Shown here: positions 1 through 64,000 of the stretch, piece after piece
How the letters are laid out: each line of letters opens with the position of its first letter
How positions within the stretch are numbered: position 1 is the first letter of the stretch
Assembly: GCF_002854065.1 (NCBI RefSeq)
Contig: NZ_CP024147.1
From: Escherichia coli
Lineage (GTDB): Bacteria > Pseudomonadota > Gammaproteobacteria > Enterobacterales > Enterobacteriaceae
Strand: one strand, 5' to 3'
Length of the DNA: 64,000 nucleotides
Made by a program: the position numbers and the translations under genes
Notes under the pieces: generated by a model
What the model saw: the letters and a program-made list of their open reading frames with translations, nothing else
Database searches by the model: none
What the model was told of the DNA's origin: nothing

Positions 1-1015
1 CCGCGTATCGCAAATGTCGACCCGTGCCAGCGAGCTGGCGTTAGAGCAGGCAGGGTTGATTGGCGATCCGATATTAACCAGCGGCGAAACGGGCATTGCG
101 TACGGTTCATCGACCGGCAGTACCGGCCCGGTAAGCGAGTTCGCCACCATGCTGACGGAAAAGCACACCAATAACATCACTGGCACCACCTATGTGCAGA
201 TGATGCCGCACACCACCGCCGTTAATACTGGCCTCTTTTTCGGCCTGCGCGGGCGGGTGATCCCAACCTCCAGCGCCTGTACTTCCGGCAGCCAGGCAAT
301 CGGTTATGCGTGGGAAGCCATTCGCCACGGTTATCAAACGGTGATGGTTGCTGGTGGTGCCGAAGAGTTATGTCCTTCAGAAGCAGCGGTATTTGATACG
401 CTTTTCGCCACCAGCCAGCACAATGATGCGCCGAAAACCACACCTTCACCGTTCGATGAAAACCGCGACGGGCTGGTGATTGGTGAAGGCGCAGGTACGC
501 TCATTCTCGAAGAACTGGAGCACGCCAAAGCGCGCGGCGCGACCATTTACGGTGAAATCGTCGGCTTTGCGACTAACTGCGACGCGGCACATATTACCCA
601 GCCGCAGCGCGAAACCATGCAGTATTGTATGGAGCAATCGCTGAAAATCGCCGGGTTAAGCGCACAAGATATCGGCTATATTTCAGCGCATGGTACGGCG
701 ACCGATCGCGGTGATATGGCAGAAAGTCTGGCGACAGCAACCATTTACGGTGATAATGTGCCGCTCTCCTCGCTGAAAAGTTATTTTGGTCATACGCTTG
801 GTGCCTGTGGCGCGCTCGAAGCCTGGATGAGTCTGCAAATGATGCGCGAAGGTTGGTTTGCGCCTACGCTAAACCTGAATAAACCAGACCCGAATTGTGG
901 CGCGCTGGATTACATCATGCATGAAGCCCGCAAGGTTGATTGTGAGTTTTTGCAGAGTAACAACTTTGCCTTTGGCGGCATTAATACATCCATCATCATT
1001 AAACGTTGGCCCTGA
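1..1015 (+). CDS. 3-oxoacyl-ACP synthase (KAS I/II family), 5-prime partial; gene continues upstream of the window
   Basis: Frame open from window start; KAS motifs SSACTSGSQAIG (active-site Cys), SAHGTATDRGD and FGHTLGACGALE (His); stop TGA at 1013-1015. Confidence 0.8.
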   Translation, partial: RVSQMSTRASELALEQAGLIGDPILTSGETGIAYGSSTGSTGPVSEFATMLTEKHTNNITGTTYVQMMPHTTAVNTGLFFGLRGRVIPTSSACTSGSQAIGYAWEAIRHGYQTVMVAGGAEELCPSEAAVFDTLFATSQHNDAPKTTPSPFDENRDGLVIGEGAGTLILEELEHAKARGATIYGEIVGFATNCDAAHITQPQRETMQYCMEQSLKIAGLSAQDIGYISAHGTATDRGDMAESLATATIYGDNVPLSSLKSYFGHTLGACGALEAWMSLQMMREGWFAPTLNLNKPDPNCGALDYIMHEARKVDCEFLQSNNFAFGGINTSIIIKRWP

Positions 1016-1016
1016 T

Positions 1017-1604
1017 ATGTATCGGATAGTTCTGGGGAAAGTTTCGACCTTAAGCGCAGCTCCACTGCCACCGGGTTTACGCGAGCAAGCACCGCAAGGT
1101 CCACGACGCGAACGCTGGCTGGCGGGGCGTGCATTGCTTTCGCACACGCTTTCCCCGCTACCGGAGATCATCTATGGCGAACAAGGCAAACCTGCATTCG
1201 CGCCGGAAACGCCGCTATGGTTCAACTTAAGCCATAGCGGTGACGATATCGCCCTGCTGTTGAGTGATGAAGGCGAAGTCGGCTGCGATATCGAAGTGAT
1301 TCGCCCGCGCGCCAACTGGCGCTGGCTGGCGAACGCCGTGTTCAGCCTCGGGGAACACGCTGAAATGGACGCCGTGCATCCTGATCAGCAACTGGAAATG
1401 TTCTGGCGCATCTGGACGCGCAAAGAAGCCATCGTTAAACAGCGTGGCGGCAGCGCCTGGCAAATCGTCAGCGTAGACAGCACCTATCACTCCTCGCTGT
1501 CAGTCAGCCATTGTCAGCTAGAAAATTTAAGCCTTGCGATCTGCACCCCCACCCCCTTTACGCTCACCGCCGACAGTGTGCAATGGATCGATTCAGTTAA
1601 CTGA
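1017..1604 (+). CDS. acpT: 4-prime-phosphopantetheinyl transferase AcpT
   Basis: ATG at 1017 in frame with ORF 897-1604; product MYRIVLGK...WFNLSHSGD...WTRKEA has PPTase motifs; position immediately upstream of nikA. Confidence 0.85.
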   Translation: MYRIVLGKVSTLSAAPLPPGLREQAPQGPRRERWLAGRALLSHTLSPLPEIIYGEQGKPAFAPETPLWFNLSHSGDDIALLLSDEGEVGCDIEVIRPRANWRWLANAVFSLGEHAEMDAVHPDQQLEMFWRIWTRKEAIVKQRGGSAWQIVSVDSTYHSSLSVSHCQLENLSLAICTPTPFTLTADSVQWIDSVN

Positions 1605-1650
1605 TCCCGCCCACCCGACTGCCCATCTATTGATCCAGAACAGGTAATCA

Positions 1651-1678
1651 GTATGACGAATACTTAAAATCGTCATAC
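1651..1678 (+). promoter_or_regulatory. NikR operator (GTATGA-N16-TCATAC) in nikA promoter
   Basis: Perfect inverted half-sites GTATGA (1651-1656) and TCATAC (1673-1678) separated by 16 nt, about 40 nt upstream of nikA start. Confidence 0.8.
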
Positions 1679-1715
1679 TTATTTCCGCCATCTATTTTAA
1701 TCCATTGGGGTTACC

Positions 1716-3290
1716 ATGCTCTCCACACTCCGCCGCACTCTATTTGCGCTGCTGGCTTGTGCGTCTTTTATCGTCCATGCCGCTGCACCAGATGAAATCA
1801 CCACCGCCTGGCCGGTGAATGTCGGGCCACTAAACCCGCACCTTTACACGCCTAACCAGATGTTCGCCCAGAGCATGGTTTATGAACCGCTGGTGAAATA
1901 TCAGGCTGATGGTTCGGTGATCCCGTGGCTGGCAAAAAGCTGGACTCATTCAGAAGATGGTAAAACCTGGACCTTCACCCTGCGTGATGACGTGAAATTC
2001 TCCAACGGCGAACCGTTTGATGCAGAGGCGGCGGCAGAAAACTTCCGCGCAGTGCTCGATAACCGTCAACGTCACGCCTGGCTGGAGCTGGCAAACCAGA
2101 TTGTTGATGTTAAAGCACTCAGTAAAACAGAGCTGCAAATCACCCTGAAAAGCGCCTACTATCCTTTCCTGCAAGAACTGGCCCTGCCGCGCCCTTTCCG
2201 CTTTATCGCCCCCTCGCAGTTTAAAAACCATGAAACCATGAACGGGATTAAAGCGCCGATTGGCACCGGGCCGTGGGTTTTGCAGGAATCGAAACTGAAT
2301 CAGTACGATGTCTTCGTCCGTAACGAAAACTACTGGGGCGAAAAGCCGGCAATTAAGAAGATCACTTTTAACGTCATCCCGGACCCGACTACCCGCGCGG
2401 TGGCGTTTGAAACTGGCGATATCGACCTGCTGTACGGAAACGAAGGGTTATTACCGCTCGATACCTTCGCCCGCTTTAGCCAGAACCCGGCTTACCACAC
2501 CCAACTGTCACAGCCGATCGAAACCGTGATGCTGGCGCTCAATACCGCCAAAGCCCCCACCAACGAGCTGGCAGTACGTGAAGCTCTTAATTACGCGGTA
2601 AACAAAAAATCGCTGATTGATAACGCGTTATATGGCACCCAGCAGGTCGCCGACACTCTGTTTGCCCCTTCTGTGCCTTACGCTAATCTCGGCCTGAAAC
2701 CGCGCCAGTACGATCCGCAGAAAGCGAAAGCGTTGCTGGAAAAAGCCGGTTGGACGCTGCCTGCGGGCAAAGACATCCGCGAGAAAAATGGTCAGCCGCT
2801 GCGCATTGAACTGTCGTTCATCGGCACCGATGCGTTAAGCAAATCGATGGCGGAAATCATTCAGGCTGATATGCGCCAGATTGGCGCAGATGTCTCGCTG
2901 ATTGGCGAAGAAGAGAGCAGTATCTATGCTCGTCAGCGCGACGGTCGTTTTGGCATGATTTTCCACCGCACCTGGGGCGCGCCATATGATCCACACGCCT
3001 TCCTGAGTTCAATGCGCGTACCGTCACACGCTGACTTCCAGGCACAGCAAGGATTAGCCGACAAACCGCTGATTGATAAAGAGATCGGCGAAGTGCTGGC
3101 GACCCATGACGAAACGCAACGTCAGGCGCTGTATCGCGACATTCTGACCCGTCTGCATGACGAGGCGGTTTATCTGCCTATCAGTTACATCTCAATGATG
3201 GTGGTATCAAAACCGGAGCTGGGTAACATCCCCTACGCGCCGATCGCCACCGAAATTCCGTTCGAACAGATTAAACCGGTGAAACCTTAA
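1716..3290 (+). CDS. nikA: nickel ABC transporter periplasmic binding protein NikA
   Basis: 524-aa ORF with signal peptide, first of five-gene ABC operon followed by nikR. Confidence 0.95.
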
Positions 3291-4230
3291 TGTTGCGTTA
3301 CGTATTACGCCGCTTTCTGCTGCTGCTCCCCATGGTGCTCGCCGCCTCGGTGATCATTTTTCTGATGCTGCGTCTCGGTACCGGCGACCCGGCGCTCGAT
3401 TATTTGCGTCTGTCTAACCTGCCGCCGACGCCGGAGATGCTGGCCTCTACCCGCACCATGCTGGGACTGGATCAGCCGCTGTACGTCCAGTACGGTACCT
3501 GGTTGTGGAAGGCGCTGCATCTTGACTTTGGTATCTCATTCGCCAGCCAACGCCCGGTGCTGGACGATATGCTGAACTTCCTGCCCGCCACGCTGGAACT
3601 TGCAGGTGCCGCGCTGGTATTAATTCTGCTCACTTCTGTGCCGCTCGGTATCTGGGCGGCGCGCCATCGCGATCGTCTGCCGGATTTCGCCGTACGTTTC
3701 ATCGCGTTTCTCGGCGTGTCGATGCCCAACTTCTGGCTGGCATTTTTACTGGTGATGGCGTTTTCGGTGTATCTGCAATGGCTACCCGCGATGGGCTACG
3801 GCGGCTGGCAGCACATCATTTTGCCTGCGGTTTCCATTGCCTTTATGTCGCTGGCGATTAACGCACGGCTGCTGCGCGCCAGTATGCTGGACGTCGCCGG
3901 TCAGCGTCACGTCACCTGGGCGCGGCTACGCGGCCTGAATGACAAACAGACCGAGCGTCGTCATATTCTGCGCAATGCCTCGCTGCCGATGATCACCGCC
4001 GTGGGGATGCACATTGGCGAACTGATTGGCGGGACGATGATTATCGAAAACATCTTTGCCTGGCCCGGCGTCGGGCGCTATGCGGTGTCGGCGATTTTTA
4101 ACCGTGACTATCCGGTGATCCAGTGCTTTACGCTGATGATGGTGGTGGTTTTTGTGGTCTGTAATTTGATTGTCGATTTGCTCAACGCCGCGCTGGACCC
4201 ACGCATTCGTCGTCATGAAGGAGCGCACGC

Positions 4231-4234
<4 letters not shown>
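3290..4234 (+). CDS. nikB: nickel ABC transporter permease NikB
   Basis: 314-aa polytopic permease, start overlaps nikA stop. Confidence 0.95.
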
Positions 4235-7038
<2,804 letters not shown>

Positions 7039-7070
7039 GTTATTTCTGAAACGAGGAAAGAAAAGATATT

Positions 7071-7103
7071 AACTGAACTTAATTTATAAAATTAAGTTCA
7101 GTT
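7071..7103. terminator. 15-bp perfect-stem hairpin between convergent nikR and hicB-like gene
   Basis: AACTGAACTTAATTT (7071-7085), loop ATA, AAATTAAGTTCAGTT (7089-7103). Confidence 0.5.
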
Positions 7104-7157
7104 GCATAGATAGATCCTGTAAAGGCAGATATTCTGCGTAATGTACGCCGCTAAAAT

Positions 7158-7517
7158 TTATAAATGATTCAAACGCTCATTCAGTGTTTCAATAATATAG
7201 GTATTAACAGAGACTTGTTGCTGCGCAGCCGCATTATTAAGGCGTTCACTCAGCGATTCTGGATAGCGTAACGTAAAGGTCTTAATCTTTTCTGTACGCG
7301 CATACGGCTCAATACCCGCAGCTTTACAATCCTCAAGATACTCTCGCAGAGAAAGTTCCCCTTCTTTTTGCAGCCCCTGAATGCTGTCAGAGACAAAATC
7401 ACAATAACCTGACAAGCCCAGGAATTTGCCACGAAATGCATTCAGTTCTGGCACGTAAGTGATAACAGCAGGTTGCCCGGCAATCTCCATAGAGTTTGGC
7501 GTCTTCAGTTTGATCAT
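7158..7517 (-). CDS. HicB-like antitoxin (RNase H-like N-terminal region plus C-terminal ribbon-helix-helix)
   Basis: 119-aa ORF, 4-nt overlap with upstream HicA-like gene; C-terminal SLSERLNNAAAQQQVSVNTYIIETLNERL resembles an RHH DNA-binding tail. Confidence 0.55.
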   Translation of the reverse strand: MIKLKTPNSMEIAGQPAVITYVPELNAFRGKFLGLSGYCDFVSDSIQGLQKEGELSLREYLEDCKAAGIEPYARTEKIKTFTLRYPESLSERLNNAAAQQQVSVNTYIIETLNERLNHL

Positions 7518-7789
7518 GGTTTTACCCCTATACTTAGTAACCAGTCACGCACGCTTTCTACAGCGCCTTTGTCGGTATCTGGCGACGGATGAGGCCGATG
7601 GAAACACGCAACGCTCATATTTAGTATGAACTTACAACGCGAACCTCTTCCTTCCTTAATTTCTCCGCCTAATGCTTTAACCAGTGACTCTATATCAGAC
7701 CACTTGATCCCTTGAGGAACAGGAGATTTAAATATTTGATCCAATGTATTTTTTTGTTTCTTCCGTAAAGCCTGTACCTTGGTTCTCAT
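7514..7789 (-). CDS. HicA-like mRNA interferase toxin
   Basis: 91-aa basic ORF; pattern LGGEIKEGRGSRCKF...FHRPHP...DKGAVESV matches the HicA G-x-GSH...HP signature; toxin-first gene order typical of hicAB. Confidence 0.55.
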   Translation of the reverse strand: MRTKVQALRKKQKNTLDQIFKSPVPQGIKWSDIESLVKALGGEIKEGRGSRCKFILNMSVACFHRPHPSPDTDKGAVESVRDWLLSIGVKP

Positions 7790-7798
7790 GGCATGTCC

Positions 7799-7850
7799 TT
7801 ATGACTTCACTTTATGACATCAATAGTATGACATCACAGTATGAAGTCAA
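7799..7850. promoter_or_regulatory. Four-fold TATGA(C/A)NTCA repeat array upstream of the HicAB-like operon (putative antitoxin operator)
   Basis: TATGACTTCA (7800), TATGACATCA (7813), TATGACATCA (7827), TATGAAGTCA (7840) at 13-14 bp spacing, starting 10 nt upstream of the hicA-like start codon. Confidence 0.5.
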
Positions 7851-7861
7851 GTTTCCCTTCC

Positions 7862-8989
7862 TCACGCCATTGTCCCAATCGTCTTCCTGAATCGCAGCAG
7901 TGCGATGGTGAAAAACGCGCCGCCAATTGCCATCAGCGTCAGGAACTGCGGCCAGACGATTTCGAATCCGGCACCCCGGTAGAGAATGGCCTGCGCGAGG
8001 CTAACAAAGTGTGTCGTCGGCATGGTCAGCATAATGTCCTGCACCATCTGCGGCATACTTTCGCGCGGCGTGGAGCCACCGGAAAGCATTTGCAGCGGCA
8101 GCAGCACCAGAATCACCAGCAGCCCCAGTTGCGGCATTGAACGCGCTATCGTCCCCATAAAAATGCCGATTGACGTGGTGGCAAACAGACTGAGCGCCAC
8201 GCCCAGCATAAACAGCGGGATCGAGCCTTCAATCGGTACGCCCAGCACGCCTTTCACCATCAGCACCAGCGATAATCCCGATACCACCAGCACCACCAGC
8301 CCCATCGACCAGACCTTAGCCATCATGATCTCAAACGGCGTTATCGGCATCACCAGTAAATGTTCCACCGTGCCGTGTTCACGCTCGCGGATCAGCGCCG
8401 ATCCGGTCAATACAATCGCCAGCATGGTAATGTTGTTGATGATTGCCATCACCCCGCCAAACCACGCGGGATCAAGGTTCGGGTTAAAGCGCATCCGGGT
8501 TTCCAGCGATACCAACGGTTCGCTGTTATCGCGGTAGCGCGCGACAAAGCTGTTCACTTCACCGTTGATAATATTCTGGATATACCCGTTGCCGGTAAAT
8601 GCCTGGCTCATGCGCGTGGCATCGACGTTCACCTGAATATCTGGCTGGCGTCCAGCGAGGACATCACGCTGAAAATTAGGCGGAATATTTATCGCGAAGG
8701 TATAGCGTCCGGCGTCCAGTCCGGCATCCATCTCATCGGCGGTGATCATCTCCGGTGGCAAAAACCACGGGCGATAGAAGCTGTTAACGATCCGATTCGA
8801 TAACTGCGATTGATCCATATCGGCAATGGCGATCGGTGCCAGGTTCAACGATCCTGGCGTAACGGTCGCTGACGAATACACCGACACCGTAAACGAGAAG
8901 ACAATCAATGTCAGCATCGCTTTATCACCGAGTAGACTGCGCAACTCTTTGATACCCAGATTAAAAATATTGCGTAAATGGCGCATCAT
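7862..8989 (-). CDS. yhhJ: ABC-2 family transporter permease YhhJ
   Basis: Polytopic permease; start MMRHLRNIF with ATG overlapping rbbA stop (ATGA); the longer ORF to 9070 is judged an upstream extension. Confidence 0.85.
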
Positions 8990-11721
8990 CCCTCCTGTTT
9001 TTTCAACAGCAGGATGCTTAAGCCCATCACCAGCGGTATGGCTATCAGCAACGGGATAAAAAGTTGCCACAAATCAGTCAGATCCAGCGCTTTCGAGAAC
9101 GTCCCGCGGGCGATAGTCAGAAAATGACTGGTCGGGTAAACCTCGCCGATCCAACGTCCCGGCCCTTCCAGCGAAGCTACCGGATCGATCATCCCGGAAA
9201 ACTGTGTCGCCGGGATCAACGTGATAATCGCCGTACCGAAAATGGCGGCAATCTGGCTTTTCATAAAGGTGGAGATCAGCAGCCCCATTCCGGTGGCGAT
9301 GATGATATACAGCAGCGCCGCCAGGGTGAGCGTCAGGAAACTGCCTTTATGCGGTACGCCAAACACAAACACCGACAGGCCGCAGAGCAGGAAAAAGTTC
9401 AGCATCCCCAGCGCGATGTACGGTAGCTGTTTGCCAAGCAAAAATTCGCTACGGGTGGTGGGAGTCACGTAAAGGTTGATAATCGACCCTAGTTCTTTTT
9501 CCCGCACCACGCTAAGGGCGCTTAGCATTGACGGGATCATCATCAGCAGAAGCGGGATCACCGCCGGAACAATCGCTGGCAGGCTTTTTACGTCCGGGTT
9601 ATAGCGATAGCGCGTCTCAATATTCATCAGCACGCTTTGGCTGGCGGGTGTGGATTGTCGGCTTGCCACATCCTGAAGCCAACTCTGGTGCATTGCCTGC
9701 ACGTAACCTTTTACCGTTTCGGCACGACTGGGCATCGCTCCGTCGATCCAGACGCCGAGTTCCACAGGCGTACCACGCGCGATATCACGCCCGAAATTTG
9801 GAGGGATCTCAATTGCCACCGTGATATCGCCCGCACGCATCCGACGATCAAGCTCGTCATAACTGGTAAGCGGCGGCTGTTCGATAAAGTAACGGGAACC
9901 GGAGAGGTTGAGCGTCCACGCCTGGCTACTGACGGTCTGGTCGCGGTCAAGCACCGCAAAGCGCAGGTTTTCCACATCCATACTGATGCCGTAACCCATT
10001 ATCAGCATCAGGATCACCGTTCCCATCAGCGCCAGCGTCGAACGGACCGGATCGCGGCGCAATTCCAGTGCTTCGCGCCGGCTGTAGCTAAACAGACGGC
10101 GCAGGCTAAATCCCTGGCGCGGCGCGTGTGTAGCATCGTGTATCACGGGAGGCGCTTCGGCTTCGTTGCTCTGTCCTGCCGCTTCCTGCAAATAGGCGAT
10201 AAATGCCTCTTCCAGACTGGCGGCTCCGCGTTTCTCAACCAGTTCCTGCGGTGTACCGCTGGCGAGCACTTTTCCGGCGTGCATCAGTGAGATACGGTCG
10301 CAGCGTTCCGCTTCGTTCATAAAGTGGGTGGAGATGAAGATAGTCACTTTGTCCTGGCGCGAGAGATCGACCATCAACTGCCAGAACATATCCCTCGCCA
10401 CCGGATCGACGCCAGAAGTAGGTTCATCGAGGATTAACATTTCCGGGCGATGAATCACCGCCACCGCCAGCGAAAGCCGCTGGCGAATGCCGAGCGGCAA
10501 TGACTCCGGCAGAACATCTTCAACGTCGTTGAGTTTAAAACGCTCGCTCATTTCAGCCACTCGCGCGGGAATTTCCGCTTCCGGGATGTGAAACAAACGG
10601 GCATGTAACTCAAGGTTTTGCCGCACGGTGAGTTCGTTATAGAGCGAAAACGCCTGCGACATATAGCCCACCCGACGGCGGGTATCGATATCTTTTGGAT
10701 CAACCGGTTGCCCAAATAGCCACGCCTCACCTTCGCTGGCGGGCAGCAGTCCGGTAAGCATTTTCATGGTGGTGGATTTACCGCAGCCATTCGAACCAAG
10801 AAAACCAAAAATCTCCCCGCGTGGAATGCGGAAATTAACGTGATCAACGGCAACGAAGGAACCAAAACGCATGGTCAGATCGCGCGCTTCGATGGCAATC
10901 TCTGCGTTTTCAGGTTGATACGGTGGGATCACTACCGCCTGATGCGCCTGGCGTTGTGCTTGCGGTAACAGATTAATAAATGCTTCTTCCAGCGTGGCGC
11001 TTTGCGTTTGCTGCCGCAGCTCTTCGGCGCTGCCAGTTGCCAGCACTTCTCCGGCATTCATCGCTACCAGCCAGTCGAAGCGTTCGGCCTCTTCCATATA
11101 GGCGGTGGCGACCAGCACGCTCATATTGCTCTGCCGCTGGCGAATACTGTCGATCAGATCCCAGAACTGGGCGCGGGAGAGCGGGTCAACCCCCGTTGTT
11201 GGCTCATCAAGAATCAACAGTTCCGGGTCGTGGATTAACGCACAGCACAGCCCCAGTTTTTGCTTCATCCCGCCGGAGAGTTTCCCTGCCGGACGATCGC
11301 GAAACGGTGCTAACCCGGTGCTGGTCAGCAGCTCATTAATTCGGACTTCCCGCTCCGCTTTATCGTGACCGAACAAGCGAGCGAAAAAATCGACATTTTC
11401 ATACACCGATAAGGTGTGGTAGAGATTTTTGCCCAGCCCCTGCGGCATCCAGGCGATGCGCGGGCAGACGTCGCGGCGATGCTTCGGGTCGCGCATATCG
11501 CCGCCCAGCACCATCACATTGCCCTGTTCAATGACGCGGGCACCGGAAATCAACGACAACAAGCTCGACTTCCCGACGCCATCCGGACCAATCAGCCCGA
11601 CCATACAGCGGGCCGGAATATCGAGTGTGATATTGTTCAGCGCAACGGTTTTTCCATAATGCTGGCTCACGCCCGCCAGTTGCGCGACAGGCGGGACGGG
11701 AACCAGTTCCAGATGCGTCAT
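8986..11721 (-). CDS. rbbA: ribosome-associated ATPase RbbA (tandem ABC ATPase domains fused to ABC-2 permease)
   Basis: 911 aa; two Walker A motifs ([18 protein letters not shown]), two signature motifs, C-terminal membrane domain. Confidence 0.9.
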
Positions 11722-12785
11722 TGCGGCAACCTCACCACGAGGTCGTCAGGCCACGGAAGTTCTTCATTCACCCGCACCCACGCTACGCCCGGCAAGCCCG
11801 TTTTGACATATTCCAGATGCTGCTGGAGTAATTCCGGTGGGATACGCGCTTTGACGCGGAACATCAGTTTCAGCCGTTCATCGCTGGTTTCGACGGTTTT
11901 TGGCGTGAACTGGGCGACACTGGCGACAAAACTGATGGTTGCAGGAATACGCAGATCTGGCGCGGCATCGAGGATCAGCCGGGCTTCACCGCCAAGTTTC
12001 AGCGTGCCCGCCTGTTCGGTTGGCAGAAAGAAGGTCATATAGACGTCGCTGAGATCGACCATATTCAGCACCCGACCGCCTGCCGCCAGCACTTCCCCTG
12101 GCTCGGCAACCCGATACTGCACGCGTCCGTCACGCGGGGCTTTCAGTTCGCTGTCATCGATATCTGCGACAATGCGCCGTTCAGTGGCTTGTGCGGCTTC
12201 GACGCGGGTTTGCGCCTGAATGATATTGGTGCGTGCCGCTTCTATAGCGGCTTTAGAAGCCGAAACCTGGGCTTTTGCTGATTCCAGCGCAGCTCGGGCG
12301 CTCTCAGCGGCGGCGCGGTCGTCATCCAGCTGTTGCGCAGAAATAGCCCCTCGTTGGGCCAGTGAACGGGAACGCGTATGACGTTTTGCTACGGAGTCCA
12401 GTTCTGCCTGGCGTTGATTAACCAGCGACTGTGCGGCACGAGTTTCGCTTTGGCGTTGCTCCAGCAAAGCCTGCGCGGCGGCAACGGCGCTTTGTGCCTC
12501 TTTGATTTGCGCGATGGCTTCCAGTCGCTGCTCCTGCAACACGCGAGTATCCATCTTCGCCAGCACTTCGCCTTCGCGAACAAACTGGCCTTCTTTCACC
12601 AGAATGGTGTCGATACGCCCGGCAATTTTGCTGGCGATATCCACTTCCGTCGCTTCAATGCGCCCATTGCTGACGGCAAAGCCTTCTGGCACACCTGCCG
12701 GGCGCAACAGCCACCACGCCACTATAGCCGCCACCGCCAGTAACCCGACAACCCACCACGCCAGATGGCGCTTACTTTTATCCAT
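11718..12785 (-). CDS. yhiI: HlyD-family membrane fusion protein YhiI
   Basis: 355 aa, N-terminal TM anchor, long coiled-coil, 4-nt overlap with rbbA start. Confidence 0.85.
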
Positions 12786-13150
12786 AATCGACCCGCCATA
12801 ATCCCTGTAAGCAAACGACGCGTGTTACAACTGCCGCCGAACGACGTTCAGCGGATTCTTCCATCCGGGATAAGAAGGAAACGGCAAATACGACCAGCGC
12901 GCAGAGCATTGAGCGCCAACGGGGAAGGCTTAGTGAAAACGGGTAGTAATGTTGTCATCATCAGCATTCCTGGCCGTAAATGAAACACGCATACTCATAA
13001 GTGTGATCTATAAAACTGGCTGACAAAACGGTATCCATCCTGTTGGATAGCGTTTCACGCCTGTTCAGTTGCAGGAACAGAGCATTCCTTTTTACGTTTT
13101 ATCAACAGTCTCAACCAGATAGTAACATTAATATTCATGTTGTCTATGGT

Positions 13151-25132: not shown

Positions 25133-27175
25133 TCAGCCCTTAATGCCGTAATGCTCCAGCATCGCATCCAGCTGCGGTTCACGCCCACGGAAGCGTTTGA
25201 ACAGATCCATCGGCTCTTCTGAACCGCCACGGCTCAGAATGTTGTCGAGGAACGACTGTCCGGTTTCACGGTTGAAAATGCCCTCTTCCTCAAAGCGCGA
25301 GAAGGCATCTGCCGCCAGCACGTCGGCCCACAGGTAGCTGTAGTAACCTGCGGCATAACCACCGGCGAAAATATGGCTGAAAGCGTGCGGGAAACGGCCC
25401 CAGGATGGAGACGGTACTACGGCAACCAGTTTCTTGATTTCTGCCAGAGTTTCGAGGATTTTCGCTCCCTGATCCGGGCGGAACTCGGCATGGAGGCGGA
25501 AATCGAACAGGCCGAACTCCAGCTGGCGCAGAATAAACAGCGCCGCCTGGTAGTTCTTCGCCGCCAGCATTTTATCCAGCAACTCTTTCGGCAGCGGTTC
25601 GCCGGTTTCGTAGTGACCGGAGATAAACTCCAGCGCCTCAGGCTCCCAGCACCAGTTTTCCATAAACTGACTCGGCAGTTCGACCGCATCCCACGGCACC
25701 CCGCTGATACCAGATACACCGGCAGTTTCGATGCGGGTCAGCATATGGTGCAGACCATGACCGAACTCGTGGAACAGGGTGATCACTTCGTCATGGGTAA
25801 ACAGCGCCGGTTTACCATTCACCGGGCGGTTGAAGTTACAGGTCAGATACGCGACCGGTTTTTGCAGCGAACCGTCGGCTTTACGCATCTGGCCTACGCA
25901 GTCATCCATCCACGCCCCGCCGCGCTTGTTTTCACGGGCATACAGGTCGAGGTAGAAGCTACCGCGCAGTTCGTTGTTCTCGTCATACAGTTCGAAGAAA
26001 CGTACATCCGGATGCCAGACATCAACATCTTTACGCTCTTTAGCGGTGATGCCGTAAATACGTTTCACCACTTCAAACAGGCCGTTAACCGCTTTGTTTT
26101 CCGGGAAGTACGGACGCAGCTGTTCGTCACTGATGCTGTAAAGGTGCTGTTTTTGTTTTTCGCTGTAGTATGCGATATCCCACGGTTGCAACTCATCCAC
26201 GCCAAATTCGGCTTTGGCGAAGGCACGCAGTTGCGCCAGCTCTTTTTCGCCCTGCGGACGCGCGCGTTTTGCCAGATCGGTTAAGAAATCAAGCACCTGC
26301 TGCGGGTTTTCCGCCATTTTGGTAGCCAGTGATTTAAACGCGTAGTTTTCAAAGCCCAGCAGTTGCGCCAGTTCGTGACGCAGCGCGAGGATCTCTTCCA
26401 TCACCTTGCTGTTATCCCATTTACCGGCGTTTGGACCTTGATCTGAAGCGCGGGTGCTGTAAGCGCGATACATCTCTTCGCGCAGAGCCTGGTTGTCGCA
26501 GTAGGTCATTACCGGCAGGTAGCTTGGGATATCCAGCGTCAGCAGGTAGCCTTCAAGTTCTTTCGCTTCAGCCTGGGCTTTTGCCGCAGCCAGCGCGCTT
26601 TCTGGCATCCCCGCCAGTTCCGCTTCGTCGGTAACGAGTTTGGTCCAGCCCATTGTCGCATCGAGGACGTTGTTGCTGTACTGGTTGCCCAGCTCGGAAA
26701 GACGAGTGGCAATCTCACCGTAGCGTTGTTGTTTCTCTTTTGGCAGACCGATGCCAGAGAGTTCGAAGTCGCGCAGTGCGTTATCAACCGCTTTTTTCTG
26801 CGCCGTGTTCAGCGTGGCGTAATGATCGCCATCGCGCAGGTCGCGATACGCTTTATACAGCCCTTCATGTTGCCCTACCCAGGTGCTGTATTCCGACAGC
26901 AGCGGCAGGGTTTGCTCGTACGCTTCACGCAGTTCCGGGCTATTTTTCACCGAGTTCAGGTGGCTGACCGGGGAGAAGATACGCCCCAGCACATCGTCCA
27001 CTTCCGCCAACGGCTGGCAGAGATTTTCCCAGGTGTACGGTGCTCCTTGCGCTACTACGCGCTCCACATTTTCGCGGCAGTCGTTCAGCGCCTTAGTCAC
27101 GGCTGGAACGACATGTTCCGGGAGAATTTTAGAAAACGGAGGCAATTCAAAGGGAGTCAGTAACGGATTCGTCAT
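25133..27175 (-). CDS. prlC: oligopeptidase A (M3 family)
   Basis: Zn-binding HEFGHGLHH motif; start [14 protein letters not shown] at 27175. Confidence 0.9.
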
Positions 27176-27377
27176 TAGCGCAGTCCTGGTTAAAGAGGTT
27201 AAGGAAGCGCTCAACAGGCGCTTTACATAATGTGTGTAGCATGGGGTTAAGTGTAGTGAATTTCAATGAGAAACGTTACGCTTTCGCGGCGGCGGCCTCT
27301 TTTCGGTATACTGTCCTGATAGGCTTTTGTGCGCCCCGAATACGGGCCGATTTTTACTTACCGGAACACCTTTACCC

Positions 27378-28220
27378 ATGCTCAGTTATCGCCACAGCTT
27401 TCACGCTGGCAACCACGCCGACGTCCTTAAACATACCGTTCAGAGCCTGATCATTGAGTCGCTGAAAGAGAAAGATAAACCGTTTCTCTATCTCGACACC
27501 CACGCAGGGGCCGGGCGTTATCAGTTAGGCAGCGAACATGCCGAGCGTACCGGCGAATATCTCGAAGGTATCGCCCGTATCTGGCAGCAGGACGATTTGC
27601 CTGCGGAGCTGGAGGCGTATATCAATGTGGTAAAACACTTTAACCGTAGCGGTCAGTTGCGTTACTACCCCGGTTCACCGTTGATTGCCCGCCAGCTACT
27701 GCGCGAACAGGACAGCCTGCAACTGACCGAACTGCACCCGAGCGATTACCCGTTGCTGCGTTCTGAATTTCAGAAAGACAGCCGTGCGCGCGTTGAAAAA
27801 GCCGACGGTTTCCAGCAGCTTAAGGCCAAACTGCCGCCGGTTTCCCGCCGTGGTTTAATCCTTATCGACCCGCCGTATGAAATGAAAACCGACTATCAAG
27901 CGGTGGTCAGCGGGATAGCAGAAGGTTACAAACGTTTCGCCACTGGTACATACGCACTGTGGTATCCGGTGGTGCTGCGTCAGCAAATTAAGCGCATGAT
28001 CCACGATCTGGAAGCGACCGGTATTCGCAAAATTCTGCAAATTGAACTGGCGGTACTGCCAGACAGCGATCGCCGTGGCATGACCGCTTCCGGCATGATT
28101 GTGATTAACCCGCCGTGGAAGCTGGAACAGCAGATGAATAACGTGCTGCCGTGGCTGCACAGCAAACTGGTTCCGGCAGGCACCGGGCACGCCACCGTAA
28201 GCTGGATCGTGCCGGAGTAA
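27378..28220 (+). CDS. rlmJ: 23S rRNA (adenine2030-N6)-methyltransferase RlmJ
   Basis: Start MLSYRHSFHAGNHADVLKH at 27378; catalytic LIDPPYE motif. Confidence 0.85.
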   Translation: MLSYRHSFHAGNHADVLKHTVQSLIIESLKEKDKPFLYLDTHAGAGRYQLGSEHAERTGEYLEGIARIWQQDDLPAELEAYINVVKHFNRSGQLRYYPGSPLIARQLLREQDSLQLTELHPSDYPLLRSEFQKDSRARVEKADGFQQLKAKLPPVSRRGLILIDPPYEMKTDYQAVVSGIAEGYKRFATGTYALWYPVVLRQQIKRMIHDLEATGIRKILQIELAVLPDSDRRGMTASGMIVINPPWKLEQQMNNVLPWLHSKLVPAGTGHATVSWIVPE

Positions 28221-28291
28221 TTGCAGCCATCGCTGGCACCTATTACGTCTCGCGCTACAATCGCGGTAATCAACGATAAGGACACTCTGTC

Positions 28292-29647
28292 ATGACTAAA
28301 CACTATGATTACATCGCCATCGGCGGCGGCAGCGGCGGTATCGCCTCCATCAACCGCGCGGCTATGTACGGCCAGAAATGCGCGCTGATTGAAGCCAAAG
28401 AGCTGGGCGGCACCTGCGTGAACGTCGGCTGCGTACCGAAGAAAGTGATGTGGCACGCGGCGCAAATCCGTGAAGCGATCCATATGTACGGCCCGGATTA
28501 TGGTTTTGATACCACTATCAATAAATTCAACTGGGAAACGTTGATCGCCAGCCGTACCGCCTATATCGACCGTATTCATACTTCTTATGAAAACGTGCTC
28601 GGTAAAAATAACGTTGATGTAATCAAAGGCTTTGCCCGCTTCGTTGATGCCAAAACGCTGGAAGTAAACGGCGAAACCATCACGGCCGCTCATATCCTGA
28701 TCGCCACCGGCGGTCGTCCGAGCCACCCGGATATTCCGGGCGTGGAATACGGTATTGATTCTGATGGTTTCTTTGCCCTTCCTGCTTTGCCAGAGCGTGT
28801 GGCGGTTGTTGGCGCGGGTTACATCGCCGTGGAACTGGCAGGCGTGATTAACGGCCTCGGCGCGAAAACGCATCTGTTTGTGCGTAAACATGCGCCGCTG
28901 CGCAGCTTCGACCCGATGATCTCTGAAACGCTGGTCGAAGTGATGAACGCCGAAGGCCCGCAGTTGCACACCAACGCCATCCCGAAAGCGGTAGTGAAAA
29001 ATGCCGATGGTAGCCTGACGCTGGAGCTGGAAGATGGTCGCAGTGAAACGGTGGATTGCCTGATTTGGGCGATTGGTCGCGAGCCTGCCAATGACAACAT
29101 CAACCTCGAAGCCGCTGGCGTTAAAACCAACGAAAAAGGCTATATCGTCGTCGATAAATATCAAAACACCAACATTGAAGGTATTTACGCGGTGGGCGAT
29201 AACACGGGTGCAGTAGAACTGACACCGGTGGCAGTTGCAGCGGGTCGCCGCCTCTCTGAGCGCCTGTTTAATAACAAGCCGGATGAGCATCTGGATTACA
29301 GCAACATTCCGACCGTGGTCTTCAGCCATCCGCCGATTGGTACTGTTGGTTTAACGGAACCGCAGGCGCGCGAGCAGTACGGCGACGATCAGGTGAAAGT
29401 GTATAAATCCTCTTTCACCGCGATGTATACCGCCGTCACCACTCACCGCCAGCCGTGCCGCATGAAGCTGGTGTGCGTTGGACCGGAAGAGAAGATTGTC
29501 GGTATTCACGGCATTGGTTTTGGTATGGACGAAATGTTGCAGGGCTTCGCGGTGGCACTGAAGATGGGGGCGACCAAAAAAGACTTCGACAATACCGTCG
29601 CCATTCACCCGACGGCGGCAGAAGAGTTCGTTACCATGAGAGGTTAG
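28292..29647 (+). CDS. gor: glutathione-disulfide reductase
   Basis: 451 aa; FAD site GGGSGG, redox-active [14 protein letters not shown]-terminal HPTAAEE. Confidence 0.95.
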
Positions 29648-29683
29648 TGTAGAAAAACCATACCTACACCTTTGCAAATCTGG

Positions 29684-29713
29684 AAAACTGGCCGTAACAA
29701 GCCAGTTTTTTCT
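29684..29713 (+). terminator. gor rho-independent terminator
   Basis: AAAACTGGC / GCCAGTTTT stem with 8-nt loop then T-run. Confidence 0.6.
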
Positions 29714-29919
29714 TTATAAGAATGATAGTTGACACTCTTGTTTATGTGTATTCTATATAAAATATTGATACCATAATTAAACAGATGAGAATAAAAAAGC
29801 ATCAATTACTTGTTTATATAGAGAACCAATTCTTAGATTTTTCGCATGATTTGAAATAGAAATTGATGATGTATTCGCGTCATTGAATTCCATTTTAAAA
29901 TCTGTTTCTCTAGGTTTAT

Positions 29920-31164
29920 TTAAATATTTTTTTGTATGGTGTCCGGAGATAAGGATAAACTCTCATGCCTAGATAATGGGCGTTCATCTTCTTGTGTATA
30001 TATAACTTTATAATCTTTTGGTAAGTCTTCAGCCAGGCGACCGGAGAATAAAGTTAGTTCGTCAGTAGCCATCGTAAATAACCAAGCTTCCTGATTTATA
30101 CTCTGGTTAACTCGTAAAATTCTACCCAGTACCTGCCTGAAATAGAGCTCAGTTTTAACAGCGCTTAGATGACAGCAAACCTGAAGTCGAGGGATGTCTG
30201 TACCCTCACTGATCATGCCAACACTGACAATCCACTCGGTAGTCGCATGTCGATAATGGTCAATTTTAGAAATGGCTCTTCTATCGTGATATGTCACAAT
30301 AGTTGTAGTTTGGCCAAACTCGTTTTCTAAAATACTTAGTAGTTCATATGCATGCTCGACTGATGAAGCAACAACCAGACCACCTGCGTCAGGGTTAAAT
30401 TTTCTAATTTCACGAAGTTTTTCACATCCAGATTTGATTACATACCTCATTGCATCAGGATACCAAATTATTGATTGATATGAAGTTACTGTCTCATTCA
30501 AAAAGTCTGCTATAGAACTATAATTTTTCATTGTTTCATCGGATGAGATAGCCAAATTGCTACTATTTACAAGGACAATTTTTGGCTTACGACAAACGTT
30601 ATCTGCAATAGCTTCTCTGAGACCGTATTCATAGTCACAGCTAACCACTCCATCCGAATCAGTGTAATTTGAAAACACTATTGGTGTATTGTCTGTTCGC
30701 CATGGAGTTCCTGTTAATGCCAATGTGTAACTGACACATTGTTGAACTTGAGACAGTATTTCCCCGCCCCAGACATTTGCATTTTCCAATGAATCACCAG
30801 AGCAATGATGTATTTCGTCGAAAACAGCCAACACACGATGACGCTTCAAAGAATCCCAGAAACGTTTATCGAAATACATCAGACTATGATAAGTATACAC
30901 CGCGCCAACCGCACCAAAGTCTCCATCAAAACTTCTTTCCAGAATACGGGAAAAATTACTTTTTATAGATGAGACTACCGCTGTTGAGGGGGCAAAGCAT
31001 ATAACCAGATCAACCATATCGAGCTCAAGCATTCTTTTGGTGACTTCGGCCGCCATTACAGTTTTTCCAGCACCAGGACTTGCAAGACATAGAAAGTGCT
31101 GTAATCCAGATTGATACTTTGTTAGCGCAGCGGCAACGCATTCTTTCTGCCAATCTCTCAACAT
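29920..31164 (-). CDS. compact SF2 (DEAD/DEAH-type) helicase, function unknown
   Basis: 414 aa, low GC; motif I SPGAGKT, motif II FDEIHH, motif III LTGTP, motif VI QVLGRILR; no extra nuclease domain. Confidence 0.7.
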   Translation of the reverse strand: MLRDWQKECVAAALTKYQSGLQHFLCLASPGAGKTVMAAEVTKRMLELDMVDLVICFAPSTAVVSSIKSNFSRILERSFDGDFGAVGAVYTYHSLMYFDKRFWDSLKRHRVLAVFDEIHHCSGDSLENANVWGGEILSQVQQCVSYTLALTGTPWRTDNTPIVFSNYTDSDGVVSCDYEYGLREAIADNVCRKPKIVLVNSSNLAISSDETMKNYSSIADFLNETVTSYQSIIWYPDAMRYVIKSGCEKLREIRKFNPDAGGLVVASSVEHAYELLSILENEFGQTTTIVTYHDRRAISKIDHYRHATTEWIVSVGMISEGTDIPRLQVCCHLSAVKTELYFRQVLGRILRVNQSINQEAWLFTMATDELTLFSGRLAEDLPKDYKVIYTQEDERPLSRHESLSLSPDTIQKNI

Positions 31165-31280
31165 ACTCGATGCTCATCACTATGTTGACTAGACTGGCCC
31201 CCTGAATCTCCAGACAACCAATATCACTTAAATAAGTGATAGTCTTAATACTAGTTTTTAGACTAGTCATTGGAGAACAG

Positions 31281-31646
31281 ATGATTGATGTCTTAGGGCC
31301 GGAGAAACGCAGACGGCGTACCACACAGGAAAAGATCGCAATTGTTCAGCAGAGCTTTGAACCGGGGATGACGGTCTCCCTCGTTGCCCGGCAACATGGT
31401 GTAGCAGCCAGCCAGTTATTTCTCTGGCGTAAGCAATACCAGGAAGGAAGTCTTACTGCTGTCGCCGCCGGAGAACAGGTTGTTCCTGCCTCTGAACTTG
31501 CTGCCGCCATGAAGCAGATTAAAGAACTCCAGCGCCTGCTCGGCAAGAAAACGATGGAAAATGAACTCCTCAAAGAAGCCGTTGAATATGGACGGGCAAA
31601 AAAGTGGATAGCGCACGCGCCCTTATTGCCCGGGGATGGGGAGTAA
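31281..31646 (+). CDS. insC: IS2 transposase OrfA (InsC)
   Basis: Product [30 protein letters not shown]... HTH protein. Confidence 0.85.
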
Positions 31647-32509
31647 GCTTAGTCAGCCGTTGTCTCCGGGTGTCGCGTGCGCAGTTGCACGTCATTCTCA
31701 GACGAACCGATGACTGGATGGATGGCCGCCGCAGTCGTCACACTGATGATACGGATGTGCTTCTCCGTATACACCATGTTATCGGAGAGCTGCCCACGTA
31801 TGGTTATCGTCGGGTATGGGCGCTGCTTCGCAGACAGGCAGAACTTGATGGTATGCCTGCGATCAATGCCAAACGTGTTTACCGGATCATGCGCCAGAAT
31901 GCGCTGTTGCTTGAGCGAAAACCTGCTGTACCGCCATCGAAACGGGCACATACAGGCAGAGTGGCCGTGAAAGAAAGCAATCAGCGATGGTGCTCTGACG
32001 GGTTCGAGTTCTGCTGTGATAACGGAGAGAGACTGCGTGTCACGTTCGCGCTGGACTGCTGTGATCGTGAGGCACTGCACTGGGCGGTCACTACCGGCGG
32101 CTTCAACAGTGAAACAGTACAGGACGTCATGCTGGGAGCGGTGGAACGCCGCTTCGGCAACGATCTTCCGTCGTCTCCAGTGGAGTGGCTGACGGATAAT
32201 GGTTCATGCTACCGGGCTAATGAAACACGCCAGTTCGCCCGGATGTTGGGACTTGAACCGAAGAACACGGCGGTGCGGAGTCCGGAGAGTAACGGAATAG
32301 CAGAGAGCTTCGTGAAAACGATAAAGCGTGACTACATCAGTATCATGCCCAAACCAGACGGGTTAACGGCAGCAAAGAACCTTGCAGAGGCGTTCGAGCA
32401 TTATAACGAATGGCATCCGCATAGTGCGCTGGGTTATCGCTCGCCACGGGAATATCTGCGGCAGCGGGCTTGTAATGGGTTAAGTGATAACAGATGTCTG
32501 GAAATATAG
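31604..32509 (+). CDS. insD: IS2 transposase OrfB (InsD), DDE integrase-like
   Basis: 301-aa ORF in the frame overlapping insC 3-prime end, as expected for IS3-family frameshift expression. Confidence 0.85.
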
Positions 32510-33063
32510 GGGCAAATCCATTGACCAAGTACTTTTGTTAAAGCGGTAACTCTGCCAAGCAATTCTGCCGACTGATTTTTTGCCTGCTGATAAAGGTCCA
32601 TAAAACATATCTTCTTGGCTGGAAAACGTTCCATCAAAGATTGATATTCTTCTAGCTCGCCCAGAATCACAGCAAGTTTGGCTTCATGAATAACTTTTTC
32701 TTTTTCTATATCGACCAAGAAACGATCAGCCCCCGGTGCCGACGGTTTCATTTTTTCGGGCATAGCGATAAGCCGCGAATTCTTTGGCAACGCTCTTGGT
32801 ATGAAAATAGTTGAATGAAAACTTTCCGTTTTCTTATACACACTTCTGGACTTGCCACCACTACTCTCAATTTTATAGATGAAGCCCAGGGACTCTAACC
32901 GAAGAAGTTGTCGGTGAATGAATTTTCTAGCCTCAGTAACTTCTGCGTAGTCATCTGTAATCTTCAGCAAAGCATCCCTGAGATGGATAGCGCAGAACTC
33001 ATTAAAACCCATCTCAATCAATAACTTATACATATATGGATGCAACTTTACTGCAGATTTCAT
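32434..33063 (-). CDS. hypothetical protein with putative winged-helix region; native C-terminus displaced by IS2 (last 27 codons are IS2-encoded)
   Basis: ORF reads into IS2 at 32520; removing IS2 and one TTGAC copy restores ...VLGQHSDEHRVC-stop, ending 4 nt downstream of the helicase ATG. Confidence 0.55.
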
Positions 33064-33161
33064 TATAAAAAATCCAAAATAACAAACTTAGAATTGCTAA
33101 GTATACAGAAACCAACGAAACTTAGACAATCTCAGCACCCTAAGGCAATGATGATGAATAC

Positions 33162-33473
33162 GTGGCTCACCCAAACCCGATACCCGAGAGGCTCAAAGCG
33201 GCCAGAACAAAAGCTGGGATCACTCAGAAGGAATTGGGGATCCGAATTGGCATGGAACCCAGCTCGGCGAGTGGTCGTATGAACCATTATGAGAAAGGGA
33301 GACACACTCCTGACATTGATACCCTCAAGCGTATGGCTGATGAACTTGGGGTACCAATTAACTATTTCTTTTGCGAGAACGACATAACTGCAGAATTAGC
33401 ATGTCTGATAGCTAAAATGACTGAGCAGCAGCAGATTGAATTGATTGCTATGCTAAAGAAAAATCAATCTTAG
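33162..33473 (+). CDS. XRE-family helix-turn-helix transcriptional regulator
   Basis: 103 aa; HTH LKAARTKAGITQKELGIRIGMEPSSASGRMNHYEKG typical of Cro/C1-type regulators. Confidence 0.7.
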   Translation: MAHPNPIPERLKAARTKAGITQKELGIRIGMEPSSASGRMNHYEKGRHTPDIDTLKRMADELGVPINYFFCENDITAELACLIAKMTEQQQIELIAMLKKNQS

Positions 33474-33861
33474 ATTTTTCACAGAACTCATACCTGAATA
33501 ATATCAGGGTTTCTTAGATATCCTTGACCTGCGACGTATACGCCTCCTCGAAGGGTATCCGCAATTTCTTATCTCATGTATCAGCTACCACCCAAACCGA
33601 ATCTTCATCAGTTCCGGACGTCATGTAATAAACCATAATTCTGGAAATCAAGGAAGCAAATCTAATTGTGTAAATGACCCCGTTGTTTCAGTAATTGAGT
33701 AACATGCCATAAACGGGATTAATAAAGACTTCATTTTAATTTCAACGCCCTTATCAGCCTGAAGTAAAATATGACTTGCAGATCACGTGAATACCTAAGC
33801 TGGAAGAGTATCTTTTACTATTGCAGTCCAACGTGAGAAAACAACAAGTCAACAAGGATTC

Positions 33862-36474
33862 ATGATGCTCAGTAGCGAGTTTTTGCGCTTTTTTCAAACC
33901 TTAAACACAACAGAAGTCCCCAGTAATGTCAGGAAAATAGCGAATCTTGTGTGGGATAACCTAGATGATATAACCCCATTGGGCACTTCGCAGGGTCAGC
34001 GAGTCAGGCGCATTGTCTCTCTGGCACAGTCTGCATGGGATGCCCTCAGTACAGAAGTACAGCCACTACCAGAGCAGACCGCTGAACGCGTCTCCACGTT
34101 TAGTCGGCTGAGAAAGATATCTGTTGGACCATTTAGAGGGTTTGCAAAGCAAGAAGAATTTGATCTGGATTCACGTCTAGTGCTGATTTACGGCCCCAAT
34201 GGTACTGGGAAGTCAAGTTTCTGCGAAGCGCTTGAATATACATTACTGGGCAATGTGGCTGAGGCCGAAAGCAAGCGTTTCCGGAATCAAAACGACTATT
34301 TTAAAAATGCACATGTCAATCGGTTTTCTGTTCCAGAGATAATTGGTGTCGGAGATCATGGGCAGGATGTGTCGATTGAGAATAACGAAGCACAGTATCG
34401 CTTTTGCTTTGTTGAAAAAAATCGTATCGACAACTTTTCAAGAATCGCGGCTCTGGTCCCAACAAGGCAGACTGAACTTATCTCAACACTATTCGGGCTA
34501 GATAGTTTTAATGATTTTGTGCGAAATTTTACATCAGATATTGATGCCAGATACATCGATCTAACAGGCGTAAAAGCAGGTCAGTTGGCAGAAAAGCGCA
34601 AGTCTCTTCTGGCTGCACAGCAGCAATTGGCGACAGGTCAGGCTGCCCTGGAAGGGTTGGCATCAGAGGAACAGACACTGGCTTCTGTTTATCGTGAAGG
34701 CCTGTCTTACCAGCAGATGCTAGCTGAGTTAAAAGGGGATGAACAAAATATCGGAACCATCCGACAGCTTGAAACAGAGTTACAAACGCCACTTCCGAAT
34801 CAGAGTAGCCTGACATCTGCTATTTTGAACGATATAAGTAGCGCTGTTGAAACGGCACTTATAGATCTGGAAAGCAAGCAGAAGCAACTGGCAGAGGCAA
34901 GTCAGCAGGTTTCATATAAAAATTTATTTGAAGCAGTTGTCCAGTTACAGGGTACCAGCCCGGAACAATGCCCTGCATGCCATACCCCTCTTCAGCAAAC
35001 CGCCAAAAACCCCTACAGCCATGCCTGTGATGAATTGCTAAAGCTTGAGTTTCTGTCGACATTACAGGGAGAAATAACTCAGCTGGAAAAATTAATTGGC
35101 CAGTTGATGTACAGTGTTTCACAAGTAATCGGCACATGCTGTCAGTTTTTGCCACATGACAATGCTCTTGAAGTATTCCGAAATGAAAATGGCATCACTT
35201 TATGGCGTAATCTGCGGCAGCAAACAGGAGATGGCATAACTCCCTGGGCTCAGCTTGAAAAACAGGTGTGGCATCTGGAGGGAGAAGATAAAAAAATAGA
35301 GGAAGCAACTAAATTGCGAGAATCCCGTCAGCGGGATCTTGCGAGAATGCGTGAATCTGATCGCCAGATAACGATTTTGCAGACAAGAAGAGATACGATA
35401 GAAAAAACCATCTCTGCGGCTCAGTTGTTGATTGGCAACTTTGATACTGAAAACAGGCAGCTAATTGAAGAAGTTGCTCACGAAGAAGACATTGTAAGGA
35501 AAAACAAAGCAATTTCAGAAGCGTATTCCCGGTTCGTTTTACAGCTGAACGCCTATAAAGAGGGATTACCTCAGAGACTTGTAGCGAATCTTGGGGATCA
35601 CATTGTCACTCTCTACAACGCATTTAACCGTAATGACCCCCCGGGAGAAAAGCTAGCAGGTATCAAACTACCTCTGCTGCAGAATCAGCGACTGGAAGTA
35701 GCGTTTCAGAATAATCCAACGCAACTATTCGATGCCCTGCATGTACTTAGTGAGGGGCATGTACGCTGTATAGGGCTGGCTATTTTGTTGGCAAAAAACA
35801 TTAATGAACAGTGTCCACTTTTGATATTTGATGACCCGGTCAATGCTATTGATGACGATCACAGAGAATCGATTCGGAGAACGTTGTTTGAAGATGCTTT
35901 CTTTGCTGAAAAACAAATCATTCTGGCCTGCCATGGAGAGGAATTCTTCAAAGACATCCAGAATTTATTGCCAGCGCCGGTTGCCGCACAGTCCAAGACT
36001 TTCAGCTTCTTACCGCGTCTTGACGAATTGCATATCCGCGTAGATTTTAACTGCGCTCCCAGGAACTATATTATTTCTGCACGAGGGCATTATGAGCGTA
36101 ATGAGATTCGGGAGGCGCTTGCAAAATGCAGACAGTCACTTGAATCGTTGATGAAGGGGAGAGTCTGGCGATATGTAAATAAATATGGTGATGGTAATCT
36201 TAGTCTCAAGCTAAGGTCAGCAACGGCACCTATTGAGTTACGTAACTTGTCGGATCAATTGAAGAAACAGATCAATAAAGCTGAGTTCCGTGACCAAAAT
36301 AAAAACGCCGTATTCACACCAATTGATGTGTTAACTGGGCTAAGTGGAGAATCACGAGAATGGCGCTATCTAAATAAAGGTACGCATGAGGAAGACGGCA
36401 GGGCTGAGTTTGATCGAGCAACAGTAGAAACCATGATTTCTGCCCTTGAGGCGCTCGATCAGGCTGTGAGTTAA
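33862..36474 (+). CDS. SMC/Rad50/RloC-like ABC ATPase with central CxxC hook and uncharacterised C-terminal domain
   Basis: 870 aa; Walker A LIYGPNGTGKSS, about 500 aa Q/E/L-rich coiled-coil with EQCPACH midway, signature-like LSEGHVRCIGLA, Walker B/D-loop LLIFDDPVNAIDDDH, H-loop ILACHGEEF, then about 170 aa of unknown function. Confidence 0.65.
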   Translation: MMLSSEFLRFFQTLNTTEVPSNVRKIANLVWDNLDDITPLGTSQGQRVRRIVSLAQSAWDALSTEVQPLPEQTAERVSTFSRLRKISVGPFRGFAKQEEFDLDSRLVLIYGPNGTGKSSFCEALEYTLLGNVAEAESKRFRNQNDYFKNAHVNRFSVPEIIGVGDHGQDVSIENNEAQYRFCFVEKNRIDNFSRIAALVPTRQTELISTLFGLDSFNDFVRNFTSDIDARYIDLTGVKAGQLAEKRKSLLAAQQQLATGQAALEGLASEEQTLASVYREGLSYQQMLAELKGDEQNIGTIRQLETELQTPLPNQSSLTSAILNDISSAVETALIDLESKQKQLAEASQQVSYKNLFEAVVQLQGTSPEQCPACHTPLQQTAKNPYSHACDELLKLEFLSTLQGEITQLEKLIGQLMYSVSQVIGTCCQFLPHDNALEVFRNENGITLWRNLRQQTGDGITPWAQLEKQVWHLEGEDKKIEEATKLRESRQRDLARMRESDRQITILQTRRDTIEKTISAAQLLIGNFDTENRQLIEEVAHEEDIVRKNKAISEAYSRFVLQLNAYKEGLPQRLVANLGDHIVTLYNAFNRNDPPGEKLAGIKLPLLQNQRLEVAFQNNPTQLFDALHVLSEGHVRCIGLAILLAKNINEQCPLLIFDDPVNAIDDDHRESIRRTLFEDAFFAEKQIILACHGEEFFKDIQNLLPAPVAAQSKTFSFLPRLDELHIRVDFNCAPRNYIISARGHYERNEIREALAKCRQSLESLMKGRVWRYVNKYGDGNLSLKLRSATAPIELRNLSDQLKKQINKAEFRDQNKNAVFTPIDVLTGLSGESREWRYLNKGTHEEDGRAEFDRATVETMISALEALDQAVS

Positions 36475-36607
36475 TATATGTAAAGTGGTCTATAAAATTG
36501 GCCACAACATGAGAATTACTGTTCGTTGGTTCCTGGCACAGAGCGTCTGTCAGATTTAGTTTAGCTCTGTGTCATACCAGTGGTAGCTCAAGTCGCGGCT
36601 AATGCAA

Positions 36608-37336
36608 TTAATCACTGAATACCAACGAATCTAATACACCTTGTCCACTATGAACTCCTCCTTCAACTGACTCTGCTGATTTGCTACGGATCAAATACCC
36701 AGCAAAACTGTGATCAGCGCTAGATGCATTGTTACCTATCTGGACGGAGAACATTCCTAGTTCGCTGACCAGATCAGTAACCTGATATAACTCCCCTTTA
36801 CGGACAACCAGAGAAGGTGTAGCTCGCGGGACAGGATGTATCCGACGCATGAACGACCAGGATTGATATTGCAGCGGGTCAAGTCTTGCCAGTTTTAACT
36901 GGATATCAGAGCCAAACAGACAATGCCCACCCCCTTCGCCCTGGTTTTTGAGAACCCATGAATCAGAAGGAGACTCTTTTACAATGCTGATTGTATCAGG
37001 GCTAACAGGAAGCATTTCGCCCAACACCATTTTTATGATATCAACCTCTTCCGGCTTCAGTCCAAAAGCAATCAGTTCATCGCACCCCAAATGAGAGAGC
37101 AACATTTGTACTCGCTTACTTGTCGCAAGTTGCTGAGCGACTGTTGCATTCACCGCAACTCGGTGCTGCTCAATCAATACTCGCGTGGCCATTAGCGTCT
37201 GGCAACACTCCTTCTCATTGAGACTGGCGGCTTCATAATCTGAGTATTGATATCCGGCACGTAAGTAAACAGAAGTAGTATGGGTGTATGAACTTGTCAT
37301 TGTTTTGACATTTATCAAATATATTCGATTATGCAT
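36608..37336 (-). CDS. hypothetical cysteine-containing protein, divergent from arsR
   Basis: 242-aa ORF (alternative start at 37300); no motif recognised. Confidence 0.4.
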   Translation of the reverse strand: MHNRIYLINVKTMTSSYTHTTSVYLRAGYQYSDYEAASLNEKECCQTLMATRVLIEQHRVAVNATVAQQLATSKRVQMLLSHLGCDELIAFGLKPEEVDIIKMVLGEMLPVSPDTISIVKESPSDSWVLKNQGEGGGHCLFGSDIQLKLARLDPLQYQSWSFMRRIHPVPRATPSLVVRKGELYQVTDLVSELGMFSVQIGNNASSADHSFAGYLIRSKSAESVEGGVHSGQGVLDSLVFSD

Positions 37337-37393
37337 ATGTGTTGTTGATTTTCATCTCCGCAGGAGATATCGTTACCTAAACGAACAGGAGGA

Positions 37394-37747
37394 ATGATGT
37401 CGCTTACTTCCCTACAACTCTTTAAGAATCTGTCTGATGAAACACGTCTGGGTATTGTTCTCATACTCAGAACTATGGGGGAGTTGTGCGTATGTGATCT
37501 TTGCACTGCACTTGATCAATCACAGCCTAAGATCTCCCGGCATCTGGCTATGTTGCGAGAAAGTGGGATTTTGCTTGATAGTAAACACGGTAAATGGGTT
37601 CATTACCGGTTATCCCCACACATTCCTTCATGGGCTGCACAGATTATTGAGCAGGCCTGGTTAAGCCAACAGGACGATCTTCAGGCCATCGCCCGTAAAC
37701 TGGCTTCAGTCAACTGCACTAACAGCAGTAAGGCTATTTGTATTTAA
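37394..37747 (+). CDS. arsR: arsenite-responsive repressor ArsR
   Basis: HTH plus As(III)-binding ELCVCDLC motif. Confidence 0.9.
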   Translation: MMSLTSLQLFKNLSDETRLGIVLILRTMGELCVCDLCTALDQSQPKISRHLAMLRESGILLDSKHGKWVHYRLSPHIPSWAAQIIEQAWLSQQDDLQAIARKLASVNCTNSSKAICI

Positions 37748-37787
37748 AAATTTGCCTGAATATATATGATTTCCCACATATGAGGTA

Positions 37788-38156
37788 TTGAGAATGAAAA
37801 CGCTAGCGGTATTCGACCCGGCAATGTGTTGTAGCACCGGTGTCTGCGGTACTGATGTCGATCAGGCTCTGGTTGATTTTTCCGCGGATGTGCAATGGCT
37901 GAAACAACGAGGTGTTCAGGTAGATCGTTTCAATCTGGCACAGCAACCGATGAGCTTTGTCCAGAACGAGAAAGTTAAAGCATTTATTGAGGCTTCTGGT
38001 GCGGAAGGGCTGCCATTACTGTTACTGGATGGCGAAACAGTGATGGCCGGGCGTTATCCGAAACGGGCTGAACTTGCACGGTGGTTTGGAATTCCGCTGG
38101 AGAAAGTAGGATTAGCGCCTTCAGGCTGCTGCGGTGGTAATACTTCTTGTTGTTAA
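37788..38156 (+). CDS. arsD: arsenic metallochaperone/regulator ArsD
   Basis: N-terminal MCCSTGVCG (Cys12/13/18) and C-terminal CCGGNTSCC. Confidence 0.9.
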   Translation: MRMKTLAVFDPAMCCSTGVCGTDVDQALVDFSADVQWLKQRGVQVDRFNLAQQPMSFVQNEKVKAFIEASGAEGLPLLLLDGETVMAGRYPKRAELARWFGIPLEKVGLAPSGCCGGNTSCC

Positions 38157-38173
38157 GTATGTCAGGAGGACAT

Positions 38174-39925
38174 ATGAAATTCTTACAGAACATCCCCCCT
38201 TATCTGTTTTTTACTGGTAAAGGAGGCGTTGGTAAAACCTCTATTTCCTGCGCCACGGCGATCCGTCTGGCAGAACAGGGTAAACGAGTGCTGCTGGTCA
38301 GTACCGATCCGGCCTCAAACGTAGGCCAGGTCTTTGGCCAGGTTATTGGCAATACTATTCAGCCAATAGCCACTGTTCCTGGATTGTCGGCACTTGAGAT
38401 TGATCCTCAGGCCGCTGCGCAACAGTACCGGGCCAGAATCGTTGACCCTATTAAAGGTGTCCTGCCTGATGACGTCGTTAGCAGCATCAACGAACAACTG
38501 TCTGGTGCATGCACAACAGAGATTGCGGCTTTTGATGAGTTTACCGGATTACTGACAGACGCCTCTTTGCTGACCCAGTTTGACCATATCATCTTTGATA
38601 CCGCGCCAACCGGCCATACTATTCGCCTTCTCCAGTTGCCAGGCGCCTGGAGCAGCTTTATTGACAGCAATCCCGAGGGCGCATCCTGCCTCGGCCCGAT
38701 GGCGGGGCTGGAAAAACAGCGTGAACAGTATGCCCATGCCGTTGAAGCACTGTCCGACCCAGCGCGTACCCGCCTGGTTTTAGTTGCCAGACTGCAAAAA
38801 TCCACCCTGCAAGAAGTCGCCCGAACTCATTTAGAACTCGCCGCAATTGGCCTTAAAAATCAGTACTTGGTCATTAATGGCGTTCTGCCCAAAACTGAAG
38901 CGGCAAACGATACACTGGCTGCGGCTATATGGGACCGTGAACAGGAGGCGCTGGCCAATCTTCCTTCTGACCTTTCCGGTCTGCCAACTGACACGTTATT
39001 CCTCCAACCACTCAATATGGTCGGCGTGGCTGCATTAAGTGGGCTTCTCTCCTCTCAGCCTGAGGCAGCATCATCTTCTGAAGAATACATTCAGCAACGA
39101 CCTGAAATTCCGTCGCTCTCAGCGTTAGTCGATGATATTGCCCGTAACGAACATGGTCTGATAATGCTAATGGGCAAAGGCGGTGTGGGGAAAACCACGA
39201 TGGCGGCAGCCATTGCCGTCAGACTGGCCGAAATGGGATTTGATGTCCATCTGACCACCTCAGATCCAGCAGCACACCTCAGCACAACCCTGAACGGTAG
39301 CCTTAACAATCTGCAGGTCAGTAGAATCGATCCTCACGAGGAAACAGAACGCTATCGTCAGCATGTTCTTGATACCAAGGGTGGAGAACTGGATGAAGCG
39401 GGTAAACGCCTGCTGGAAGAAGATTTACGCTCTCCTTGTACCGAAGAGATTGCGGTCTTCCAGGCCTTTTCACGGGTGATTCGTGAAGCGGGTAAGCGCT
39501 TCGTGGTCATGGATACGGCACCCACCGGGCATACCCTACTGCTGCTGGATGCCACCGGGGCGTATCACCGCGAAATTGCTAAGAAAATGGGCGATAAAGG
39601 CCATTTCACCACGCCAATGATGCAGCTTCAGGACCCGGAGCGAACCAAAGTGTTACTGGTCACGCTGCCGGAAACCACGCCCGTGCTTGAGGCGGCAAAT
39701 TTGCAGGCCGACCTTGAACGCGCAGGGATTCATCCCTGGGGCTGGATTATCAATAACAGCCTTTCCATTGCGGATACCCGTTCGCCGCTGCTTCGTCTGC
39801 GGGCGCAACAGGAACTTCCGCAGATCGAGAGTGTTAAACTCCAGCATGCCAGTCGCGTAGCTCTTGTTCCTGTACTGGCGTCAGAACCGACCGGCATCGA
39901 CAAACTCAAACAACTCGCTGGTTAA
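38174..39925 (+). CDS. arsA: arsenite pump ATPase ArsA
   Basis: Start [23 protein letters not shown]; duplicated P-loops (GKGGVGKTS / GKGGVGKTT) and DTAPTGH motifs. Confidence 0.9.
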
Positions 39926-39972
39926 TTATTGTCATTACTCGGGGCAGCTTTGCTGCCCTTTCGGGAGGTTAT

Positions 39973-41262
39973 ATGTTACTGGCAGGAGCCATTTTTATCC
40001 TGACCATCGTGTTGGTTATCTGGCAGCCAAAGGGATTAGGCATTGGCTGGAGCGCCACGCTGGGTGCCGTACTGGCTCTGGCATCGGGTGTGATTCATAT
40101 CGCCGATATTCCGGTGGTGTGGAATATCGTCTGGAACGCCACGGCCACCTTTATTGCCGTCATTATCATCAGTCTGTTGCTGGATGAGTCCGGCTTTTTT
40201 GAATGGGCTGCACTGCACGTTTCCCGCTGGGGCAATGGGCGTGGACGTCTGCTATTTACCTATATTGTTCTGCTCGGCGCGGCGGTGGCGGCATTGTTTG
40301 CCAACGATGGCGCGGCGTTAATTCTGACGCCGATCGTTATCGCCATGCTACTGGCGCTGGGATTCAGTAAAAGCACCACGCTGGCTTTCGTGATGGCCGC
40401 AGGGTTTATTGCCGATACCGCCAGCTTGCCACTTATCGTATCGAACCTGGTCAATATCGTTTCGGCTGATTTCTTCAAACTGGGATTCACGGAGTATGCG
40501 TCAGTTATGGTGCCGGTGGATATTGCCGCCATTGTCGCCACGCTGGTGATGCTGCATCTTTTTTTCCGCAAAGATATCCCGCCCACTTATGAGCTGGCGC
40601 GACTGAAAGAACCCGCAAAAGCCATCAAAGATCCTGCGACGTTCAGAACCGGCTGGGTTGTGCTCCTCCTTCTGCTGGTCGGTTTTTTTGTCCTTGAGCC
40701 GATGGGGATCCCTGTGAGTGCGATTGCGGCAGTGGGGGCGGCAATCCTGTTTGCGGTGGCCAAAAAAGGTCATGGTATTAACACCGGTAAAGTGCTGCGC
40801 GGCGCGCCCTGGCAGATCGTGATCTTCTCACTGGGGATGTATCTGGTGGTATACGGGTTGCGTAACGCCGGTCTGACGGATTATCTCTCTGACGTGCTGA
40901 ACGTACTGGCAGATAAAGGACTGTGGGCCGCGACGCTGGGGACAGGATTCCTGACTGCATTCCTCTCTTCTATCATGAACAATATGCCGACCGTACTGGT
41001 TGGCGCACTGTCGATTGATGGCAGCACCGCGACCGGCGTTATCAAAGAAGCGATGATTTATGCCAACGTCATTGGCTGCGATCTGGGGCCGAAAATCACC
41101 CCTATTGGTAGCCTGGCGACACTGCTCTGGCTGCACGTGCTTTCACAGAAGAATATGACAATCTCGTGGGGATACTACTTCCGCACCGGGATTATCATGA
41201 CCCTGCCTGTGCTGTTTGTAACGCTGGCTGCGCTGGCGCTACGTCTCTCTGTCACTTTGTAA
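39973..41262 (+). CDS. arsB: arsenite efflux permease ArsB
   Basis: 429-aa polytopic membrane protein between arsA and arsC. Confidence 0.9.
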
Positions 41263-41274
41263 TGAGATTCTGAT

Positions 41275-41700
41275 ATGAGCAACATCACTATTTATCACAA
41301 CCCAGCCTGCGGCACCTCGCGTAATACGCTGGAGATGATCCGCAACAGCGGTACCGAGCCGACCATTATTCTTTACCTTGAGAACCCACCTTCGAGGGAT
41401 GAATTGGTCAAACTCATTGCCGATATGGGTATTTCAGTACGAGCGCTGCTGCGTAAAAACGTTGAGCCTTACGAGCAACTGGGTCTTGCAGAAGATAAAT
41501 TTACTGACGATCAGCTCATCGACTTTATGTTGCAACACCCAATTCTGATTAACCGTCCGATCGTGGTTACGCCGCTGGGAACCAGACTGTGCCGTCCTTC
41601 TGAAGTGGTTCTGGATATCCTGCAGGATGCGCAGAAAGGGGCTTTCGCTAAGGAAGACGGTGAAAAGGTCGTTGATGAAGCAGGAAAACGGCTGAAATAA
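41275..41700 (+). CDS. arsC: arsenate reductase ArsC (glutaredoxin-coupled type)
   Basis: 141 aa, catalytic HNPACGTSRN motif. Confidence 0.9.
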   Translation: MSNITIYHNPACGTSRNTLEMIRNSGTEPTIILYLENPPSRDELVKLIADMGISVRALLRKNVEPYEQLGLAEDKFTDDQLIDFMLQHPILINRPIVVTPLGTRLCRPSEVVLDILQDAQKGAFAKEDGEKVVDEAGKRLK

Positions 41701-41702
41701 AT

Positions 41703-41728
41703 AATAAGGGGGCGAATGCCCCCTTATT
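41703..41728. terminator. 11-bp perfect palindrome after arsC
   Basis: AATAAGGGGGC gaat GCCCCCTTATT. Confidence 0.55.
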
Positions 41729-41734
41729 CGTACC

Positions 41735-42271
41735 TCAGAGCATCATGCCTGAATCCGATGGTAACGTGCTGTTCCCTTCGCCCAGATTTCGTTGCAGCAA
41801 CACTGTGTCAAGCCAACGACCATGCTTGAAGCCAATATTTTTCAGCGTACCAATCTCAGTAAATCCAACCTGCTGATGGACTTTCAGCGAACCTTGATTA
41901 TTGCTATCGCCGACAATAGCAATCATCTGCCGATAGCCGTGAGTTTCTGCCCAGGCAATGACGTAGCGCAGCAACGCTTTTCCTGTCCCCTGACGCTGTG
42001 CGTCCGGGTGAATATAAATCGAATCTTCGAGAGTGTGGCGGTAGGCGTAGCGTTCACGGTAACGAGTGAGATAACAATACCCGATAACCTTTTCTTCCTC
42101 TAACGCGACAACCCACGGTAGCGCCTGATTGCGGATCTTTTTCAGGCGGGTAAGCATCTCGTGGGTATCCGGAGGTTCAGTTTCAAAGCTGGCGGTACCG
42201 TGAAGAACATGATGGGCGTAGATATCGCGTATAGCGGGGATGTGCTTTTCTTCTGCGTTAACGATTTTCAT
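41735..42271 (-). CDS. GNAT family N-acetyltransferase (phosphinothricin acetyltransferase-like; possible ArsN-type)
   Basis: 178 aa; acetyl-CoA binding region QRQGTGKALL; located between two ars operons. Confidence 0.65.
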   Translation of the reverse strand: MKIVNAEEKHIPAIRDIYAHHVLHGTASFETEPPDTHEMLTRLKKIRNQALPWVVALEEEKVIGYCYLTRYRERYAYRHTLEDSIYIHPDAQRQGTGKALLRYVIAWAETHGYRQMIAIVGDSNNQGSLKVHQQVGFTEIGTLKNIGFKHGRWLDTVLLQRNLGEGNSTLPSDSGMML

Positions 42272-42483
42272 TGTTCTGTTCCCGTTGGCATCTTTTTCAA
42301 GGTTACTTGAAAATCCTGAGGAAAGGTAAATACAAAAGCTTATGACCCAATAAGCAGGCTAATCTTCAATCCCATCTTTTGTTTTCATTCATGCAGGGAG
42401 ACAAATATGTGCTTCCAGTATCCTTATTTTTTATGTTACCTTTTCCGTTATGTCTAAAATGACATAACGGAAAAGGTAAACCC

Positions 42484-43308
42484 ATGTCCTCAGAATCAAA
42501 ACGGAACGGAAAAGGTTTTTTATCAGGCACGTTAATCGGTGCTTTAGGCGGCTTAATTGGCCTCGGTGGCGCTGAGTTCCGCCTTCCCGTCCTGATGGGT
42601 AGTTTCAAAATGCCGACGCTTGAAGCGGTTATTTTTAACAAAGCGATGAGCCTTACTGTTGTCGCTGTTGCTTTGATATTCCGCACAAAATCCATCGCCG
42701 TCGACCAGCTGTTTGCTCATCTTGATATTGTCATCAATTTGCTGGCCGGGAGCCTTATAGGTGCATGGTGGGCAGCAGGAAGAGCCATAAAAATGTCCCG
42801 TATTTGGCTGGACAGAACCATTCTGCTCCTGCTTGTTATCCTGTCATTCGTCATGTTTTCAGAAGCATTGATGCCTCTGCATGATAGCTCCGCTGGATTA
42901 TTCCAGCCCGGAATCGCGACCATTATTGCGGGTGTTATTGCGGGTGTTATTGCGGGTTTCTTCATCGGGAATGTTGCTGCTTTGCTGGGTGTTGCAGGGG
43001 GAGAGCTCCTGATACCAACTATCGTTATCCTTTTTGGGGCTGACATTAAACTGGCTGGCAGTTTGTCACTCATGATCAGTTTACCGACGATGATTGTGGG
43101 GTTCTCTCGCTACACTAATGCAGATGCTTTCCAGATCCTGAGAAAAGAGAAAAAACTTTTTGTGTGGATGGTCATCGGTTCCGTTATAGGTGCCGCTATT
43201 GGGGGCCTTATGCTCGGTATGTTCCCGGTAAGAGTACTTATGACTCTGTTAGGCGCGGTACTTCTTATTTCCGCGATCAAAACCTTTAAGCATACCCGGC
43301 AAAGATAA
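42484..43308 (+). CDS. TauE/SafE (TSUP) family membrane transporter
   Basis: 274-aa, 4+4 TM repeat architecture with GxxGG motifs (GALGGLIGLGGAEF, AALLGVAGGELL). Confidence 0.7.
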   Translation: MSSESKRNGKGFLSGTLIGALGGLIGLGGAEFRLPVLMGSFKMPTLEAVIFNKAMSLTVVAVALIFRTKSIAVDQLFAHLDIVINLLAGSLIGAWWAAGRAIKMSRIWLDRTILLLLVILSFVMFSEALMPLHDSSAGLFQPGIATIIAGVIAGVIAGFFIGNVAALLGVAGGELLIPTIVILFGADIKLAGSLSLMISLPTMIVGFSRYTNADAFQILRKEKKLFVWMVIGSVIGAAIGGLMLGMFPVRVLMTLLGAVLLISAIKTFKHTRQR

Positions 43309-43370
43309 TAGCCGTTTACGCTTTGGACTATTCCGCATTACAGAGAAAATGATTTCGAAAAGGTATCAGA

Positions 43371-43739
43371 ATGAAAAAGAATCCCCTTAAATCAAACTTA
43401 ATCTTAGTCAGACCGAGGATCTATATTAACGACAACATCTCGCTGGGGCCGGGGAAGGTTGACCTTTTAAGGGCGATTGATGGCTTTCACTCTCTTTCTG
43501 CGGCAGCTAAAGATTTGGGGATACCTTATAAAAAAGCATGGCTCTTAATTGACACTTTGAATAAAGGGATTGGTCAGCCAGTTGTAACCACTTCCACTGG
43601 TGGTAACAAGGGCGGTGGTACAGTTCTGACGCCATTGGGGCGTAGCCTGCTGATCTGGTATGACCAGGCCGAGGCCCACCTCAATGAGCAATCTCAGCAA
43701 CAGTTAATCGAACTTGAAAAGATTCTTTTTGGAAAATGA
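43371..43739 (+). CDS. ModE N-terminal-domain-like winged-helix regulator
   Basis: LGPGKVDLLRAIDGFHSLSAAAKDLGIPYKKAW...GGNKGGGTVLTPLG matches the ModE-type HTH pattern. Confidence 0.6.
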   Translation: MKKNPLKSNLILVRPRIYINDNISLGPGKVDLLRAIDGFHSLSAAAKDLGIPYKKAWLLIDTLNKGIGQPVVTTSTGGNKGGGTVLTPLGRSLLIWYDQAEAHLNEQSQQQLIELEKILFGK

Positions 43740-43784
43740 CAGAGACCTTTGTTATCCATCGGGAAAATAGAGTGACAGCAATGC

Positions 43785-43810
43785 ATGAAGGGGGCTAATG
43801 CCCCCTTCAT
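43785..43810. terminator. 11-bp perfect palindrome, near-copy of the hairpin at 41703
   Basis: ATGAAGGGGGC taat GCCCCCTTCAT between convergent ModE-like gene and arsA2. Confidence 0.55.
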
Positions 43811-43812
43811 TA

Positions 43813-45570
43813 TTACTTCGCCATTTCTTCCAGCAGGTCAATACCAACCGGCTCTTCGCTCTGTAGCGCTGTTAATGCAATACGCTTTGCATACTGCTCT
43901 TCCACATCAGAGATGAGAGGCAGCTCGCGGTTAGCTCTGGTCTTCAGGAAAGGTGAAGACGGCTCAGCAGCTGCCAGGCTGTTATTCACAACCCATGCCC
44001 ACGGCTCAATGCCAGCCCGACGCAGATCCTGCTGCAGGTTAGCGGCTTCCAGTACAGGTGTCGTTTCGGCAAGCGTCACGATAATCACCTTCGTCTTCTC
44101 CGGGTCCTGCAATTGCATCATTGGCGTCATCACATGGTCATGTGTTTGCCCCATCTGGCGCACCATTTCCCGGTGATAGGCTCCAGTCGCATCCAGTAGC
44201 AGAAGTGTGTGACCCGTTGGCGCGGTGTCCATAATGACAAAATGATCGTCTGCCTCTTTGATTATCCGCGAGAATGCCTGGAAGACGGCGATCTCTTCAG
44301 TACATGGTGAGCGGAGATCTTCTTCCAGCACCGCCAGCCCCTCAGCGTCTAATCCTTTGCCCTGATTCTCCAGTACAAAACGGCGATAACGCTCTGTCTC
44401 CACCTTCGGATCGATACGGCTGACCTGCAGATTTGGCAGCGAGCCATCCAGCGTGTAAGACAGATGTGCTGCCGGATCGGACGTGGTCAGATGGACTTTA
44501 TGACCGCGTTTTGCCAGCGATACCGCGACCGATGCTGCAACAGTCGTTTTGCCCACGCCGCCTTTCCCCATCGTCATTACCAGCCCTTTGCCTGTCAGAC
44601 TGAGTTCATCCACTAACGAGGAAAGTTTCGGTAAATCCAGAGCATTTAGCGTTGTATTGGAGAGAGACAGTGGCGCTTTGCTCTCTGTTAATAACTCTCG
44701 CAGGGCTTCCAGACCGACCAGATTAAATGGCTTCAGAGACAGCTGCGAGCGGGGAAGATTAACCAGATTATCAGGCATTGCCTGTAATGCTTTTTCTTCC
44801 CGAGCCAGAATACTTTGCGCCAGTGGATCATTTTCACCGGCAAACGGTGGCAGCACACCATTAATGGCAAGGTGTTGATGCTGCAAACCAATAGCAGAAA
44901 GCTCATCGTGCGTATGAGAAACCTCTTTCAGCGTTGAAGCCTGAGCTCGGGCAACCAGCACTAAGCGTGTGAGAGCTGCGTCGGACAGCGCTTTAACCGC
45001 ATCGGAGTACTGGTGCTGTTGTTTCTCAAGCCCTACCAGAGGTCCAAGGTTTGCAGCGGCATCAGGGTTCGCTTCGAGATAACCGCTCCAGGCTCCCGGC
45101 AATTCAAGCATGCGGATGGTGTGACCGGTTGGCGCGGTATCAAATACGATATGGTCATATTTTCCCCGCAGCTCATGATTGGTCAGCAGACCAGTAAACT
45201 CATCAAACGCAGCGATTTCCGTGGTGCATGAGCCGGAAAGCTGCTCTTCAATGCTGCTGACCACATCGGCTGGCATCAGCCCGCGAACAGGGTCGAGCAC
45301 ACGGTCACGATAGGCTTGCGCTGCAGCCATCGGATCAACTTCCATCGCGGCAAGATTTTCTACAGTACTGATATCTGTGATTCGGTGGCCGATAGTCTGG
45401 CTAAATACCTGGCCGACATTGGAAGCCGGATCGGTACTCACCAGAAGCGTTCTCTTACCCTGATCGGCCAGCCATACTGCAGTAGCACAGGCCAGGGATG
45501 TCTTACCCACTCCACCTTTACCAGTGAAGAAGATGAACGGGGGAATGTCTTTTAAAAATGGCATATTCAT
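43813..45570 (-). CDS. arsA: second arsenite pump ATPase ArsA paralogue
   Basis: Start [25 protein letters not shown]; duplicated P-loops and DTAPTGH motifs; diverged from the copy at 38174. Confidence 0.85.
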   Translation of the reverse strand: MNMPFLKDIPPFIFFTGKGGVGKTSLACATAVWLADQGKRTLLVSTDPASNVGQVFSQTIGHRITDISTVENLAAMEVDPMAAAQAYRDRVLDPVRGLMPADVVSSIEEQLSGSCTTEIAAFDEFTGLLTNHELRGKYDHIVFDTAPTGHTIRMLELPGAWSGYLEANPDAAANLGPLVGLEKQQHQYSDAVKALSDAALTRLVLVARAQASTLKEVSHTHDELSAIGLQHQHLAINGVLPPFAGENDPLAQSILAREEKALQAMPDNLVNLPRSQLSLKPFNLVGLEALRELLTESKAPLSLSNTTLNALDLPKLSSLVDELSLTGKGLVMTMGKGGVGKTTVAASVAVSLAKRGHKVHLTTSDPAAHLSYTLDGSLPNLQVSRIDPKVETERYRRFVLENQGKGLDAEGLAVLEEDLRSPCTEEIAVFQAFSRIIKEADDHFVIMDTAPTGHTLLLLDATGAYHREMVRQMGQTHDHVMTPMMQLQDPEKTKVIIVTLAETTPVLEAANLQQDLRRAGIEPWAWVVNNSLAAAEPSSPFLKTRANRELPLISDVEEQYAKRIALTALQSEEPVGIDLLEEMAK

Positions 45571-45590
45571 CAGTGATAGCTCCTCTGGAA

Positions 45591-45953
45591 TTAAGGCATA
45601 CGTGGAATGCTGCAGCAACGCGGTTGCGTACTGTCTTCACTCCAGTCCTGAGTTAGCGGAATATCTGCCCAACGGGCGATATCTTCACGAGTCGGCAGTT
45701 TGCCTGCCATCACCAGCTTGCCGTCGAGCAAGGTGACAGGGAGGGATTCCATCCCTGATGTGTTCATAAACTCTTTGATTACAGGGGTATTCAGGAACTG
45801 CTGCGGGTTTTTCGCAAGGCTGTAGCGCTGAATATCAACGCCATTCTTTTTCGCCCATTCGGCGCTGGCATTCCATTTGACGGCTTCGTCGCTCACCACA
45901 ACGCTGCTGGTTGCGCAGCAGCCTGCTGCTTCAAAGATCTCAATTTTTGACAT
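45591..45953 (-). CDS. arsD: divergent ArsD-like metallochaperone
   Basis: 120 aa; vicinal Cys pair (AAGCCATS) at the ArsD Cys12/13 position but lacks Cys18; C-terminal CC. Confidence 0.7.
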   Translation of the reverse strand: MSKIEIFEAAGCCATSSVVVSDEAVKWNASAEWAKKNGVDIQRYSLAKNPQQFLNTPVIKEFMNTSGMESLPVTLLDGKLVMAGKLPTREDIARWADIPLTQDWSEDSTQPRCCSIPRMP

Positions 45954-46028
45954 GGATTGTTTACCTCAGTGTTTAGTCATTTGGCTTTACACTGAGGTAA
46001 ACGAAGGTGGTGGGAAAAAGATGCGCGA

Positions 46029-46586
46029 TTAATTCATTTTTTTGTGGCAGCAGACAAAAGATGTGTCATCCGCCTCAATCTGGCAGAGTTCTGTCATCGT
46101 CTCTTTCAGGTGTTTTCTGGCCCGAAGTAGTCGGGATTTAAACGCTGTAAGCGTGATTCCCCATTCATCGGCCAGGGACTGCTGGGGACGCCGGTTAAGG
46201 TCGGACTCTTCAATCAACCACCGCTCATCTTCGGGTAAAGCCTGTAATGTTTCAGGCAGGCAAATATCCAGTGTTGAGATTGCATCAAGGGATGCGTCTG
46301 TTAATAGGGCATCTTCTTCCAGCTCAACAAACGCCCTGGTGGTTCGGTACTCATCAATCAGCAGATTCCTTGCTACCCGATACAACCAGGCTCGCGGATT
46401 TTCCATCTCACAAAAAATGTCTGAATGGGCTCGGGCACGCAGGAAAAGGTCTTGCAGAAGGTCTGCTGCTTTTTCGCTATCGCCTGTCTTCGATATCAGA
46501 AAGCGAGAAAATTCGCCTTCATGCTGCCGCCAGAACACGCTCATACAGCTGTTGAATGCTGTTATGTCACTCATACTAACCTTCAA
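46029..46586 (-). CDS. sigma-70 family (ECF-like) RNA polymerase sigma factor with Cys-rich C-terminal tail
   Basis: Region 2-like [13 protein letters not shown]...[15 protein letters not shown] and region 4-like HTH; C-terminus [16 protein letters not shown]. Confidence 0.6.
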
Positions 46587-47293
46587 ATTTTGCTCTGATT
46601 AACCCGTCGGGAAAGTTCTTCTGCAGACTCTTTTCGTTCACTGTAGCGATCGACAAGATAGGCAGAATTTGCCCGGGTCAACAATGTAAACTTCATCAAT
46701 TCTTCCATCACATCCACGATGCGGTCGTAATATGGTGACGGTTTCATACGTCCATCGTCATCAAACTCCTGCCAGGCTTTTGCTACCGAGGACTGGTTCG
46801 GAATAGTGATCATTCTCATCCAACGACCAAGCACGCGCATCTGGTTGACTGTGTTGAATGACTGGGAACCTCCACACACTTGCATAACAGCCAGAGTTTT
46901 TCCCTGAGAAGGACGAACAGCACCTTCAGATAATGGTATCCAGTCAATTTGTGCCTTCATAATACCAGTCATCGCTCCGTGTCGTTCCGGAGAGCACCAC
47001 ACCATTCCTTCAGACCAGCGGACCAGTTCACGCAACTCCATAACTTTTGGATGTGACTCCGGTGCATCATCAGGAAGTGGAAGGCCAGATGGATTAAAAA
47101 TGCGGACTTCTGCGCCCATCGCAGTTAACAACCGACCAGCTTCCTCTGTCGCCAGTCGACTGTATGAGCGCTCACGAACTGAGCCATAAAGCATTAGTAT
47201 ACGAGGGGGGTGAGATATTGTCGGTATCCCCATTTTTTGCTCAGTTATTGCAGCATCAAATAAATCAGGAACTATATTATTTAGCTTATTCAT
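46583..47293 (-). CDS. arsH: ArsH, NADPH-dependent FMN reductase family
   Basis: 236 aa with [12 protein letters not shown] flavodoxin-like motif. Confidence 0.85.
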
Positions 47294-47391
47294 TTTTTAT
47301 TTTCCCTATAGATTCGGGATCTTAGTAGGATGGATTCAGACGGTTCGATGCAGCTTTCGTCAATCATGACAGTTATGAGTTTTTCGGTTAC

Positions 47392-47715
47392 TTATCCATT
47401 TTTGCCAGCGGGTTCCGTAACATCTGTTTTACTGTTTACACAGCACTCTTCACGTAAGAATTCGATGATAGCTTCCAGTATTTCGTATTGAGAGACGCAC
47501 ATGAGCGTTCGACTCTCCCGGTTTTGTGTGACGAGTCCTACTGATACTAAGGCTGAAATATGATGACTTAACGTTGATGAGGGAATGCCAAGCTGCTTTT
47601 GCAATTCACCTACAGGCAAACCTTGTTCTCCAGCTTTTACAAGATGTTTGAATATGAACAAACGGGTCGGGTGACCCAGCTCTTTTAGTGCTTTAGCTAC
47701 TTCTTCCAATTGCAT
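47392..47715 (-). CDS. arsR: ArsR/SmtB-family repressor (second ars regulator) with C-terminal vicinal cysteines
   Basis: 107 aa, HTH LPVGELQKQLGIPSSTLSHHISAL, C-terminal EECCVN. Confidence 0.75.
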   Translation of the reverse strand: MQLEEVAKALKELGHPTRLFIFKHLVKAGEQGLPVGELQKQLGIPSSTLSHHISALVSVGLVTQNRESRTLMCVSQYEILEAIIEFLREECCVNSKTDVTEPAGKNG

Positions 47716-47820
47716 GTGACAACCCTCTGTCTAATGATATTTCGATAATACCAGAAATATCTTGACCAGAATTATATTTCGATTATTCTAGAAATGTAGA
47801 TTTTGTCAAGAGGGTTTAGT

Positions 47821-48954
47821 ATGAATAGTTGGATTTCTATGCTGCAAGATGCCGCAGAGATGTTTTTGTTTTTGGCCGTCGAGCTATCTTTGCTGTTTAT
47901 TGTCATCAGTGCCGGTGTGAGCCTGATAAGGCAAAAGGTCCCGGACCATAAAATCCAGCAATTGTTGGGGGCGAAAAAAGGAAAAGGCTACCTGCTGGCC
48001 TCGTTGTTGGGAGCCGTTACCCCTTTCTGTAGTTGCTCAACAATTCCAATGCTACGAGGGTTGTTGTCGGCGAAAGCAGGGTTTGGTCCGACACTCACTT
48101 TTTTGTTTGTTTCACCGTTGCTTAATCCCATTATCGTGGGGTTAATGTGGGTTACCTTTGGCTGGAAAGTAACTTTGTTGTACGCGATCATCGCTGCCGG
48201 TGTCTCAGTCCTTGCCAGTATCGTATTGGATTTACTAGGATTTGAACGTCATATTGTTGATCACAAAAACTCAGCATCAAGTGGTTGCGCCACCAAATGT
48301 GATGATTCCGAAGCTTCGGTAAAAACGTCGGCGGGTTCCAGTTGTTGCAGCACTAGCTCGACTCAATTGCCTGTAAAAACGAGTTGCTGTACTTCATCAG
48401 CGAACCCCATAATTAACTTAAGGACGGTAAAGAACGAGCAGAACGTATCAACGTGTTGTTCATCAATATCATCTGAACAACCAGCTGTTAGCTGTTGCAG
48501 CAGCGAGAATCTGGGCAATGTGAATCTCACACCGAATACCACCTCTGGCCCAATAAAGTTAGCTATGAAAGATGCCTTACAGCAGTTTAAGGATGTTCTG
48601 CCTTATCTTTTGTTAGGTGTATTAATAGGTTCATTTATTTATGGCTTTATCCCTTCAGAGTGGATTGCAGCTCATGCCGGAGCAGATAATCCCTTAGCCA
48701 TACCGCTGAGTGCAGTTGTTGGTATTCCGTTGTATATACGCGCAGAGGCAGTGATACCACTTGCATCAGTGCTGATGACTAAAGGAATGGGCCTGGGGGC
48801 ATTAATGGCCTTGATAATCGGTAGTGCTGGAGCGAGTTTGACAGAAGTAATACTGCTTAAATCAATGTTCAGAATGCCTATGATAGTCGCTTTTCTGACA
48901 GTTATCTTAGGTATGGCAATTCTAATGGGTTATCTGACTCAATTCTTGTTTTAA
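47821..48954 (+). CDS. arsP: ArsP-type permease with extended Cys/Ser-rich loop
   Basis: TPFCSCS motif in TM region; ATG at 47821 after GAGGG; large S/T/C loop with four CC doublets. Confidence 0.75.
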   Translation: MNSWISMLQDAAEMFLFLAVELSLLFIVISAGVSLIRQKVPDHKIQQLLGAKKGKGYLLASLLGAVTPFCSCSTIPMLRGLLSAKAGFGPTLTFLFVSPLLNPIIVGLMWVTFGWKVTLLYAIIAAGVSVLASIVLDLLGFERHIVDHKNSASSGCATKCDDSEASVKTSAGSSCCSTSSTQLPVKTSCCTSSANPIINLRTVKNEQNVSTCCSSISSEQPAVSCCSSENLGNVNLTPNTTSGPIKLAMKDALQQFKDVLPYLLLGVLIGSFIYGFIPSEWIAAHAGADNPLAIPLSAVVGIPLYIRAEAVIPLASVLMTKGMGLGALMALIIGSAGASLTEVILLKSMFRMPMIVAFLTVILGMAILMGYLTQFLF

Positions 48955-49412
48955 AGCATTACAACAAGGGTCTTCTGCCTCAAGATCGAAGACCCTTCAG
49001 TTTCACTAGCAGATTGCCAGTTCTAGTAGCCAATTAAGAGAGGAGTGGATTGTTCTTTGGGTATTCGCAAACCCAGCAACGGTAAAATCAGGACTGACCC
49101 AAAAATTCAACGAGAATCCACCCCTTTAAATCTTTGATCCCTTCCCGGAAGCAGTATACGGCATATCTGAGTTAATCGTTTCTATTGGAGCTTCAGGGAA
49201 GCGACTCTTAATAGAAATCTGTTAATACTGTCCAAAACTGATTCCCTTTATCCCGAGCTGAACCGTAACAAAACCATCTCTCTTTGAGATCTCACATACT
49301 CAACGAACATAAGCCATTGCTGCTACATACAATTTTACGAAGCATATCACCTTAGTTGATCATGAAATCCATCCTGAATACAGATTGATTTTTATACTAT
49401 ATTAAGTGAGAT

Positions 49413-50756
49413 ATGATCTTCTTTAGAGTTGAGCTAAAAGGAGTCGAGGCGATGGCCAGGATAATCCAATCAGCCGGTATCAATCATGGTGCAACAGCAA
49501 AAATAATTTCCGATTCAATAGATTATAACTCCGGCATACATATTGCAGGATTACCAACGCTATATAATAAAGATGGTCATTTTGTAGAAATTGTAAATTT
49601 GTGGTTTTTGGATTTGATAACCGTTAAGAGGCTAGAGGATATTAGTTCTTCAGCCAGAGCAATTCTTCGTTACTGGTCTTTTCTAGAACGAGAAGAGCTT
49701 ACATGGAGTCATTTTCCTCCAGTGAAACGCCTGAAACCCACATACCTTTTCCGTAGCAACGACTTGTTAAAAGCAGTTAAAGAGGGAAGACTGGCGTACT
49801 CAACTGCAAATACTTATATGGGACATTTAGTTCAGTTTTACATCTGGGCAATTGAAAATCATCATCTTGTCATATCAAGTGAAAAAGAAGCTCCCTTTAC
49901 TATTGAGTTTGTTAAGCGTAACAATAGAGGCCTGCTGGCACATCTTCGCCCAATGATCAGTGTGCAAACGAGCGATTTACGTATCCGCGTTCCTAAAGTT
50001 ACAAACGCCGAGATCCAGTCATTAACTCCTTTAACTCAAGATCATCTTTCCTTACTATCATTCAACTTAAGCCATCAATCTGTTGAATTTATGTTGATGA
50101 CTTTACTGGCCTGTAAAAGTGGTTTGAGACTTCGTGAAGCATGTAGCCTCACAATTGAGGCTTTATCTCAAGCTTTGCCCGCCAACGAATTAAAGCTACG
50201 CTATATGATCAACATTTGGCCCCACAATGGTGTTGATACAAAATTTAGAAAAAAAAGAAATATTGAAGTCCCCTGGCCTCTACTAAACGCATTACAACGC
50301 TACTCGCTGTCAGAAAGAAGGCAAAAAAGACTTTCAAAATTACAGACAAAAATAGCCATTCCCTCAATTTCGGAAAAGATTAAAGAATCCCACAATAAAG
50401 CATCTCGATTCGAACCTCTTTTTATCAGTCAGCAAGGAAATTGTATCCAGCCCGAAGTTCTAAATGCAAGGTGGGTTGCATTTAGAAATGAACTTGCCAA
50501 AAAAGAACCTAGTTTTCGTTATCGTTTCCACGACCTCCGATGTACCTATGCCACATACAGACTTCAAGACCTGCTGGATAGCAATCTCTCAGAAGGGGAT
50601 GCCCTAGACTGTCTTATGGGATGGATGGGACACAATAACGAAAGAACCACATTTAAATATATCCGCTACTTGAAGAAAAACGAGATGCTCAAGTGTGCTT
50701 TTTCGCTATTAGACTCAGTGATGGATAATGCAATAAGGGATAATTTAAATGACTGA
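49413..50756 (+). CDS. tyrosine site-specific recombinase (first of trio)
   Basis: R...HxxR...H...Y signature: LRLREACSL, FHDLRCTYATY, GHNNERTTFKYIRY. Confidence 0.8.
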   Translation: MIFFRVELKGVEAMARIIQSAGINHGATAKIISDSIDYNSGIHIAGLPTLYNKDGHFVEIVNLWFLDLITVKRLEDISSSARAILRYWSFLEREELTWSHFPPVKRLKPTYLFRSNDLLKAVKEGRLAYSTANTYMGHLVQFYIWAIENHHLVISSEKEAPFTIEFVKRNNRGLLAHLRPMISVQTSDLRIRVPKVTNAEIQSLTPLTQDHLSLLSFNLSHQSVEFMLMTLLACKSGLRLREACSLTIEALSQALPANELKLRYMINIWPHNGVDTKFRKKRNIEVPWPLLNALQRYSLSERRQKRLSKLQTKIAIPSISEKIKESHNKASRFEPLFISQQGNCIQPEVLNARWVAFRNELAKKEPSFRYRFHDLRCTYATYRLQDLLDSNLSEGDALDCLMGWMGHNNERTTFKYIRYLKKNEMLKCAFSLLDSVMDNAIRDNLND

Positions 50757-52472
50757 TAAAATCCCTCAATCCAGACTCGGCCATGAAATACTACTGGAGG
50801 TTACAGATGGTGGAAATCGTTCTAAAACACTAGATTTCAATCGCTACAACTATTTATACTTCCCCACTCGAAATAAAATAAATAGAGGTCACAGTACATT
50901 TCAAGATAGATCAGTCAGCGCTGAATCGTTATATGTAGCATTCAGAGATTCAGACTACTCATCAGCCACAAAATATTATCTTTTTGAATACCTCAGGCAA
51001 TATATTGTATTTTGCGACAAGTGTCACCATCCCATTTTCACTAATGAATCCGTGCAGGCCTACTGTGATCTCCTTATTTATAAAAATAAATCAGGAATTA
51101 TTTTGAATAGTACTTATACTGCTATCATTAGTGCCACAAAACGCTTATTCGTTATGCTTGACTTACCTGGGCGGTGGTTTGATGAATTACCAACCTTAGG
51201 AAAGTCACAGGCACAGCCCTATAAGGCCTATAGTGACAATGATTTAAAAAAACTACTCCCTTTACTGAGGATATTTTTCAAGCAAATTTCCAATAAGTTC
51301 CTACAAGACCCCGCTTTGTATCTTTCTCAAGGTAAGAATGAAACTGATATGTTTTTCAGGTGGAATGGTAAAATATATGCAGTATATGGTAGTGTCGGGC
51401 AACTAATGGCTTCTGCTGTATATCTACTGTCTTACTATACATGGGCAAACACAAATACATTACTTTCTCTTGAAAGACCAGACATATGTGAAAGTAATGT
51501 AAATGGAGAATGGTACCAAATGCCAGCATTTAAGCGCCGGGCATTTAGAGTCATCACTATTCAGATCGGTGCCCACGACCAGATCAACATTCCAAAGTAT
51601 TCAATGGAATTTTTCAACCAACTTCTAAAAGTCTCAAAAGCTATTTCAGTTGAAAGTAACTTACTTTTTCAGTCCGGTTCATGTAATCGCATCACCCCAT
51701 TATCAGCGGTCCACTTACAAAATTTCAACAGTTTTCTCAAAAAGAACTTTAGATTAACTGATGATAAAGGACTTAGCTATCACCTGTAATATCGAGATTT
51801 CGTGCTACTGGTAGTCAATTTACGCAATTGCATTACTCTCATACACATAGTGCATCGCTATTAGGAAATTCACCGAAAACAACTCGCAAGCATTATTCAG
51901 AAGGGAATGAATACCAAAATCAGTCAATGCTCCAGGACTCTGTCTCTGTTTTTGCAGACAAGGCGGTAAATGGCGGGAATATAGAGACGTCTAAAAAAAG
52001 AATAAAAAGTGAACTTAATGTTGAGATTTTAACATATGAAAGTATGCTTAAAATGAAATCTCCACCAATGCGACAGGCCCACGGCAGTTACTGTAAAGAT
52101 CCATTCGGGGAGCAGGCTAAAAAGTTCTTGCTACGCGCCCAACGTCACGATTTGCTTTCTACAGAAAAATTTGCTTGCTCAGATCTACTGATGTGTTTTT
52201 CCTGTCCTCATCAAGTTGTGATAGCTGAACCTACTGATATTTGGTGTTTGCTGAGTTTTAAAGAATGCATAGAAGAGAGTATTTACAAGCATGTCAATCA
52301 CACTCATTTCCATAATAACTATGACTCTGTGTTGTCGGCAATTGAAAAAATTTTAATGAGTATTGATAAAAAAATACTTTCAAGTGCAACTCAAAAATTT
52401 CTCGATGAGGGTCCTCACCCTTTATGGAGAGACCAGTCATTTCTATATCCATATAGCAATAAGGATACATGA
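50749..52472 (+). pseudogene. tyrosine recombinase (second of trio) interrupted by a frameshift within the catalytic region
   Basis: ORF 50749-51789 ends ...DDKGLSYHL-stop; the overlapping frame continues ...LSPVISRFRATGSQFTQLHYSHTHSASLLGNSPKTTRKHY, carrying the box II and Tyr motifs; frames overlap only in 51777-51789. Confidence 0.6.
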
Positions 52473-54271
52473 TGAAAAAAGATACATTAAAAATTTATTT
52501 ACCCGATAGTGTAAATGAGAATCAGTGTCCTGAGGCTTGTGATGTAATATTTCTTCATAGAAGGCAATGCTGGGGGGAGTTAAATGACATTCCTATTTGC
52601 ATTGATAATAAGGGGAATGTAGTCGCCAGGTTTGGCGATATCATATGGAATTTGGAGCCTCTGGTCGTAACTAAAAATGCAACACATAGGCAAATTAATT
52701 TCTCAGTACTAAAGTCCCATCCATCTCTCTTATATGAGATGAAACTCATTTGCTACGGTTGGCTGTTCACAAAGAACATGCAATACAGTTTACCGACTAA
52801 AATATCAACAATCATCGGAAGAGCATCGGGTCTGAAGATGAGTTATAAATATCTGATGTCAAATTCCCTGGATAGTATTTCTCGTATATGCGAACCTGAA
52901 ATATGGGGGAAATATCTGAACTTTCTTGAAGAACAAAAAAAGAGCGCAGGGACTTTAGTTCATATACTGTGTTCCCTTCAGCAAGCCTATCTACTATTTC
53001 CATGGATGGGACTTGATTACCGAGAAATTAAATTCAGCCCTACGAATTTAAGTAAAAAAATATGTCGAGATGAAGCAATTGAGAGAGCACAAACCCTGGC
53101 TATACCGGAAGATATCGCAGATAAATTATTACACTTTGCAGTAAACCTCGTAGATACCGCATGGCAATACAGGGAGCAACTGGGTGAAACAGAACGACGC
53201 ATTCAGGAAAACTATAAGTTAGGAGAACAGGCGGTTCAAAACAAAATAATATCGGGCCAATGGAAGTGGCTAACGACTGAAGAAGGTACCCCTGCTTTTA
53301 GACACCATTTTGCCAAAGAAGCGGCCCGCTTCTTCCCCTTTAACCCAGCTGAAATCATATCTGAACTTCTCACTGACTACCCTGATCGCCCGACAGATGC
53401 TAATGGTTCCTGGTGGCATTTACAGCGAGGCAATCTTACATCAGCCTGTTTTGTTTGCTGTGCTGCATTCTCAGGTATGCGGGAAAGTGAACTTTATGAG
53501 CTAACATCTGAGAGTTATTACAATGCTGTTTACAGCGGCAGAACCTTTCATTTTCTAAAAGGCAAGACTCATAAAATGGGGGAAAGGCATACTGAGTGGG
53601 TTGTTGCCCCTATCGTTCAAAAAGCAGTCGAAGTTATGAGTGCCTTAACGAAACACTTAAGAGAGTATTTGCTACAAGATGCTTCAACTGCACGGGATAA
53701 AGAACTCGCGCAATGCCTTTGGCTTTCCCAGGGGCAGCGCTCAACTCAACCCAAAAGAATATCATGCTGGGCCCTACGCCTCACAAATTTCTCCAAATAC
53801 TCTGGTGCAATCGTTTCTGAAAAAGATTACGCAGAATGCCTTCGTTCCAACCCGAATAGTCAGGAAAAGATTAAAAATCATGTTCACATTGGAAAACACT
53901 GGGCGCTTTCCCCTCATCAGTTCAGAAGGACTCTTGCCTTTTTTACAATAAAAAATAGATTGGGAAATGCGATAGCCATCAAACAGCAATTCAAGCACCT
54001 CTATCTCCAGATGTCTGAGTGGTATTGCGAAGGTGGTATCCCTTCGCGCCTGGATGAAGTCGAGGCCGACAAAGAATTGCAGAAAATGATAGATACAGTA
54101 AGCAATGAGCAAATTACCCAAAAATACTGGTCATGGTTTCATGGTACCGAAACACTTTCAGGGAGTCATGGCAAAGATATTCTGAAGCTCAGGGATGATT
54201 TGCCAATCATGTTTAGAAGTTGGGAGAAATTATACAAATTGGTGAAAGATAAAAGGATCACGCTACACTGA
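52469..54271 (+). CDS. tyrosine site-specific recombinase (third of trio)
   Basis: 600 aa; FSGMRESELYEL, SPHQFRRTLAFF (HxxR), C-terminal KHLYLQMSEWY; 4-nt overlap with preceding gene. Confidence 0.75.
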   Translation: MMKKDTLKIYLPDSVNENQCPEACDVIFLHRRQCWGELNDIPICIDNKGNVVARFGDIIWNLEPLVVTKNATHRQINFSVLKSHPSLLYEMKLICYGWLFTKNMQYSLPTKISTIIGRASGLKMSYKYLMSNSLDSISRICEPEIWGKYLNFLEEQKKSAGTLVHILCSLQQAYLLFPWMGLDYREIKFSPTNLSKKICRDEAIERAQTLAIPEDIADKLLHFAVNLVDTAWQYREQLGETERRIQENYKLGEQAVQNKIISGQWKWLTTEEGTPAFRHHFAKEAARFFPFNPAEIISELLTDYPDRPTDANGSWWHLQRGNLTSACFVCCAAFSGMRESELYELTSESYYNAVYSGRTFHFLKGKTHKMGERHTEWVVAPIVQKAVEVMSALTKHLREYLLQDASTARDKELAQCLWLSQGQRSTQPKRISCWALRLTNFSKYSGAIVSEKDYAECLRSNPNSQEKIKNHVHIGKHWALSPHQFRRTLAFFTIKNRLGNAIAIKQQFKHLYLQMSEWYCEGGIPSRLDEVEADKELQKMIDTVSNEQITQKYWSWFHGTETLSGSHGKDILKLRDDLPIMFRSWEKLYKLVKDKRITLH

Positions 54272-54310
54272 ACTCTGCATAGTTATTGTAAGAACGGATA
54301 TGATTGTGAG

Positions 54311-54565
54311 ATGGAAGGGGTCATTAACCCAGCATTTTGTATAGATTGTAGTACAAATGGTAGTATTATTGATGGCGAACAAGCTGCCTGGTGGAAAAGC
54401 AAACATAATGCACTGATCTTATATTTGAGTGAAAACGCAGAGATATCTACTGCTGTTTATATTCACTGCCTAACACAAATTCATGCAGCTGAGAAGGTAA
54501 TGTCTGATTTTTCAATAGAATACATTCCATTTCAGCCCGAAATAGAGATCAGAACAGATGAGTAA
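54311..54565 (+). CDS. small hypothetical protein downstream of recombinase trio
   Basis: 84-aa ORF, 8-nt overlap with next ORF. Confidence 0.4.
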   Translation: MEGVINPAFCIDCSTNGSIIDGEQAAWWKSKHNALILYLSENAEISTAVYIHCLTQIHAAEKVMSDFSIEYIPFQPEIEIRTDE

Positions 54566-55013
54566 AAAAGACAACACACTGCTACTGCTTGAGGCAGCTC
54601 TGGACCGTATTTTACGCGGTGAATCACAGAAAATAGCACCATCCCGAAAACTCAGTGTTCGGGCGGTTGAGGTAGAATCAGGACTCGGTAATGGTAGTGC
54701 ATATTACCACACTAAAATTATCGAAAAAATCAAACAAATAAAAAACTCTTCCATAACGACAGGAAGTTTAAATCATCAACATCGAAAATGGAAACAAAAA
54801 GCACTTAAGGCTGAAAAATTAAAAAACAAATTCCGGGATGAAAACATTGCATTAAAATTATTAAATTCACAAATTGCCGCAGATCAGTATAGACAAATGA
54901 GCACTTTAAGAGATGCCTTACAACGTATATTGGAACTCGAAAAAACAATTGAAGAATTGAACATTGAACTGGTTGAGACCAGACGTAAAAACATTACTCT
55001 ATTTAAGCAATAA
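54558..55013 (+). CDS. small coiled-coil hypothetical protein, possible recombination accessory factor
   Basis: 151-aa ORF, basic and coiled-coil rich, translationally coupled to the preceding ORF. Confidence 0.45.
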   Translation: MSKKDNTLLLLEAALDRILRGESQKIAPSRKLSVRAVEVESGLGNGSAYYHTKIIEKIKQIKNSSITTGSLNHQHRKWKQKALKAEKLKNKFRDENIALKLLNSQIAADQYRQMSTLRDALQRILELEKTIEELNIELVETRRKNITLFKQ

Positions 55014-55738
55014 CTCAGTTATAACACAATACGATTTACAATAGATAGTTTCGCGATGATAAGCATTACTGCGTACCGTGAATATCCTACGTTATACAGG
55101 GTTACGGGTAAAAACTATCGGGTCTGCGGTGAGACATGTCATTTTCATCGGTACATCCCCCGTTAAAGGGGAAATTATCTTTCCGGTCTTCATTTTCTTA
55201 ATAAAGTCCAATTTTTGCTCAGTGTCATCCTGGTATCTCTTTCATTTCTGATTATCCCACACAGAGGATTCAGCCAGAAAAGTACATTTTTCAGTTTCTA
55301 TCCCCTCACTCCGGCTCCTCCCCTTTCAACACTGATTTCGGGAAAACAAGCATGCGCCTAAAAAACAATCAAAACAGTCCGTATAAGTTACTTAGGTTGT
55401 CTGCTACTACAATCCCCTACCTTCTCAGTCAGTTGTTTATGGACTGACAGGAAGTAAAAAAGCCTATTAAAAAGAGCAAAAATAAGCAGCTAAACAAACA
55501 GGAAGCCTCTCAATCAAATGATAGTATTCCGAAATCAGCAGTTCAGCATGTAATAGGTACACGAGGGAGTTATGGTCTCTAATGAGTCGAGTTCACCAAG
55601 CACAAGAAGGATGGAAATTGCCGGACACCAAACTCTGGAAAAGTCCCATCCTGCCCAGAAGCCTTCCCCCACAAGGCTTTCCAGTTTTTCTACAGTTAAA
55701 TCGTGTATGGGTACTGCGTGACCATGCGTTAAATGTTA

Positions 55739-55769
55739 AAGGGCTAAGAGTAGTGTGCTCTTAGCCCTT
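55739..55769 (-). terminator. hairpin downstream of dinQ
   Basis: AAGGGCTAAGAG tagtgtg CTCTTAGCCCTT. Confidence 0.4.
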
Positions 55770-55785
55770 AATTACGTTTCCGCTA

Positions 55786-55869
55786 TCAGTTCAGAAGCTG
55801 AAGCAGAAAGCGGATCAGTTCCAGCAGCGCAATTAACGCCCCAAGAACGATGATTGCTTTATCAATCAC
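55786..55869 (-). CDS. dinQ: DinQ small membrane toxin (27-aa peptide; longer in-frame ATG at 55914)
   Basis: Minus-strand translation gives VIDKAIIVLGALIALLELIRFLLQLLN-stop from GTG 55869; below the size cutoff of the ORF track. Confidence 0.75.
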   Translation of the reverse strand: MIDKAIIVLGALIALLELIRFLLQLLN

Positions 55870-55929
55870 CCGTTTTCTCCATGCGATGGAGTGAGAATGC
55901 ATCCGCTTACTCATCCATTGCCTGTCACG

Positions 55930-56020
55930 GCGCATGCCCTATTGTTAGATAATGGCATTCTCACTCCGGCCAGAGCATCAGTTAACGGCACCACCCGTAC
56001 CACTGATCAGGACTTTGAAA
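55930..56020 (+). ncRNA. agrA: agrA-like antisense region overlapping the dinQ 5-prime leader (approximate bounds)
   Basis: 33-nt core GTTAGATAATGGCATTCTCACTCCGGCCAGAGC (55944-55976), repeated 199 bp downstream; part is reverse-complementary to the dinQ leader segment GGAGTGAGAATGC (55888-55900). Confidence 0.4.
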
Positions 56021-56062
56021 GCGTTTATGCGCATTGCCAGAGTGAAAATGCCTCAGAGCTAA

Positions 56063-56078
56063 CTGGATAATCATACAG
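56063..56078 (-). promoter_or_regulatory. candidate LexA box (CTGT-N8-CCAG) for dinQ
   Basis: Minus-strand CTGTATGATTATCCAG about 150 nt upstream of the longer dinQ start. Confidence 0.35.
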
Positions 56079-56129
56079 TATATTCAGGTTATAAAACCAG
56101 CATGTCCTTGCAATAGTTTCAGTATGGTA

Positions 56130-56227
56130 TTAGCATTGATGCGTTAGATGATGGCATTCTCACTCCAGCCAGAGCCACCAACTCAGGGCTGGAAAGTAAA
56201 AAAACCGACGCAAAGTCGGTTTTTTTA
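56130..56227 (+). ncRNA. agrB: agrB-like small RNA with intrinsic terminator (approximate bounds)
   Basis: Second copy of the 33-nt core (56143-56175, 31/33 identical) followed by ACCGAC gcaaa GTCGGT hairpin and T-run (56197-56227). Confidence 0.4.
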
Positions 56228-56334
56228 CGTCCTGATTCAGACCTCCTTTCAAATGAATAGCCAACTCAAAATTCACACCTATTACCTTCCTCTGCACATA
56301 CGCATTCGTTAAACCATATATGTTTTTGACTTAT

Positions 56335-56391
56335 CCGCTTTGGTTTGTAACGCTGGTGGCGCTGGCGCTACGTCTCTCTTTCACTTTGTAA
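56335..56391 (+). pseudogene. arsB: arsB 3-prime remnant (last about 17 codons)
   Basis: ...PLWFVTLVALALRLSFTL-stop closely matches the C-terminus of the intact island ArsB; no upstream arsB sequence present. Confidence 0.6.
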
Positions 56392-56403
56392 TGAGATAAT
56401 GAT

Positions 56404-56772
56404 ATGAGCAACATTACCATTTATCACAACCCGGCCTGCGGCACGTCGCGTAATACGCTGGAGATGATCCGCAACAGCGGCACAGAACCGACCATTATCC
56501 ATTATCTGGAAACTCCGCCAACGCGCGATGAACTGGTCAAACTCATTGCCGATATGGGGATTTCCGTACGCGCGCTGCTGCGTAAAAACGTCGAGCCGTA
56601 TGAGGAACTGGGTCTTGCAGAAGATAAATTTACTGACGATCGGTTAATTGATTTTATGCTGCAACATCCTATCCTGATTAACCGTCCGATTGTGGTGACG
56701 CCGCTGGGAACTCGCCTATGCCGCCCCTCGGAAGTGGTGCTGGAAATTCTGCCAGATGCGCAAAAAGGCGCG
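56404..56772 (+). pseudogene. arsC: arsC truncated at about codon 123 by IS1
   Basis: MSNITIYHNPACGTSRN... reads into the IS1 terminal repeat at 56773; differs from the island arsC at several residues. Confidence 0.8.
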
Positions 56773-56787
56773 GGTAATGACTCCAAC

Positions 56788-57291
56788 TTATTGATAGTGT
56801 TTTATGTTCAGATAATGCCCGATGACTTTGTCATGCAGCTCCACCGATTTTGAGAACGACAGCGACTTCCGTCCCAGCCGTGCCAGGTGCTGCCTCAGAT
56901 TCAGGTTATGCCGCTCAATTCGCTGCGTATATCGCTTGCTGATTACGTGCAGCTTTCCCTTCAGGCGGGATTCATACAGCGGCCAGCCATCCGTCATCCA
57001 TATCACCACGTCAAAGGGTGACAGCAGGCTCATAAGACGCCCCAGCGTCGCCATAGTGCGTTCACCGAATACGTGCGCAACAACCGTCTTCCGGAGCCTG
57101 TCATACGCGTAAAACAGCCAGCGCTGGCGCGATTTAGCCCCGACGTATCCCCACTGTTCGTCCATTTCCGCGCAGACGATGACGTCACTGCCCGGCTGTA
57201 TGCGCGAGGTTACCGACTGCGGCCTGAGTTTTTTAAATGGCGGAAAATCGTGTTGAGGCCAACGCCCATAATGCGGGCGGTTGCCCGGCAT
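56788..57291 (-). CDS. insB: IS1 InsB
   Basis: 167-aa ORF inside IS1. Confidence 0.85.
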
Positions 57292-57485
57292 CCAACGCCA
57301 TTCATGGCCATATCAATGATTTTCTGGTGCGTACCGGGTTGAGAAGCGGTGTAAGTGAACTGCAGTTGCCATGTTTTACGGCAGTGAGAGCAGAGATAGC
57401 GCTGATGTCCGGCAGTGCTTTTGCCGTTACGCACCACCCCGTCAGTAGCTGAACAGGAGGGACAGCTGATAGAAACAGAAGCCAC
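57210..57485 (-). CDS. insA: IS1 InsA
   Basis: 91-aa zinc-finger/[28 protein letters not shown]. Confidence 0.85.
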
Positions 57486-57554
57486 TGGAGCACCTCAAAA
57501 ACACCATCATACACTAAATCAGTAAGTTGGCAGCATCACCTTACCAGGGATACG

Positions 57555-58058
57555 ATGTTCTTCACCGCGATGAAAAACATTCTGAGTAAAGGTAATGTCG
57601 TTCATATACAGAACGAAGAAGAGATCGACGTAATGTTGCATCAGAATGCCTTCGTCATTATTGATACATTAATGAATAATGTATTTCATTCTAATTTTCT
57701 CACTCAAATCGAACGATTAAAACCTGTCCATGTCATTATTTTCTCCCCCTTTAATATTAAACGCTGCCTGGGGAAAGTGCCGGTGACCTTTGTTCCGCGG
57801 ACTATCACTATCATTGATTTTGTCGCACTCATCAATGGCAGTTACTGCTCCGTGCCTGAAGCGAATGTGTCACTTTCGCGCAAGCAACATCAGGTTCTGA
57901 GCTGCATTGCGAATCAAATGACAACGGAAGATATTCTGGAGAAACTGAAAATATCGCTAAAAACGTTCTACTGCCATAAACACAATATCATGATGATCCT
58001 CAATCTTAAGCGGATCAATGAGCTGGTACGCCATCAGCATATTGATTATCTGGTGTGA
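57555..58058 (+). CDS. dctR: LuxR-family regulator DctR (YhiF)-like, 5-prime end and promoter replaced by IS1
   Basis: C-terminal LuxR HTH; reading frame is open back into the IS1 end; first in-frame ATG at 57555. Confidence 0.6.
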   Translation: MFFTAMKNILSKGNVVHIQNEEEIDVMLHQNAFVIIDTLMNNVFHSNFLTQIERLKPVHVIIFSPFNIKRCLGKVPVTFVPRTITIIDFVALINGSYCSVPEANVSLSRKQHQVLSCIANQMTTEDILEKLKISLKTFYCHKHNIMMILNLKRINELVRHQHIDYLV

Positions 58059-58118
58059 ACGATTGATCAATATAAAGAGGCCCAGCAATAAATAGCCAGA
58101 CCTCCCGTTAATTATACG

Positions 58119-59147
58119 TTATGCAGCAACGCCTTCCGGTATCAGCGAAGCAATTTGCTTACGCCATTGCGCTTGCTCCTGTTCGCCTTCTGTACGTTGA
58201 CCATAAAGTTGCGCTATCTGCGTACCATCATGGGCAAACAATTCCAGACTGGTTACGTAGCCATCGCTGGTCGGTTTACGGGTAACCCAGGCTTCAGCAA
58301 TGCTCTCTTCTAATAGATGAAGAGTAAACGTCGGGTTGAAAATATTCAGCCAACCTTTCATTGGCACCACTTTTTCTACCACACCAGTGAAAATCTGTAC
58401 GCAGCCACGGTTGCCAACAAACACCATGATTTCATTACCATCCTGCTGTGCAGATTCAAGAATTTGCGCCAACGCACTGTTGGATACTTTGCAGGCCAAA
58501 TCGTCTGCCACCAGATTGAACGCCTGTTGGCGCGTCAGATTGTGGCGCTTTAGCAACGTAAAAAACTGATGAACGTCGGTCATCGCCCGCCACTCTTGCT
58601 CGACCACAGTGGCATCGGCTCGCGTTTGAACAACTGGCGCATCAACGGCTTTTAACTCAAGCGGCATATTCTCATCGGTGATAAACCGTGCCAGAAGCTC
58701 ACTCCATGCCGCCATATCGGTATTGTCGGTGGCATAAACTTTTAGTAATGCATCACCCTGATGATCAAAGAACTGAATACTCTGGCGTTCGCCACGAGCC
58801 GTGTTTTCTTTGATGTGGAAAACACTGGCCCATTGATTGAGAAACAGACGTAAATCCAGCGCGCGCGGATTGAGGATCAATCCGGCATGTCCGTTCAAAT
58901 GCTGGTTTGTGAACGTACCAACTTGCTCATGGACTGCATATTCATTACGACAAATACATTTGGTTTCGCCAACACTTTCGAGCGCCGCCAGAATTTCACG
59001 GATATCGCCGTGCATCCGCCACGCATCGTGCGTGACGCGTGCAAATGCCAGTTCTGCTTCTCTAATATTCATTAACCCTGCGATGTCACGCGCGTACTTT
59101 CCGGGATTTTGTTCTTTTAACTCAAGCCAGCGTGTGTAGTGGTTCAT
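58119..59147 (-). CDS. chuS: heme utilisation/degradation protein ChuS
   Basis: 342-aa ORF immediately downstream of chuA. Confidence 0.8.
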   Translation of the reverse strand: MNHYTRWLELKEQNPGKYARDIAGLMNIREAELAFARVTHDAWRMHGDIREILAALESVGETKCICRNEYAVHEQVGTFTNQHLNGHAGLILNPRALDLRLFLNQWASVFHIKENTARGERQSIQFFDHQGDALLKVYATDNTDMAAWSELLARFITDENMPLELKAVDAPVVQTRADATVVEQEWRAMTDVHQFFTLLKRHNLTRQQAFNLVADDLACKVSNSALAQILESAQQDGNEIMVFVGNRGCVQIFTGVVEKVVPMKGWLNIFNPTFTLHLLEESIAEAWVTRKPTSDGYVTSLELFAHDGTQIAQLYGQRTEGEQEQAQWRKQIASLIPEGVAA

Positions 59148-59195
59148 TGTCTCTCTTCCTTCCAGATAAATGCCCCGAAATATCGGGGCAGATGA

Positions 59196-61178
59196 TTACC
59201 ATTGATAACTCACGAAAATTTTTCCGTTACGACCATCCTGTGGGATGCCTTGCGGCGACCAGTACTCTTTGTCGAAAGCGTTACCCAACACCAAAGTAGT
59301 GGTCATACCTTTGAGCGCCTGTTGTCCTTGATAACTGACGTAGAAATCATTCACGCCATAGCCTGGTTGTTTGCTGTAACTGCTGCTGATATGTGTTGAG
59401 CGATCGGCAAACGTACCAACCCACCCAACAGAGAAGCCACTGTGAGCGATCGGAATATTCAGAGTGCTGGTAACAGTATCCGGGTTAATGCTGGAGATGT
59501 ATTCGCCGGTATCGGTGTCTTTGCCGCGGGTACGGTTATAGGCCACATCAAGGCTAAACAGATCAGTGGTATATTTCGTCATCACATCCCAGCCCCAGAT
59601 TTTGGCGTTCGGGACGTTATACGACATAGTCGTCGCCGCCGCGAAATCGACGGTCGTGGAGATGTAATCCTTCGCTTTGGTATCAAAGTAGCTGGCTTTA
59701 AATTCCAGAGCATCATTGGACAACATCAGGTCATCAAAACGCAGCCCAAAACCGTACTCCTGAGTTTCGTTAGTTTCCGGACGTAAGTTCGGGTTTGGCA
59801 CCCAATAGTTGGTATAGAAGCGACCAATCGAGAAGTGCTTAGAATCGTTATACATTTCGCCCATCGTCGGGGCGCGGAATGCCTGGGCATATGAGCCAAA
59901 TAACATCAGCCAGTTAGTCGGATTGATAGTCATCCCCGCACGAGATGACCATTTGTCGGCATCAACATCTTTGTAACCGTCACTGCTACCGCGATAACTG
60001 TCATAGCGGGTTCCGCCAAGCAGGGTAATCGGCAGATCGCGTAAGGTGATCTCATCCTGTAGCCAGCCGGAGCTAAAATCGATTTTTGCTTGCGGGAAGC
60101 CCGTCGTCGCGCCGCCCGGATGTTGTTCCTGACGATAATACTCACCGCCATATGTCAGTAAGTGAGAAGCGAAACTGTCGGCAAAGAGAGTGGAACGGTT
60201 CTCCAGCCTGGCTCCTTTTGTTATCTGTTCACGATACTCGCCGGAACTCCCCGTGTTTTGCGCATTAATACGGACTTCCGACCAATAAATTTTTGCATCT
60301 GCATTTAACCAGTCGTTGCCCTGCGGGGCGAGTTTATAAGAAAGCTGCGCATCGCGTTGAATTGTTGAACGATCAACCATCGGGTTGCTGCTTTCAGAAG
60401 CCTCAACGGTCTGCGGATTTTTTGGTTCACGCGCGTCGTTGTTGTAGTAACGCACTAAACCGCTCAGAGACTGGGCTGAATCAATTTGCCAGGTCCCTTT
60501 CGCCAGCATGTTATTAATGGACTCGTCATTCGGCGCGGTTTCACCATTGCTTTGCCGTAAATCACCCCGATCGCGACTGGACCAGGCCACAATACCATCC
60601 AGATTTTCAGTTCGCCCAAACGCGCTCGCGCCTAATCCCAGGCTATGGTCCCCCGTACCGCCAGTACCAAAGACACGAAAACCACTGCTTTGTCCTTCCT
60701 GCAATAAATCTTTTGCATCGACCGTATCGTAGGAGATCACTCCACCCAGCGCGCCACTGCCATACAGTAATGCTGAAGGTCCGCGAACAATCTCAACACG
60801 CTTGATCAGCGCCGGATCGAGAAAAGTGCCATTCAGGTGTCCGGTATCCGTTCCCTGGCGAACACCATCGATAAGAACCAGCACGCCGCGATGATCATAG
60901 CCACGCATATTTACATCCTGACCGTTGGTTCGTCCGGTACCATCCAGAGTAATTCCAGGAACATGACGCAGCAGATCGGTGGCTGAAGTAGCCGTTTGAT
61001 TTTCAGGAGCGGAAGTGTCGATGACGCTGACCATCATAGGCGTTTCGAAGGAACTACGGGCATTCCCCGTTGCCGTAACGGTCATGGTTTCAGTAGCAAA
61101 AGCAAACGTTGGCAAGGTGGCAGAAACAGCCAAGGCCAACAAACTCAAACGCAACGAGGTAAATTGCGGACGTGACAT
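59196..61178 (-). CDS. chuA: TonB-dependent outer-membrane heme receptor ChuA
   Basis: 660 aa; signal peptide, TonB box ETMTVTA, C-terminal ...FVSYQW. Confidence 0.9.
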   Translation of the reverse strand: MSRPQFTSLRLSLLALAVSATLPTFAFATETMTVTATGNARSSFETPMMVSVIDTSAPENQTATSATDLLRHVPGITLDGTGRTNGQDVNMRGYDHRGVLVLIDGVRQGTDTGHLNGTFLDPALIKRVEIVRGPSALLYGSGALGGVISYDTVDAKDLLQEGQSSGFRVFGTGGTGDHSLGLGASAFGRTENLDGIVAWSSRDRGDLRQSNGETAPNDESINNMLAKGTWQIDSAQSLSGLVRYYNNDAREPKNPQTVEASESSNPMVDRSTIQRDAQLSYKLAPQGNDWLNADAKIYWSEVRINAQNTGSSGEYREQITKGARLENRSTLFADSFASHLLTYGGEYYRQEQHPGGATTGFPQAKIDFSSGWLQDEITLRDLPITLLGGTRYDSYRGSSDGYKDVDADKWSSRAGMTINPTNWLMLFGSYAQAFRAPTMGEMYNDSKHFSIGRFYTNYWVPNPNLRPETNETQEYGFGLRFDDLMLSNDALEFKASYFDTKAKDYISTTVDFAAATTMSYNVPNAKIWGWDVMTKYTTDLFSLDVAYNRTRGKDTDTGEYISSINPDTVTSTLNIPIAHSGFSVGWVGTFADRSTHISSSYSKQPGYGVNDFYVSYQGQQALKGMTTTLVLGNAFDKEYWSPQGIPQDGRNGKIFVSYQW

Positions 61179-61467
61179 AGCGATTCTCCATGAGGAAAAT
61201 AAAAAATGCTGGCTGCCTGGGTTAATACCGGGGTGGCTGGCGAAAAATAAATTTATTTAAAATTCAGAGCGATAATATTCGCCGGGTGAGTTTACAGGCG
61301 TTTATATCCCATGAAATTGCCTGATAACTCGGCAATTACGCAAAAGCACGCCCTCTTTGTCAGGCAAAACGATATGCCCCATCAGGAGTGAAGAGAGCTG
61401 TGCGTTATCCCTTGCAAATGCTATGGTTTTGTTATCCATATGGTCGTGTTTTGTTAAATGCAAACGT

Positions 61468-61486
61468 GATAATGAGAATTATTATC
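61468..61486. promoter_or_regulatory. Fur box upstream of chuA
   Basis: GATAATGAGAATTATTATC, 17/19 match to GATAATGATAATCATTATC; about 290 nt upstream of chuA start. Confidence 0.6.
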
Positions 61487-61818
61487 GATCAATTTTTTAT
61501 GATCAAGTTTTTTTTTAACCACCATTAACACAATAAACAGGGGGTTATGAAACCTATCCTGCGCCCTGTAAACCACCTTGTTTTTATGGTTATCCCCCCA
61601 TGCCTCATCACTAAATTTTGTCGTTAACAGTGATAATTTTTTCTTCTCTTTGCTCTGCAAGCCTCGATATCTCTGGGTTATCAGCTTTTTCCCGCGATGA
61701 AATTTAGTCGGTAACAAGAACGTTAGCTGACGAAGCATCTTGATAAAAATCAAAAATAAATACGCTTGTAACGCCTTGCGTATTGAATCGACGGTTGTAT
61801 TTCATATATAACTCAAAT

Positions 61819-61837
61819 GATAATCATAATCATTCTC
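61819..61837. promoter_or_regulatory. Fur box upstream of chuT
   Basis: GATAATCATAATCATTCTC, 17/19 match to consensus; 24 nt upstream of ATG 61861. Confidence 0.6.
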
Positions 61838-61860
61838 AATTTGATAAGAGTTCTCACATT

Positions 61861-62775
61861 ATGCCAAGGATCATCACCAGGCCGTTTCTTTTTTCCCCAC
61901 TGACGTTATGTATTTCAGCCGTGGCCTCTGCCGCGAAGACCGCAGTAAAACGAAAAAAATTGTTTACGGCAGTACTGGCTCTTAGCTGGGCTTTTAGCGT
62001 AACGGCTGCCGAACGTATCGTGGTCGCAGGAGGATCGCTGACGGAGCTAATCTACGCGATGGGCGCTGGCGAACGCGTGGTTGGTGTCGATGAAACGACA
62101 TCTTATCCACCAGAAACCGCCAAACTGCCGCATATTGGCTACTGGAAACAACTCAGCAGCGAAGGCATTTTGTCACTTCGCCCGGATAGCGTAATTACCT
62201 GGCAGGATGCCGGGCCACAAATTGTGCTCGACCAACTACGAGCGCAGAAAATCAACGTCGTCACCCTGCCGCGTGTGCCTGCCACCCTTCAGCAGATGTA
62301 CGCCAACATTCGCCAACTGGCAAAAACGCTACAGGTTCCTGAACAAGGCGAGGCACTGGTGACAAAAATCAGCCAACGCCTGGAGCGAGTACAGCAAAAC
62401 GTGGCGGCCAAAAAAGCCCCGGTTAAAGCCATGTTTATTCTCTCCGCGGGCGGAAGTGCGCCACAAGTTGCCGGTAAAGGCAGCGTCGCGGACGCCATTC
62501 TTTCGCTTGCCGGAGCAGAAAACGTCGCTCCCCACCAGCAGTACAAAAGCTACAGTGCAGAATCACTGATTGCGGCTAATCCAGAAGTGATTGTCGTAAC
62601 CTCACAAATGGTTGATGGCGATATTAATCGGCTACGTTCTATTGCTGGAATTACCCACACTGCCGCATGGAAAAACCAGCGCATTATCACCGTTGATCAA
62701 AACCTGATTCTGGGAATGGGTCCGCGTATTGCTGATGTCGTTGAGTCTTTACACCAGCAGCTTTGGCCGCAATAA
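61861..62775 (+). CDS. chuT: periplasmic heme-binding protein ChuT
   Basis: ATG at 61861 downstream of the Fur box; the ORF-track start at 61783 would overlap the Fur box. Confidence 0.8.
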   Translation: MPRIITRPFLFSPLTLCISAVASAAKTAVKRKKLFTAVLALSWAFSVTAAERIVVAGGSLTELIYAMGAGERVVGVDETTSYPPETAKLPHIGYWKQLSSEGILSLRPDSVITWQDAGPQIVLDQLRAQKINVVTLPRVPATLQQMYANIRQLAKTLQVPEQGEALVTKISQRLERVQQNVAAKKAPVKAMFILSAGGSAPQVAGKGSVADAILSLAGAENVAPHQQYKSYSAESLIAANPEVIVVTSQMVDGDINRLRSIAGITHTAAWKNQRIITVDQNLILGMGPRIADVVESLHQQLWPQ

Positions 62776-62794
62776 ATGGATTTAAATCAGACGA

Positions 62795-64000: not shown

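Follow-up and report, generated by a model that had tools for sequence, protein, structure and literature searches.

The 64-kb window analysed here, a stretch of 64,000 nucleotides from the Escherichia coli contig NZ_CP024147.1, raises the question of what kind of gene, if any, lies back to back with the arsenic resistance operon arsRDABC. An earlier note, made from the sequence alone, had pointed to a 242-aa open reading frame (ORF) in this place, had left it unassigned, and had considered it a possible new arsenic accessory gene. The ORF itself is present as claimed: it occupies positions 36608–37336 on the minus strand, begins with an ATG, encodes four cysteines (C44, C45, C85 and C139), and is divergent from arsR, the start of which at 37394/37397 is 57–60 bp away. 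RefSeq annotates a 230-aa version (36608–37300) under the name "glutathione synthetase" (WP_234696402.1) with no pseudogene flag, and gene callers disagree on the start for the same DNA, giving products of 242, 230, 194, 165 or 135 aa. A 165-aa cluster member (P0045) was considered as an independent truncation and rejected, because it is the same DNA with another start call. PADLOC returned no match for the ORF, and a role in a defence system was rejected on that ground; a search of positions 36000–38000 against Rfam at E ≤ 1 found no non-coding RNA.

The earlier note had recognised no family motif in the ORF, and in this it was mistaken, as the profile HMM search that it had proposed returns clear matches to the eukaryotic-type glutathione synthetase (GS) family (PF03917, PF03199 and TIGR01986). 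Residues 36–239 match PF03917, the ATP-binding domain of eukaryotic glutathione synthase, with E = 4e-28 and 98.7 bits against a cutoff of 25, so that the frame is not a product of chance; the match covers only profile positions 168–362 of 363. The match to PF03199 (21.1 bits, cutoff 20.9) is likewise confined to the end of the profile (positions 64–107 of 107), and that to the NCBIfam model TIGR01986 reaches 103.4 bits over positions 263–471 of 473, far under the cutoff of 329.8. The ORF thus attains neither the equivalog cutoff nor the full-length architecture of GS. Intact relatives cover PF03917 from position 4 to 362 and PF03199 from position 3 to 107, and the alignment of bacterial relatives of 478 aa with human GS spans both proteins over their whole length (2HGS, E = 2e-38). 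Residues 22–242 of the ORF correspond to the C-terminal 221 residues (258–478) of such a 478-aa GS, with amino-acid identities of 89% to the Citrobacter 478-aa proteins and approximately 98% to the protein of Salmonella Kirkee; the DNA of the GS part is 91% identical to the GS genes of Citrobacter plasmids. Both Pfam domains are interrupted by the truncation, which does not fall at a domain boundary. By these alignments, the ORF is the C-terminal 46% of a eukaryotic-type GS.

The closest intact relative of the locus is a contig of Salmonella serovar Kirkee (L005), which shares approximately 98.7% DNA identity with the window on both flanks of the truncation point. L005 encodes the one full-length 478-aa member of the ORF's 90%-identity protein cluster (P0051, EDT6359225.1). 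On L005, the order arsB-arsA-arsD-arsR is followed by divergent genes for TtrB-, TtrC- and TtrA-like proteins and a 193-aa hypothetical protein, next by a dual-specificity phosphatase and a 123-aa ArsR/SmtB-family regulator on the strand opposite to the Ttr-like cluster, and then by an intact GS gene divergent from the 123-aa regulator, with a CBASS system beyond. The Ttr-like proteins, comprising a TtrB-like 4Fe-4S protein, a TtrC-like membrane protein and a 1,008-aa TtrA-like molybdopterin oxidoreductase, all score under the NCBIfam equivalog cutoffs. BLAST aligned window positions 40254–37263 with L005 1–2992 (98.76% identity) and window positions 37272–36533 with L005 10773–11513 (98.65% identity). 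Relative to L005, the window therefore lacks an interval of 7,790 bp, which holds the TtrB/C/A-like genes, the gene for the 193-aa hypothetical protein, the phosphatase gene, the gene for the ArsR-family HTH regulator and the 5' half of the GS gene. The hexamer CTGTTT, which marks the junction in the window, is present at both parental sites (L005 2983–2988 on the ars side and 10773–10778 on the GS side), and the same breakpoint is obtained when the window is compared with a Citrobacter plasmid (L002) on the GS side and with a Salmonella IncHI2 plasmid (L004) on the ars side. Beyond position 36533 the defence genes differ, with CBASS in L005/L006 versus an 870-aa SMC/LmuB-like ATPase in the window. 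An intact orthologue, collinear flanks and a discrete missing interval, as expected of a deletion-derived pseudogene, are all found at this locus. The partner to which the GS remnant is fused is the upstream region of arsRDABC. Coordinates of the features are collected in Table 1.

Table 1. Features of the arsR–GS remnant junction and its surroundings, in window coordinates.
Feature	Position	Strand	Basis or remark
Native GS 3' flank, 75 bp retained	36533..36607	-	BLAST block ends at 36533
GS 3' remnant, codons 258-478 and stop	36608..37272	-	98.65% DNA identity to L005 10773-11437
Deletion junction, 6-bp microhomology CTGTTT (AAACAG on +)	37267..37272	-	Base-by-base comparison of the window with both L005 sides
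First 21 codons (MHNRIYLINVKTMTSSYTHTT), including ATG 37336 and ATG 37300	37273..37336	-	Former arsR/ttrB-like intergenic DNA, not GS
arsR promoter-like site TTGACA-16-GATTAT, 10/12 matches	37305..37332	+	Consensus scans; conserved in L004 and L005
Weak leftward promoter-like site ATGAAA-16-CATAAT, 9/12 matches	37328..37355	-	Consensus scans
arsR (ArsR/SmtB repressor, PF01022), first gene of arsRDABC	37397..37747	+	Pfam HTH_5 E=2.6e-16; RefSeq CDS
arsD, arsA, arsB, arsC	37794..41700	+	RefSeq annotation; 98.8% identity to L005 ars block

These comparisons suggest a simple history. The ancestral island would have carried arsRDABC, a divergent TtrBCA-like molybdoenzyme operon, the phosphatase, the ArsR/SmtB regulator and, divergent from the latter, an intact 478-aa GS. 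A single deletion of 7,790 bp between the two CTGTTT hexamers eliminated the phosphatase and regulator genes along with the TtrBCA-like operon, and it stripped GS of its promoter, its ribosome-binding site and codons 1–257. The same event joined the upstream region of arsR in frame to GS codon 258, leaving two fortuitous intergenic ATGs at the head of a 242-codon (or 230-codon) frame. The deletion itself probably arose by microhomology-mediated illegitimate recombination. In our assessment the ORF is, with high probability, what is left of a mobile eukaryotic-type GS gene, a chimera without function, and we infer that no useful protein is made from it.

Two other accounts of the missing half can be set against the same data. 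Were the junction an artefact of assembly or annotation, the real genome would carry an intact gene; truncated calls are indeed common in draft assemblies, and nothing more specific speaks for this account. Against it, the identical junction and ORF are found in a complete E. coli chromosome (strain CUWW06, NZ_CP182139.1, a 100% match to the window) and in more than 875 independent assembly blocks, with an unchanging context, and we give the artefact practically no weight. Alternatively, the enzyme could be split, with the N-terminal half encoded elsewhere and the two halves assembling into an active GS. Some homologues are indeed called as two adjacent ORFs, of 170 and 302 aa (L008), 159 and 325 aa (L009), or 407 and 89 aa (L010–L012), but these are adjacent frame breaks at other positions and not dispersed halves. 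A tblastn search with GS residues 1–257 found nothing in the 64-kb window, as did searches of the window with each of the other deleted proteins, and none of 5,426 complete E. coli genomes, this strain included, contained the 5' half of GS at an identity of at least 90%. As the breakpoint moreover fits a simple deletion relative to the intact relative, a split enzyme is extremely improbable.

A deletion remnant might nevertheless have become a gene in its new position, and the start signals bear on this directly. The same two ATGs that head the frame in the window are present in L005 (at 2919 and 2955), where they fall within an intergenic region of 183 bp and head a frame of just 34 codons that ends in TAA. 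No Shine-Dalgarno sequence was found before ATG 37336 or ATG 37300, whereas the native starts are preceded by GAGGG (GS), GAAGGG (ttrB-like) and AGGAGG (arsR). The promoter-like site of arsR falls inside codons 2–11 of the ORF on the opposite strand. The earlier note had described the ORF as sharing the arsR promoter region; this holds only in the physical sense, as those codons overlie the −35 and −10 elements of arsR, and the adjacency was made by the deletion. The weak leftward site is the sole leftward match in the intact intergenic region, and the number of matches does not exceed the expectation from shuffled sequence. If real, it may once have driven the TtrBCA-like operon and been orphaned by the deletion; its −10 element overlaps ATG 37336, which would therefore not be transcribed from it. 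On the sequence, the shared intergenic region does not appear to provide the ORF with a functional promoter and ribosome-binding site of its own.

It is from this leftward site that the principal competing explanation starts, namely that transcription from the orphaned promoter, in the ArsR-bound intergenic region, still yields the truncated protein, which has taken on a new stand-alone nucleotide- or thiol/As(III)-binding role as an ars-co-regulated accessory. The site (37355–37328) is retained and lies upstream of ATG 37300, so transcription is possible. Against this, the promoter match does not rise above chance, both 5' ATGs lack a Shine-Dalgarno sequence, and a transcript from the site would begin only after ATG 37336.

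The residues that the fragment has kept and lost speak to the same question. Eight positions of human GS (R125, E144, N146, S149, S151, E214, N216 and Q220), which on the 2HGS literature we take to bind Mg2+ and gamma-Glu-Cys, map to residues 112–214 of the 478-aa relative and are absent from the ORF because they all precede residue 258. Human-GS positions that the ORF retains are R267/Y270, K305, K364, the E368-GGG loop, E425, R450/K452 and the A-loop; the ATP-side motifs in the fragment comprise K310, the K366/E370-GGG loop, R453/K455 and the A-loop. The segments ATSK, VLKNQGEGGG, LIRSK and EGGVHSGQG are all present and are conserved across the clade. Three clade-conserved cysteines are also retained: the vicinal C44–C45 pair is conserved in 21 of the 22 clade members, and the invariant cysteine in the glycine-rich loop is likewise still there. 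The retained ATP-binding motifs and cysteines speak for a co-opted fragment. In intact GS, it is the N-terminal half, missing here, that carries the dimer interface, two ligands of Mg2+ and the majority of the residues that bind gamma-glutamylcysteine, and a product that lacks this half is predicted to be unable to act as a glutathione synthetase.

Structure prediction, which the earlier note had also proposed, yields a poor model for the fragment alone, and that model leads back to the GS family. We modelled the fragment and the intact P0051 with AlphaFold2 using the same 22-sequence alignment. The fragment reached a mean pLDDT of 55.6, with residues 1–73 and 170–242 mostly below about 55 and only ORF residues ~80–165, a central lid-like segment, predicted with confidence (pLDDT 70–91), whereas the intact control gave a mean pLDDT of 81.1 and a pTM of 0.85. 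In blocks of ten residues, GS positions 277–306 and 407–478 scored 61–90 in the intact model versus 36–53 in the fragment. The best 27 PDB hits of a Foldseek search with the fragment model all belong to the eukaryotic GS family, and the comparison with 2HGS gave E = 1.3e-7 with a TM-score of 0.27 normalised to the target. The confidence of the central segment in isolation is compatible with a co-opted fragment; the truncation through both Pfam domains and the poor modelling of the flanking two thirds in the absence of the N-terminal half count against it. Taken together, the models support the view that the fragment is probably not an autonomous fold.

The distribution of the truncated form could be read as a sign of selection. 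The exact 242-aa sequence is found on 916 contigs and the 230-aa version on 327, from Salmonella and E. coli, and the layout is the same in every context examined: a ResIII helicase, a VspR-like protein, an HTH protein, the 870-aa SMC-like ATPase, the GS remnant, arsRDABC, GNAT, TauE and a second ars cluster. The island adjoins gor in both genera. Identity of this island with the Salmonella metal island SGI-3/SGI-4 was considered and rejected, as the latter has a TIGR03747 ICE membrane protein upstream of its arsR. The SGI-3/SGI-4 papers make no mention of a GS gene, and SGI-4, to which the available RNA-seq data refer, lacks this ORF.

An undisrupted frame in more than 1,200 assemblies would favour a co-opted fragment, and the ars linkage of the truncated form is constant, but the copies are essentially clonal, and for this reason an open frame in that many contigs says little about selection; near-identical copies are what a recent origin would leave. 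Natural isolates also carry disrupted versions of the remnant, namely a frameshift (P0052, 18 contigs) and IS3-family insertions near the 5' end (L021) and at the 3' end (L022), and only one missense variant was seen. Relative to the closest intact relative, the remnant differs by 3 synonymous and 5 nonsynonymous changes (omega 0.50, from 8 substitutions only), compared with an omega of 0.18 between intact GS genes and 0.20 for their C-terminal half; these counts are too small to separate 0.5 from 0.2, and the dN/dS comparison is suggestive and underpowered. Over the adjacent arsR, arsD and arsA, 29 synonymous and 4 nonsynonymous changes separate the window from the intact relative, and the substitutions in the remnant differ from those in the ars genes (Fisher p = 0.02) while being indistinguishable from those in intact GS. 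Together, these results suggest that the remnant is dispensable. Having weighed both sides, we regard an expressed and co-opted fragment as quite unlikely. Its most specific form, in which an ArsR-controlled leftward promoter drives translation from ATG 37300 or an internal Met to give an arsenite-inducible ATP- or As(III)-binding protein (through C44–C45 and C139), strikes us as less likely still; were it true, a deletion inside an arsenic island would have given birth to a gene.

If the window copy is a pseudogene, as we favour, the link to arsenic has to be sought in its parent. Intact GS homologues are ars-linked in five of the eight distinct contexts examined (L003, L005/L006, L008, L010–L012 and L019). 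Full-length 478-aa homologues occur in ars islands in divergent orientation to a regulator of the ArsR/SmtB family. On the Citrobacter arsenatis plasmid, GS is divergent from an HTH gene that is followed by an LMWP-type arsC and a phosphatase gene, beside a Ttr-like cluster. A chromosomal GS of 76% identity (L008) lies among LMWP arsC, GAPDH/MFS, Acr3, arsC and ArsP genes, metagenomic units combine an ArsR-family HTH, ArsP and a GS of 55% identity (L010–L012), and in Klebsiella sp. w6 (L019) GS is divergent from HTH-arsC-phosphatase-arsC-arsRDABC. As for the rest, the Vibrio lentus copy (L009) is not ars-linked, and two of the eight contexts are IS-scrambled (L002; L017/L018). A further GS lineage of ~81% identity is widespread on enterobacterial MDR plasmids, with 316 plasmid records; of 5,426 complete E. 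coli genomes, 172 have it. Both copies examined have the gene stranded between IS elements (IS26, ISEc52) and strAB.

Glutathione is the reductant for the Grx-coupled type of ArsC, which is the type encoded here, and an ars-linked GS is therefore a plausible accessory, in the form of the intact parent and not of the remnant. The intact bacterial clade of eukaryotic-type GS has clade-specific cysteines and altered substrate-site residues. The literature searched contained no functional study of an ars-linked eukaryotic-type GS. The only mention found is in a figure legend, by which a "glutathione synthetase" gene is coloured in a comparison of ars/arr modules from Shewanella and Aeromonas (PMC6429310).

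The arsenic connection that the earlier note had suspected has a real basis for the intact parent gene, which recurs in ars islands, and not for the window copy, which is a deletion remnant; as a new arsenic accessory gene this copy can no longer be upheld, having lost codons 1–257, the regulator, the promoter and the ribosome-binding site. The note had named homology to a housekeeping enzyme family together with a lack of conserved ars linkage as evidence that would speak against its proposal: the homology was found, and the linkage is present in the parents.

These results have consequences for annotation and for the history of the island. The appropriate label for the ORF is 5'-truncated pseudogene, in place of either an unknown arsenic gene or the working "glutathione synthetase" of RefSeq; its position beside arsR is accidental, the scar of a deletion. 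From that scar, the arsenic island next to gorA that is widespread in Salmonella and E. coli can be dated as derived from a larger one, in which a TtrBCA-like molybdoenzyme operon and a GS module regulated by ArsR were also present. Of more interest than the remnant is a lead beyond the window, namely the intact bacterial clade of eukaryotic-type GS that recurs in ars islands.

Among the closest known systems is eukaryotic-type GS itself (PF03917 plus PF03199, TIGR01986; human 2HGS and yeast 1M0W), to the C-terminal half of which ORF residues 22–242 are homologous; unlike these enzymes, the ORF has just 221 of 478 residues, and its first 21 residues are an unrelated translation of intergenic DNA. 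The intact genes of Citrobacter (WP_057102349.1 and WP_133085530.1) and Salmonella Kirkee (EDT6359225.1) represent the direct parent lineage. In contrast to the window copy, they encode 478 aa, have their own Shine-Dalgarno sequence and promoter, and are divergent from the gene of an ArsR-family regulator of 123 aa, behind which an LMWP-type arsC and a phosphatase gene are often found; nothing of all this remains in the window. With the accessory genes of ars operons (arsH, arsN, arsP, arsJ/gapdh, arsO and arsT/X), the intact parent shares the habit of a recurrent passenger of ars islands and an ArsR-family regulator, whereas the window ORF is a truncated copy without homology to these families. 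The ORF also resembles ordinary pseudogenes or chimeric ORFs generated by deletion in genomic islands, with which it shares a sharp microhomology breakpoint, the loss of its start signals, fusion to fortuitous ATGs, inconsistent start calls, and disruption by IS elements and a frameshift in natural isolates, although its frame, unlike theirs, is still open.

The 3' flank of the remnant eukaryotic-type glutathione synthetase (GS) gene is a swap point for defence genes. In the window, the genes downstream of GS include a ResIII/DEAD helicase gene and a VspR-like ORF, together with two that PADLOC matched, an HTH 'control protein' (E=5e-26) and an 870-aa ATPase of SMC/LmuB-like type (LmuB, E=3e-26). 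The equivalent site in the relatives L005 (Salmonella Kirkee) and L006 is occupied by a CBASS system (SAVED, SMODS, Cap2, JAB), and homology to them ends at window position 36533. The IS2 copy within this set, into whose end a 209-aa ORF extends, is absent from an otherwise identical Salmonella island (L013). The GS fragment itself is named 'glutathione synthetase' by RefSeq (PGAP) and bears no pseudogene flag, a label that may mislead automated metabolic or resistance annotation in the many Salmonella and E. coli assemblies with the fragment.

Related islands and plasmids (Salmonella IncHI2, Salmonella Kirkee and C. arsenatis) carry a TtrBCA-like molybdoenzyme operon as the divergent neighbor of arsR. 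The window lacks this operon, which was deleted at 37267-37272. Every TtrBCA-like subunit scores below the tetrathionate reductase equivalog cutoffs, and an arsenic-related substrate is conceivable.

Features and their coordinates
Feature	Sequence	Coordinates	Remark
Defence genes 3' of GS	window	29920-36474	
IS2 copy	window	31236-32509	between VspR-like ORF and helicase gene
209-aa ORF	window	32434-33063	
230-aa GS fragment	window	36608-37300	WP_234696402.1
ORF C139	window	36922-36920	
ORF C44-C45	window	about 37205-37200	vicinal Cys pair
Region downstream of island arsC	window	41735-48954	
Native arsRBC locus, degraded	window	55787-57485	downstream of dinQ
Native-locus arsC	window	56404-56772	
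TtrBCA-like operon	L003 (C. arsenatis plasmid)	13797 onward	
TtrBCA-like operon	L004 (Salmonella IncHI2 plasmid)	1144-5948	
TtrBCA-like operon	L005 (Salmonella Kirkee)	3045-8440	

The first genes after the island arsC encode a GNAT acetyltransferase that may be ArsN-like, an exporter of the TauE/SafE type and a small winged-HTH protein. Behind them lies a second ars cluster; it contains arsA2-arsD2, a gene of the sigma-70 (r2/r4) family, arsH and arsR2, and a permease gene is divergent from it. In a 76%-identical chromosomal island (L008) and in metagenomic ArsR-ArsP-GS units (L010-L012), GS too has a sigma70_r2/r4 gene as its neighbor, and the presence of such a gene in both settings marks it as a recurrent ars-island passenger. 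The strain has gained two island-borne ars clusters, and its native arsRBC locus is degraded: native arsR and most of arsB are lost, only the last ~15 codons of the latter being left, and the native arsC, 94% identical to the island ArsC, is cut by IS1 at residue 123.

Alignments A1/A2 (22 sequences), with Citrobacter, C. arsenatis, Salmonella Kirkee and Klebsiella sp. w6 relatives and GS copies lying among IS elements (L002, L003, L005, L017-L019), revealed systematic differences between canonical GS and the bacterial eukaryotic-type clade, whose intact members reach 238 bits where TIGR01986 sets its cutoff at 329.8. These differences may mean that the clade acts on another substrate or that its regulation responds to thiols or As(III); a literature search for a functional study of it found none. 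Of the 22 bacterial sequences, 21 have a vicinal Cys-Cys pair, located in a stretch across which human GS has a gap. The glycine-rich loop reads EGGGHC invariantly in the bacterial clade but EGGGNN in human GS, and the positions of human S149/S151 are A/G ('IAAGM').

Follow-up and report, generated by a model that had tools for sequence, protein, structure and literature searches.

Two near-identical hairpins between convergent ars operons of Escherichia coli: probable copies of a single bidirectional terminator

Two arsenic resistance operons of opposite orientation lie in the 64,000-nucleotide stretch of E. coli DNA analyzed here (the window), separated by a 2-kb block of accessory genes that is bracketed by a pair of palindromes. 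The question raised by this locus is what such a pair represents. Is it a repeated element, the boundary of a functional module, or simply the transcription terminators of the neighboring genes? And if the palindromes are terminators, why should two of them be so much alike?

The hairpin pair and its surroundings

The first operon, arsRDABC, begins with arsR-arsD-arsA-arsB (37394..41262, plus strand), assigned from open reading frames, the RefSeq annotation of the identical E. coli CUWW06 region and an NCBIfam match for ArsR. It ends with arsC (41275..41700, plus), a glutaredoxin-dependent arsenate reductase according to Pfam ArsC (2.7e-24) and annotation. Convergent with arsC is a gene for a GNAT N-acetyltransferase similar to phosphinothricin acetyltransferase (PAT) and ArsN1 (41735..42271, minus; Pfam Acetyltransf_1 7.7e-19, NCBIfam and PDB matches). 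It is followed by a TauE/SafE (TSUP) family membrane transporter (42484..43308, plus; Pfam TauE 7.6e-25 and annotation) and by a 122-residue winged-helix regulator (wHTH) resembling the N-terminal DNA-binding domain of ModE (43371..43739, plus; NCBIfam ModE_repress, PDB 2ijl and 1b9m). A second arsA, encoding an arsenical pump ATPase and called arsA2 below (43813..45570, minus; Pfam ArsA_ATPase 4.8e-103 and annotation), is the last gene of the oppositely oriented second operon. The rest of that operon (45591..47715, minus) consists of an arsD-like gene, an ECF sigma factor (SigZ-like), arsH and an ArsR/SmtB regulator, as judged by open reading frames, profile matches and annotation. The initial annotation of this locus, which placed a PAT-like acetyltransferase, a TSUP transporter and a ModE-like regulator between ars operons, agrees with the profile matches and RefSeq annotation. 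The only recombinase nearby, at 49413-50756, is a generic protein of the Phage_integrase family.

The two near-identical palindromes described in the same annotation are present exactly at 41703-41728 and 43785-43810, neither being assigned to a strand. The left hairpin, hpL (AATAAGGGGGCgaatGCCCCCTTATT), reads AATAAGGGGGC-GAAT-GCCCCCTTATT and is a predicted bidirectional intrinsic terminator for arsC (plus) and the GNAT gene (minus). The right hairpin, hpR (ATGAAGGGGGCtaatGCCCCCTTCAT), reads ATGAAGGGGGC-TAAT-GCCCCCTTCAT and is likewise predicted to serve the wHTH gene (plus) and arsA2 (minus). In each, a perfect stem of 11 bp, 6-7 of them G-C, encloses a loop of 4 nt, and 19 of the 20 bases of the common core, AAGGGGGC-NAAT-GCCCCCTT, are the same. 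A repeat search paired them as a direct repeat of 20 nt (95% identity, spacing 2082 bp); as an inverted repeat, 32 nt are similar at 72%. Both are situated at convergent gene junctions, a point absent from the initial annotation. The left one begins 2 nt past the arsC stop codon and is 6 nt from that of the GNAT gene, and the right one lies 2 nt from the arsA2 stop codon and 45 nt from that of the wHTH gene.

With up to three mismatches allowed, no third copy of the core motif was found in the 64-kb window, where 0.01 matches are expected by chance and none of 100 shuffles equaled the observed count. Among E. coli genomes, 341 of 5426 have any match to the motif, with a median of one place per matching genome, and the matches inspected fall into three kinds of loci: the ars junction, a prophage and plasmid traG. 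The motif is therefore not dispersed but confined to few loci, and the earlier suggestion of a repeated element finds no support in either the window or the E. coli genomes. Because the motif is so rare in E. coli, two copies 2 kb apart are unlikely to be a coincidence. A dispersed repeat of the REP, MITE or insertion sequence end type was rejected on the same counts (two copies in the window, a median of one E. coli locus) and for its variable duplication length, described below. A segment in the GNAT/TauE interval at about 42347-42362 (AATAAGCAGGCTAAT) was considered as a decayed third hairpin copy and rejected, 901 of 2000 shuffles equaling its match to hpR and the arsA2 end of the window. 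The same segment aligns with the decayed hairpin of pEL-ars1, a tentative observation of weak significance (68 of 2000 shuffles as good). An Rfam scan of 41400-44100 gave no match apart from a chance match of a miRNA model to the operator-like palindrome upstream of TauE.

Termination signals and stem conservation

Of all sites in the 14-kb region 36000-50000, hpL and hpR are the best two terminator-like ones. The RNA of hpL is predicted to fold with -18.8 kcal/mol on the plus strand and -19.4 kcal/mol on the minus strand (z -4.0 and -4.3), and that of hpR with -22.5 and -26.7 kcal/mol (z -5.2 and -5.7); for both hairpins and both strands the folding beats that of shuffled sequences by far. 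Each has the stable, G+C-rich stem and short loop of a Rho-independent terminator and lies immediately 3' of the gene that closes a transcription unit. The convergent junctions and the folding of both strands are those of a bidirectional one. The T-tracts are uneven. A strong T-rich tail follows hpL on the minus strand (TTATTATTTATTT): the 3' arm of the stem itself closes with TTATT, and ATTTATTTCA comes next. On the plus strand, hpR has the tail TATTACTTCG after a stem ending in TTCAT. In the directions of the ars operons the T-tracts are weak, hpL being followed by CGTACCTC on the plus strand and hpR by GCATTGCT on the minus strand. In the single-copy islands the tails are T-rich both ways, reading TTCATTATTACTT and TTCATCTTTATTTCAG on the two strands. 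A transcriptome study of a related Klebsiella plasmid contains nothing about terminators.

Conservation of the stem was assessed in ten orthologous hairpins of related islands, a small sample aligned in a register set by hand, in which 89% of the cells pair. Slid control alignments pair only 46-65%. In the same ten hairpins, 5 of the 11 pairs have changed on both sides (13 cells), which none of 500 shuffles matched. For example, GAAGGGGGC/GCCCCCTTC of the window corresponds to AGGTGGGGC/GCCCCACCT in Klebsiella. The loops vary freely among the orthologues (GAAT, TAAT, AATT, ATTT, AAAT, ATAT, GAT and GTC). A stem kept by compensatory changes around a drifting loop fits a bidirectional intrinsic terminator and not a sequence-specific site. 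The convergent junctions, the top two terminator scores, the folding of all four strands and the covariation together back the option, already offered by the initial annotation, that the palindromes may simply be bidirectional terminators, and this is most likely what hpL and hpR are predicted to be.

Perfect palindromes beside a block that encodes a regulator could also be operators, bound by the ModE-like protein or by ArsR, or stem-loops that stabilize mRNA 3' ends with no role in termination, and the weak T-tracts in the ars directions agree with either. We regard this as very improbable. The sites lie past stop codons at convergent gene ends and not at promoters; their G+C-rich stems, loops of 3-4 nt and compensatory changes are those of an RNA structure; and the hairpin is kept in islands that have no ModE-like gene. 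A stabilizing role would moreover be compatible with termination and is no alternative to it. A different, AT-rich palindrome at the TauE promoter is the obvious candidate for an operator: a perfect 19-bp inverted repeat at 42436..42479 (TTACCTTTTCCGTTATGTC / GACATAACGGAAAAGGTAA, spacer TAAAAT, 100% complementary, no strand assigned) that ends 5 nt before the TauE start codon. It is a candidate operator and promoter of the TauE-wHTH operon and belongs to the block, not to the hairpin pair. Its core is kept upstream of TauE in pEL-ars1, Citrobacter braakii and Hafnia, and also in non-ars contexts.

Related islands with one, two and three hairpins

If hpL and hpR are terminators of the ars operons, what is found where the block is missing? 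The proposed check, that islands without the block should join arsC directly to arsA2 at one copy of the palindrome, gave a positive result in about 390 plasmids (390-394), R46 among them, and in 43 E. coli genomes. At this single-copy junction arsC, 2 nt, a 26-nt hairpin, 2 nt and arsA2 follow one another, the stop codons being 30 nt apart, and the second operon is intact in the single-copy islands L130, L131, L139 and L140. When the window is aligned to L130, the segment common to its left and right matches is precisely the hairpin (L130 8145-8167). The stem of hpR is identical to the sole hairpin of the L130 and L140 islands, and the hairpin of L139 (pPK8568), CAATGAAGGGGGC-GAAT-GCCCCCTTCATTG, combines the loop of hpL with the outer stem of hpR. 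Since single-copy islands exist, the hairpins do delimit a structural variant.

Orthologous hairpins are found 3' of arsC in Klebsiella, E. coli MS14385, Hafnia and R46-type loci. Hafnia and C. braakii have three copies, in the order arsC-H-PTP-H-TauE-wHTH-H-arsA2 (H, hairpin), and the middle copy bears about 85 nt of a decayed arsA2 3' end (score 67.5; 0 of 2000 shuffles). Duplicated segments vary in length, the shortest measuring about 23 nt and the longest over 100 nt; this points to homologous recombination and speaks against a target-site duplication of fixed size. Hairpin copies have decayed where the ars genes on both sides are truncated remnants, pEL-ars1 being an example. No hairpin was found with TauE-wHTH outside ars islands, and the hairpin accordingly belongs to the ars genes.

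Several observations limit how finely the event can be drawn. In Klebsiella islands the likeness of the two hairpins drops sharply, to 13 of 21 positions, and common descent of the two copies is therefore not evident there. No arsC or arsA2 3'-end remnants were found on the inner sides of the hairpins in the window or in the Klebsiella island; with no homology past the hairpins on these sides, the case for duplication there depends on a motif of 20-26 nt for which independent origins elsewhere are also seen. A synthetic deletion-junction query returned no single-hairpin island of the window's own lineage at 99% identity or more, the best being L139 at 95.6%, so that the crossover cannot be placed at the nucleotide level. 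The arsC genes of L139 and the window are 97.65% identical, and identity between these two islands follows a gradient across arsR to arsC. Against C. arsenatis the identity of the window steps inside the wHTH gene, a mosaic breakpoint within a gene. Because mosaic breakpoints of close relatives are found within genes too, the hairpins are not special for homologous exchange in general.

Could two independent terminators have come to look alike by convergence? The stem design is generic: an A-tract, a G5C stem, a short AT-rich loop and a T-tract, and likeness of this kind would be silent on history and on module boundaries. In a scan of the whole genome collection, the matches listed were unrelated terminators from many phyla with no ars context among them, and AAGGGGGC-N3-4-GCCCCCTT with A/T-rich flanks occurs in at least 120 unrelated genomes. 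Loop GAAT included, the hpL 20-mer recurs without a change 3' of a lambdoid prophage repressor gene, and a near-copy sits between convergent genes beside traG on unrelated plasmids. The dissimilar Klebsiella pair and the absence of inner-flank homology in the window speak in the same direction. We nonetheless consider convergence unlikely, since with few E. coli loci carrying the motif and 0.01 matches expected per window, a chance pair 2 kb apart is improbable in itself. Convergence also leaves aside the related islands with exactly one copy at a fused junction and the L139 hairpin intermediate between hpL and hpR. The arsA2 sequence flanking the middle copy of Hafnia proves that duplication of the junction does happen, and neither a GAAT nor a TAAT loop is present in any of the 120 unrelated matches listed. 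That hpL and hpR are paralogous copies of one Rho-independent bidirectional terminator of the convergent arsC/arsA2 junction is, in our assessment, probable.

The enclosed genes do not behave as a unit. GNAT accompanies arsRDABC without TauE-wHTH on Klebsiella plasmids, and TauE-wHTH occurs with the second arsA but without GNAT in Salmonella, Hafnia and pEL-ars1 loci. Because the two parts occur independently in other islands, the GNAT-TauE-wHTH block is not a single functional module. The module-boundary reading of the initial annotation thus survives in part: the hairpins are end points of a structural variant, but the 2 kb that they enclose is not one module. The GNAT protein is clearly PAT-like by sequence, matching phosphinothricin N-acetyltransferases in PDB with E 8e-53, and is PAT/ArsN1-like, yet it scores below the NCBIfam cut-offs for ArsN1 family B (145.4 bits against 210) and family A (101.4 against 170), as it does for PPT acetyltransferase (104.7 against 300). 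The wHTH protein (PDB 2ijl, 7.9e-17; ModE 1b9m, 1.4e-10) scores 77.9 bits against NCBIfam ModE_repress (cut-off 98.5) and 51.5 against full-length ModE (cut-off 369). It corresponds to the N-terminal domain only (122 residues) without the two C-terminal molybdate-binding Mop domains, and is not a full ModE. The TauE and ModE-like pair is without established arsenic function.

A further possibility is that the palindromes are sites of a dedicated cassette system, such as attC sites, Xer dif modules or the ends of a small transposable element, and that GNAT-TauE-wHTH is a mobile cassette. Repeats do bracket the block, a one-copy "empty site" exists, the Hafnia order of hairpin, gene(s), hairpin, gene(s) and hairpin looks like an array, and a tyrosine recombinase gene is 5.6 kb away at 49413-50756. 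That integrase is, however, missing from plasmid versions of the island, and no recombinase or transposase of the block itself appeared among the profile matches. GNAT and TauE-wHTH differ in distribution and divergence, so the block is no unit, and the hairpin is missing from TauE-wHTH elsewhere. The motif is not dispersed and the duplication length varies; pairing is kept and sequence is not, the opposite of a protein recognition site. Two specific candidates were rejected. For integron attC, no GTTRRRY core lies in or abutting 41690-41740 or 43770-43825 on either strand. Xer sites have an 11-bp XerC arm, a 6-bp spacer and an 11-bp XerD arm of the TTATG/ATAA type, and the 11-4-11 layout and G5C core of the hairpins misfit such 11-6-11 dif/pdif sites. 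The dedicated-cassette reading is already largely refuted, and we give it very little credence.

Junction history and comparison with known systems

On the preferred reading of hpL and hpR as copies of one junction terminator, that terminator would belong to the convergent junction of arsC, at the end of arsRDABC, and arsA2, at the end of arsR2-arsH-sigma-arsD2-arsA2. The T-rich tails in the simplest islands are provided by the final codons of the two ars genes, each serving transcripts that come from the other. In the window, accessory genes lie inside this junction, GNAT leftward and TauE-wHTH rightward, with one hairpin attached to each ars gene. The copies may have arisen, or may have collapsed in single-copy islands, by recombination at the junction, the likely routes being homology-driven Campbell-type insertion, unequal crossover and deletion between 20-26-bp repeats. 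A dedicated site-specific system behind them is unlikely. Each copy would halt transcripts from both sides, insulating the ars operons from the accessory genes and preventing antisense read-through, and selection for termination would then have preserved the stems while loops and non-functional flanks drifted or decayed. Most likely, to go by the island comparisons, the hairpins mark where accessory genes were gained or lost, by insertion or by deletion.

A more far-reaching and, we think, doubtful extension is that the junction terminator acts as a portable, recombinase-independent "linker" at which accessory genes have been repeatedly captured and lost. Accessory genes would be captured preferentially at this junction owing either to its palindromic homology of 20-26 bp or to a propensity for cruciform or hairpin formation; each capture would leave a functional terminator on both sides; and arrays like arsC-H-PTP-H-TauE/wHTH-H-arsA2 could grow integron-like without an integrase. 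If general, this would make intrinsic terminators a structural grammar for the operon-level modular evolution of plasmids.

The ars-junction hairpins are real, but they are no new kind of element and involve no new mechanism. For annotation, the palindromes are best described as predicted terminators of four units (arsRDABC, GNAT, TauE-wHTH and the second ars operon) and not as the boundary of a mobile element. The locus is a clean worked example in which one junction has one, two or three terminator copies and different contents (GNAT, PTP, TauE-wHTH). Since the accessory genes at the junction vary, the arsC/arsA2 gap is a place to seek new arsenic-related accessory functions. The precise loss of accessory genes in the widespread R46-type plasmids can likewise be explained by short terminator repeats.

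How does this locus compare with known systems? The gene order arsRDABC is the same as in R46/R773-type ars islands, to which the window adds the TauE and ModE-like pair. As with ArsN1, the arsinothricin N-acetyltransferase, a PAT-like GNAT gene lies inside an ars cluster, though the GNAT of the window is below the equivalog cut-offs. Like REP/BIME elements, the hairpins are extragenic palindromes at gene 3' ends, in a position (between convergent genes) where such elements often occur; unlike them, they are not dispersed (two in 64 kb) and have no REP consensus. Integron attC cassettes share the short imperfect palindromes that bound gene-sized units, the unit-hairpin-unit arrays as in Hafnia, and the one-copy "empty" state. 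Here, in contrast, R''/R' core sites (GTTRRRY), the extrahelical-base signature, intI/attI and a conserved sequence are missing, and the units have their own promoters and differ in orientation. The Xer-dependent pdif modules of Acinetobacter plasmids also carry resistance genes between palindromic sites of 26-28 bp, with one module found in different contexts, but the ars hairpins are off the XerC/XerD consensus, keep pairing and not sequence, and coincide with gene-end terminators.

Short-repeat deletion and duplication proceed by RecA-independent slipped mispairing, unequal crossover or Campbell-type integration. As in recombination between short direct repeats or palindromes, the ars variants differ by exactly the DNA between 20-26-bp repeats, with one copy left. 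One ars lineage has a longer duplicated segment (the hairpin plus about 85 nt), as homology-driven events predict. Bidirectional Rho-independent terminators between convergent genes differ from the window in that here two copies lie 2 kb apart with accessory genes between them and, after the split, each copy has a good T-tract only toward the direction of the inner gene, termination being predicted. The two have in common a perfect G+C-rich stem, a short loop, flanks that are A-rich on the 5' side and T-rich on the 3' side, a short gap between convergent stop codons, and the use of the neighbor's coding sequence as the U-tract. Terminators of this kind between convergent E. coli genes have reportedly been described genome-wide by full-length RNA profiling.

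Hairpin pair and gene context

The two near-identical palindromes with 11-bp stems reported in the initial annotation were confirmed by their sequence, their stems and a repeat search of the window. The left hairpin, hpL (AATAAGGGGGCgaatGCCCCCTTATT, 41703-41728), and the right hairpin, hpR (ATGAAGGGGGCtaatGCCCCCTTCAT, 43785-43810), have perfect stems and 4-nt loops, and form a 20-nt repeat of 95% identity with a spacing of 2082 bp. The two stem pairs that differ between them are both compensated. No third site for the core AAGGGGGC-NAAT-GCCCCCTT was present in the 64-kb window with up to three mismatches allowed (0.01 expected by chance).

The rightward arsRDABC operon ends with arsC at 41700. 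It is followed by a leftward GNAT acetyltransferase gene (41735-42271), the rightward TauE gene (42484-43308) and a rightward gene for a 122-aa ModE-N-terminal-like regulator, wHTH (43371-43739); the leftward second operon (arsR2, arsH, ECF sigma, arsD2, arsA2) ends at 43813. Given these orientations at arsC/GNAT and wHTH/arsA2, both hairpins lie between convergent genes, each exactly 2 nt past where the outer ars gene stops. Kinship of the GNAT protein to phosphinothricin acetyltransferases is clear, as proposed earlier, and the suggested ArsN function is a fair possibility; the best NCBIfam match is ArsN1 family B at 145 bits, below the cut-off of 210.

Window positions 41000-44500 are 100% identical to the E. 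coli CUWW06 chromosome, in which gorA and dinQ flank an ars island. Besides the double ars cluster, the whole island (~29777-57500; L001 8777-36486 plus 20999), which adjoins the native ars locus, contains genes for a DEAD-box helicase, an SMC-like ATPase and a tyrosine integrase (49413-50756), as well as IS2 and hypothetical genes. In the annotation of the native locus arsC stands alone with its 3' end overlapped by IS1, native arsR and arsB being absent from the listing. Passengers considered unusual for ars islands are a eukaryotic-type glutathione-synthetase ATP-grasp protein (36608-37336, divergent from arsR), a SigZ-like ECF sigma factor (46029-46586, within the second ars operon) and an ArsP_1-family permease (47803-48954, divergent from arsR2).

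Within the GNAT-TauE-wHTH block, a perfect 19-bp inverted repeat (TTACCTTTTCCGTTATGTC / GACATAACGGAAAAGGTAA, TAAAAT spacer, 42436-42479) stops 5 nt short of the TauE start codon, and a further AACGGAAAAGGT copy in the TauE 5' end (42505-42516) makes a third half-site. The core CGTTATGTC...GACATAACG upstream of TauE is kept in all lineages inspected, including non-ars contexts; the repeat probably serves the ModE-like regulator as its operator, in overlap with the TauE promoter. A small palindrome, CTTATGACCCAATAAG (42339-42354), precedes the GNAT start by ~70-85 nt and is kept as CTTATGACCTGTATAAG in the diverged (69%) Klebsiella GNAT region (L002 ~7333-7349); it may belong to the promoter or an operator of GNAT. 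A 12-bp unit, TTATTGCGGGTG, occurs in three tandem copies within TauE (42923-42958). The TauE protein has 274 aa here, four more than its C. arsenatis orthologue (270 aa); an indel of 12 nt at the repeat would be the most likely cause.

Terminator-like features and probable common descent of the two copies

The two hairpins are the best two terminator-like sites within 36000-50000. RNA folding of the four strands, both hairpins in both directions, gave -18.8 to -26.7 kcal/mol with z-scores of -4.0 to -5.7. The T-rich tails are good where transcription comes from the inner genes but poor where it comes from the ars operons, and no Rfam family matches either hairpin. When ten orthologous hairpins were set in register, 89% of cells were paired (only 46-65% in slid controls), and both-side changes occurred at 5 of the 11 pairs, a covariation reached by no shuffle. 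Four stem pairs, all compensated, separate hpR from its Klebsiella counterpart on the arsA2 side (AGGTGGGGC/GCCCCACCT). Loops differ in nearly all lineages, and in pEL-ars1 of Enterobacter ludwigii the copies have decayed where their flanks are only truncated ars gene remnants. This pattern of paired cells, compensated changes, drifting loops and decay beside truncated remnants is that of an RNA stem kept by selection, which is what a terminator should show, and not that of a protein recognition sequence.

Islands retrieved from plasmids and E. coli genomes differ in layout. Type W (this window and a Citrobacter arsenatis plasmid) has the order arsC-hairpin-GNAT / TauE-wHTH-hairpin-arsA2, and type K, on common Klebsiella IncFIB(K) plasmids, has arsC-hairpin-GNAT-hairpin'-arsA2 without TauE-wHTH, the second hairpin being marked as a variant form. 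Type D (R46, ~390 plasmids and 43 E. coli genomes) joins arsC to arsA2 at one hairpin in a gap of 30 nt, so that the check proposed in the initial annotation for islands without the block comes out as predicted. The second operon is intact in the D-type loci L130, L131, L139 and L140. At the L130 junction the left and right matches to the window meet inside the hairpin, with a 23-nt overlap. Hafnia and C. braakii (L137, L135) have arsC-hairpin-PTP-hairpin-TauE-wHTH-hairpin-arsA2, the Salmonella IncFIB plasmid pCFSAN086835 (L004) has TauE-wHTH-hairpin-arsA2 cut by IS26, and pEL-ars1 (L005) has several of these junctions as decayed copies.

Several results indicate that hpL and hpR are related by descent. 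L130 and L140 (E. coli J3) each carry one hairpin, with exactly the hpR stem. The hairpin of L139 (E. coli pPK8568-156kb, arsC 97.65% identical to the window's), CAATGAAGGGGGC-GAAT-GCCCCCTTCATTG, combines the loop of hpL with the outer stem of hpR and is a natural intermediate. In Hafnia the ~85 nt after the middle hairpin align with the 3' end of arsA2 from the same island (score 67.5, a value that none of 2000 shuffles equalled). Duplication of the arsC-arsA2 junction is thereby demonstrated, and its variable length points to homology-driven recombination and not to transposase-type target duplication. TauE-wHTH pairs outside ars islands lack such a hairpin; it belongs to the arsA2 end and not to the cassette.

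Loops found in single-copy hairpins include ATTT (R46, L006 5719-5722; L131 ~8156-8159) and AAAT (J3, L140 14265-14268), on identical stems. These are mutual reverse complements, and a flip of the palindrome centre could have occurred instead of two substitutions. In pEL-ars1, 7600-7965 and 9360-9540 are stacked decayed junction pieces: an arsC end remnant, a hairpin and 138 nt from the 3' end of arsA2; next, ahead of TauE-wHTH, 109 nt from the 3' end of arsC and an eroded hairpin; and after TauE-wHTH another eroded hairpin with 160 nt from the 3' end of arsA2. Its functional arsC uses a different terminator. In the E. coli MS14385 chromosome a related hairpin, AAAGGGGGatatGCCCCCTTA (L009 3700-3730), follows the native arsRBC. 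A convergent arsR2, whose stop codon lies partly in the 3' arm of this hairpin, adds one more partner at the arsC-side junction, and an ArsP-like permease gene comes next. A candidate third hairpin in the window, AATAAGCAGGCTAAT (~42347-42362), resembles a left arm and loop and can be aligned to the decayed hairpin that precedes TauE in pEL-ars1. This likeness is statistically weak; the sequence may be a relic between the divergent GNAT and TauE promoters.

Proposed recombination history of the accessory genes

The earlier view of the block as one functional module was not borne out: GNAT and TauE-wHTH accompany different island parts. GNAT travels with arsRDABC in types W and K, the two deepest arsRDABC lineages (69% nucleotide identity between the two GNAT genes), and TauE-wHTH travels with the arsA2 end in type W, the Salmonella plasmid, Hafnia and pEL-ars1. 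Trees of arsRDABC and of arsA2-D2-sigma are incongruent; the left part of the window is ~81% identical to all others, and the right part 92-94% to D-type and Salmonella islands. An identity step against C. arsenatis places a breakpoint within wHTH. Between L139 and window 37394-41700 identity rises from arsR (82%) through arsD (88%), arsA (89%) and arsB (93%) to arsC (97.7%), then falls to 93% in arsA2, as nested recombination tracts that converge on the junction might produce.

Since breakpoints of ordinary homologous exchange also lie inside genes, the hairpins are end points of insertions and deletions and not the sole recombination points. Parsimony favours, on either tree, loss of the accessory genes from D-type islands via deletion between the two hairpin repeats. 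The trees are recombinant, however, and the collections include no D-type island at least 99% identical in the window's own lineage, so that the block may instead have been inserted with hairpin duplication.

Comparison with known elements

The defining features of integron attC and Xer/dif sites, of REP and MITE elements and of regulator operators were looked for where possible and were not found in the hairpins. Nor does the suggested repeated element hold, with two copies in the window; of 5426 complete E. coli genomes, no more than 341 match a 32-nt query around hpL, at a median of one place per genome. The motif is rare enough within E. coli to rule out coincidence for two copies at a distance of 2 kb. 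Non-ars matches among those inspected were a lambdoid prophage repressor terminator and a convergent junction near traG on unrelated plasmids. The exact 20-mer AAGGGGGCGAATGCCCCCTT follows a cI-like (LexA-family) repressor gene in a prophage of E. coli 22KM0354 (L133 1505-1528), and AATAAGGGGGCCagcaGGCCCCCTTATTCG (L132 1500-1535, plasmid of E. coli AR_0085) lies between a convergent traG-N-terminal-domain gene and a hypothetical gene; such terminators may have converged or may pass horizontally between loci. In a scan of 100,044 species genomes, the matches listed came from many phyla and had the same stem design, at sites that are A/T-flanked and look like terminators. The stem design is generic, and the 20-nt identity should not be over-read.

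The initial reading, a cautious one of probable bidirectional terminators and perhaps a module boundary, came near to this, and comparison with other islands makes it sharper. hpL and hpR are two paralogous copies of the ars-junction hairpin, by inference a bidirectional terminator, and the recombination mechanism is likewise inferred. They mark where accessory genes sit; the element is of an ordinary kind, and its evolutionary arrangement is neat.

Follow-up and report, generated by a model that had tools for sequence, protein, structure and literature searches.

A SigZ-like ECF sigma factor in an arsenic-resistance module and its predicted cognate promoter

The second arsenic-resistance module in the 64-kb stretch of Escherichia coli DNA analysed here (the window) encodes a two-domain ECF sigma factor that appears, from profile matches and the literature, to be a member of a branch of the SigZ/ECF238 family that is tied to arsenic resistance and has not been described, and comparison across related loci strongly suggests that a motif between its gene and arsD2-arsA2 is its promoter. 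The five genes of the module all lie on the minus strand, in the order that a sequence-only reading of this DNA had proposed: arsR2 (47392..47715), encoding an ArsR/SmtB repressor (NCBIfam NF033788, 63.2 bits); arsH (46583..47293), of the organoarsenical oxidase/NADPH-FMN reductase family (TIGR02690, 403.6 bits; cut-off 292); the SigZ/ECF238-like sigma gene (46029..46574); arsD2 (45591..45953), encoding an ArsD-family metallochaperone (NF033727, 84.4 bits, just under the cut-off of 90); and arsA2 (43813..45570), encoding the ArsA ATPase (TIGR04291, 944.1 bits). All five are intact in the window. ArsD2 is divergent in sequence, with 40% identity to ArsD1 of the first ars operon, and not in orientation. 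An ArsP_1-family permease is encoded divergently from arsR2 on the plus strand (47821..48954); its SO_0444/SaoE-type NCBIfam matches fall under cut-off, and a relative is annotated 'permease'. A GC-rich, terminator-like hairpin of 11 pairs just past the arsA2 stop (43785..43810) is likely the end of the operon, an assignment kept tentative because a T-run is not evident on the minus strand.

Alternative starts were available for two of these genes, at 46586 (TTG) or 46574 (ATG) for the sigma gene and at 45618 or 45570 for arsA2. The 4-nt overlap of arsH and the sigma gene described earlier stems from mechanical open-reading-frame calling, which used the TTG and gave a protein of 185 aa. The most likely start is the ATG at 46574, which is preceded by GAAGG at 5-nt spacing, agrees with the MSD/MPD N-termini of homologues and with annotated 181-aa genes in relatives, and would yield a protein of 181 aa and leave an 8-nt gap after the arsH stop. 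For arsA2, the ATG at 45570 is the most likely start.

The sigma region 2 and region 4 segments seen in the initial reading were confirmed by domain search, structure prediction and fold matches. Pfam Sigma70_r2 matched residues 20-84 (3.2e-10) and Sigma70_r4_2 residues 109-160 (2.8e-8), and TIGR02937 scored 60.4 against a cut-off of 42.9. The AF2 model (pLDDT 86.4) contains two helical domains, sigma-2 and sigma-4, followed by a low-confidence C-terminal tail (pLDDT 52-56), and its top Foldseek matches, SigL, SigH, AlgU, SigW and sigmaE, are all ECF sigma factors, with TM-scores of ~0.35 that reflect free inter-domain orientation only. The window protein is thus a genuine two-domain ECF (group 4) member of the sigma-70 family. 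TIGR02959, the SigZ profile, was the best NCBIfam match for this protein and the best profile match for every clade member tested, scoring 131.9 bits for the window protein (under the equivalog cut-off of 168.65), 171.7 and 177.2 for the members at loci L022 and L025, which exceed it, and 141-152 for four others. Since part of these scores lie below the cut-off, the window protein represents a divergent branch of the SigZ family and not an equivalog. SigZ has been placed in group ECF238 together with the metal-sensing CorE2 (PMC7826278, PMC8999054, PMC4937300), and it is through TIGR02959 and this literature that the window protein is assigned to ECF238. A short (~20 aa), cysteine-containing C-terminal extension without an anti-sigma gene, a trait of ECF238 (PMC7826278), was found here as well.

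Beta-, Gamma- and Zetaproteobacteria, with a small number of other phyla, supplied the homologous loci (n = 34, 34-92% identity). Linkage to ars genes was a point on which the earlier proposal could have failed, and it held for homologues down to about 35% identity: arsenic-resistance genes lay within 8 kb in 30 of the 34 clade loci and in none of 43 control loci carrying unrelated ECF sigma factors. Cedecea has the same sigma-arsD-arsA arrangement at 59% identity, and arsR-arsI-gapdh-arsJ-arsC-acr3 and arsP-arsE border a homologue of 37% identity. No anti-sigma gene was conserved near the sigma gene in the 34 loci, where the neighbours were ars genes of a kind that varied by locus. The sigma gene is usually the last in an ArsR-type operon, which suggests a cascade, and in at least 11 distant loci fewer than 60 nt separate it from acr3, arsA or arsJ, which it follows in the same orientation. 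A literature search turned up no account of an ars operon that includes a sigma factor, consistent with the earlier statement that none was known in canonical ars operons.

The predicted cognate promoter, GCATCTTTTTcccaccaccTTCGTTT, occupies 45999..46024 on the minus strand, between the sigma gene and arsD2-arsA2, and has a weight-matrix score of 26.1. It consists of a TGCATC-like -35 element, a 16-nt spacer and a CGT -10 element; the clade consensus, TGCATCC-TTTT-N10-TCGTCT, has canonical ECF geometry, with a -35 element that is without the AAC core usual in ECF promoters. This was the sole site in the 64-kb window to score at least 15, the next-best scores (14.0 and 13.8) being at chance level, as shuffled sequence yielded 0.7 sites at 13 or above. 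No other site was found in the window at the permease, arsR2, arsH, the first arsRDABC operon or the arsN/TauE/ModE-like genes. Across related loci, the motif scored at least 20 at 35 places, 28 of which precede arsP, arsE, arsD or arsH in the same orientation at a distance of 15-205 nt, and at a threshold of 17 there were 41 matches in 554 kb of clade loci compared to 5 in 674 kb of controls. The motif was also present in held-out loci where the sigma gene and the target are 1-2 kb apart or the target lies upstream. These comparisons argue strongly that the site at 46024-45999 is the promoter used by this sigma factor. The sigma gene itself is preceded by no motif that would indicate autoregulation, either in the window or in most loci; the motif does occur upstream of it at L032, where the sigma gene is downstream of arsP-arsE, and at L039/L043.

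Partly overlapping the promoter, an inverted repeat (I1) folds as RNA into a hairpin with a 14-bp stem (45959..46002, minus strand). Its 5′ arm coincides in part with the -10 element and with the predicted start of transcription, and the arsD2 Shine-Dalgarno sequence, GAGG, lies in its 3′ arm. The fold (ΔG -22.4 kcal/mol, z -4.97) was matched by 0 of 200 shuffles and is kept in the Cedecea, L004/L005 and Klebsiella versions, with one C-to-U change that retains a G-U pair. No Rfam family matched the hairpin; the sole hit, below threshold, was to a plant microRNA precursor (30.1 bits, the gathering score being 62) and reflects a generic hairpin. An intrinsic terminator was ruled out, as no U-run follows and the hairpin is missing from the terminator scan. 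A protein operator is unlikely, because the C-to-T change in one lineage keeps the RNA pairing and not the DNA palindrome; 16 nt separate the two arms of 13-14 bp, and the half-site is unlike the repeats of the arsR2 region. Masking of arsD2 translation by this hairpin would depend on the transcription start, placed here by analogy with ECF promoters.

Control of the sigma gene itself may begin in the divergent intergenic region of arsR2 and the permease. A sigma-70-type promoter there (TTGACA-16-AATAAT, 11/12 matches to the consensus; 47782..47809, minus strand) is positioned so that it could drive an arsR2-arsH-sigma transcript, and two 26-nt direct repeats of family D1 (AATnATATTTCGATnAT...), 37 nt apart at 47733..47795, are candidate ArsR2 operators. 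ArsR2 accordingly probably controls the sigma gene, in which case direct sensing by the sigma factor would not be needed for part of the arsenic response; the permease, which has a Cys/Ser-rich loop and no ECF promoter by weight matrix, is probably under ArsR2 control as well. ArsR2 has a C-terminal vicinal cysteine pair (..EECCVN..) and lacks the Cys32/34/37 site of ArsR1; ArsD2 reads AAGCCATSSVVV, in which Cys12-Cys13 are present and Val takes the Cys18 position, so that the Cys12-Cys13-Cys18 As(III) site is incomplete (ArsD1 in the same window reads AMCCSTGVCG); and ArsA2, 62% identical to ArsA1, keeps the equivalents of Cys113 and Cys422, with Asn at the Cys172 position.

The cysteine-rich tail singled out in the sequence-only reading is present in the window sigma factor, as C164-x10-C175-C176-HKKMN, but is not its most conserved feature, since the vicinal pair is present in about 60% of clade members and absent in about 40%, which have one tail cysteine only. 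The window protein has cysteines at positions 10, 55, 105, 164, 175 and 176 and a serine at 124, where the wider clade has cysteine. In an alignment of 26 diverse clade members, C55 (in the sigma-2 loop), C105 (where sigma-4 starts) and C164 never vary, conservation of C10 and C124 is at least 90%, and no set beyond C55, C105 and C164 is universal in the clade. Among clusters at 50% identity, the top ~60 carry this signature, and the next tier keeps C105 and C164 only. Presence of the vicinal pair did not correlate with the type of target gene, as forms with and without it both adjoin arsP-arsE. Direct sensing of arsenicals by the window protein is plausible and speculative, at somewhat below even odds. 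A fuller version, held a shade more doubtfully, is that this would be the first sigma factor to sense a metalloid directly: As(III) or methylarsenite would be bound by thiolates of sigma-2 (C10/C55), sigma-4 (C105/C124/C164) and the vicinal tail pair, shifting the domain positions and licensing the private promoter, so that together with ArsR a two-input cascade would separate inorganic from organic arsenical responses. Such a cascade would fit the presence in this module of two-cysteine forms of ArsR2, ArsD2 and ArsA2.

The reading that we favour, by a modest margin over even chance, is that of an arsenic-dedicated SigZ/ECF238-family sigma factor acting without an anti-sigma factor. It would be made as the third gene product of the ArsR2-repressed, sigma-70-driven arsR2-arsH-sigma transcript and would then guide RNA polymerase to the promoter directly 3′ of its own stop codon, turning on arsD2-arsA2, whose products, a chaperone and an ATPase, power arsenite efflux. 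Read-through transcripts would carry both arms of the hairpin and bury the arsD2 ribosome-binding site, whereas transcripts from the ECF promoter would start within or past the 5′ arm and leave it open. The conserved cysteines would probably add a second, post-translational input through binding of As(III) or a trivalent organoarsenical; they comprise C55 (sigma-2, in the loop that recognises the -10 element), C105/C124/C164 (sigma-4 and tail) and the vicinal pair. It is rather unlikely, but a serious competitor, that the sigma factor is simply active when made, the whole response coming from ArsR2 derepression and the cysteines holding structural Zn(II) or stabilising the fold. The repeated position of the gene at the end of an ArsR-type operon already supplies an arsenic input that might on its own account for responsiveness, and the cysteine sets vary, with the pair lost in many members, C124 lost in the window protein, and the broader SigZ tier keeping C105 and C164 only, as a structural pair might. 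However, five near-invariant cysteines over both domains are unusual among ECF sigma factors, such cysteines are regulatory in the studied relatives CorE, CorE2 and OrbS (PMC4937300, PMC9023288), and an unregulated sigma factor would gain little over plain co-transcription of its targets.

Arsenicals deplete cellular thiols, and the commonest target operon encodes a thioredoxin-like protein (MTH895/ArsE family), both of which would fit a thiol or redox sensor whose cysteines form disulfides or shed metal under thiol-depleting stress, as in RsrA/SigR but on board the sigma factor, to turn on thiol-related ars functions (ArsE with ArsP, or ArsD/ArsA). Cysteine chemistry cannot distinguish redox from arsenic sensing by sequence alone, but the genomic association is with ars genes specifically and not with general oxidative-stress genes, and the targets are arsenic efflux components, making this explanation improbable. 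More improbable still is that sigma-arsD2-arsA2 is a relic in enterobacteria, brought in with a mobile arsenic island and since fallen out of use, all the work being left to the first arsRDABC operon. Decay of the module does occur: arsA2 is frameshifted in Klebsiella pKp848CTX, of the dominant Klebsiella plasmid lineage, and deletion fusions joining sigma residues 1-38 to the ArsA C-terminus are widespread in many plasmids, indicating that the module is dispensable in those clinical hosts. Against this, the module is complete in the window, lineages with 59-95% protein identity share the promoter and hairpin, and the sigma gene is under purifying selection, with dN/dS of 0.12-0.16 against relatives. 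The sigma gene or a remnant of it was found in about 1800 of 72,556 PLSDB plasmids and is full-length in 1410, and the same module recurs in 1188 at a coverage of at least 80%. Together with the dN/dS values, this recurrence shows that the arrangement is not a chance open reading frame.

To our knowledge, published and textbook ars regulation consists of ArsR repressors alone, and SigZ has no known function or regulon. The favoured reading would add to ars regulation a sigma-factor tier with a private promoter, recurring from deep-sea Zetaproteobacteria to Klebsiella plasmids, and would supply the SigZ branch of ECF238, so far functionally blank, with a predicted regulon (arsP-arsE, arsD-arsA and arsH-acr3) and a promoter consensus. 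The sigma factor and its promoter could serve as a compact orthogonal pair for arsenic biosensors. If the cysteines bind arsenicals, on-board metal sensing by sigma factors would take in a metalloid in addition to Cu, Cd, Zn and Fe.

Cysteine-tailed, metal-sensing ECF sigma factors that act independently of an anti-sigma factor are already known, in CorE/CorE2 and ECF238 including SigZ (PMC7826278, PMC8999054, PMC4937300). CorE and CorE2 of Myxococcus xanthus (formerly ECF44, now within ECF238) sense metals through C-terminal and linker cysteines (PMC4937300) and, like the window protein, have no anti-sigma factor; they control metal-resistance genes, and CorE2, again like the window protein, is not autoregulated (PMC4937300, PMC8999054). 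CorE-like tails have six cysteines in 28-38 aa and the linker carries an essential CxC motif, whereas the window protein has three tail cysteines in about 18 aa and, in common with all 26 aligned clade members, a single cysteine at the linker (C105, ..LDICLPE..). Unlike CorE, it has the clade-specific positions C10, C55 and C124 (Ser in the window protein) within the core domains, and its context is arsenic rather than the Cu, Cd and Zn of CorE-like proteins. SigZ of Bacillus subtilis (ECF238 subgroup 9), whose family profile gave the best, under-cut-off match, has no known anti-sigma factor, and its C-terminal cysteines have been noted (PMC7826278); a literature search found no reported arsenic link or promoter for SigZ. 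In OrbS of Burkholderia cenocepacia (ECF243), C-terminal cysteines tune sigma activity to iron without an anti-sigma factor (PMC9023288). OrbS shares these general features with the window protein but belongs to a different ECF group, has an unrelated cysteine pattern and is inhibited by iron rather than activating resistance genes. ArsR/SmtB repressors such as R773 ArsR, AfArsR, CgArsR and SpArsR use three cysteines to sense As(III), or two to sense MAs(III) (PMC11868830), and are released from DNA, whereas the window protein is a polymerase subunit, the synthesis of which is probably controlled by ArsR2.

The minus-strand gene order proposed in a sequence-only reading of this DNA (arsR2, arsH, a sigma factor gene, an ArsD-like gene and arsA) was recovered from the open reading frames of the window. 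NCBIfam models identified an ArsR/SmtB regulator (arsR2, 47715-47392), ArsH (47293-46583, 403.6 bits), an ArsD-family protein scoring 84.4 bits, slightly below the cut-off of 90 (arsD2, 45953-45591), and a full-length ArsA (arsA2, ending at 43813, 944.1 bits), all on the minus strand, with an ArsP_1-type permease gene adjoining arsR2 and divergent from it. Since a complete first operon, arsRDABC, is present at about 37394-41700, these genes constitute a second ars cluster. The minus-strand open-reading frame between arsH and arsD2 gave Pfam matches to Sigma70_r2 and Sigma70_r4_2, bearing out its identification as a sigma factor, and the top Foldseek matches of the protein in the PDB were all ECF sigma factors (SigL, SigH, AlgU, SigW and sigmaE). 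With a dN/dS of 0.12-0.16, the gene encodes a real ECF sigma factor under purifying selection. The length of 185 aa and the 4-nt overlap with arsH that had been proposed came from a mechanically assigned TTG start. The ATG at 46574 is the more likely start: it is preceded by a GAAGG Shine-Dalgarno sequence and agrees with the N-termini of homologues and with the 181-aa annotation in relatives, which leaves an 8-nt gap between arsH and the sigma gene.

Adjoining the ars island, three consecutive plus-strand open-reading frames (447, 346 and 214 aa; 49413-52472) have a low GC content of 0.38-0.42, and an HDLRCTYATY motif in the first recalls tyrosine recombinases, a hint from the sequence that the island might be an integrative element. 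On the closest plasmid relative, from Citrobacter arsenatis, a molybdopterin oxidoreductase and a DsrO-like iron-sulfur protein are encoded beside arsRDABC, upstream of the first ars operon (L001 606-5410); the counterpart position in the window holds an 870-aa open-reading frame at 33862-36474.

Homologues of the sigma factor were found in arsenic gene neighborhoods elsewhere. In Cedecea, a 59%-identical homologue is the first gene of a sigma-arsD-arsA unit next to arsRBC, and a 37%-identical homologue sits between arsR-arsI-gapdh-arsJ-arsC-acr3 and arsP-arsE. One genome per species was then surveyed, giving 80 loci whose flanks were searched with 18 ars-related proteins. The 34 clade loci, defined by a homologue that extends into the C-terminal tail, came from Beta-, Gamma- and Zetaproteobacteria, a Terriglobia and a Desulfobulbus. 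Canonical ars genes (acr3, arsC, arsDA, arsH, arsB, arsJ/gapdh, arsR) were present at 18 of these and an ArsP_1 permease and/or thioredoxin-like ArsE at a further 12, while the flanks of the other four, two of them on truncated contigs, gave no ars-related match. Among 43 control loci with other ECF sigma factors, the only ars-related match was a single glyoxalase-family protein matching the ArsI query, at L078. The check suggested in the sequence-only reading, of whether homologues are ars-linked, thus came out positive, at 30 of 34 clade loci, and the clade and control counts together argue that the linkage is real and ancient.

When the sequences of all loci were read, a shared element, TGCATCC-TTTT-N10-TCGTCT, was seen after the sigma stop codon, with the canonical ECF geometry of a -35 hexamer, a 16-nt spacer and a CGT -10. 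A promoter weight matrix built from 15 sites found one strong site in the 64-kb window, minus-strand 46024-45999, which scored 26.1; the next-best window site scored 14.0, and shuffled sequence gave 0.7 sites at 13 or above. At a threshold of 17, there were 41 sites in 554 kb of clade loci compared with 5 in 674 kb of controls, three of the latter adjoining semi-related Cys-rich ECF sigma factors (L042-L044). Among non-duplicate loci, 35 sites score at least 20, and 28 of them precede arsP, arsE, arsD or arsH in the same orientation at a distance of 15-205 nt. These include sites at non-training loci where 1-2 kb separate the target and the sigma gene (L022, L025, L027, L028, L029 and L045). 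They also include L032, likewise outside the training set, where the target is upstream of the sigma gene, and a divergent pair of sites (L019, L020). From these positions and counts, the motif accompanies both the target genes and the presence of the sigma clade, and this co-travel bears the signature of a cognate promoter. Within the window, the well-defined predicted promoter precedes arsD2-arsA2, which alone make up the predicted regulon. In some genomes the regulon may be wider than arsP/arsE and arsD/arsA, since a site in Marinobacter xestospongiae (L035 2160-2185, score 20.5) lies 77 nt upstream of arsH-acr3.

The surveyed loci also included some unusual arrangements. On the Citrobacter plasmid pRHBSTW-00903_2 (L089 7001-8945), a stand-alone cassette encodes a 38.6%-identical sigma factor, a permease and a thioredoxin-family protein, with a promoter motif at 7640; because IS110 copies lie on both sides and no other ars genes are nearby, the sigma-permease-thioredoxin unit itself appears to be mobile. 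Two sigma-arsP-arsE units in opposite orientation flank a common arsR-arsI-gapdh-arsJ-arsC-acr3 core in one arsenic island (L008 1097-2852 and 8001-9927), the second sigma factor having 196 aa and a weaker motif (score 18.4) ahead of its arsP. On the Cedecea neteri chromosome, the sigma-arsD-arsA island adjoins tandem tRNA-like repeats (L003 7230-7900) in which the unit GGTTCGAATCCTTCCCCC is repeated several times, an array resembling a tRNA-gene integration site that includes partial duplications.

Across the surveyed loci, the sigma gene seldom has a motif of its own upstream and is typically terminal in an ars operon; at no fewer than 11 distant loci, the preceding same-strand gene is acr3, arsA or arsJ and ends less than 60 nt before it. 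In the window it follows arsH, and a good sigma-70 promoter (TTGACA-16-AATAAT) is found farther upstream. Two 26-nt direct repeats between arsR2 and the divergent permease gene (47733-47758 and 47770-47795), spaced 37 nt apart and 85% identical, overlap the two sigma-70-like promoters and probably serve as operators for ArsR2. The repeated gene order points to a recurrent design in which an ArsR-controlled operon ending in the sigma gene is followed by an ECF promoter and a further ars unit. In arsD-linked lineages, a 14-bp hairpin (dG -22.4 kcal/mol, z -4.97) overlaps the ECF promoter, its 5′ arm covering the -10 element and expected start site and its 3′ arm holding the arsD2 Shine-Dalgarno sequence. 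The Cedecea, L004/L005 and Klebsiella versions all retain the hairpin, a single C-to-U substitution maintaining a G-U pair. With the start site positioned by analogy, the arsD2 ribosome-binding site would be masked by the hairpin in read-through transcripts and unmasked in sigma-initiated transcripts.

The C175/C176 pair (CC) in the cysteine-rich tail noted for the sigma factor is found in about 60% of members, the others having SD, EG, SG or similar. In an alignment of 26 diverse members, C55, C105 and C164 are invariant and C10 and C124 at least 90% conserved; position 124 is Ser in the window sigma factor and its enterobacterial plasmid relatives. CC and C124 are complementary, in that all CC-less members keep C124 and all C124-less members keep CC. 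The five-Cys signature is present in roughly the top 60 representative clusters, and the next tier retains C105 and C164 only. Judged from the secondary-structure layout of the model and general ECF knowledge, C55 would lie in the loop joining the second and third sigma-2 helices, and C105, C124 and C164 in sigma-4 and its C-terminal end. In other ECF sigma factors, the -10 element is recognised by the corresponding loop of sigma-2. Two readings were weighed. That the sigma factor itself senses arsenicals is possible but less likely than not; a cascade driven purely by ArsR, with a sigma factor that does not itself sense arsenicals, is a little less likely still.

The ArsR2, ArsD2 and ArsA2 proteins each have two cysteines where canonical As(III) sites have three: ArsR2 has the C-terminal CC only, ArsD2 has C12-C13 and lacks C18, and ArsA2 has C113 and C422 with Asn at position 172. 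SpArsR, likewise without the third cysteine, responds to methylarsenite and not to arsenite (PMC11868830), and trivalent organoarsenicals are handled by ArsH and ArsP-type permeases (PMC12504007). Given the two-cysteine sites, the SpArsR precedent and the presence of arsH and an ArsP-type permease, the module may, by analogy, be specialised for organoarsenicals (methylarsenite or aromatic arsenicals).

Many enterobacterial plasmids carry the 3.9-kb module at 93-95% identity, and 1188 PLSDB records cover at least 80% of it. By tblastn, the sigma protein matched 1796 plasmids, 1410 with a full-length copy; Klebsiella accounted for 1219 of the plasmid matches, its common variant being 76.8% identical. 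The window is 99.9% identical to the chromosome of the wastewater E. coli CUWW06, and most of the module is present in 36 of 5426 complete E. coli genomes. Its annotation everywhere goes no further than 'sigma-70 family RNA polymerase sigma factor'. Two papers name it in passing as a neighbor of arsH, one on pESI and one on a KPC plasmid (PMC12504007, PMC6286996), no description of it was found in the literature on ECF sigma factors with arsenic, arsP or ars operons, and arsenic goes unmentioned in a review of metal-responsive ECF sigma factors (PMC6851896). Many plasmids and contigs from Klebsiella, E. coli, Enterobacter and Yersinia contain in-frame deletion fusions without arsD2 and most of arsA2 (for example proteins P0073, P0075, P0056 and P0064 and plasmid matches H45-H49), which are annotated as 'arsenical pump-driving ATPase'. 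In the commonest fusion, sigma residues 1-38 are followed directly by the last ~75-95 residues of ArsA2 (junction KAAD/PEKTK), and others have a breakpoint later in the sigma gene. In the commonest Klebsiella plasmid version (K. pneumoniae pKp848CTX, L090 7003-8753), a frameshift near codon 367 divides arsA2; the hairpin, the ECF promoter, arsD2 and the sigma gene are all intact. The module is eroding in many clinical plasmids, which lowers its importance in those hosts and not its interest as a regulatory design.

The best profile for the window sigma factor was SigZ (TIGR02959), at 131.9 bits, under the cut-off of 168.65; SigZ was also the best match for six distant clade members, two of them above the cut-off. 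A profile search of 1.84 billion cluster representatives returned 513 clusters at E ≤ 1e-30. SigZ and CorE2 have been placed in group ECF238, the hallmarks of which are a cysteine-containing C-terminal extension of ~20 aa and no anti-sigma factor (PMC7826278). In CorE and CorE2, sensing of Cu or Cd/Zn depends on a tail with six cysteines and on an essential CxC motif in the linker (PMC4937300, PMC8999054). Because the window sigma factor lacks the CxC motif and has fewer than six cysteines in its tail, it is not strictly CorE-like, and its relationships point to a separate, arsenic-linked and previously undescribed branch on the SigZ side of the SigZ/ECF238 family. The concept of a cysteine-tailed metal-sensing sigma factor is already known from such systems; what is new is the link to arsenic, together with the cysteine signature, the predicted promoter and the proposed cascade architecture.

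Follow-up and report, generated by a model that had tools for sequence, protein, structure and literature searches.

A serine-, threonine- and cysteine-rich central loop in a plasmid-type ArsP permease of Escherichia coli, a putative two-thiol antenna for trivalent organoarsenicals

The DNA analyzed here, referred to below as the window, is a stretch of 64,000 nucleotides from Escherichia coli (contig NZ_CP024147.1), and the features relevant to this study are listed in Table 1. The arsP open reading frame encodes a protein of 377 amino acids (codons at 47821-48951, with the stop codon extending to 48954), and RefSeq gives the identical ATG and stop under the label "permease". A first-pass annotation of the same DNA had called the product an ArsP-family permease. 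This was borne out by a match to Pfam ArsP_1 (PF03773; TC 2.A.119) with an E value of 8.6e-55 and a score of 186.4 bits (cut-off 32.3), and by 37% identity over the full length to the Campylobacter jejuni protein CjArsP ("organoarsenical efflux permease ArsP"), a member of the same Pfam family. The gene is not new: a 3.5-kb stretch spanning arsP is 93.6% identical at the nucleotide level to the IncI1 plasmid R64, and the window gene is its "ars2"-cluster arsP; the cluster is set out in a passage of PMC6449608. The collection used here comprises 5,426 complete genomes of E. coli, and this allele was found in 346 of them, mostly on plasmids. Its carriers are conjugative plasmids, IncI1 among them, from E. 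coli, Salmonella, Citrobacter and Enterobacter. No tRNA gene that might mark the integration site of an island was found in the window.

Table 1. Features of the ars2 cluster and of the ArsP protein in the window (positions are those of the whole stretch)
Feature	Position	Strand	Description	Evidence
arsP	47821..48954	+	377-aa ArsP_1 (PF03773) permease, R64 "ars2"-type allele	ORF, Pfam, RefSeq, R64 identity
arsR2	47392..47715	-	Divergent ArsR/SmtB repressor; Cys73, C-terminal vicinal Cys91-Cys92, no later Cys (SpArsR-like)	Family matches
arsH	46583-47293	-	ars2 operon	Family matches, annotation
SigZ-like ECF sigma factor	46029-46574	-	ars2 operon	Family matches, annotation
arsD2	45591-45953	-	ars2 operon	Family matches, annotation
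arsA2	43813-45570	-	ars2 operon	Family matches, annotation
Two copies of a 26-nt element	47733..47795		arsR2-arsP intergenic region; dyad GATATTTC-N10-GAAATATC	Repeat search
TPFCSCS, residues 67-73	48019..48039	+	Conserved membrane cysteine pair of the family (Cys70, Cys72)	Alignment of 112 homologs, CjArsP, AlphaFold
Central loop, residues 141-255	48241..48585	+	Hydrophilic, Ser/Thr/Cys-rich	Hydropathy, AlphaFold, position between homologous halves
CxxxC at loop start	48286..48300	+	Cys156, Cys160 (SGCATKCDD)	Cys156 kept in 90/95 close homologs
CC doublet 1	48343..48348	+	Cys175/176 (SSCCSTSS)	Only in longest alleles, 18/95
CC doublet 2	48385..48390	+	Cys189/190 (TSCCTSS)	Cys189 kept in 87/95, Cys190 in 71/95
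CC doublet 3	48454..48459	+	Cys212/213 (STCCSS)	Cys212 kept in 74/95, Cys213 in 37/95
CC doublet 4	48493..48498	+	Cys225/226 (VSCCSS), best-conserved pair	Cys225 kept in 93/95, Cys226 in 90/95

The gene order of the cluster is arsP / arsR-arsH-sigma-arsD-arsA, with arsP divergent and, beyond arsR2, the rest of the operon spanning 43813..47293 on the minus strand. The sigma factor of this operon ends in a Cys-Cys tail. The arsR2-arsP intergenic region is 105 bp long, with promoter-like hexamers on both strands (47762-47809), and the two 26-nt elements within it are probably ArsR2 operators that overlap the divergent promoters. The context expected of an arsenical exporter, i.e., location in an ars operon and a divergent ArsR gene with repeated dyads, is thus present at this locus.

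Regulators encoded next to ArsP homologs of Shewanella, Vibrio, Aeromonas and Citrobacter show the cysteine pattern of ArsR2. In SpArsR, the regulator from Shewanella putrefaciens 200 with Cys101/102, the adjacent cysteines form a two-coordinate site for MAs(III) (PMC13236881), and this protein is selective for MAs(III) and controls an arsP promoter (PMC13236881, PMC12124457). In AfArsR and CgArsR, adjacent cysteines supply two of the three ligands of the arsenical. Adjacent cysteines of ArsD likewise bind arsenicals. Within ArsR2 itself, Cys73 is also conserved and could serve as a third ligand, which would count against the reading of the ArsP substrate given below.

The TPFCSCS motif noted in the first-pass annotation was confirmed, and it is almost invariant in the 112 aligned homologs, with T67, P68, F69, C70 and S73 each at least 90% conserved. 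Cys70 and Cys72 align with Cys65 and Cys67 of CjArsP, and the conserved tPF-C-(S/T)-C-S motif of the family has been described (PMC4435449). In the AlphaFold model the motif falls in the break between helices 55-66 and 71-83. Residues 30-138 and 267-375 are homologous halves (hhalign probability 97.6%, E 4e-12), as in the description of ArsP as two four-segment halves split by a hydrophilic loop (PMC7176098). In the proposed architecture each half consists of one long helix, a broken helix pair, another broken helix and a last helix. Cys70-x-Cys72 lies where the first helix pair is broken, and the substrate site would be expected there. A sequence search of the PDB with ArsP gave no match and, to our knowledge, no ArsP structure exists.

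Between the halves lies the central loop, a stretch of 115 residues of which 23 are Ser, 11 are Thr and 10 (8.7%) are Cys. An insert of about 110 residues had been proposed at 48240-48540; it is present, but its 3' end lies slightly further on (nucleotides 48241-48585, about 115 amino acids). The 19-residue hydropathy of the loop does not rise above about 0.15, and AlphaFold assigns pLDDT values below 50 and no secondary structure to residues 162-164 and 166-236. Both results place the loop outside the membrane, as the first-pass annotation had asked to be checked by topology prediction, and the model predicts that it is disordered. Because residues 10-375 of ArsP cover positions 4-294 of the 294 in the ArsP_1 profile, i.e., the whole of it, the loop counts as inserted with respect to this profile. 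However, the suggestion that it is extra with respect to characterized ArsP proteins held only in part. CjArsP already carries a loop of about 60 amino acids with one CC at the same place, and on this alignment the loop is an expansion, by about 50 residues, of an existing family feature rather than a new insert. No DNA tandem repeat, sought as a slippage mechanism, was found under the loop; the sole recurring DNA there is a short 13-nt string of S-C-C-S codons, AGTTGTTGCAGCA.

The four CC doublets were located in the translation exactly as had been claimed. When the residues of the loop were shuffled 100,000 times, the mean number of doublets was 0.78 and the probability of obtaining at least the four observed was 0.003, indicating that clustering goes beyond chance. 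In Aeromonas homologs the membrane core is 85-88% identical to that of the window protein and non-Cys loop positions are 9-22% identical, with five to eight of the 10 cysteines aligned. These alignments suggest selection on the loop cysteines, with drift in the remainder of the loop. Natural arsP alleles include in-frame deletions, and some alleles have lost one or two doublets (P0010, of 345 aa, and P0005, each with two CC).

Across the family, loop length spans 31 to 140 amino acids. Among 99 representatives, 77 doublets were observed against 14.5±3.5 after shuffling, a five-fold excess, and longer loops are denser in Cys (Spearman 0.75); loop Cys is absent from 31 of the 99. Homologs that bear doublets have from one to seven of them, with tandem duplication of CC units in two (L017 and L010), and a second ArsP homolog of C. 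jejuni has two. In a gammaproteobacterial subgroup with a loop of 41-43 amino acids the only cysteine motif is GCxxxCG, and some members have His/Cys-rich loops (e.g., P0259 and L042). Cys-free homologs with short loops (about 32-34 amino acids) are also found in ars operons, in Bacillus and Staphylococcus, so that the loop cysteines are dispensable for ars-linked function in the family.

Charge was used to assign the loop to one side of the membrane. Averaged over 99 homologs, net charge is +3.0 for loop 1, +2.7 for the C-terminal end of the central loop and +2.6 for loop 7, and it is -0.9 for the N-terminus and -1.2 for loop 5. The homologous loops 1 and 5 are opposite in charge, indicating that the halves are inverted repeats. 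An arrangement of 4+4 full crossings with the N-terminus outside, which would make the central loop periplasmic, was rejected on the basis of this opposite charge and of the Lys/Arg-rich C-terminal end of the loop throughout the family. We infer that the central loop is probably cytoplasmic.

We propose that ArsP exports trivalent organoarsenicals, and that the CC doublets of the loop capture R-As(III) and hand it to Cys70/Cys72, a proposal that we consider about evenly balanced between right and wrong. The substrates would be methylarsenite and aromatic As(III) compounds, an extrapolation by analogy from CjArsP and from the type of regulator, and arsP would be switched on via the divergently encoded ArsR2 repressor. 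Like the two-thiol sites of the SpArsR and ArsD type, the doublets consist of adjacent and conserved cysteines; each would form a two-thiol site that binds R-As(III) reversibly, and R-As(III), having exactly two free coordination positions, would occupy one doublet. The loop would thereby raise the local concentration of substrate at the cytoplasmic mouth, and the arsenical would then pass from the loop to Cys70/Cys72 by thiol exchange. The part in capturing or sensing substrate that the first-pass annotation had suggested for the loop is thus plausible. Most likely, then, the loop is a putative cytosolic two-thiol antenna for methylarsenite-type substrates, where binding by the doublets, the hand-off, the nature of the substrate and the location in the cytoplasm would all have to hold. 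A literature search, covering work other than the two primary CjArsP papers, found no paper testing the loop in any ArsP.

The conservation of the cysteines applies equally to a second reading, in which the loop is a sensor or gate, arsenical binding to the doublets altering its conformation so as to open or regulate the transporter, or in which the loop would sequester arsenicals as a thiol buffer, like a small metallothionein. His-rich cytosolic loops regulate CDF and ZIP metal transporters, and the range of doublet number together with their tandem duplication would fit capacity better than one precise site. However, with one loop per transporter any buffering capacity would be very small, and relatives with short or Cys-free loops function in ars operons without a gate of this kind. 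The present data do not separate gating from hand-off, and we regard regulation or buffering by the loop as unlikely, while giving it some weight.

Alternatively, the loop may be a docking or hand-off surface for ArsD2 and ArsA2, so that the doublets of an ATP-driven ArsD2-ArsA2-ArsP pump would be fed by these proteins and not by arsenical free in the cytosol. The divergent operon encodes arsA2 and arsD2 with no arsB of its own, and coupling of ArsA to ArsP was proposed, in the relevant passages of PMC2963123, from co-clustering and congruent trees, including those of an Aeromonas/E. coli/Yersinia cluster. In addition, ArsA2 lacks Cys172 (retaining the equivalents of Cys113 and Cys422) and ArsD2 lacks Cys18 (retaining Cys12-Cys13), leaving two-thiol sites in both; the same is true in R64. 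Against this, a distance of only about 2.6 kb separates arsA2 from the arsB of module 1 in the window, and this arsB could be its partner. Moreover, ArsA was encoded within 10 kb in only one of 29 genomes having an ArsP with at least one CC in the loop, most of these loci being plain arsR-arsP pairs. Where an ArsA adjoins a CC-loop ArsP in Aeromonas, it has an Acr3 of its own and retains Cys172, and the ArsD retains Cys18; there, a second, three-Cys ArsR serves the arsD-arsA-acr3-arsC genes. Coupling to ArsA as a general rule for CC-loop ArsP proteins was rejected on the basis of the single locus among 29 and of these canonical Aeromonas proteins, and for the window protein we think docking quite unlikely. 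If anything a little more doubtful is a broader idea, that R64-type ars2 is a complete two-thiol-site system for methylarsenite-type compounds, made up of ArsR2, ArsD2, ArsA2, the sigma factor with its Cys-Cys tail and ArsP with its membrane and loop cysteines, which would sense, chaperone and pump R-As(III) with ATP, the loop accepting the arsenical from ArsD2/ArsA2.

That the loop might be a tolerated low-complexity linker without a role, its cysteines incidental, would be in keeping with its variable length, the in-frame deletions in natural alleles and the representatives without loop Cys. It is at odds with the persistence of aligned cysteines while their neighbors diverge, with the family-wide excess of doublets and with the high Cys content of the loop, and we judge it decidedly improbable.

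The least probable reading is that the loop cysteines serve another soft metal (Hg, Cd, Cu(I) or Zn) or a redox function, and that organoarsenical export is not the main function of the permease: PF03773 is functionally mixed, some members have the His/Cys-rich loops mentioned above, ArsR/SmtB regulators sense other metals too and SO_0444 Cu/Zn efflux and SaoE are the NCBIfam models that ArsP matches best, but both scores fall far below cut-off (123 bits against 300 for NF033936 and 91.7 bits against 325 for NF040736), arsP diverges from an operon with arsH, arsD and arsA, the regulator belongs to a type with a demonstrated response to MAs(III), and the Cys-x-Cys motif is that of CjArsP. CjArsP itself scores 83.5 bits with the SO_0444 model, also under the cut-off, and by these scores the homology of the window ArsP to SO_0444 is distant only. 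The idea that the relatives with His-rich loops are SO_0444 Cu/Zn exporters, which would have tied the ligands in the loop to the substrate, was rejected, as none of them reaches the model cut-off.

ArsP is the main known exporter of methylarsenite and of trivalent aromatic arsenical feed additives. If R-As(III) is indeed captured by the loop doublets and handed on to the membrane Cys-x-Cys motif, the thiol-relay principle of ArsD-ArsA and of the mercury transporters would extend to a secondary carrier, and the differences between lineages in loop length and doublet number would be explained. Should the loop prove dispensable, it would be no more than a peculiarity, if a well-conserved one, of a resistance gene that is already known. 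The ars2 arsP gene was already known from R64, and the long-loop type of ArsP was noted in 2010; new here are the predicted disorder and the non-hydrophobicity of the loop, the conservation of its cysteines amid drift and the recurrence of CC doublets throughout the family.

Among known systems, CjArsP, an efflux permease for methylarsenite and roxarsone(III) but not for inorganic As(III), shares with the window protein an identical TPFCSCS and the two-half architecture. It is 315 amino acids long and has one CC (KSCCANT) in its loop, whereas the loop of the window ArsP, nearly twice as long, has four CC and a CxxxC. The C. jejuni genes are arranged in the literature as arsP-arsR-arsC-acr3, in contrast to the divergent arsR-arsH-sigma-arsD-arsA of the window. 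In their description of long-loop ArsP proteins, Castillo and Saier (2010; PMC2963123) report a length of about 400 amino acids, eight hydrophobic segments and a hydrophilic insertion of about 100 amino acids between TMS4 and TMS5, in a cluster from Aeromonas, E. coli and Yersinia. With its hydrophilic, predicted disordered loop, the window ArsP corresponds to that subtype as described there. The relevant passages of that paper and of PMC6449608 are confined to the insertion and to the order of the genes, and make no mention of the doublets, their conservation or the side of the membrane. The SpArsR-arsP pair of S. putrefaciens 200 is divergent, as in the window, and SpArsR (Cys101-Cys102) resembles ArsR2 in having a C-terminal vicinal pair without a third C-terminal Cys. 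Shewanella ArsP homologs have long CC-rich loops (four CC in L004 and three in L008, the set covering Shewanella proteins other than those of S. putrefaciens 200); compared with the Shewanella pair, the window module has gained arsH, the sigma factor, arsD2 and arsA2.

More distant parallels concern the doublets themselves. In ArsD (Cys12-Cys13-Cys18) and AfArsR (Cys95-Cys96-Cys102), both cytosolic ars proteins, vicinal cysteines ligate As(III)/MAs(III), and the S-C-C-S-T of the loop resembles the M-C-C-S-T of ArsD. However, neither is homologous to the loop: their sites lie in folded domains and use an additional, third Cys to bind inorganic As(III), whereas the loop doublets lie in a region predicted to be disordered. 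MerT, MerF and MerC are small transporters whose cysteine pairs hand on a thiophilic substrate via ligand exchange, and CDF and ZIP transporters have variable, disordered, ligand-rich (His-rich) cytosolic loops between their halves. The folds, families and substrates of these proteins are unrelated to those of ArsP, and the likeness is one of mechanism only. The ArsB/DASS fold (Ion Transporter superfamily) is also counted among the closest known systems.

In the 377-residue translation of arsP, TPFCSCS occupies residues 67-73, and the residues from about 141 to 255 form a hydrophilic stretch, the loop. Ser makes up 20% of the loop, Thr 10% and Cys 9%. Besides a CxxxC motif (Cys156/Cys160), it contains Cys-Cys doublets at four places, 175/176, 189/190, 212/213 and 225/226; these are exactly the motifs listed by the first-pass annotation, which had described a four-doublet Ser/Thr/Cys loop together with TPFCSCS. 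At least four doublets arose in 0.3% of shuffles of the loop's own residues, and no tandem repeat was found in the loop DNA. The protein matched Pfam ArsP_1 (E = 8.6e-55) with profile positions 4-294 spread over residues 10-375, so that the loop counts as inserted sequence when set against the family profile. Its scores stayed below the NCBIfam cut-offs of the SO_0444 Cu/Zn and SaoE efflux families.

The loop cysteines were compared in two sets of homologs. The first consisted of 95 close homologs whose loops all differ. Their membrane cores were 85-99% identical to the query, and their loops, counted over the part that aligns with query residues 146-246, were 53-101 residues long. Although identity at non-cysteine loop positions fell to 9-22% in Aeromonas and Citrobacter, between four and eight of the ten loop cysteines stayed in alignment, with Cys225 retained in 93 of the 95, Cys226 and Cys156 each in 90, and Cys189 in 87. 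The second set comprised 99 diverse representatives (the query and mostly 50%-identity cluster representatives), with loops of 31-140 residues. At least one doublet occurred in 38, at least two in 19 and at least four in 7; the total was 77, versus 14.5±3.5 after per-loop shuffling, and S-C-C-S was the most frequent context. Cysteine density rose with loop length, from 1.5% (up to 45 residues) to 6.8% (over 100 residues; Spearman 0.75). The loop of a Lentisphaeria homolog (L017) contains three near-identical tandem copies of a doublet-bearing unit of about 19 residues, and that of an Endozoicomonas homolog (L010) three tandem 10-residue SCCxSKPAPK units. The doublet counts, cysteine retention and repeat units indicate selection for doublets and loop growth through added doublet-bearing units. 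Against an essential role, loop cysteines were absent in 31/99 representatives, homologs with short, cysteine-free loops are encoded in Bacillus and Staphylococcus ars operons, and natural enterobacterial alleles carry two or three doublets, not four.

A sister subgroup of marine gammaproteobacterial ArsP proteins (loci L016, L028, L030-L035, L037, L038, L040 and L050) has a loop of 41-43 residues retaining only a GCxxxCG motif, which corresponds to Cys156/Cys160; one member lacks one of the cysteines. At all but one of these loci ArsP is paired with an ArsR2-like regulator.

The loop is not membrane-embedded: its hydropathy never came near membrane values, and in an AlphaFold2 model built from a 112-sequence alignment residues 162-164 and 166-236 scored below a pLDDT of 50 and formed no secondary structure. 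The core was modeled confidently (mean pLDDT 82.5; 252 residues at 90 or above), with helix breaks at 66-71 (the TPFCSCS motif), 100-103, 304-308 and 337-340; no solved structure was detectable by sequence. The two halves of the protein are homologous (30-138 versus 267-375, hhalign probability 97.6%), and in their alignment TPFCSCS falls opposite IPLYIRAE, while loop 1 corresponds to loop 5. The mean net charge across 99 homologs was +3.0 for loop 1, +2.7 for the C-terminal end of the central loop, +2.6 for loop 7, -0.9 for the N-terminus and -1.2 for loop 5. Because loops 1 and 5 are homologous and of opposite charge, they should lie on opposite sides of the membrane; each half would then have an odd number of crossings, and one broken helix pair per half would be a re-entrant hairpin. 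From this topology we infer that the central loop is cytoplasmic.

The gene lies in a genomic island, at 36.6-49 kb of the window, that carries two arsenic-resistance modules.

Coordinates of the island's features and of the adjoining region
Feature	Position	Strand	Remark
Genes flanking the ars modules (three)	36608-37300 and 42484-43739		
Module 1, arsR-arsD-arsA-arsB-arsC	37397-41700	+	canonical
GNAT acetyltransferase	41735-42271	-	after arsC
Module 2, arsA2, arsD2, SigZ-like ECF sigma factor, arsH, arsR2	43813-47715	-	
arsA2-arsD2 stretch	43813-45953		
ECF sigma factor	46029-46574	-	between arsH and arsD2
arsR2-arsP intergenic elements	47733-47795		two 26-nt copies
arsP permease gene	47821-48954	+	divergent from module 2
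Tyrosine integrase, then ORFs	49413-54271		3' of arsP

The window matched the chromosome of E. coli CUWW06, isolated from wastewater in Thailand. Across the 20 kb compared (36000-56000), six substitutions and a single 1-bp indel separate it from the RefSeq record (NZ_CP182139.1). The indel is at 47299, between arsH and arsR2, and one substitution makes loop residue 170 Ser in the window and Leu in the CUWW06 record. The 3.5-kb stretch from arsD2 to the permease was 93.6% identical in the IncI1 plasmid R64 and 97% in other plasmids. More than 1,700 plasmid records matched a 4-kb query around this stretch, with matches covering 80% or more of the query in 125 records, and arsP was present in 346 of 5,426 complete E. 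coli genomes, mostly on plasmids. The chromosomal arsR-arsB genes seem to have given way to the island; the window contains no tRNA gene.

The ORFs that follow the integrase had no family matches, and several are annotated as hypothetical; past them are dinQ, a lone chromosomal arsC, IS1 and a truncated regulator. The same description covers positions 22788-24979 of locus L002, immediately right of the compared region. The genes flanking the modules encode a TauE/SafE-type permease, a small ModE-like winged-helix protein and a 230-residue fragment similar to the C-terminal half of glutathione synthase of the eukaryote type, in which Cys32 and Cys33 form a pair; genes resembling glutathione synthase also lie beside an Aeromonas ars cluster (L083, 1672-3109). 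The best matches of the GNAT acetyltransferase were arsinothricin-resistance ArsN1 family B (145 bits, below the cut-off of 210) and phosphinothricin acetyltransferase, and the resemblance to ArsN1 suggests that the island may hold an additional organoarsenical defence. The sigma factor, which ends in a Cys-Cys tail, scored 132 bits as SigZ-like, below the cut-off of 169; homologs with Cys-rich C-termini adjoin arsR-arsP in two Vibrio genomes (L005, 8945-9544; L012, 8867-9481).

ArsR2 has Cys73 and Cys91-Cys92, with no cysteine after. This pattern is common to ArsP-adjoining regulators in Shewanella, Vibrio, Acinetobacter, Aeromonas and Citrobacter, some ArsP-adjoining regulators having an extra third cysteine five residues further. 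SpArsR of Shewanella putrefaciens 200, which has only the vicinal pair Cys101-Cys102, is reported to be specific for methylarsenite, MAs(III), and controls an arsP promoter (PMC13236881; PMC12124457). In Aeromonas, a two-Cys ArsR adjoins arsP, and another ArsR, whose motif has three cysteines, is encoded ahead of arsD-arsA-acr3-arsC. The two intergenic elements each contain a dyad of the type GATATTTC-N10-GAAATATC, both copies overlap promoter-like hexamers on both strands, and they are probable ArsR2 operators. The ArsR type, the Aeromonas division, the presence of arsH in module 2 and the dyads all fit, by extrapolation, a methylarsenite-type substrate. Across 80 genomes, an ArsR2-like regulator lay within 1.5 kb of 27/50 arsP genes with loop cysteines versus 1/30 without, a difference to which common ancestry may contribute.

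One alternative is that ArsP is coupled to ArsA. This was weakened because ArsA was encoded within 10 kb at just one of 29 loci with CC-containing loops. For module 2, coupling stays alive because of cysteine losses: in ArsA2, Asn stands in place of Cys172, with equivalents of Cys113 and Cys422 kept, and ArsD2 keeps Cys12-Cys13 and lacks Cys18 (Ser/Val there). R64 (L001, 6314-8454) has the same losses, whereas all other ArsA and ArsD proteins adjoining ArsP homologs, in five other genomes, retain these cysteines, and ArsA1 and ArsD1 of module 1 are canonical. Sites left with two thiols might prefer methylarsenite to arsenite. The loop is a real and non-random part of this known resistance gene, and the reading we prefer places substrate capture in it. 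The doublets would be two-thiol sites for R-As(III), carried by a flexible cytosolic arm on which substrate would be concentrated, and the arsenical would pass from them to Cys70/Cys72 through thiol exchange. The motifs, the loop's disorder, the conservation of its cysteines and the gene context are observed; the membrane side, arsenical binding, transfer to Cys70/Cys72 and the substrate are inferred. The first-pass proposal that the loop could capture or sense substrate is a reasonable hypothesis, corrected in part.

That correction concerns the claim that the loop is an insert. Castillo & Saier (2010) describe two ArsP types, of about 300 and about 400 residues, the latter with a hydrophilic insertion of about 100 residues between TMS4 and TMS5, and single out a cluster of Aeromonas, E. 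coli and Yersinia (PMC2963123); in Medrano-Soto et al. (2020) the hydrophilic loop is described as varying in size (PMC7176098). The loop descriptions in these two papers make no mention of its cysteines. A search started from a Campylobacter representative recovered the characterised Campylobacter protein (P0430, 315 residues), named in a source 'organoarsenical efflux permease ArsP [Campylobacter jejuni]' (CjArsP). It was 37% identical to the window ArsP across both halves, with the TPFCSCS cysteines at positions 65 and 67 and a central loop of about 60 residues containing one doublet (KSCCANT); a 301-residue C. jejuni homolog has two loop doublets and a C. lari homolog one. The loop thus stands as an insertion against the Pfam profile, but since CjArsP already has a shorter doublet-bearing loop, that of the window is an enlarged version of it.

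Follow-up and report, generated by a model that had tools for sequence, protein, structure and literature searches.

The window analysed here, a 64-kb stretch of Escherichia coli contig NZ_CP024147.1, aligns to K-12 up to position 29638 and again from 55717, and in between it carries a genomic island with a helicase gene, a VspR-like gene, an HTH gene, an IS2, two ars clusters and a module of four genes. These four are named intA, tfp, intB and srap, after the core genes intA-tfp-intB-srap of the integrative elements that circularize with a strand bias (SEs; Idola et al. 2023, PMC10214605). The features of the locus are as follows.

29629 to 29638, no strand: left junction core (CGTTACCATG), within the 3' end of gor, attL side
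29639 to 55716, no strand: genomic island, about 26 kb long, lying between gor and dinQ and absent from K-12
29644 to 29658, no strand: left copy of an imperfect terminal inverted repeat (TTAGTGTAGAAAAAC), conserved in Buttiauxella
49413 to 50756, plus strand: intA, seemingly intact, encoding an ordinary 447-aa tyrosine recombinase
50749 to 51789, plus strand: 5' fragment of tfp, 346 aa, ending in GLSYHL-stop
51777 to 52472, plus strand: 3' fragment of tfp in the -1 frame, beginning LSPVISRFRATGSQF, with its stop at 52472
51778, plus strand: site of the 1-nt deletion in tfp, a single T versus TT in intact copies
52469 to 54271, plus strand: intB, a large tyrosine recombinase, cut to 600 aa
54269 to 54271, plus strand: premature TGA in intB, GGA in intact copies (Gly600, nearly invariant)
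54272 to 54565, plus strand: orphaned in-frame C-terminal tail of intB, appearing as an 84-aa ORF at 54311 to 54565
54558 to 55013, plus strand: srap, seemingly intact, encoding a small accessory protein (151 aa) whose C-terminus is a coiled coil
55684 to 55698, no strand: right copy of the terminal inverted repeat (GTTTTTCTACAGTTA), imperfect
55717 to 55726, no strand: right junction core (CGTGACCATG), attR side, followed by the displaced original gor 3' end (ending ATGCGTTAA)

The ends of the island are marked by a 10-bp core, CGT(T/G)ACCATG, that is found at both junctions inside the last gor codons. The empty site in K-12 (positions 3637-3646 of L007) aligns with both 29629-29638 and 55717-55726, and the island supplies gor with a new 3' end, in which TMRG-stop replaces TMR-stop. 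Salmonella (L008) carries this island too and shares its right junction, and Buttiauxella (L005) shares its left one. When 55684-55698 is reverse-complemented, 13 of its 15 positions agree with 29644-29658, which is of moderate significance only, the chance expectation being estimated at roughly 0.03-0.1 for the regions compared; the two copies of this repeat lie 5 and 18 nt from the two cores. Within these limits 19.8 kb separate the left end from the start of intA, and 0.7 kb the end of srap from the right end, while the helicase, VspR-like and HTH genes form a module at the far end. Relatives keep this far-end module with quite different cargo between the conserved arms, the variable cargo lying upstream of intA and sometimes downstream of srap too. 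A separate short element of 6.7 kb, reaching from upstream of intA to the right junction, was also considered. It was rejected since positions 48955-49415 contain neither an att core nor an inverted repeat, and also because relatives keep the far-end module with variable cargo in between. A link to VSP-1 of Vibrio cholerae, which had been prompted only by the Pfam name of the VspR-like gene, was dropped as well. A megablast search of the module against plasmids gave no match.

The gene in the middle of the trio had been predicted to be split by a frameshift, with one reading frame ending at 51789 and a second one opening at 51777. Both frames are present as described, including their 13-nt overlap (51777-51789), and a TAG at 51774-51776 closes the second frame immediately upstream. 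When one T is inserted after 51777, translation yields a continuous protein of 574 aa, which matches full-length single proteins in a protein search (E = 0). On both sides of the junction, this joined product is 100% identical to Salmonella proteins P0001 and P0166, and 87% identical to Buttiauxella P0002. Judged by these alignments, the two ORFs are halves of one gene, far beyond what chance would give. The 5' fragment comprises codons 1-344 of the 574, followed by two out-of-frame codons and the stop, and codes for the core-binding domain plus the first half of the recombinase-like domain, with N234, K262 and R264. The 3' fragment holds the box II-like SRFRAT (R352), LLGN (N374), Y383 and a C-terminal Cys cluster. 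As such, the frameshift at codon 344/345 parts N234, K262 and R264 from R352, Y383 and the Cys cluster, and the tfp frame now stops six codons ahead of the invariant SRFRAT motif. The original prediction was right in assigning the box II and Tyr motifs to the second frame, R352 and Y383 being invariant in about 50 relatives. That the joined product of roughly 570 aa would be similar in size to the third gene is, however, coincidental, as the third gene is itself cut from 697 to 600 aa.

The lost base can be located by comparison with intact copies, in which the codons read AGC TTA TCA CCT GTA (S-L-S-P-V), against AGC TAT CAC CTG TAA in the window. In the alignment the window has AGC-TATCACC where strain 100416 (L002) and the Salmonella enterica contigs L003, L004 and L008 have AGCTTATCACC. 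Strain 100416 reads GGACTTAGCTTATCACC against GGACTTAGC-TATCACC in the window, and the missing T is the sole difference across the 2,043 window bases that align to this strain there. The three Salmonella contigs, of which L008 is the longer, have TT at the site and are 99.8% identical to the window. The deletion falls inside the codon for Leu344, a residue that is invariant in a family alignment of 47 sequences. Since the deletion is also the only difference in tfp between the window and the intact Salmonella allele, the event must be recent.

Whether this split is peculiar to one lineage can be judged from how intact and split alleles are distributed. The search covered 5,426 complete E. coli genomes, of which two contain this DNA: strain CUWW06 (L001), which matches the window at 99.95% identity and shows the split too, and strain 100416. 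In nine further copies drawn from different samples the module is 99.95-100% identical to that of the window, and the deletion is present in all nine. In the wider assemblies (NCBI, JGI, ENA, Logan) the split products are found in E. coli and Shigella dysenteriae, as a 346-aa protein on 123 contigs and a 181-aa protein on 130 contigs, the former being indexed in 244 sample blocks; intact Tfp is recorded on 891 contigs. Relatives of the repaired Tfp retrieved by protein search are almost all single ORFs of 565-590 aa, and the full-length relatives from a profile search of the whole library measure about 565-630 aa, alongside a group of 750-830 aa. In the diverged orthologues examined, tfp is always a single ORF (573-581 aa), and neither the protein nor the profile searches found a split tfp among them. 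Representative copies are listed below, with protein lengths in the order IntA, Tfp, IntB and Srap.

Salmonella (L008): 99.8% identical DNA; 447, 574, 697 and 151 aa; same ars cargo, fully intact
E. coli (L012-L016), same gor site: 89.5% identical DNA; 434-447, 574, 697-698 and 154 aa
Buttiauxella (L005), same gor site: 85.9% identical DNA; 440, 574, 697 and 153 aa
E. coli (L009-L011), different site: Tfp 56% identical; 442, 573, 697 and 152 aa
V. alginolyticus plasmid: Tfp 35% identical; 440, 581, 684 and 152 aa

The comparison with orthologous trios that the original prediction had called for thus gives one continuous tfp ORF and never two conserved genes. Because all copies that differ by more than about 0.2% are continuous, the recurring split boundary reflects inheritance in one lineage and not a two-gene design. 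On the alignments, the loss of the T is a lineage-specific event that arose in an ancestor of an E. coli/Shigella lineage and was inherited from there.

The split gene is tfp, whose product is the module's tyrosine-recombinase-fold protein. The tblastn matches of the repaired protein in plasmids NC_019394.1, NZ_CP014052.1 and NZ_CP023312.1 are the very CDSs listed as Tfp (PMC10214605, Additional file 3). Sequence methods fail to recognise Tfp, which is therefore placed among the recombinases by fold comparison: Pfam gave a weak SAM-like N-terminal match only, a profile search of PDB sequences with Tfp gave chance asparaginase matches only, and an hhalign comparison of Tfp with IntB was not significant. 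The best local alignment in the latter (E = 0.1) sets RFRAT on QFRRT and HYSEGN on WYCEGG. In an alignment of the window protein with 49 relatives, 18-36% identical to it, R264, R352, Y383, G446, C449, C477, C483 and S503 are invariant, and N234, K262, G386 and C486 nearly so. Going by spacing, motif resemblance and predicted secondary structure, N234 in (Y/F)TGxN would take the place of the box I Arg in the canonical TGxR, K262 and R264 of a KxR on a beta-hairpin that of the canonical beta-hairpin Lys, and R352 in (R/K)(F/L)RxT that of HxxR; N374, which is a His in 9 of the 50 sequences, would stand at the canonical His/Trp, and Y383 at the nucleophilic Tyr. The distances from R352 to N374 and from N374 to Y383 are 22 and 9 residues, the IntB equivalents being 24 and 9. 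The corresponding spacings in XerD also match those of Tfp. If mapped in this manner, Tfp would lack the box I Arg and both His but retain the Lys, the second Arg and the Tyr, in agreement with the published statement that the Tfp family lacks the full RHRY catalytic set (PMC10214605). The original prediction had spoken of a recombinase broken in its catalytic region, which holds for the fold; a catalytic chemistry is unproven for a family without this full set of residues.

In the other genes of the module, the motifs are more readily identified. IntA has weak PF00589 and XerC matches and the pattern HDLR...GH...Y, and the truncated IntB keeps R337, K368, H482, R485, H509 and Y518, all invariant in its family, so that by motif reading both would carry an RHRY set. 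Full-length Srap shares 38% identity with WP_089110671.1, a Srap in the list of Idola et al. (PMC10214605). The nonsense mutation in intB is a second lesion of the module, absent from the original prediction. GGA is found at 54269-54271 in strain 100416 and in the longer Salmonella contig, intact IntB of 697 aa occurs on 465 contigs, and 42 of 44 IntB homologues retrieved measure 681-707 aa, the other two being shorter and probably partial. The tail cut off by the TGA carries the invariant H603, C606, C612, C623 and C626. As the RHRY-type residues are all kept, it is from this conservation that we infer an effect of losing the C-terminal 97 aa. Split tfp and the intB TGA occur together in 7 of 7 copies in which both sites are visible, and the near-identical copies with intact tfp (99.9%) have GGA in intB (2 of 2).

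So what other than a loss of function could the split represent? If it were an error of sequencing or assembly, the true genome would have TT and a continuous ORF, and some indel noise in the window is indeed possible, since its homopolymer lengths differ from those of close relatives at 29926, 47292 and 56198/56205. The missing base, however, sits in a dinucleotide and not in a long run, and the same deletion recurs in the complete genome of CUWW06 and in the nine further copies from NCBI, JGI, ENA and Logan, with split proteins on more than 120 contigs. Furthermore, it is always accompanied by the TGA in intB, which as a substitution is not an indel-type error. An error of this kind, the second option of the original prediction, is therefore exceedingly improbable. 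Its third option, that programmed -1 ribosomal frameshifting (or transcriptional slippage) would yield a full-length protein from the split gene, has in its favour that the required shift is -1 and the overlap short. Yet the sole permissive stretch, 51777-51789 (C TAT CAC CTG TAA), contains no X XXY YYZ heptamer; the nearest one, A AAT TTC at 51720, is followed by five stop codons in the target frame, and there is no homopolymer of six or more bases within 51600-51900. Genes with programmed -1 frameshifting have the heptamer in the overlap and a two-frame layout in their orthologues, and neither is found here, as intact alleles with identical flanks, like all orthologues, encode Tfp in a single frame. 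We give recoding next to no credence.

A further explanation is that both fragments are made and cooperate as a split protein, leaving the element functional. According to the predicted secondary structure, the break does fall at the border of two structural sub-regions, with the beta-sheet and helices ahead of it and the box II-like helix behind it, and both ORFs are called by the annotation pipeline. The first start codons of the second frame, TTG at 51828 and ATG at 51927, nevertheless both lack a Shine-Dalgarno sequence and lie past the invariant R352, the ATG past Y383 too, which makes it unlikely that independent translation of the second half would give a useful product. No diverged tfp orthologue is split, intB is broken in the same copies, and CUWW06 has an extra G373V in the second fragment, which suggests relaxed constraint, albeit as a single case. 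A working split protein is thus very doubtful. An inactivating mutation, the first option of the original prediction, is what the near-identical intact copies and the single-ORF orthologues support, and the tfp frameshift is an ordinary, recent and lineage-specific pseudogenisation in a recently described class of mobile elements.

With tfp broken by loss of a T in the Leu344 codon and intB by a nonsense mutation, it is highly probable that this copy of the SE-type module in the gor arsenic island should be unable to move alone. An ancestor of the E. coli/Shigella lineage lost one T of the TT in codon 344, splitting tfp, and in the same lineage a GGA-to-TGA change removed the invariant His/Cys C-terminal module of IntB. 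The copy would then neither circularize nor integrate on its own, and its arsenic cargo would be fixed while the mobility genes decay. In SEs, knockouts of intA, intB or srap abolish attL x attR recombination, and a tfp deletion was unobtainable, so that a requirement for tfp itself in SEs is putative (PMC10214605). All four genes of the analogous GInt operon were reported as essential (Bardaji et al. 2017, PMC5385486). Because the published knockouts make at least one of tfp and intB necessary for movement, this copy has, by analogy, very probably lost the ability to move, and would be a decaying and probably immobile element. The window covers 64 kb of the genome, and a related element outside it could conceivably provide Tfp and IntB in trans.

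Several other lesions fit a general decay of the island. An IS2 with a 5-bp duplication occupies 31190-32520. The helicase gene is cut from 462 to 414 aa by a T-run at 29926 that is one base short, though in a homopolymer this may be an artefact of assembly. Strain 100416 has an IS3-family element in place of all that lies left of window position 50233, most of intA included, and its tfp is interrupted at window 52268-52275 by an IS1 that has an 8-bp duplication. The ars cargo ORFs are still open in the window. In this E. coli/Shigella lineage, the gor arsenic-resistance island is very probably no longer a mobile element but a remnant fixed in place, and the nearly identical Salmonella copy with its four intact genes is the form that could still move. 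This state of mobility bears on how the spread of the island's cargo is to be judged. Furthermore, natural tfp-null and intB-truncated alleles with an isogenic intact reference are usable for testing the poorly understood role of Tfp. Tfp may not be a passive component, since K262, R264, R352 and Y383 are invariant or nearly so at 18-36% identity and keep a canonical spacing to the Tyr. It is conceivable, though rather improbable, that Tfp acts as a third active-site subunit or as a controller of IntA and IntB, and that its loss would be tolerated only once the nicking enzymes are disabled. Both natural tfp-null lineages do have a disabled catalytic partner (an intB nonsense mutation in one, deletion of intA in 100416), and the fact that tfp of Vibrio alfacsensis could not be deleted in published work fits this pattern of tfp loss only in disabled elements.

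How does the module compare with known systems? Tn554 (tnpA, tnpB, tnpC) is a Firmicutes element without a counterpart of tfp, and is set apart by its description. RIT (recombinase-in-trio) elements resemble the module in having three adjacent genes of the tyrosine-recombinase family; they encode three ordinary-sized recombinases and are not known to have a srap-like fourth gene. A closer likeness is to GInts, which have three recombinase-fold genes and a small fourth, all four reported as essential, and are likewise cargo-carrying islands with site-specific integration and imperfect direct repeats (Bardaji et al. 2017, PMC5385486). However, in the GInt order ginABCD the protein without catalytic residues is the third (GinC), whereas here the second protein is the deficient one and the third has the RHRY-type invariants. 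Moreover, it is the Tfp and Srap families that the window proteins match, two families distinct from GinC and GinD according to Idola et al. (PMC10214605).

With SEs, the module shares the same four collinear core genes in size and order (intA 447, tfp 574, intB 697 when intact, and srap 151 aa), and each of the four has full-length homology to the block in V. alginolyticus NZ_CP014052.1, with identities of 45% for IntA, 35% for Tfp, 37% for IntB and 38% for Srap. In that block, tfp (WP_089110669.1) and srap (WP_089110671.1) are those of Idola et al. (PMC10214605, Additional file 3). Likewise shared are a middle protein with a recombinase fold and without the full RHRY set, a gammaproteobacterial host, site-specific integration with a short core, and the lack of conjugation genes. 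The terminal inverted repeats of SEs are imperfect and 13-19 bp long (motifs C and C'), and the 37 SEs with defined ends in that study include no E. coli or gor-inserted member (PMC10214605). The island differs from SEs in its layout: the published elements have the operon at their left, intA-proximal end and their cargo downstream of srap, whereas here most of the cargo, about 20 kb, lies upstream of intA, and in this sub-family the far end is marked by the conserved helicase, VspR-like and HTH module. A further difference is that tfp and intB are inactivated in this copy. Known here from its genes, the module is of the SE type.

According to the literature, the RHRY tetrad is absent from the Tfp family (PMC10214605). 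In our alignment of the Tfp encoded in the window with its relatives (50 sequences, 18-36% identity to the window protein), R264, R352 and Y383 are invariant, K262 and N234 are nearly so, and the conserved residues keep the canonical spacing to the tyrosine. About 12 relatives of 750-830 aa have only the C-terminal half in common, starting at the box II-like motif. In E. coli CUWW06, the second half of the already split tfp carries a further G-to-T change (position 10466 of that copy, window 51865), resulting in G373V within the conserved LLGN motif. This is consistent with relaxed selection, albeit as a single case.

The third gene of the operon, intB, carries a lesion of its own: a nonsense mutation, TGA at window 54269-54271 versus GGA in intact copies, shortens its product from 697 to 600 aa and leaves a tail downstream:

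54311-54565, orphaned intB tail, an 84-aa ORF downstream of the TGA that bears the invariant His/Cys cluster

In intA, codon 269 (window 50217) reads TGG (Trp) in both the window and CUWW06, versus GGG (Gly) in the Salmonella copies.

At the gor junction (window 29629-29647), insertion of the island replaced the last codons of the gene, such that the protein ends in ..EEFVTMRG* versus ..EEFVTMR*, and the identical replacement of the gor 3' end is seen in Buttiauxella. At window 56343-57540, native arsR and arsB, which in K-12 lie between agrB and arsC, are missing, and the 3' end of the native chromosomal arsC is cut by IS1. The island has an arsRDABC cluster of its own, in which arsC shares 87% identity with native arsC, and a second cluster consisting of arsA, arsD, arsH, arsR and arsP. 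Directly upstream of the arsH start codon, a T-run at window 47292 is one base shorter in the window only, the extra T being present in CUWW06 and in two of the Salmonella copies (L003 and L004).

The end of the island opposite the recombinase operon holds the following features:

29920-33473, module of a helicase (ResIII), a VspR-like gene and an HTH gene
31190-32520, IS2, with a 5-bp target duplication

IS2 interrupts the VspR-like gene within its last codons, directly upstream of the helicase start. Within the helicase gene, the T-run at 29926-29932 counts seven T's versus eight in strain 100416, reducing the ORF from 462 to 414 aa; since this is a homopolymer, the shorter run could reflect either a genuine frameshift or an artefact of the assembly. 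The module itself is conserved across the window, Buttiauxella and the E. coli copies at both the same and a different site (L009-L016), while the cargo between it and the recombinase operon varies by host, comprising AIPR, NADAR/PRTase-CE/DUF6530, MC6/CTD10, or ars genes. This placement of cargo upstream of intA is unlike the layout of the published SEs, the class of elements with the same operon.

Follow-up and report, generated by a model that had tools for sequence, protein, structure and literature searches.

Within the 64,000-nucleotide window of Escherichia coli DNA analysed here, positions 55733-56228 very probably constitute, as judged from sequence, the chromosomal dinQ-agr type I toxin-antitoxin locus in a form with a single antitoxin gene. 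The locus is already known and well studied as an SOS-induced toxin and antisense-RNA system, and the single-agr arrangement of the window is an ordinary natural variant of it. Only one point is mildly new, namely the lineage-specific matching of the dinQ leader to agr.

A megablast search with 55700-56400 found matches in 5,422 of the 5,426 complete E. coli genomes, and the matched region carries a dinQ annotation. The annotated order in MG1655 is gor, dinQ (minus strand), agrA (plus), agrB (plus) and arsR, and in our K-12 comparison locus (L001) dinQ occupies 2206-2289, agrA 2564-2645 and agrB 2795-2876. Pairwise alignment of the window to K-12 gives about 95% identity from the last gor codons through dinQ, its leader and the LexA box to the first agr. 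The two are colinear over the gor-dinQ-agr-ars order throughout, except where a clean gap of 231 bp leaves the window one agr unit short. Past this gap, K-12 homology picks up in the second K-12 terminator and runs into the ars promoter region.

Compared with the described K-12 dinQ-agrAB system (PMC3567139, PMC5066626; RF02891; NF041472), the window has the same DinQ peptide and the same LexA operator, with leader elements 1, 3 and 4, the Shine-Dalgarno sequence and the terminator all identical. It shares a divergent agr sRNA of the same fold, an antisense pairing of about 32 nt at the agr 5' end that includes an A.C mismatch, and the ars promoter region as right-hand neighbour. The differences are that K-12 has two agr genes whereas the window has one and is without the 231-bp unit, and that in the window, unlike in K-12, gor and dinQ are parted by a 26-kb island and arsR-arsB is deleted. 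An earlier note on this DNA had named the dinQ-agr locus correctly, in agreement with both the K-12 alignment and the identity of the DinQ peptide; its observations on the sequence hold where it placed them, but its assignment of the parts does not. The window itself is of little importance, being a textbook SOS-regulated type I toxin-antitoxin locus that had been re-identified correctly but imprecisely.

The dinQ gene, its promoter and its surroundings

The dinQ coding sequence lies on the minus strand at 55786..55869, with a GTG start (55869-55867), 27 codons and a TGA stop (55788-55786). Read from 55869 to 55786, it runs GTG ATT GAT ... AAC TGA and gives V/M-IDKAIIVLGALIALLELIRFLLQLLN; the frame is nested within a 49-aa ATG ORF at 55786-55935. 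A single synonymous base separates the gene from K-12 dinQ, leaving the peptide identical, and PGAP places WP_001295215.1 at the same spot in a near-identical locus (L002). The earlier proposal of a 27-codon dinQ toxin ORF is thus borne out by the GTG start, by a score of 54 bits against NCBIfam NF041472 (toxin_DinQ; cutoff 30) and by the K-12-identical peptide. By analogy, DinQ is taken to be a 27-aa inner-membrane toxin in the window as well.

The full-length (+1) dinQ mRNA would measure 331 nt (55733..56063, minus strand), its transcription start site at 56063 and its 3' end both being mapped from K-12, for which the 331-nt transcript and the positions of the leader elements have been published (PMC5066626). 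Position n of the mRNA in K-12 numbering corresponds to window position 56064 - n, there being 13 substitutions and no indels between the window and K-12 dinQ mRNAs. A leader of 194 nt precedes the toxin. At the other end lies the rho-independent terminator stem-loop (SL9; 55739..55769, minus strand), a K-12-identical structure with a 14-pair stem that was picked up by both the repeat finder and a terminator scan.

The LexA operator CTGTATGATTATCCAG (56063..56078, minus strand) overlaps the transcription start site and the dinQ -10 element, TATGAT at 56075-56070 on the minus strand, which we assigned by reading the sequence. The operator of K-12 dinQ has been described with a heterology index of 4.83 (PMC3567139). 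The predicted box carries weight because it is base-for-base the same as this K-12 operator, and on that ground the LexA-like box that had been noticed at 56063-56078 is upheld. The pattern was rejected as stand-alone evidence, since the bare pattern is not significant: the 64-kb window has 4 matches where 1.3 are expected, and at least as many turn up in 4 of 100 shuffled sequences.

On the plus strand, a putative agr promoter at 56108..56136 consists of a -35 element TTGCAA (56108-56113), a 17-nt spacer and a -10 element TAGCAT (56131-56136). It is orthologous to the K-12 agrA promoter, and its layout is shared by that of K-12 agrB (TTGCAA-17-TAGTAT). A simple sigma-70 scan at its threshold found neither the dinQ nor the agr promoter; the promoter assignments draw on homology to K-12 and on our own reading of the sequence.

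To the left of dinQ, the right junction of a 26.1-kb island (29639-55716) falls at 55716..55717, where K-12 gor-dinQ homology resumes (55717); K-12 rlmJ-gor homology spans 27493-29638 on the far side. The island is inserted in the last gor codons, and gor (28292-29647) gains a new C-terminal end, ...TMRG*. An imperfect direct repeat, CGTTACCATG / CGTGACCATG, flanks it. The junction lies 16 nt past the dinQ transcript 3' end (~55733, by homology) and the terminator at 55739-55769 is intact, in keeping with the earlier statement that the island leaves the dinQ locus undisturbed. In CUWW06, a near-identical genome, annotation gives the island a DEAD/DEAH helicase, IS2, an AAA ATPase, a site-specific integrase and two arsenic-resistance clusters, one being arsDABC and the other arsA/arsD/arsH/arsR with a sigma-70-family factor. 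Only 2 of the 5,426 complete genomes share the right junction seen in the window, as does one misbinned MAG contig (L014).

The native arsR-arsB pair on the right of the locus is deleted, the arsR promoter region being joined to the arsB 3' end at 56340/56343 (2990/4677 in K-12 L001), and arsC (from 56404) is truncated by IS1 at ~56772-57539. The adjoining island supplies two new ars operons where native arsR-arsB has been lost. Deletion of arsRB is common in other lineages (e.g. L003, L008 and L087).

The direct repeat and the number of agr genes

A direct repeat of 33 nt occupies 55944-55976 and 56143-56175, with 31 of 33 positions identical (94%). This repeat, a 13-nt inverted repeat and the hairpins at 55739-55769 and 56196-56228 were all recovered independently by a repeat finder. 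The existence of two such plus-strand cores had been reported correctly in the earlier note, which went on to take them for agrA and agrB and named an alignment with K-12 as the way to check this. That alignment, now run, divides the two: repeat 2 does start an agr gene, but repeat 1 is not one, as it aligns to the copy of the core in the K-12 dinQ leader and is without stem-loop, terminator or Rfam match.

The agr antisense sRNA gene that begins in repeat 2 is 85 nt long (56144..56228, plus strand), and its start matches the K-12 agrA annotation. It comprises a 5' antisense segment (56144-56175), a stem-loop (56164-56193) and a terminator (56196-56228), all on the plus strand. Rfam RF02891 (AgrB) finds one full-length match in the window, at 103 bits against a gathering score of 40, compared with two matches each in K-12 and UTME-3. 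The predicted fold, with a free 5' tail of about 20 nt followed by the stem-loop and terminator of the Rfam consensus, has an energy of -34.2 kcal/mol (z = -6.4). The gene is divergent from dinQ and does not overlap it, starting 81 bp from the dinQ start site. The two-sRNA arrangement, in which tandem agr genes are separated by a spacer of about 150 bp, is absent from the window, and the inter-agr spacer is missing.

Repeat 1, at 55944..55976, belongs by contrast to the minus-strand dinQ leader (mRNA ~nt 88-120), where it takes in leader element 2 and the 5' arm of stem S2; its aligned counterpart in K-12 is the leader copy at L001 2364-2396. The agr target G88-A119 corresponds to window positions 55976-55945. 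In a motif scan, K-12 shows three copies of the core, at +74, +273 and +504 from the dinQ start codon, and the window only those at +74 and +273; the +74 copy in the leader is the 'agrAB repeat of dinQ' of Weel-Sneve et al. 2013 (PMC3567139).

It would be natural to read both 33-nt cores as sRNA genes, agrA at ~55944 and agrB at ~56143, acting via the leader segment 55888-55900, given that two near-identical cores lie on the plus strand, that K-12 has two agr genes and that a weak promoter-like TTGCCT-16-TATTGT stands upstream of 55944 on the same strand. We regard this as very unlikely. Core 1 aligns to the K-12 leader copy and not to agrA, and the published account treats that copy as part of dinQ (PMC3567139). 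What follows core 1 is dinQ leader sequence (ATCAGTTAACGG...), without an agr stem-loop or terminator, and core 1 has no RF02891 AgrB match at E<=1 in 55000-57000, where the match at 56144-56228 was accompanied by nothing but terminator-only noise. Moreover, RNA from a plus-strand core would be identical, not complementary, to dinQ mRNA at 55888-55900. The reading of both cores as genes is refuted by the K-12 alignment. On sequence grounds, we conclude that core 1 is an antisense target on the dinQ mRNA and not an sRNA gene, and that the window holds one agr gene, not two. For annotation, the value of this result is that the agr-core repeat inside dinQ is a target site rather than a gene, and that agr gene number differs among strains.

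The weak sigma-70-like sequence TTGCCT-16-TATTGT, located on the plus strand at 55915-55950 just upstream of the leader core, echoes the layout of the agr promoter. No terminator follows it and no published transcript corresponds to it; it could be left over from the duplication that gave rise to the repeat.

Structure and proposed switching of the dinQ leader

The four-element switch model and its coordinates were established for K-12 (Weel-Sneve et al. 2013, PMC3567139; Kristiansen et al. 2016, PMC5066626). Transferred to the minus strand of the window from PMC5066626, element 1 lies in the region 56036..56052 (mRNA nt 12-28), whose partner in stem S1 is element 2 (nt 94-110), both in the predicted +1 fold and in the published model; element 2 itself maps to 55958-55970 and element 3 to 55897-55886. 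Stem S2, the 2:3 duplex of that model, has its 5' arm at 55955-55967 and its 3' arm, which includes element 3, at 55888..55900. The Shine-Dalgarno GGAG (mRNA G184-G187), within element 4, is at 55877..55880. The position homologous to the K-12 +44 processing site is 56020 (PMC3567139, PMC5066626).

The two arms of S2 form an inverted repeat, the reverse complement of 55888-55900 (GGAGTGAGAATGC) occurring exactly at 55955-55967 and again at 56154-56167. A perfect inverted match of 13 nt within 600 nt is far above chance, with ~0.003 expected by a rough estimate. The earlier note had observed that part of the core is the reverse complement of the leader segment 55888-55900, which the exact 13-nt match confirms, and had seen in it the geometry of antisense control, which does not follow. 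With agr transcribed from the plus strand and dinQ from the minus strand, an inverted repeat on the plus strand yields segments that are identical in the two RNAs. Complementarity between agr and the dinQ mRNA comes instead from the plus-strand direct repeat, whose two copies are transcribed in opposite directions. The 13-nt inverted repeat corresponds to the intramolecular 2:3 stem (S2; PMC5066626) of the dinQ leader and is not a site of agr:dinQ pairing.

In the minimum-free-energy fold of the window +1 mRNA, nt 12-28 pair with nt 94-110 over 17 consecutive pairs, and in that of the +44 mRNA, nt 164-176 pair with nt 109-97. Elements 1, 3 and 4 are the same as in K-12; element 2 is altered and still pairs with element 1 (17 bp) and element 3 (13 bp). 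The changed leader bases (mRNA 106-111) extend both helices, the 1:2 helix to 17 bp versus 13 bp in K-12 and the 2:3 helix to 13 bp versus the published 9 bp in K-12. Folding of the +1 and +44 mRNAs did not reproduce the published open and closed states of the Shine-Dalgarno sequence, even for the SHAPE-supported K-12 +44 form. The in-silico folds thus back individual stems and not the switch, and what we report from them is confined to the lengths of the 1:2 and 2:3 helices. The longer 1:2 and 2:3 stems could shift the balance of the switch, in either direction.

With the start site, +44 processing, LexA binding, toxicity and antitoxin activity all carried over from K-12 by homology, the locus would operate as follows. 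LexA would repress the dinQ promoter via the operator at 56063-56078, and pairing of elements 1 and 2 would lock the full-length (+1) mRNA. Removal of the first 43 nt, which in K-12 activates dinQ translation (PMC3567139, PMC5066626), would allow element 2 to pair with element 3 through the 13-bp inverted repeat and free the Shine-Dalgarno sequence. Binding of agr to element 2 would undo the 2:3 pairing, so that the 3:4 hairpin closes over the Shine-Dalgarno sequence again, and RNase III would then cut the agr:dinQ duplex.

This scheme resembles that of tisB/istR-1, another SOS-induced type I system of E. coli, with which dinQ-agr has been compared (PMC5066626). There too, a LexA-repressed toxin mRNA is inert before 5' processing, at +42 in tisB versus +44 in dinQ, and RNase III cleavage is triggered when an sRNA, encoded divergently and without overlap, pairs in the leader (PMC5066626). 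The sequences of the two systems are unrelated, however, and tisB has a ribosome standby site instead of a four-element Shine-Dalgarno switch. The dql (dinQ-like) genes of Enterobacteriaceae (PMC5066626) are similar to dinQ in combining a four-element leader with a small hydrophobic peptide. The identical peptide and syntenic position mark the locus in the window as true dinQ and not a dql paralog.

Matching of leader and agr across strains

In the duplicated type I systems zorO-orzO and zorP-orzP, a few bases of the pairing region determine the toxin mRNA that each sRNA controls. Their tandem sRNA paralogs bear a likeness to the agr pair; dinQ-agr differs in that there is one toxin with up to two sRNAs, and the paralog that matches it appears to depend on the lineage.

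In the window, the first 32 nt of agr are the complement of nt 119-88 of the dinQ mRNA. Across the whole 33-nt core, the pairing comprises 31 Watson-Crick pairs, one G.U (U113) and one A.C (C96), and the same A.C mismatch is present in the active K-12 agrB pair. The core includes a variable 9-nt patch, which in the window reads AATGGCATT in the leader and GATGGCATT in agr, and in K-12 AAGAACTCT in the leader, AAGAACTCT in agrB and GATGGCTAT in agrA. Between the window and K-12, leader patch and agr patch have co-changed at 5 positions. Because the patch changed in both copies, the window agr fits its own leader no less well than K-12 agrB fits the K-12 leader, with RNAduplex energies of -58.1 and -58.2 kcal/mol, respectively. 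The energy is -42.7 kcal/mol for K-12 agrA with the K-12 leader and -41.3 kcal/mol for K-12 agrB with the window leader.

The window agr has the promoter and 5' flank of agrA, that is, of the K-12 agrA slot, and a 3' flank of the agrB type. Its promoter and upstream flank thus raise the question of whether it is simply the ortholog of a non-functional gene, for K-12 agrA fails to counteract DinQ toxicity (PMC3567139), in which case dinQ would be held in check by LexA and the leader lock only. We consider this unlikely. The K-12 authors blame the inactivity of agrA on its poor complementarity to the leader repeat, 25/31 compared with 30/31 for agrB (PMC3567139), whereas the window pair has 31 Watson-Crick pairs and one G.U of 33, with the same single A.C as active agrB, and its two patches have co-changed at 5 positions. 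We predict instead that the single agr is a working antitoxin in this strain, because its patch fits this strain's leader.

Among 14 distinct isolate haplotypes, a leader's best agr from its own genome averages -57.7 kcal/mol, against -50.9 kcal/mol with the agr sets of other genomes. When agr sets were permuted among haplotypes, 0 of 5,000 permutations reached the observed mean, a figure that is descriptive since the haplotypes are phylogenetically related. The better-matched copy is in slot B in K-12, GF60 and MRSN346647 and in slot A in 2012C-4606 (B1-type), O157:H7 and E69, as is the single agr of the window; in UTME-3 and E. whittamii, the two slots are about equal.

Roughly 14-17% of complete E. 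coli genomes carry a single-agr locus. Of the 5,426, 3,842 (71%) contain the K-12 inter-agr spacer, and an evenly spaced sample of 59 chromosomal matches held about 40 two-agr loci, 10 single-agr loci and 9 with the agr side only. Nine complete E. coli genomes with a single agr represent three allele pairs, all well matched (-53.6 to -58.1 kcal/mol). A single agr is also seen in E. albertii, SCPM-O-B-8794 and Escherichia sp. E1V33, in each case well matched to its own leader. The window-type leader class, defined by at least 95% identity over 90 nt, comprises 2,232 genomes.

Collapse of the 231-bp tandem agrA/agrB unit during assembly could in principle produce a single agr, and metagenome contigs from short reads that are otherwise K-12-identical (L036 and L044) do carry a fused gene with an agrA 5' part and an agrB 3' part. 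For the window, such an artefact is exceedingly improbable: an identical arrangement with identical alleles is found in CUWW06, an independent complete genome, ~1,584 of 5,426 complete genomes are without the inter-agr spacer, and single-agr loci occur in nine complete E. coli and three non-coli Escherichia genomes. For L036, L044 and similar contigs, short-read collapse of the unit is the most likely explanation. Metagenome contigs, several of them K-12-identical with agrA and agrB fused, were rejected as a source of haplotype frequencies, and our conclusions on copy number draw on isolate and complete genomes only. Copy number of agr should not be taken from short-read assemblies.

A further form of the locus is collapsed, as in PSUO2 (L087; NZ_CP011915.1) and Ecol_448 (L088; NZ_CP015076.1), where it lies at ~743-1000, and also in L009. 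In PSUO2 and Ecol_448, which we read, recombination with an agr repeat has fused the leader repeat straight to an agr body, and the deletion takes out nt 1-87 of the dinQ mRNA together with the LexA operator and the promoters of both dinQ and agr. Such loci account for about 15% of complete E. coli genomes, with 819 of 5,426 (15%) giving no match to the leader region and 9 of the 59 sampled rows being of this kind. PGAP still labels the collapsed locus 'dinQ'. It is probably a dead toxin-antitoxin remnant.

It is tempting to view the 9-nt patch as a lineage-specific 'address' in which the leader and one or more agr copies are kept in agreement, such that the cognate paralog differs by lineage, although we would give this somewhat less than an even chance. 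We suspect that they are kept alike by gene conversion among the direct repeats. A search of the available literature library for variation in agr copy number or patch turned up no population analysis and no account of leader and agr co-varying, the sole mention being in the T1TAdb paper, according to which AgrA occurs 'in some bacterial strains' (PMC8594479).

If the address model is true, the description of agrA as a degenerate copy, drawn from K-12, would not hold in general, and K-12 agrB would not control dinQ of this strain (predicted -41.3 versus -58.1 kcal/mol). Recombination between the direct repeats would also explain the single-agr and the promoter-less collapsed loci. More broadly, the co-variation of leader and agr, the better match lying in slot A in some lineages and in slot B in others, and the collapsed loci together suggest that the conclusions drawn in K-12, with agrB as the antitoxin and agrA inert, are strain-specific. 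The haplotypes offer natural 'compensatory mutants' for the pairing model, which may be of interest to specialists in RNA regulation.

Follow-up and report, generated by a model that had tools for sequence, protein, structure and literature searches.

Two layers of gene loss at the native ars-slp-dctR locus of an Escherichia coli strain: a widespread arsR-arsB deletion and probable stepwise IS1-adjacent deletions

The remains of a native arsenic resistance locus in the Escherichia coli contig NZ_CP024147.1 (assembly GCF_002854065.1; the 64,000-nucleotide stretch of it that was analysed is called the window) probably reflect two unrelated layers of gene loss, the second of which would consist of stepwise IS1 adjacent deletions within a single clone. 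The first layer would be old and common to several lineages: a 1.69-kb deletion that took arsR and nearly the whole of arsB (49 nt of it remain), so that arsC now follows one half of the ars promoter, in an allele typical of phylogroup B2. The second layer would be recent, starting from one IS1 copy in the spacer between yhiS and slp and extending first into arsC and then into dctR. We infer the order of these deletion steps from four closely related genomes and the very few SNPs that separate them.

The relic locus and the widespread arsR-arsB deletion

The interval from 55600 to 59000 of the window was read as sequence together with a listing of its open reading frames, and contains, in this order, dinQ (55786-55869, minus strand), an AgrB-type sRNA gene, a non-coding stretch, the tail of arsB, arsC, IS1, dctR and, beyond dctR on the minus strand, chuS and chuA. 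The left edge of the relic locus is the AgrB-type antisense sRNA gene with its terminator (56144-56228, plus strand; Rfam RF02891, 103 bits), which was also aligned to agrA and agrB of K-12; it is present in a single copy here, whereas K-12 possesses both agr genes. It is followed by a remnant of the arsR upstream region (56229-56342, plus strand), which aligns to the K-12 locus (L003) through position 2990, that is, 38 nt ahead of the arsR start, and which includes the ars -35 box TTGACT (56326-56331, plus strand). The next segment (56343-56391, plus strand) aligns to the 3' end of K-12 arsB (L003 4677-4725) and represents its last 49 nt. A 3' stub of arsB had been recognized in the original prediction, where its size was given as about 17 codons; the alignment reduces it to 15 codons and a stop codon. 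Such slight corrections of coordinates aside, the sequence statements of that prediction on the relic locus all hold.

Compared with K-12, the left deletion covers L003 2991-4676, sets in immediately past the ars -35 box, and removes arsR along with 1,241 of the 1,290 nt of arsB. The junction (56340/56343) has 2 nt of uncertain origin between its two sides and reads CCGCTT-TG-GTTTGTAACG, with the same breakpoint in the window and in strain R8. With a 221-bp query across the junction that had to be covered without interruption, 1111 of 5426 complete E. coli genomes proved to carry the identical junction; where arsRBC is intact, the two parts of the query lie 1.7 kb apart, and such genomes are hence not counted as a one-piece match. 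One of the carriers, strain Combat11I9, is 100% identical to the window over the 221-bp query and has no arsRDABC island. The original prediction had treated the loss of arsR and most of arsB as a relic of this particular strain, a view that the occurrence of the same breakpoint in so many genomes, Combat11I9 and R8 included, does not support. Since R8 shares the breakpoint sequence despite flanks that are only about 91% identical to those of the window, one deletion event is indicated; judged from these junction sequences, the arsRB loss is a single event that was spread by inheritance or recombination and not a lesion of this strain's own. The resulting arsC-only allele is already known, having been published for phylogroup B2, in which isolates carry arsC alone between gor and slp (Sutterlin et al. 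2018, PMC5923176).

Truncated arsC, IS1 and the dctR remnant

The native arsC retains codons 1-123 of 141 (56404-56772, plus strand; 369 nt, with the ATG at 56404) and, as had been noticed before, reads straight into an IS1 end. Its reading frame continues for 26 codons within IS1 to a stop codon ending at 56853, which yields a 149-aa fusion in which residues 1-123 of ArsC are kept and the final 18 are replaced by 26 IS1-encoded residues. The G at 56772 was assigned to arsC because strain 100416 reads GGCGCG/TTCTCC at this point. All 123 retained residues are identical to K-12 ArsC, the NCBIfam model NF007456 is matched over positions 1-123 of 141, and the core model TIGR00014 is covered completely. 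The catalytic residues, which we take to be Cys12, Arg60, Arg94 and Arg107 in the numbering of R773 ArsC, all lie inside the retained part; that the fusion protein is still active is conceivable but rather improbable. An identical 149-aa product is encoded on 18 public contigs. In RefSeq, the fusion bears the label arsenate reductase.

Adjacent to arsC lies a complete IS1 of the IS1B type (56773-57540, minus strand; 768 bp), with its IRR at the arsC side and its IRL at the dctR side, which starts with GGTAATGACTCC and ends with GGCAGCATCACC. The original prediction had placed an IS1 correctly between the two genes, with implied limits that were off by one to two bases. Members of the IS1 family typically measure about 768 bp and end in imperfect inverted repeats of some 23 bp (GGTRATG...). 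The copy in the window conforms to this family in length and in its inverted repeats, the termini GGTAATGACTCCAACTTATTGAT and GGTGATGCTGCCAACTTACTGAT matching at 18 of 23 positions, as well as in its coding capacity: insA (57210-57485, minus strand; InsA, 91 aa) and the insB' frame (56788-57291, minus strand; InsB', 167 aa) are both present, and the A6C -1 frameshift motif TTTAAAAAAC is intact. It is 100% identical to IS1B copies of strains CUWW06 and 100416, in which the identical element is annotated as an IS1B transposase with programmed frameshift. The 9-bp flanks of the element in the window, AAAGGCGCG and TTACCAGGG, were re-inspected and do not match, so that the reported lack of a target duplication is borne out and the 8-9 bp repeat usual for the element is missing. 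The identical copy in 100416 is flanked by a 9-bp duplication (CAGAATATA), and the missing duplication in the window is therefore secondary.

On the other side of the element, dctR (yhiF) extends from 57541 to 58058 (plus strand) without its first 13 nt, position 57541 corresponding to nt 14 of K-12 dctR, to which the remainder is 99.2% identical. The Shine-Dalgarno sequence (AGGAG), the annotated start codon and the upstream slp promoter are all absent, and the remaining open reading frame encodes 167 aa from Met10 (57555). We considered this 167-aa remnant as a marker of the right junction and rejected it, since the Met10 start is also called at intact slp-dctR loci (507 blocks).

What is missing between arsC and dctR was mapped on Combat11I9 (L005), a reference relative that has neither the IS1 nor the island. 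The lost segment amounts to 2,889 bp (L005 9533-12421) and comprises the last 57 nt of arsC, a frameshifted yhiS pseudogene, slp, the slp-dctR spacer and 13 nt of dctR; these are the genes (the 3' end of arsC, yhiS and slp) whose loss had been expected from the gene order of K-12, against which the gap associated with IS1 spans L003 5106-9196. The segment is AT-rich, with a GC content of 37% overall and 30% in the yhiS-slp spacer.

We searched for the junctions of this arrangement in other genomes. An arsC directly adjoining dctR without an IS1, the finding that had been named as speaking against a role of the element, was not present in any complete E. coli genome. The exact junction of arsC with IS1 occurs in one other complete genome, that of CUWW06, and the exact junction of IS1 with dctR nt 14 was found in one piece in no other complete E. 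coli genome. Seven records that cover at least 80% of the right-junction query represent IS1 insertions near dctR, and the one in R8, which was read directly, is a plain insertion accompanied by a 9-bp duplication. Other lineages, namely R8 and NR1442, have acquired IS1 in this interval independently. According to their feature annotation, AH21 and C21 also have independent IS1 insertions around slp-dctR.

Four related genomes and the origin of the IS1-associated deletions

Three genomes, those of strain 100416 (GCF_052907965.1; Gambia, stool; L016), of an NCTC strain (GCA_900449015.1; L006) and of CUWW06 (L001), carry the same island as the window and are about 99.9% identical to it in the flanks of the locus. 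With missing lengths reckoned against Combat11I9, the four genomes form a series. In 100416 nothing is missing: the IS1, in the same orientation as the copy in the window, is a simple insertion in the yhiS-slp spacer with CAGAATATA on either side (right junction at L005 11423), and arsC, the yhiS pseudogene, slp and dctR are all present. The NCTC genome retains this right junction between IS1 and CAGAATATA at L005 11423, while its left junction joins arsC nt 369 to IS1, 1,890 bp with the yhiS pseudogene and the 3' end of arsC being gone. The window shares the left junction with the NCTC genome and has lost a further 999 bp rightward (slp, the spacer and 13 nt of dctR), so that IS1 is joined to dctR nt 14 (L005 12422) and the total reaches 2,889 bp. 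Finally, in CUWW06, again with arsC nt 369 on the left, IS1 is joined to dctR nt 94 (L005 12502), a further 80 bp being absent and the total being 2,969 bp. Between successive states a single junction is altered, each deletion begins exactly at an IS1 terminus, and the element is kept together with one unchanged and one new junction, which is the configuration left by an IS-mediated adjacent deletion.

The SNPs in these genomes, very few as they are, would place 100416 outside the three deletion genomes (7 private SNPs in 100416 versus 0-4 in the others). In the IS1 of the NCTC genome, the left inverted repeat deviates at a single base (IS1 position 764, T to C), and the assembly also has indel errors; the strain is therefore to be regarded as a sister and not as a literal ancestor. 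The right deletions of the window and of CUWW06 could be independent events that started from an NCTC-like state.

The comparison suggests the following course. An IS1 would have entered the AT-rich yhiS-slp spacer with the normal 9-bp duplication CAGAATATA. A first deletion, running leftward from the IRR end for 1,890 bp, would then have eliminated arsC codons 124-141 together with the yhiS pseudogene; a second, running rightward from the IRL end for 999 bp, would have taken slp, the slp-dctR spacer and 13 nt of dctR and produced the state seen in the window; and a third step would account for the 80 bp that are additionally gone on the right in the sister strain CUWW06. Intramolecular transposition of IS1 is the likeliest mechanism: one end of the element would attack a nearby target, so that the element stays in place with one of its junctions, the intervening DNA is lost and no duplication remains. 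Deletions adjacent to IS elements are known to arise without target duplication and often to be small at first and extend over time, and the long-term evolution experiment provided nested, progressive end points of this kind for IS150 (PMC11708052). As read from the junctions of the four genomes, the original site of the IS1 is between yhiS and slp and not in arsC or dctR. The original prediction is thus right in that an IS1-mediated deletion, not a simple insertion, underlies the locus, as both the non-matching flanks and the junction states of the relatives indicate. The single deletion that it implied, however, has to give way to an insertion into the spacer followed by separate left and right deletions, as documented by 100416, the NCTC genome and CUWW06.

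The same products might also arise by RecA-dependent recombination between directly oriented pairs of IS1, an explanation that we consider unlikely, although it is the most serious of the alternatives. Three positions would first have received extra copies, namely arsC nt 369, dctR nt 13 and, for CUWW06, dctR nt 93; each copy would then have recombined with the resident one, and the outcome would be the same as that of an adjacent deletion, one IS1 with non-matching flanks. The NCTC genome, for instance, would have its left junction from one site and its right junction from another. IS1 is indeed active and abundant in this clone, with at least 40 matches in CUWW06 and further insertions in 100416 and on the contig L012, the interval has been hit independently in R8 and NR1442, and recombination between IS copies is a frequent cause of missing target duplications (PMC11708052). 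However, this route demands three added insertions in the same orientation plus three recombinations, where three intramolecular events suffice, and no intermediate with two copies turned up in the junction searches of complete genomes and public contigs. The IS1 copies are all identical, so that no mosaic signature is available to speak for either model. With identical products, it is parsimony that favours the transposition route over recombination.

Insertion of IS1 into arsC or dctR followed by one deletion that reached the other gene is compatible with the window alone, where a single IS1 with non-matching flanks is seen. It becomes very improbable once the relatives are considered: the segment supposedly deleted in that single step contains, in 100416, the identical IS1 framed by a perfect 9-bp duplication, the NCTC genome combines exactly the right junction of 100416 with the left junction of the window, and these coincidences would have to have arisen independently. 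An assembly artefact, in which a misjoin over a collapsed IS1 repeat creates a false adjacency of arsC, IS1 and dctR, is hardly credible even though IS1 is multicopy and the right junction is found in no other complete genome, given that the left junction is present independently in two finished genomes and about 18 contigs, that finished genomes of relatives are arranged in the same way, with end points close by, and that an IS1 end against dctR nt 14 needs a genuine event there regardless of the other side.

Consequences and relation to known systems

In the operon to which it belongs, dctR is co-transcribed with slp from the YdeO-activated slp promoter (PMC4222967). The arrangement in the window is no longer that operon, slp and its promoter being deleted and dctR beginning at nt 14, and to judge by its sequence dctR would be separated from the slp promoter, which YdeO/GadE control, and would lack a ribosome-binding site of its own. 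The original prediction had raised the possibility that dctR is expressed by read-out from IS1. Such read-out is unlikely, for the transposase promoter, matched within the IRL (57533-57506, minus strand), reads away from dctR and the outward-facing candidate is a hybrid promoter-like match at the level of shuffled sequence. This match (57527-57556, plus strand) consists of TTGGCA in the IRL, an 18-nt spacer and TACGAT in dctR, and scores 9/12 in a consensus scan; the region has 6 promoter-like sites of this kind versus 3.7 +/- 1.7 in shuffles, which is no enrichment. Because its -10 element overlaps the ATG of Met10, the sole upstream in-frame ATG, a transcript from this candidate would have neither a leader nor a Shine-Dalgarno sequence. 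With promoter and ribosome-binding site lost and IS1 transposase transcription pointing away, dctR is probably silent in the strain of the window, and what is annotated as dctR here should be understood as a promoter-less remnant. Reported roles of DctR include fitness in the presence of acid and metabolites, repression of the LEE in EHEC and regulation of ETT2 in APEC (PMC8259166), and a phenotype resulting from the change in dctR is possible. Since Slp is missing as well, the clone may have an altered tolerance to organic-acid metabolites at low pH.

As for arsenic resistance, the strain would depend wholly on the acquired arsRDABC island (37394-41700), which is 99% identical to operons on plasmids of Citrobacter and Salmonella. 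Membership of the window in the ST69 lineage was considered, since carriage of arsRDABC is known for that lineage (PMC5923176); the right boundary of the island is common to only two complete genomes. The island ArsC (arsC at 41275-41700) is identical to R773 ArsC (PDB 1I9D) in 140 of 141 residues. The original prediction had stated that the relic and island arsC differ at several residues, and they indeed differ at 7 of 123 residues, with a nucleotide identity of 85.6%. Its further conclusion was that two independent ars systems had at one time existed in the strain. The independent origins hold, one arsC being of the K-12 type and the other of the R773 type. The coexistence of two systems is unlikely, because by parsimony the native locus was arsC-only at the arrival of the island: Combat11I9 has the arsRB deletion without the island, and in strain 100416 both deletion and island are found together with an arsC that is still complete, from which it follows that the native locus was probably already reduced when arsRDABC was acquired. 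Native ArsC would be redundant beside the arsC of the island. For annotation it should be kept in mind that the arsC called in such genomes is a truncated fusion with IS1.

The repeated erosion by IS1 and the independent insertions around slp-dctR in unrelated lineages might be taken as a sign of selection to inactivate or rewire slp-dctR in certain host-adapted clones. We regard this as rather improbable; if it were true, a portion of the acid fitness island would have been lost pathoadaptively and not by neutral decay. The history of the locus is an ordinary and well-understood kind of genome decay, every component of which is already known in kind, and its significance beyond annotation and strain biology is small. 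The series of four genomes nevertheless offers a natural illustration of stepwise adjacent deletions flanking one IS1, which may be of use in teaching or in sub-typing the clone.

In comparison with the arsRBC operon of K-12, the relic occupies the same chromosomal position (gor-dinQ-agr ... yhiS-slp-dctR) and its surviving ArsC residues are identical, but arsR is absent, arsB is down to 49 nt and arsC is short by 18 codons (123 of 141 remain), so that a functional chromosomal arsRBC operon no longer exists in the window. The native ars locus of phylogroup B2 is closer: both loci pass from the ars promoter to the last 49 nt of arsB at the identical breakpoint, which makes the allele of the window one of the arsC-only type, and the gor-dinQ-arsC synteny is alike, with chu genes downstream. 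In the B2-type locus arsC is intact, however, whereas in the window it is cut at codon 123 by IS1, and the genome of the window has in addition acquired the arsRDABC island.

On the right side, the locus resembles the slp-dctR part of the acid fitness island in that dctR matches that of K-12 from nt 14 and adjoins chuS as in other chu-positive E. coli; it differs in the absence of slp, of the YdeO-dependent promoter, and of the ribosome-binding site and first 13 nt of dctR. IS1 has been cited as able to form hybrid promoters (Prentki et al. 1986, cited in PMC9330008), and the window has a comparable layout, with the outward -35-like TTGGCA in the IS1 terminus and the -10-like TACGAT 18 nt away in the flank, but unlike these known hybrid promoters the candidate is no better than matches in shuffled sequence. 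Finally, the structural features of IS-mediated adjacent deletions recur here: the IS is kept, the deletions start at an IS terminus, one junction is conserved, no duplication is present, and the end points are nested and progressive. Mechanistically, nothing would distinguish the locus from the adjacent deletions described so far; the present case is set apart in that the series survives among natural isolates belonging to a single clone and in that a single IS1 copy has deletions to its left and to its right.

IS1 insertions around arsC and dctR

IS1 elements were also found in or near the arsC-dctR interval of other genomes, and these insertions are independent. In strain R8 the insertion is a simple one immediately upstream of the dctR start (L002, 8002-8769), where it has produced a 9-bp duplication (CGTACCAGG), and in NR1442 the element lies between arsC and yhiS (L004, 7453-8220). 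IS1 has thus entered this AT-rich interval repeatedly. It is clearly active in the clone to which the window belongs: its close relative 100416 harbors an additional copy within the genomic island (L016, 5201-5968, corresponding to about position 52270 of the window), and in the draft contig L012 an IS1 end is joined to the sequence at window position 54910.

The arsRB junction and the divergence of arsC

The arsRB-deletion allele, which was found in 1111 of the 5426 complete E. coli genomes, retains the ars -35 box TTGACT (56326-56331) at its junction (56320-56391), while new sequence now occupies the former -10 position. The deletion has also created an ORF of 23 codons, MFLTYPLWFVTLVALALRLSFTL*, which starts in the old promoter and extends into the arsB tail.

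Window positions 56240-56772 were compared with Combat11I9 (L005), a relative without the island or the IS1, and with R8 (L002). Over the 221 bp of the junction region the window and Combat11I9 do not differ (100% identity), but for arsC the identity amounts to only 94.6% with Combat11I9, 95.1% with K-12 and 92.1% with R8. For a core E. coli locus, arsC is thus mosaic and diverges to an unusual degree, which suggests intragenic recombination.

Annotation of dctR and of the ArsC-IS1 fusion

Automatic gene callers predict dctR (57555-58058), at intact loci as well, as a 167-aa form starting at Met10, and this exact protein is indexed in 507 blocks of the collection. RefSeq and K-12 use a 176-aa form, which is preceded by a strong AGGAG ribosome-binding site. 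With two starts in use, the dctR start codon is therefore annotated inconsistently between databases. The 149-aa ArsC-IS1 fusion of CUWW06 (L001, 8704-9153) corresponds to WP_248790368.1, which RefSeq labels "glutaredoxin-dependent arsenate reductase" without a pseudogene flag. This labeling as a normal enzyme is a small annotation error, now present in several assemblies.

The island in gor and the agr repeats

The genomic island of about 26 kb (29639-55716) is integrated at the 3' end of gor and alters the C-terminus of the gene product from ...VTMR* to ...VTMRG*. On either side of the island lies one copy of a direct repeat of 10 bp, and the two copies match imperfectly (CGTTACCATG/CGTGACCATG). 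The island includes tyrosine-recombinase-like genes and an arsRDABC operon (37394-41700) with 99% identity to operons of Citrobacter and Salmonella plasmids. Only two of the 5426 complete genomes, 100416 and CUWW06, share its right boundary.

The copy number of the agr sRNA genes seems to vary via recombination between repeats of about 118 bp adjoining the dinQ toxin gene. The window holds one (55930-56230, Rfam AgrB), and K-12 possesses two, agrA and agrB. According to BLAST coordinates, even this single copy has apparently been lost from R8. Two metagenome contigs of the window's clone (L009, L011) apparently have two each.
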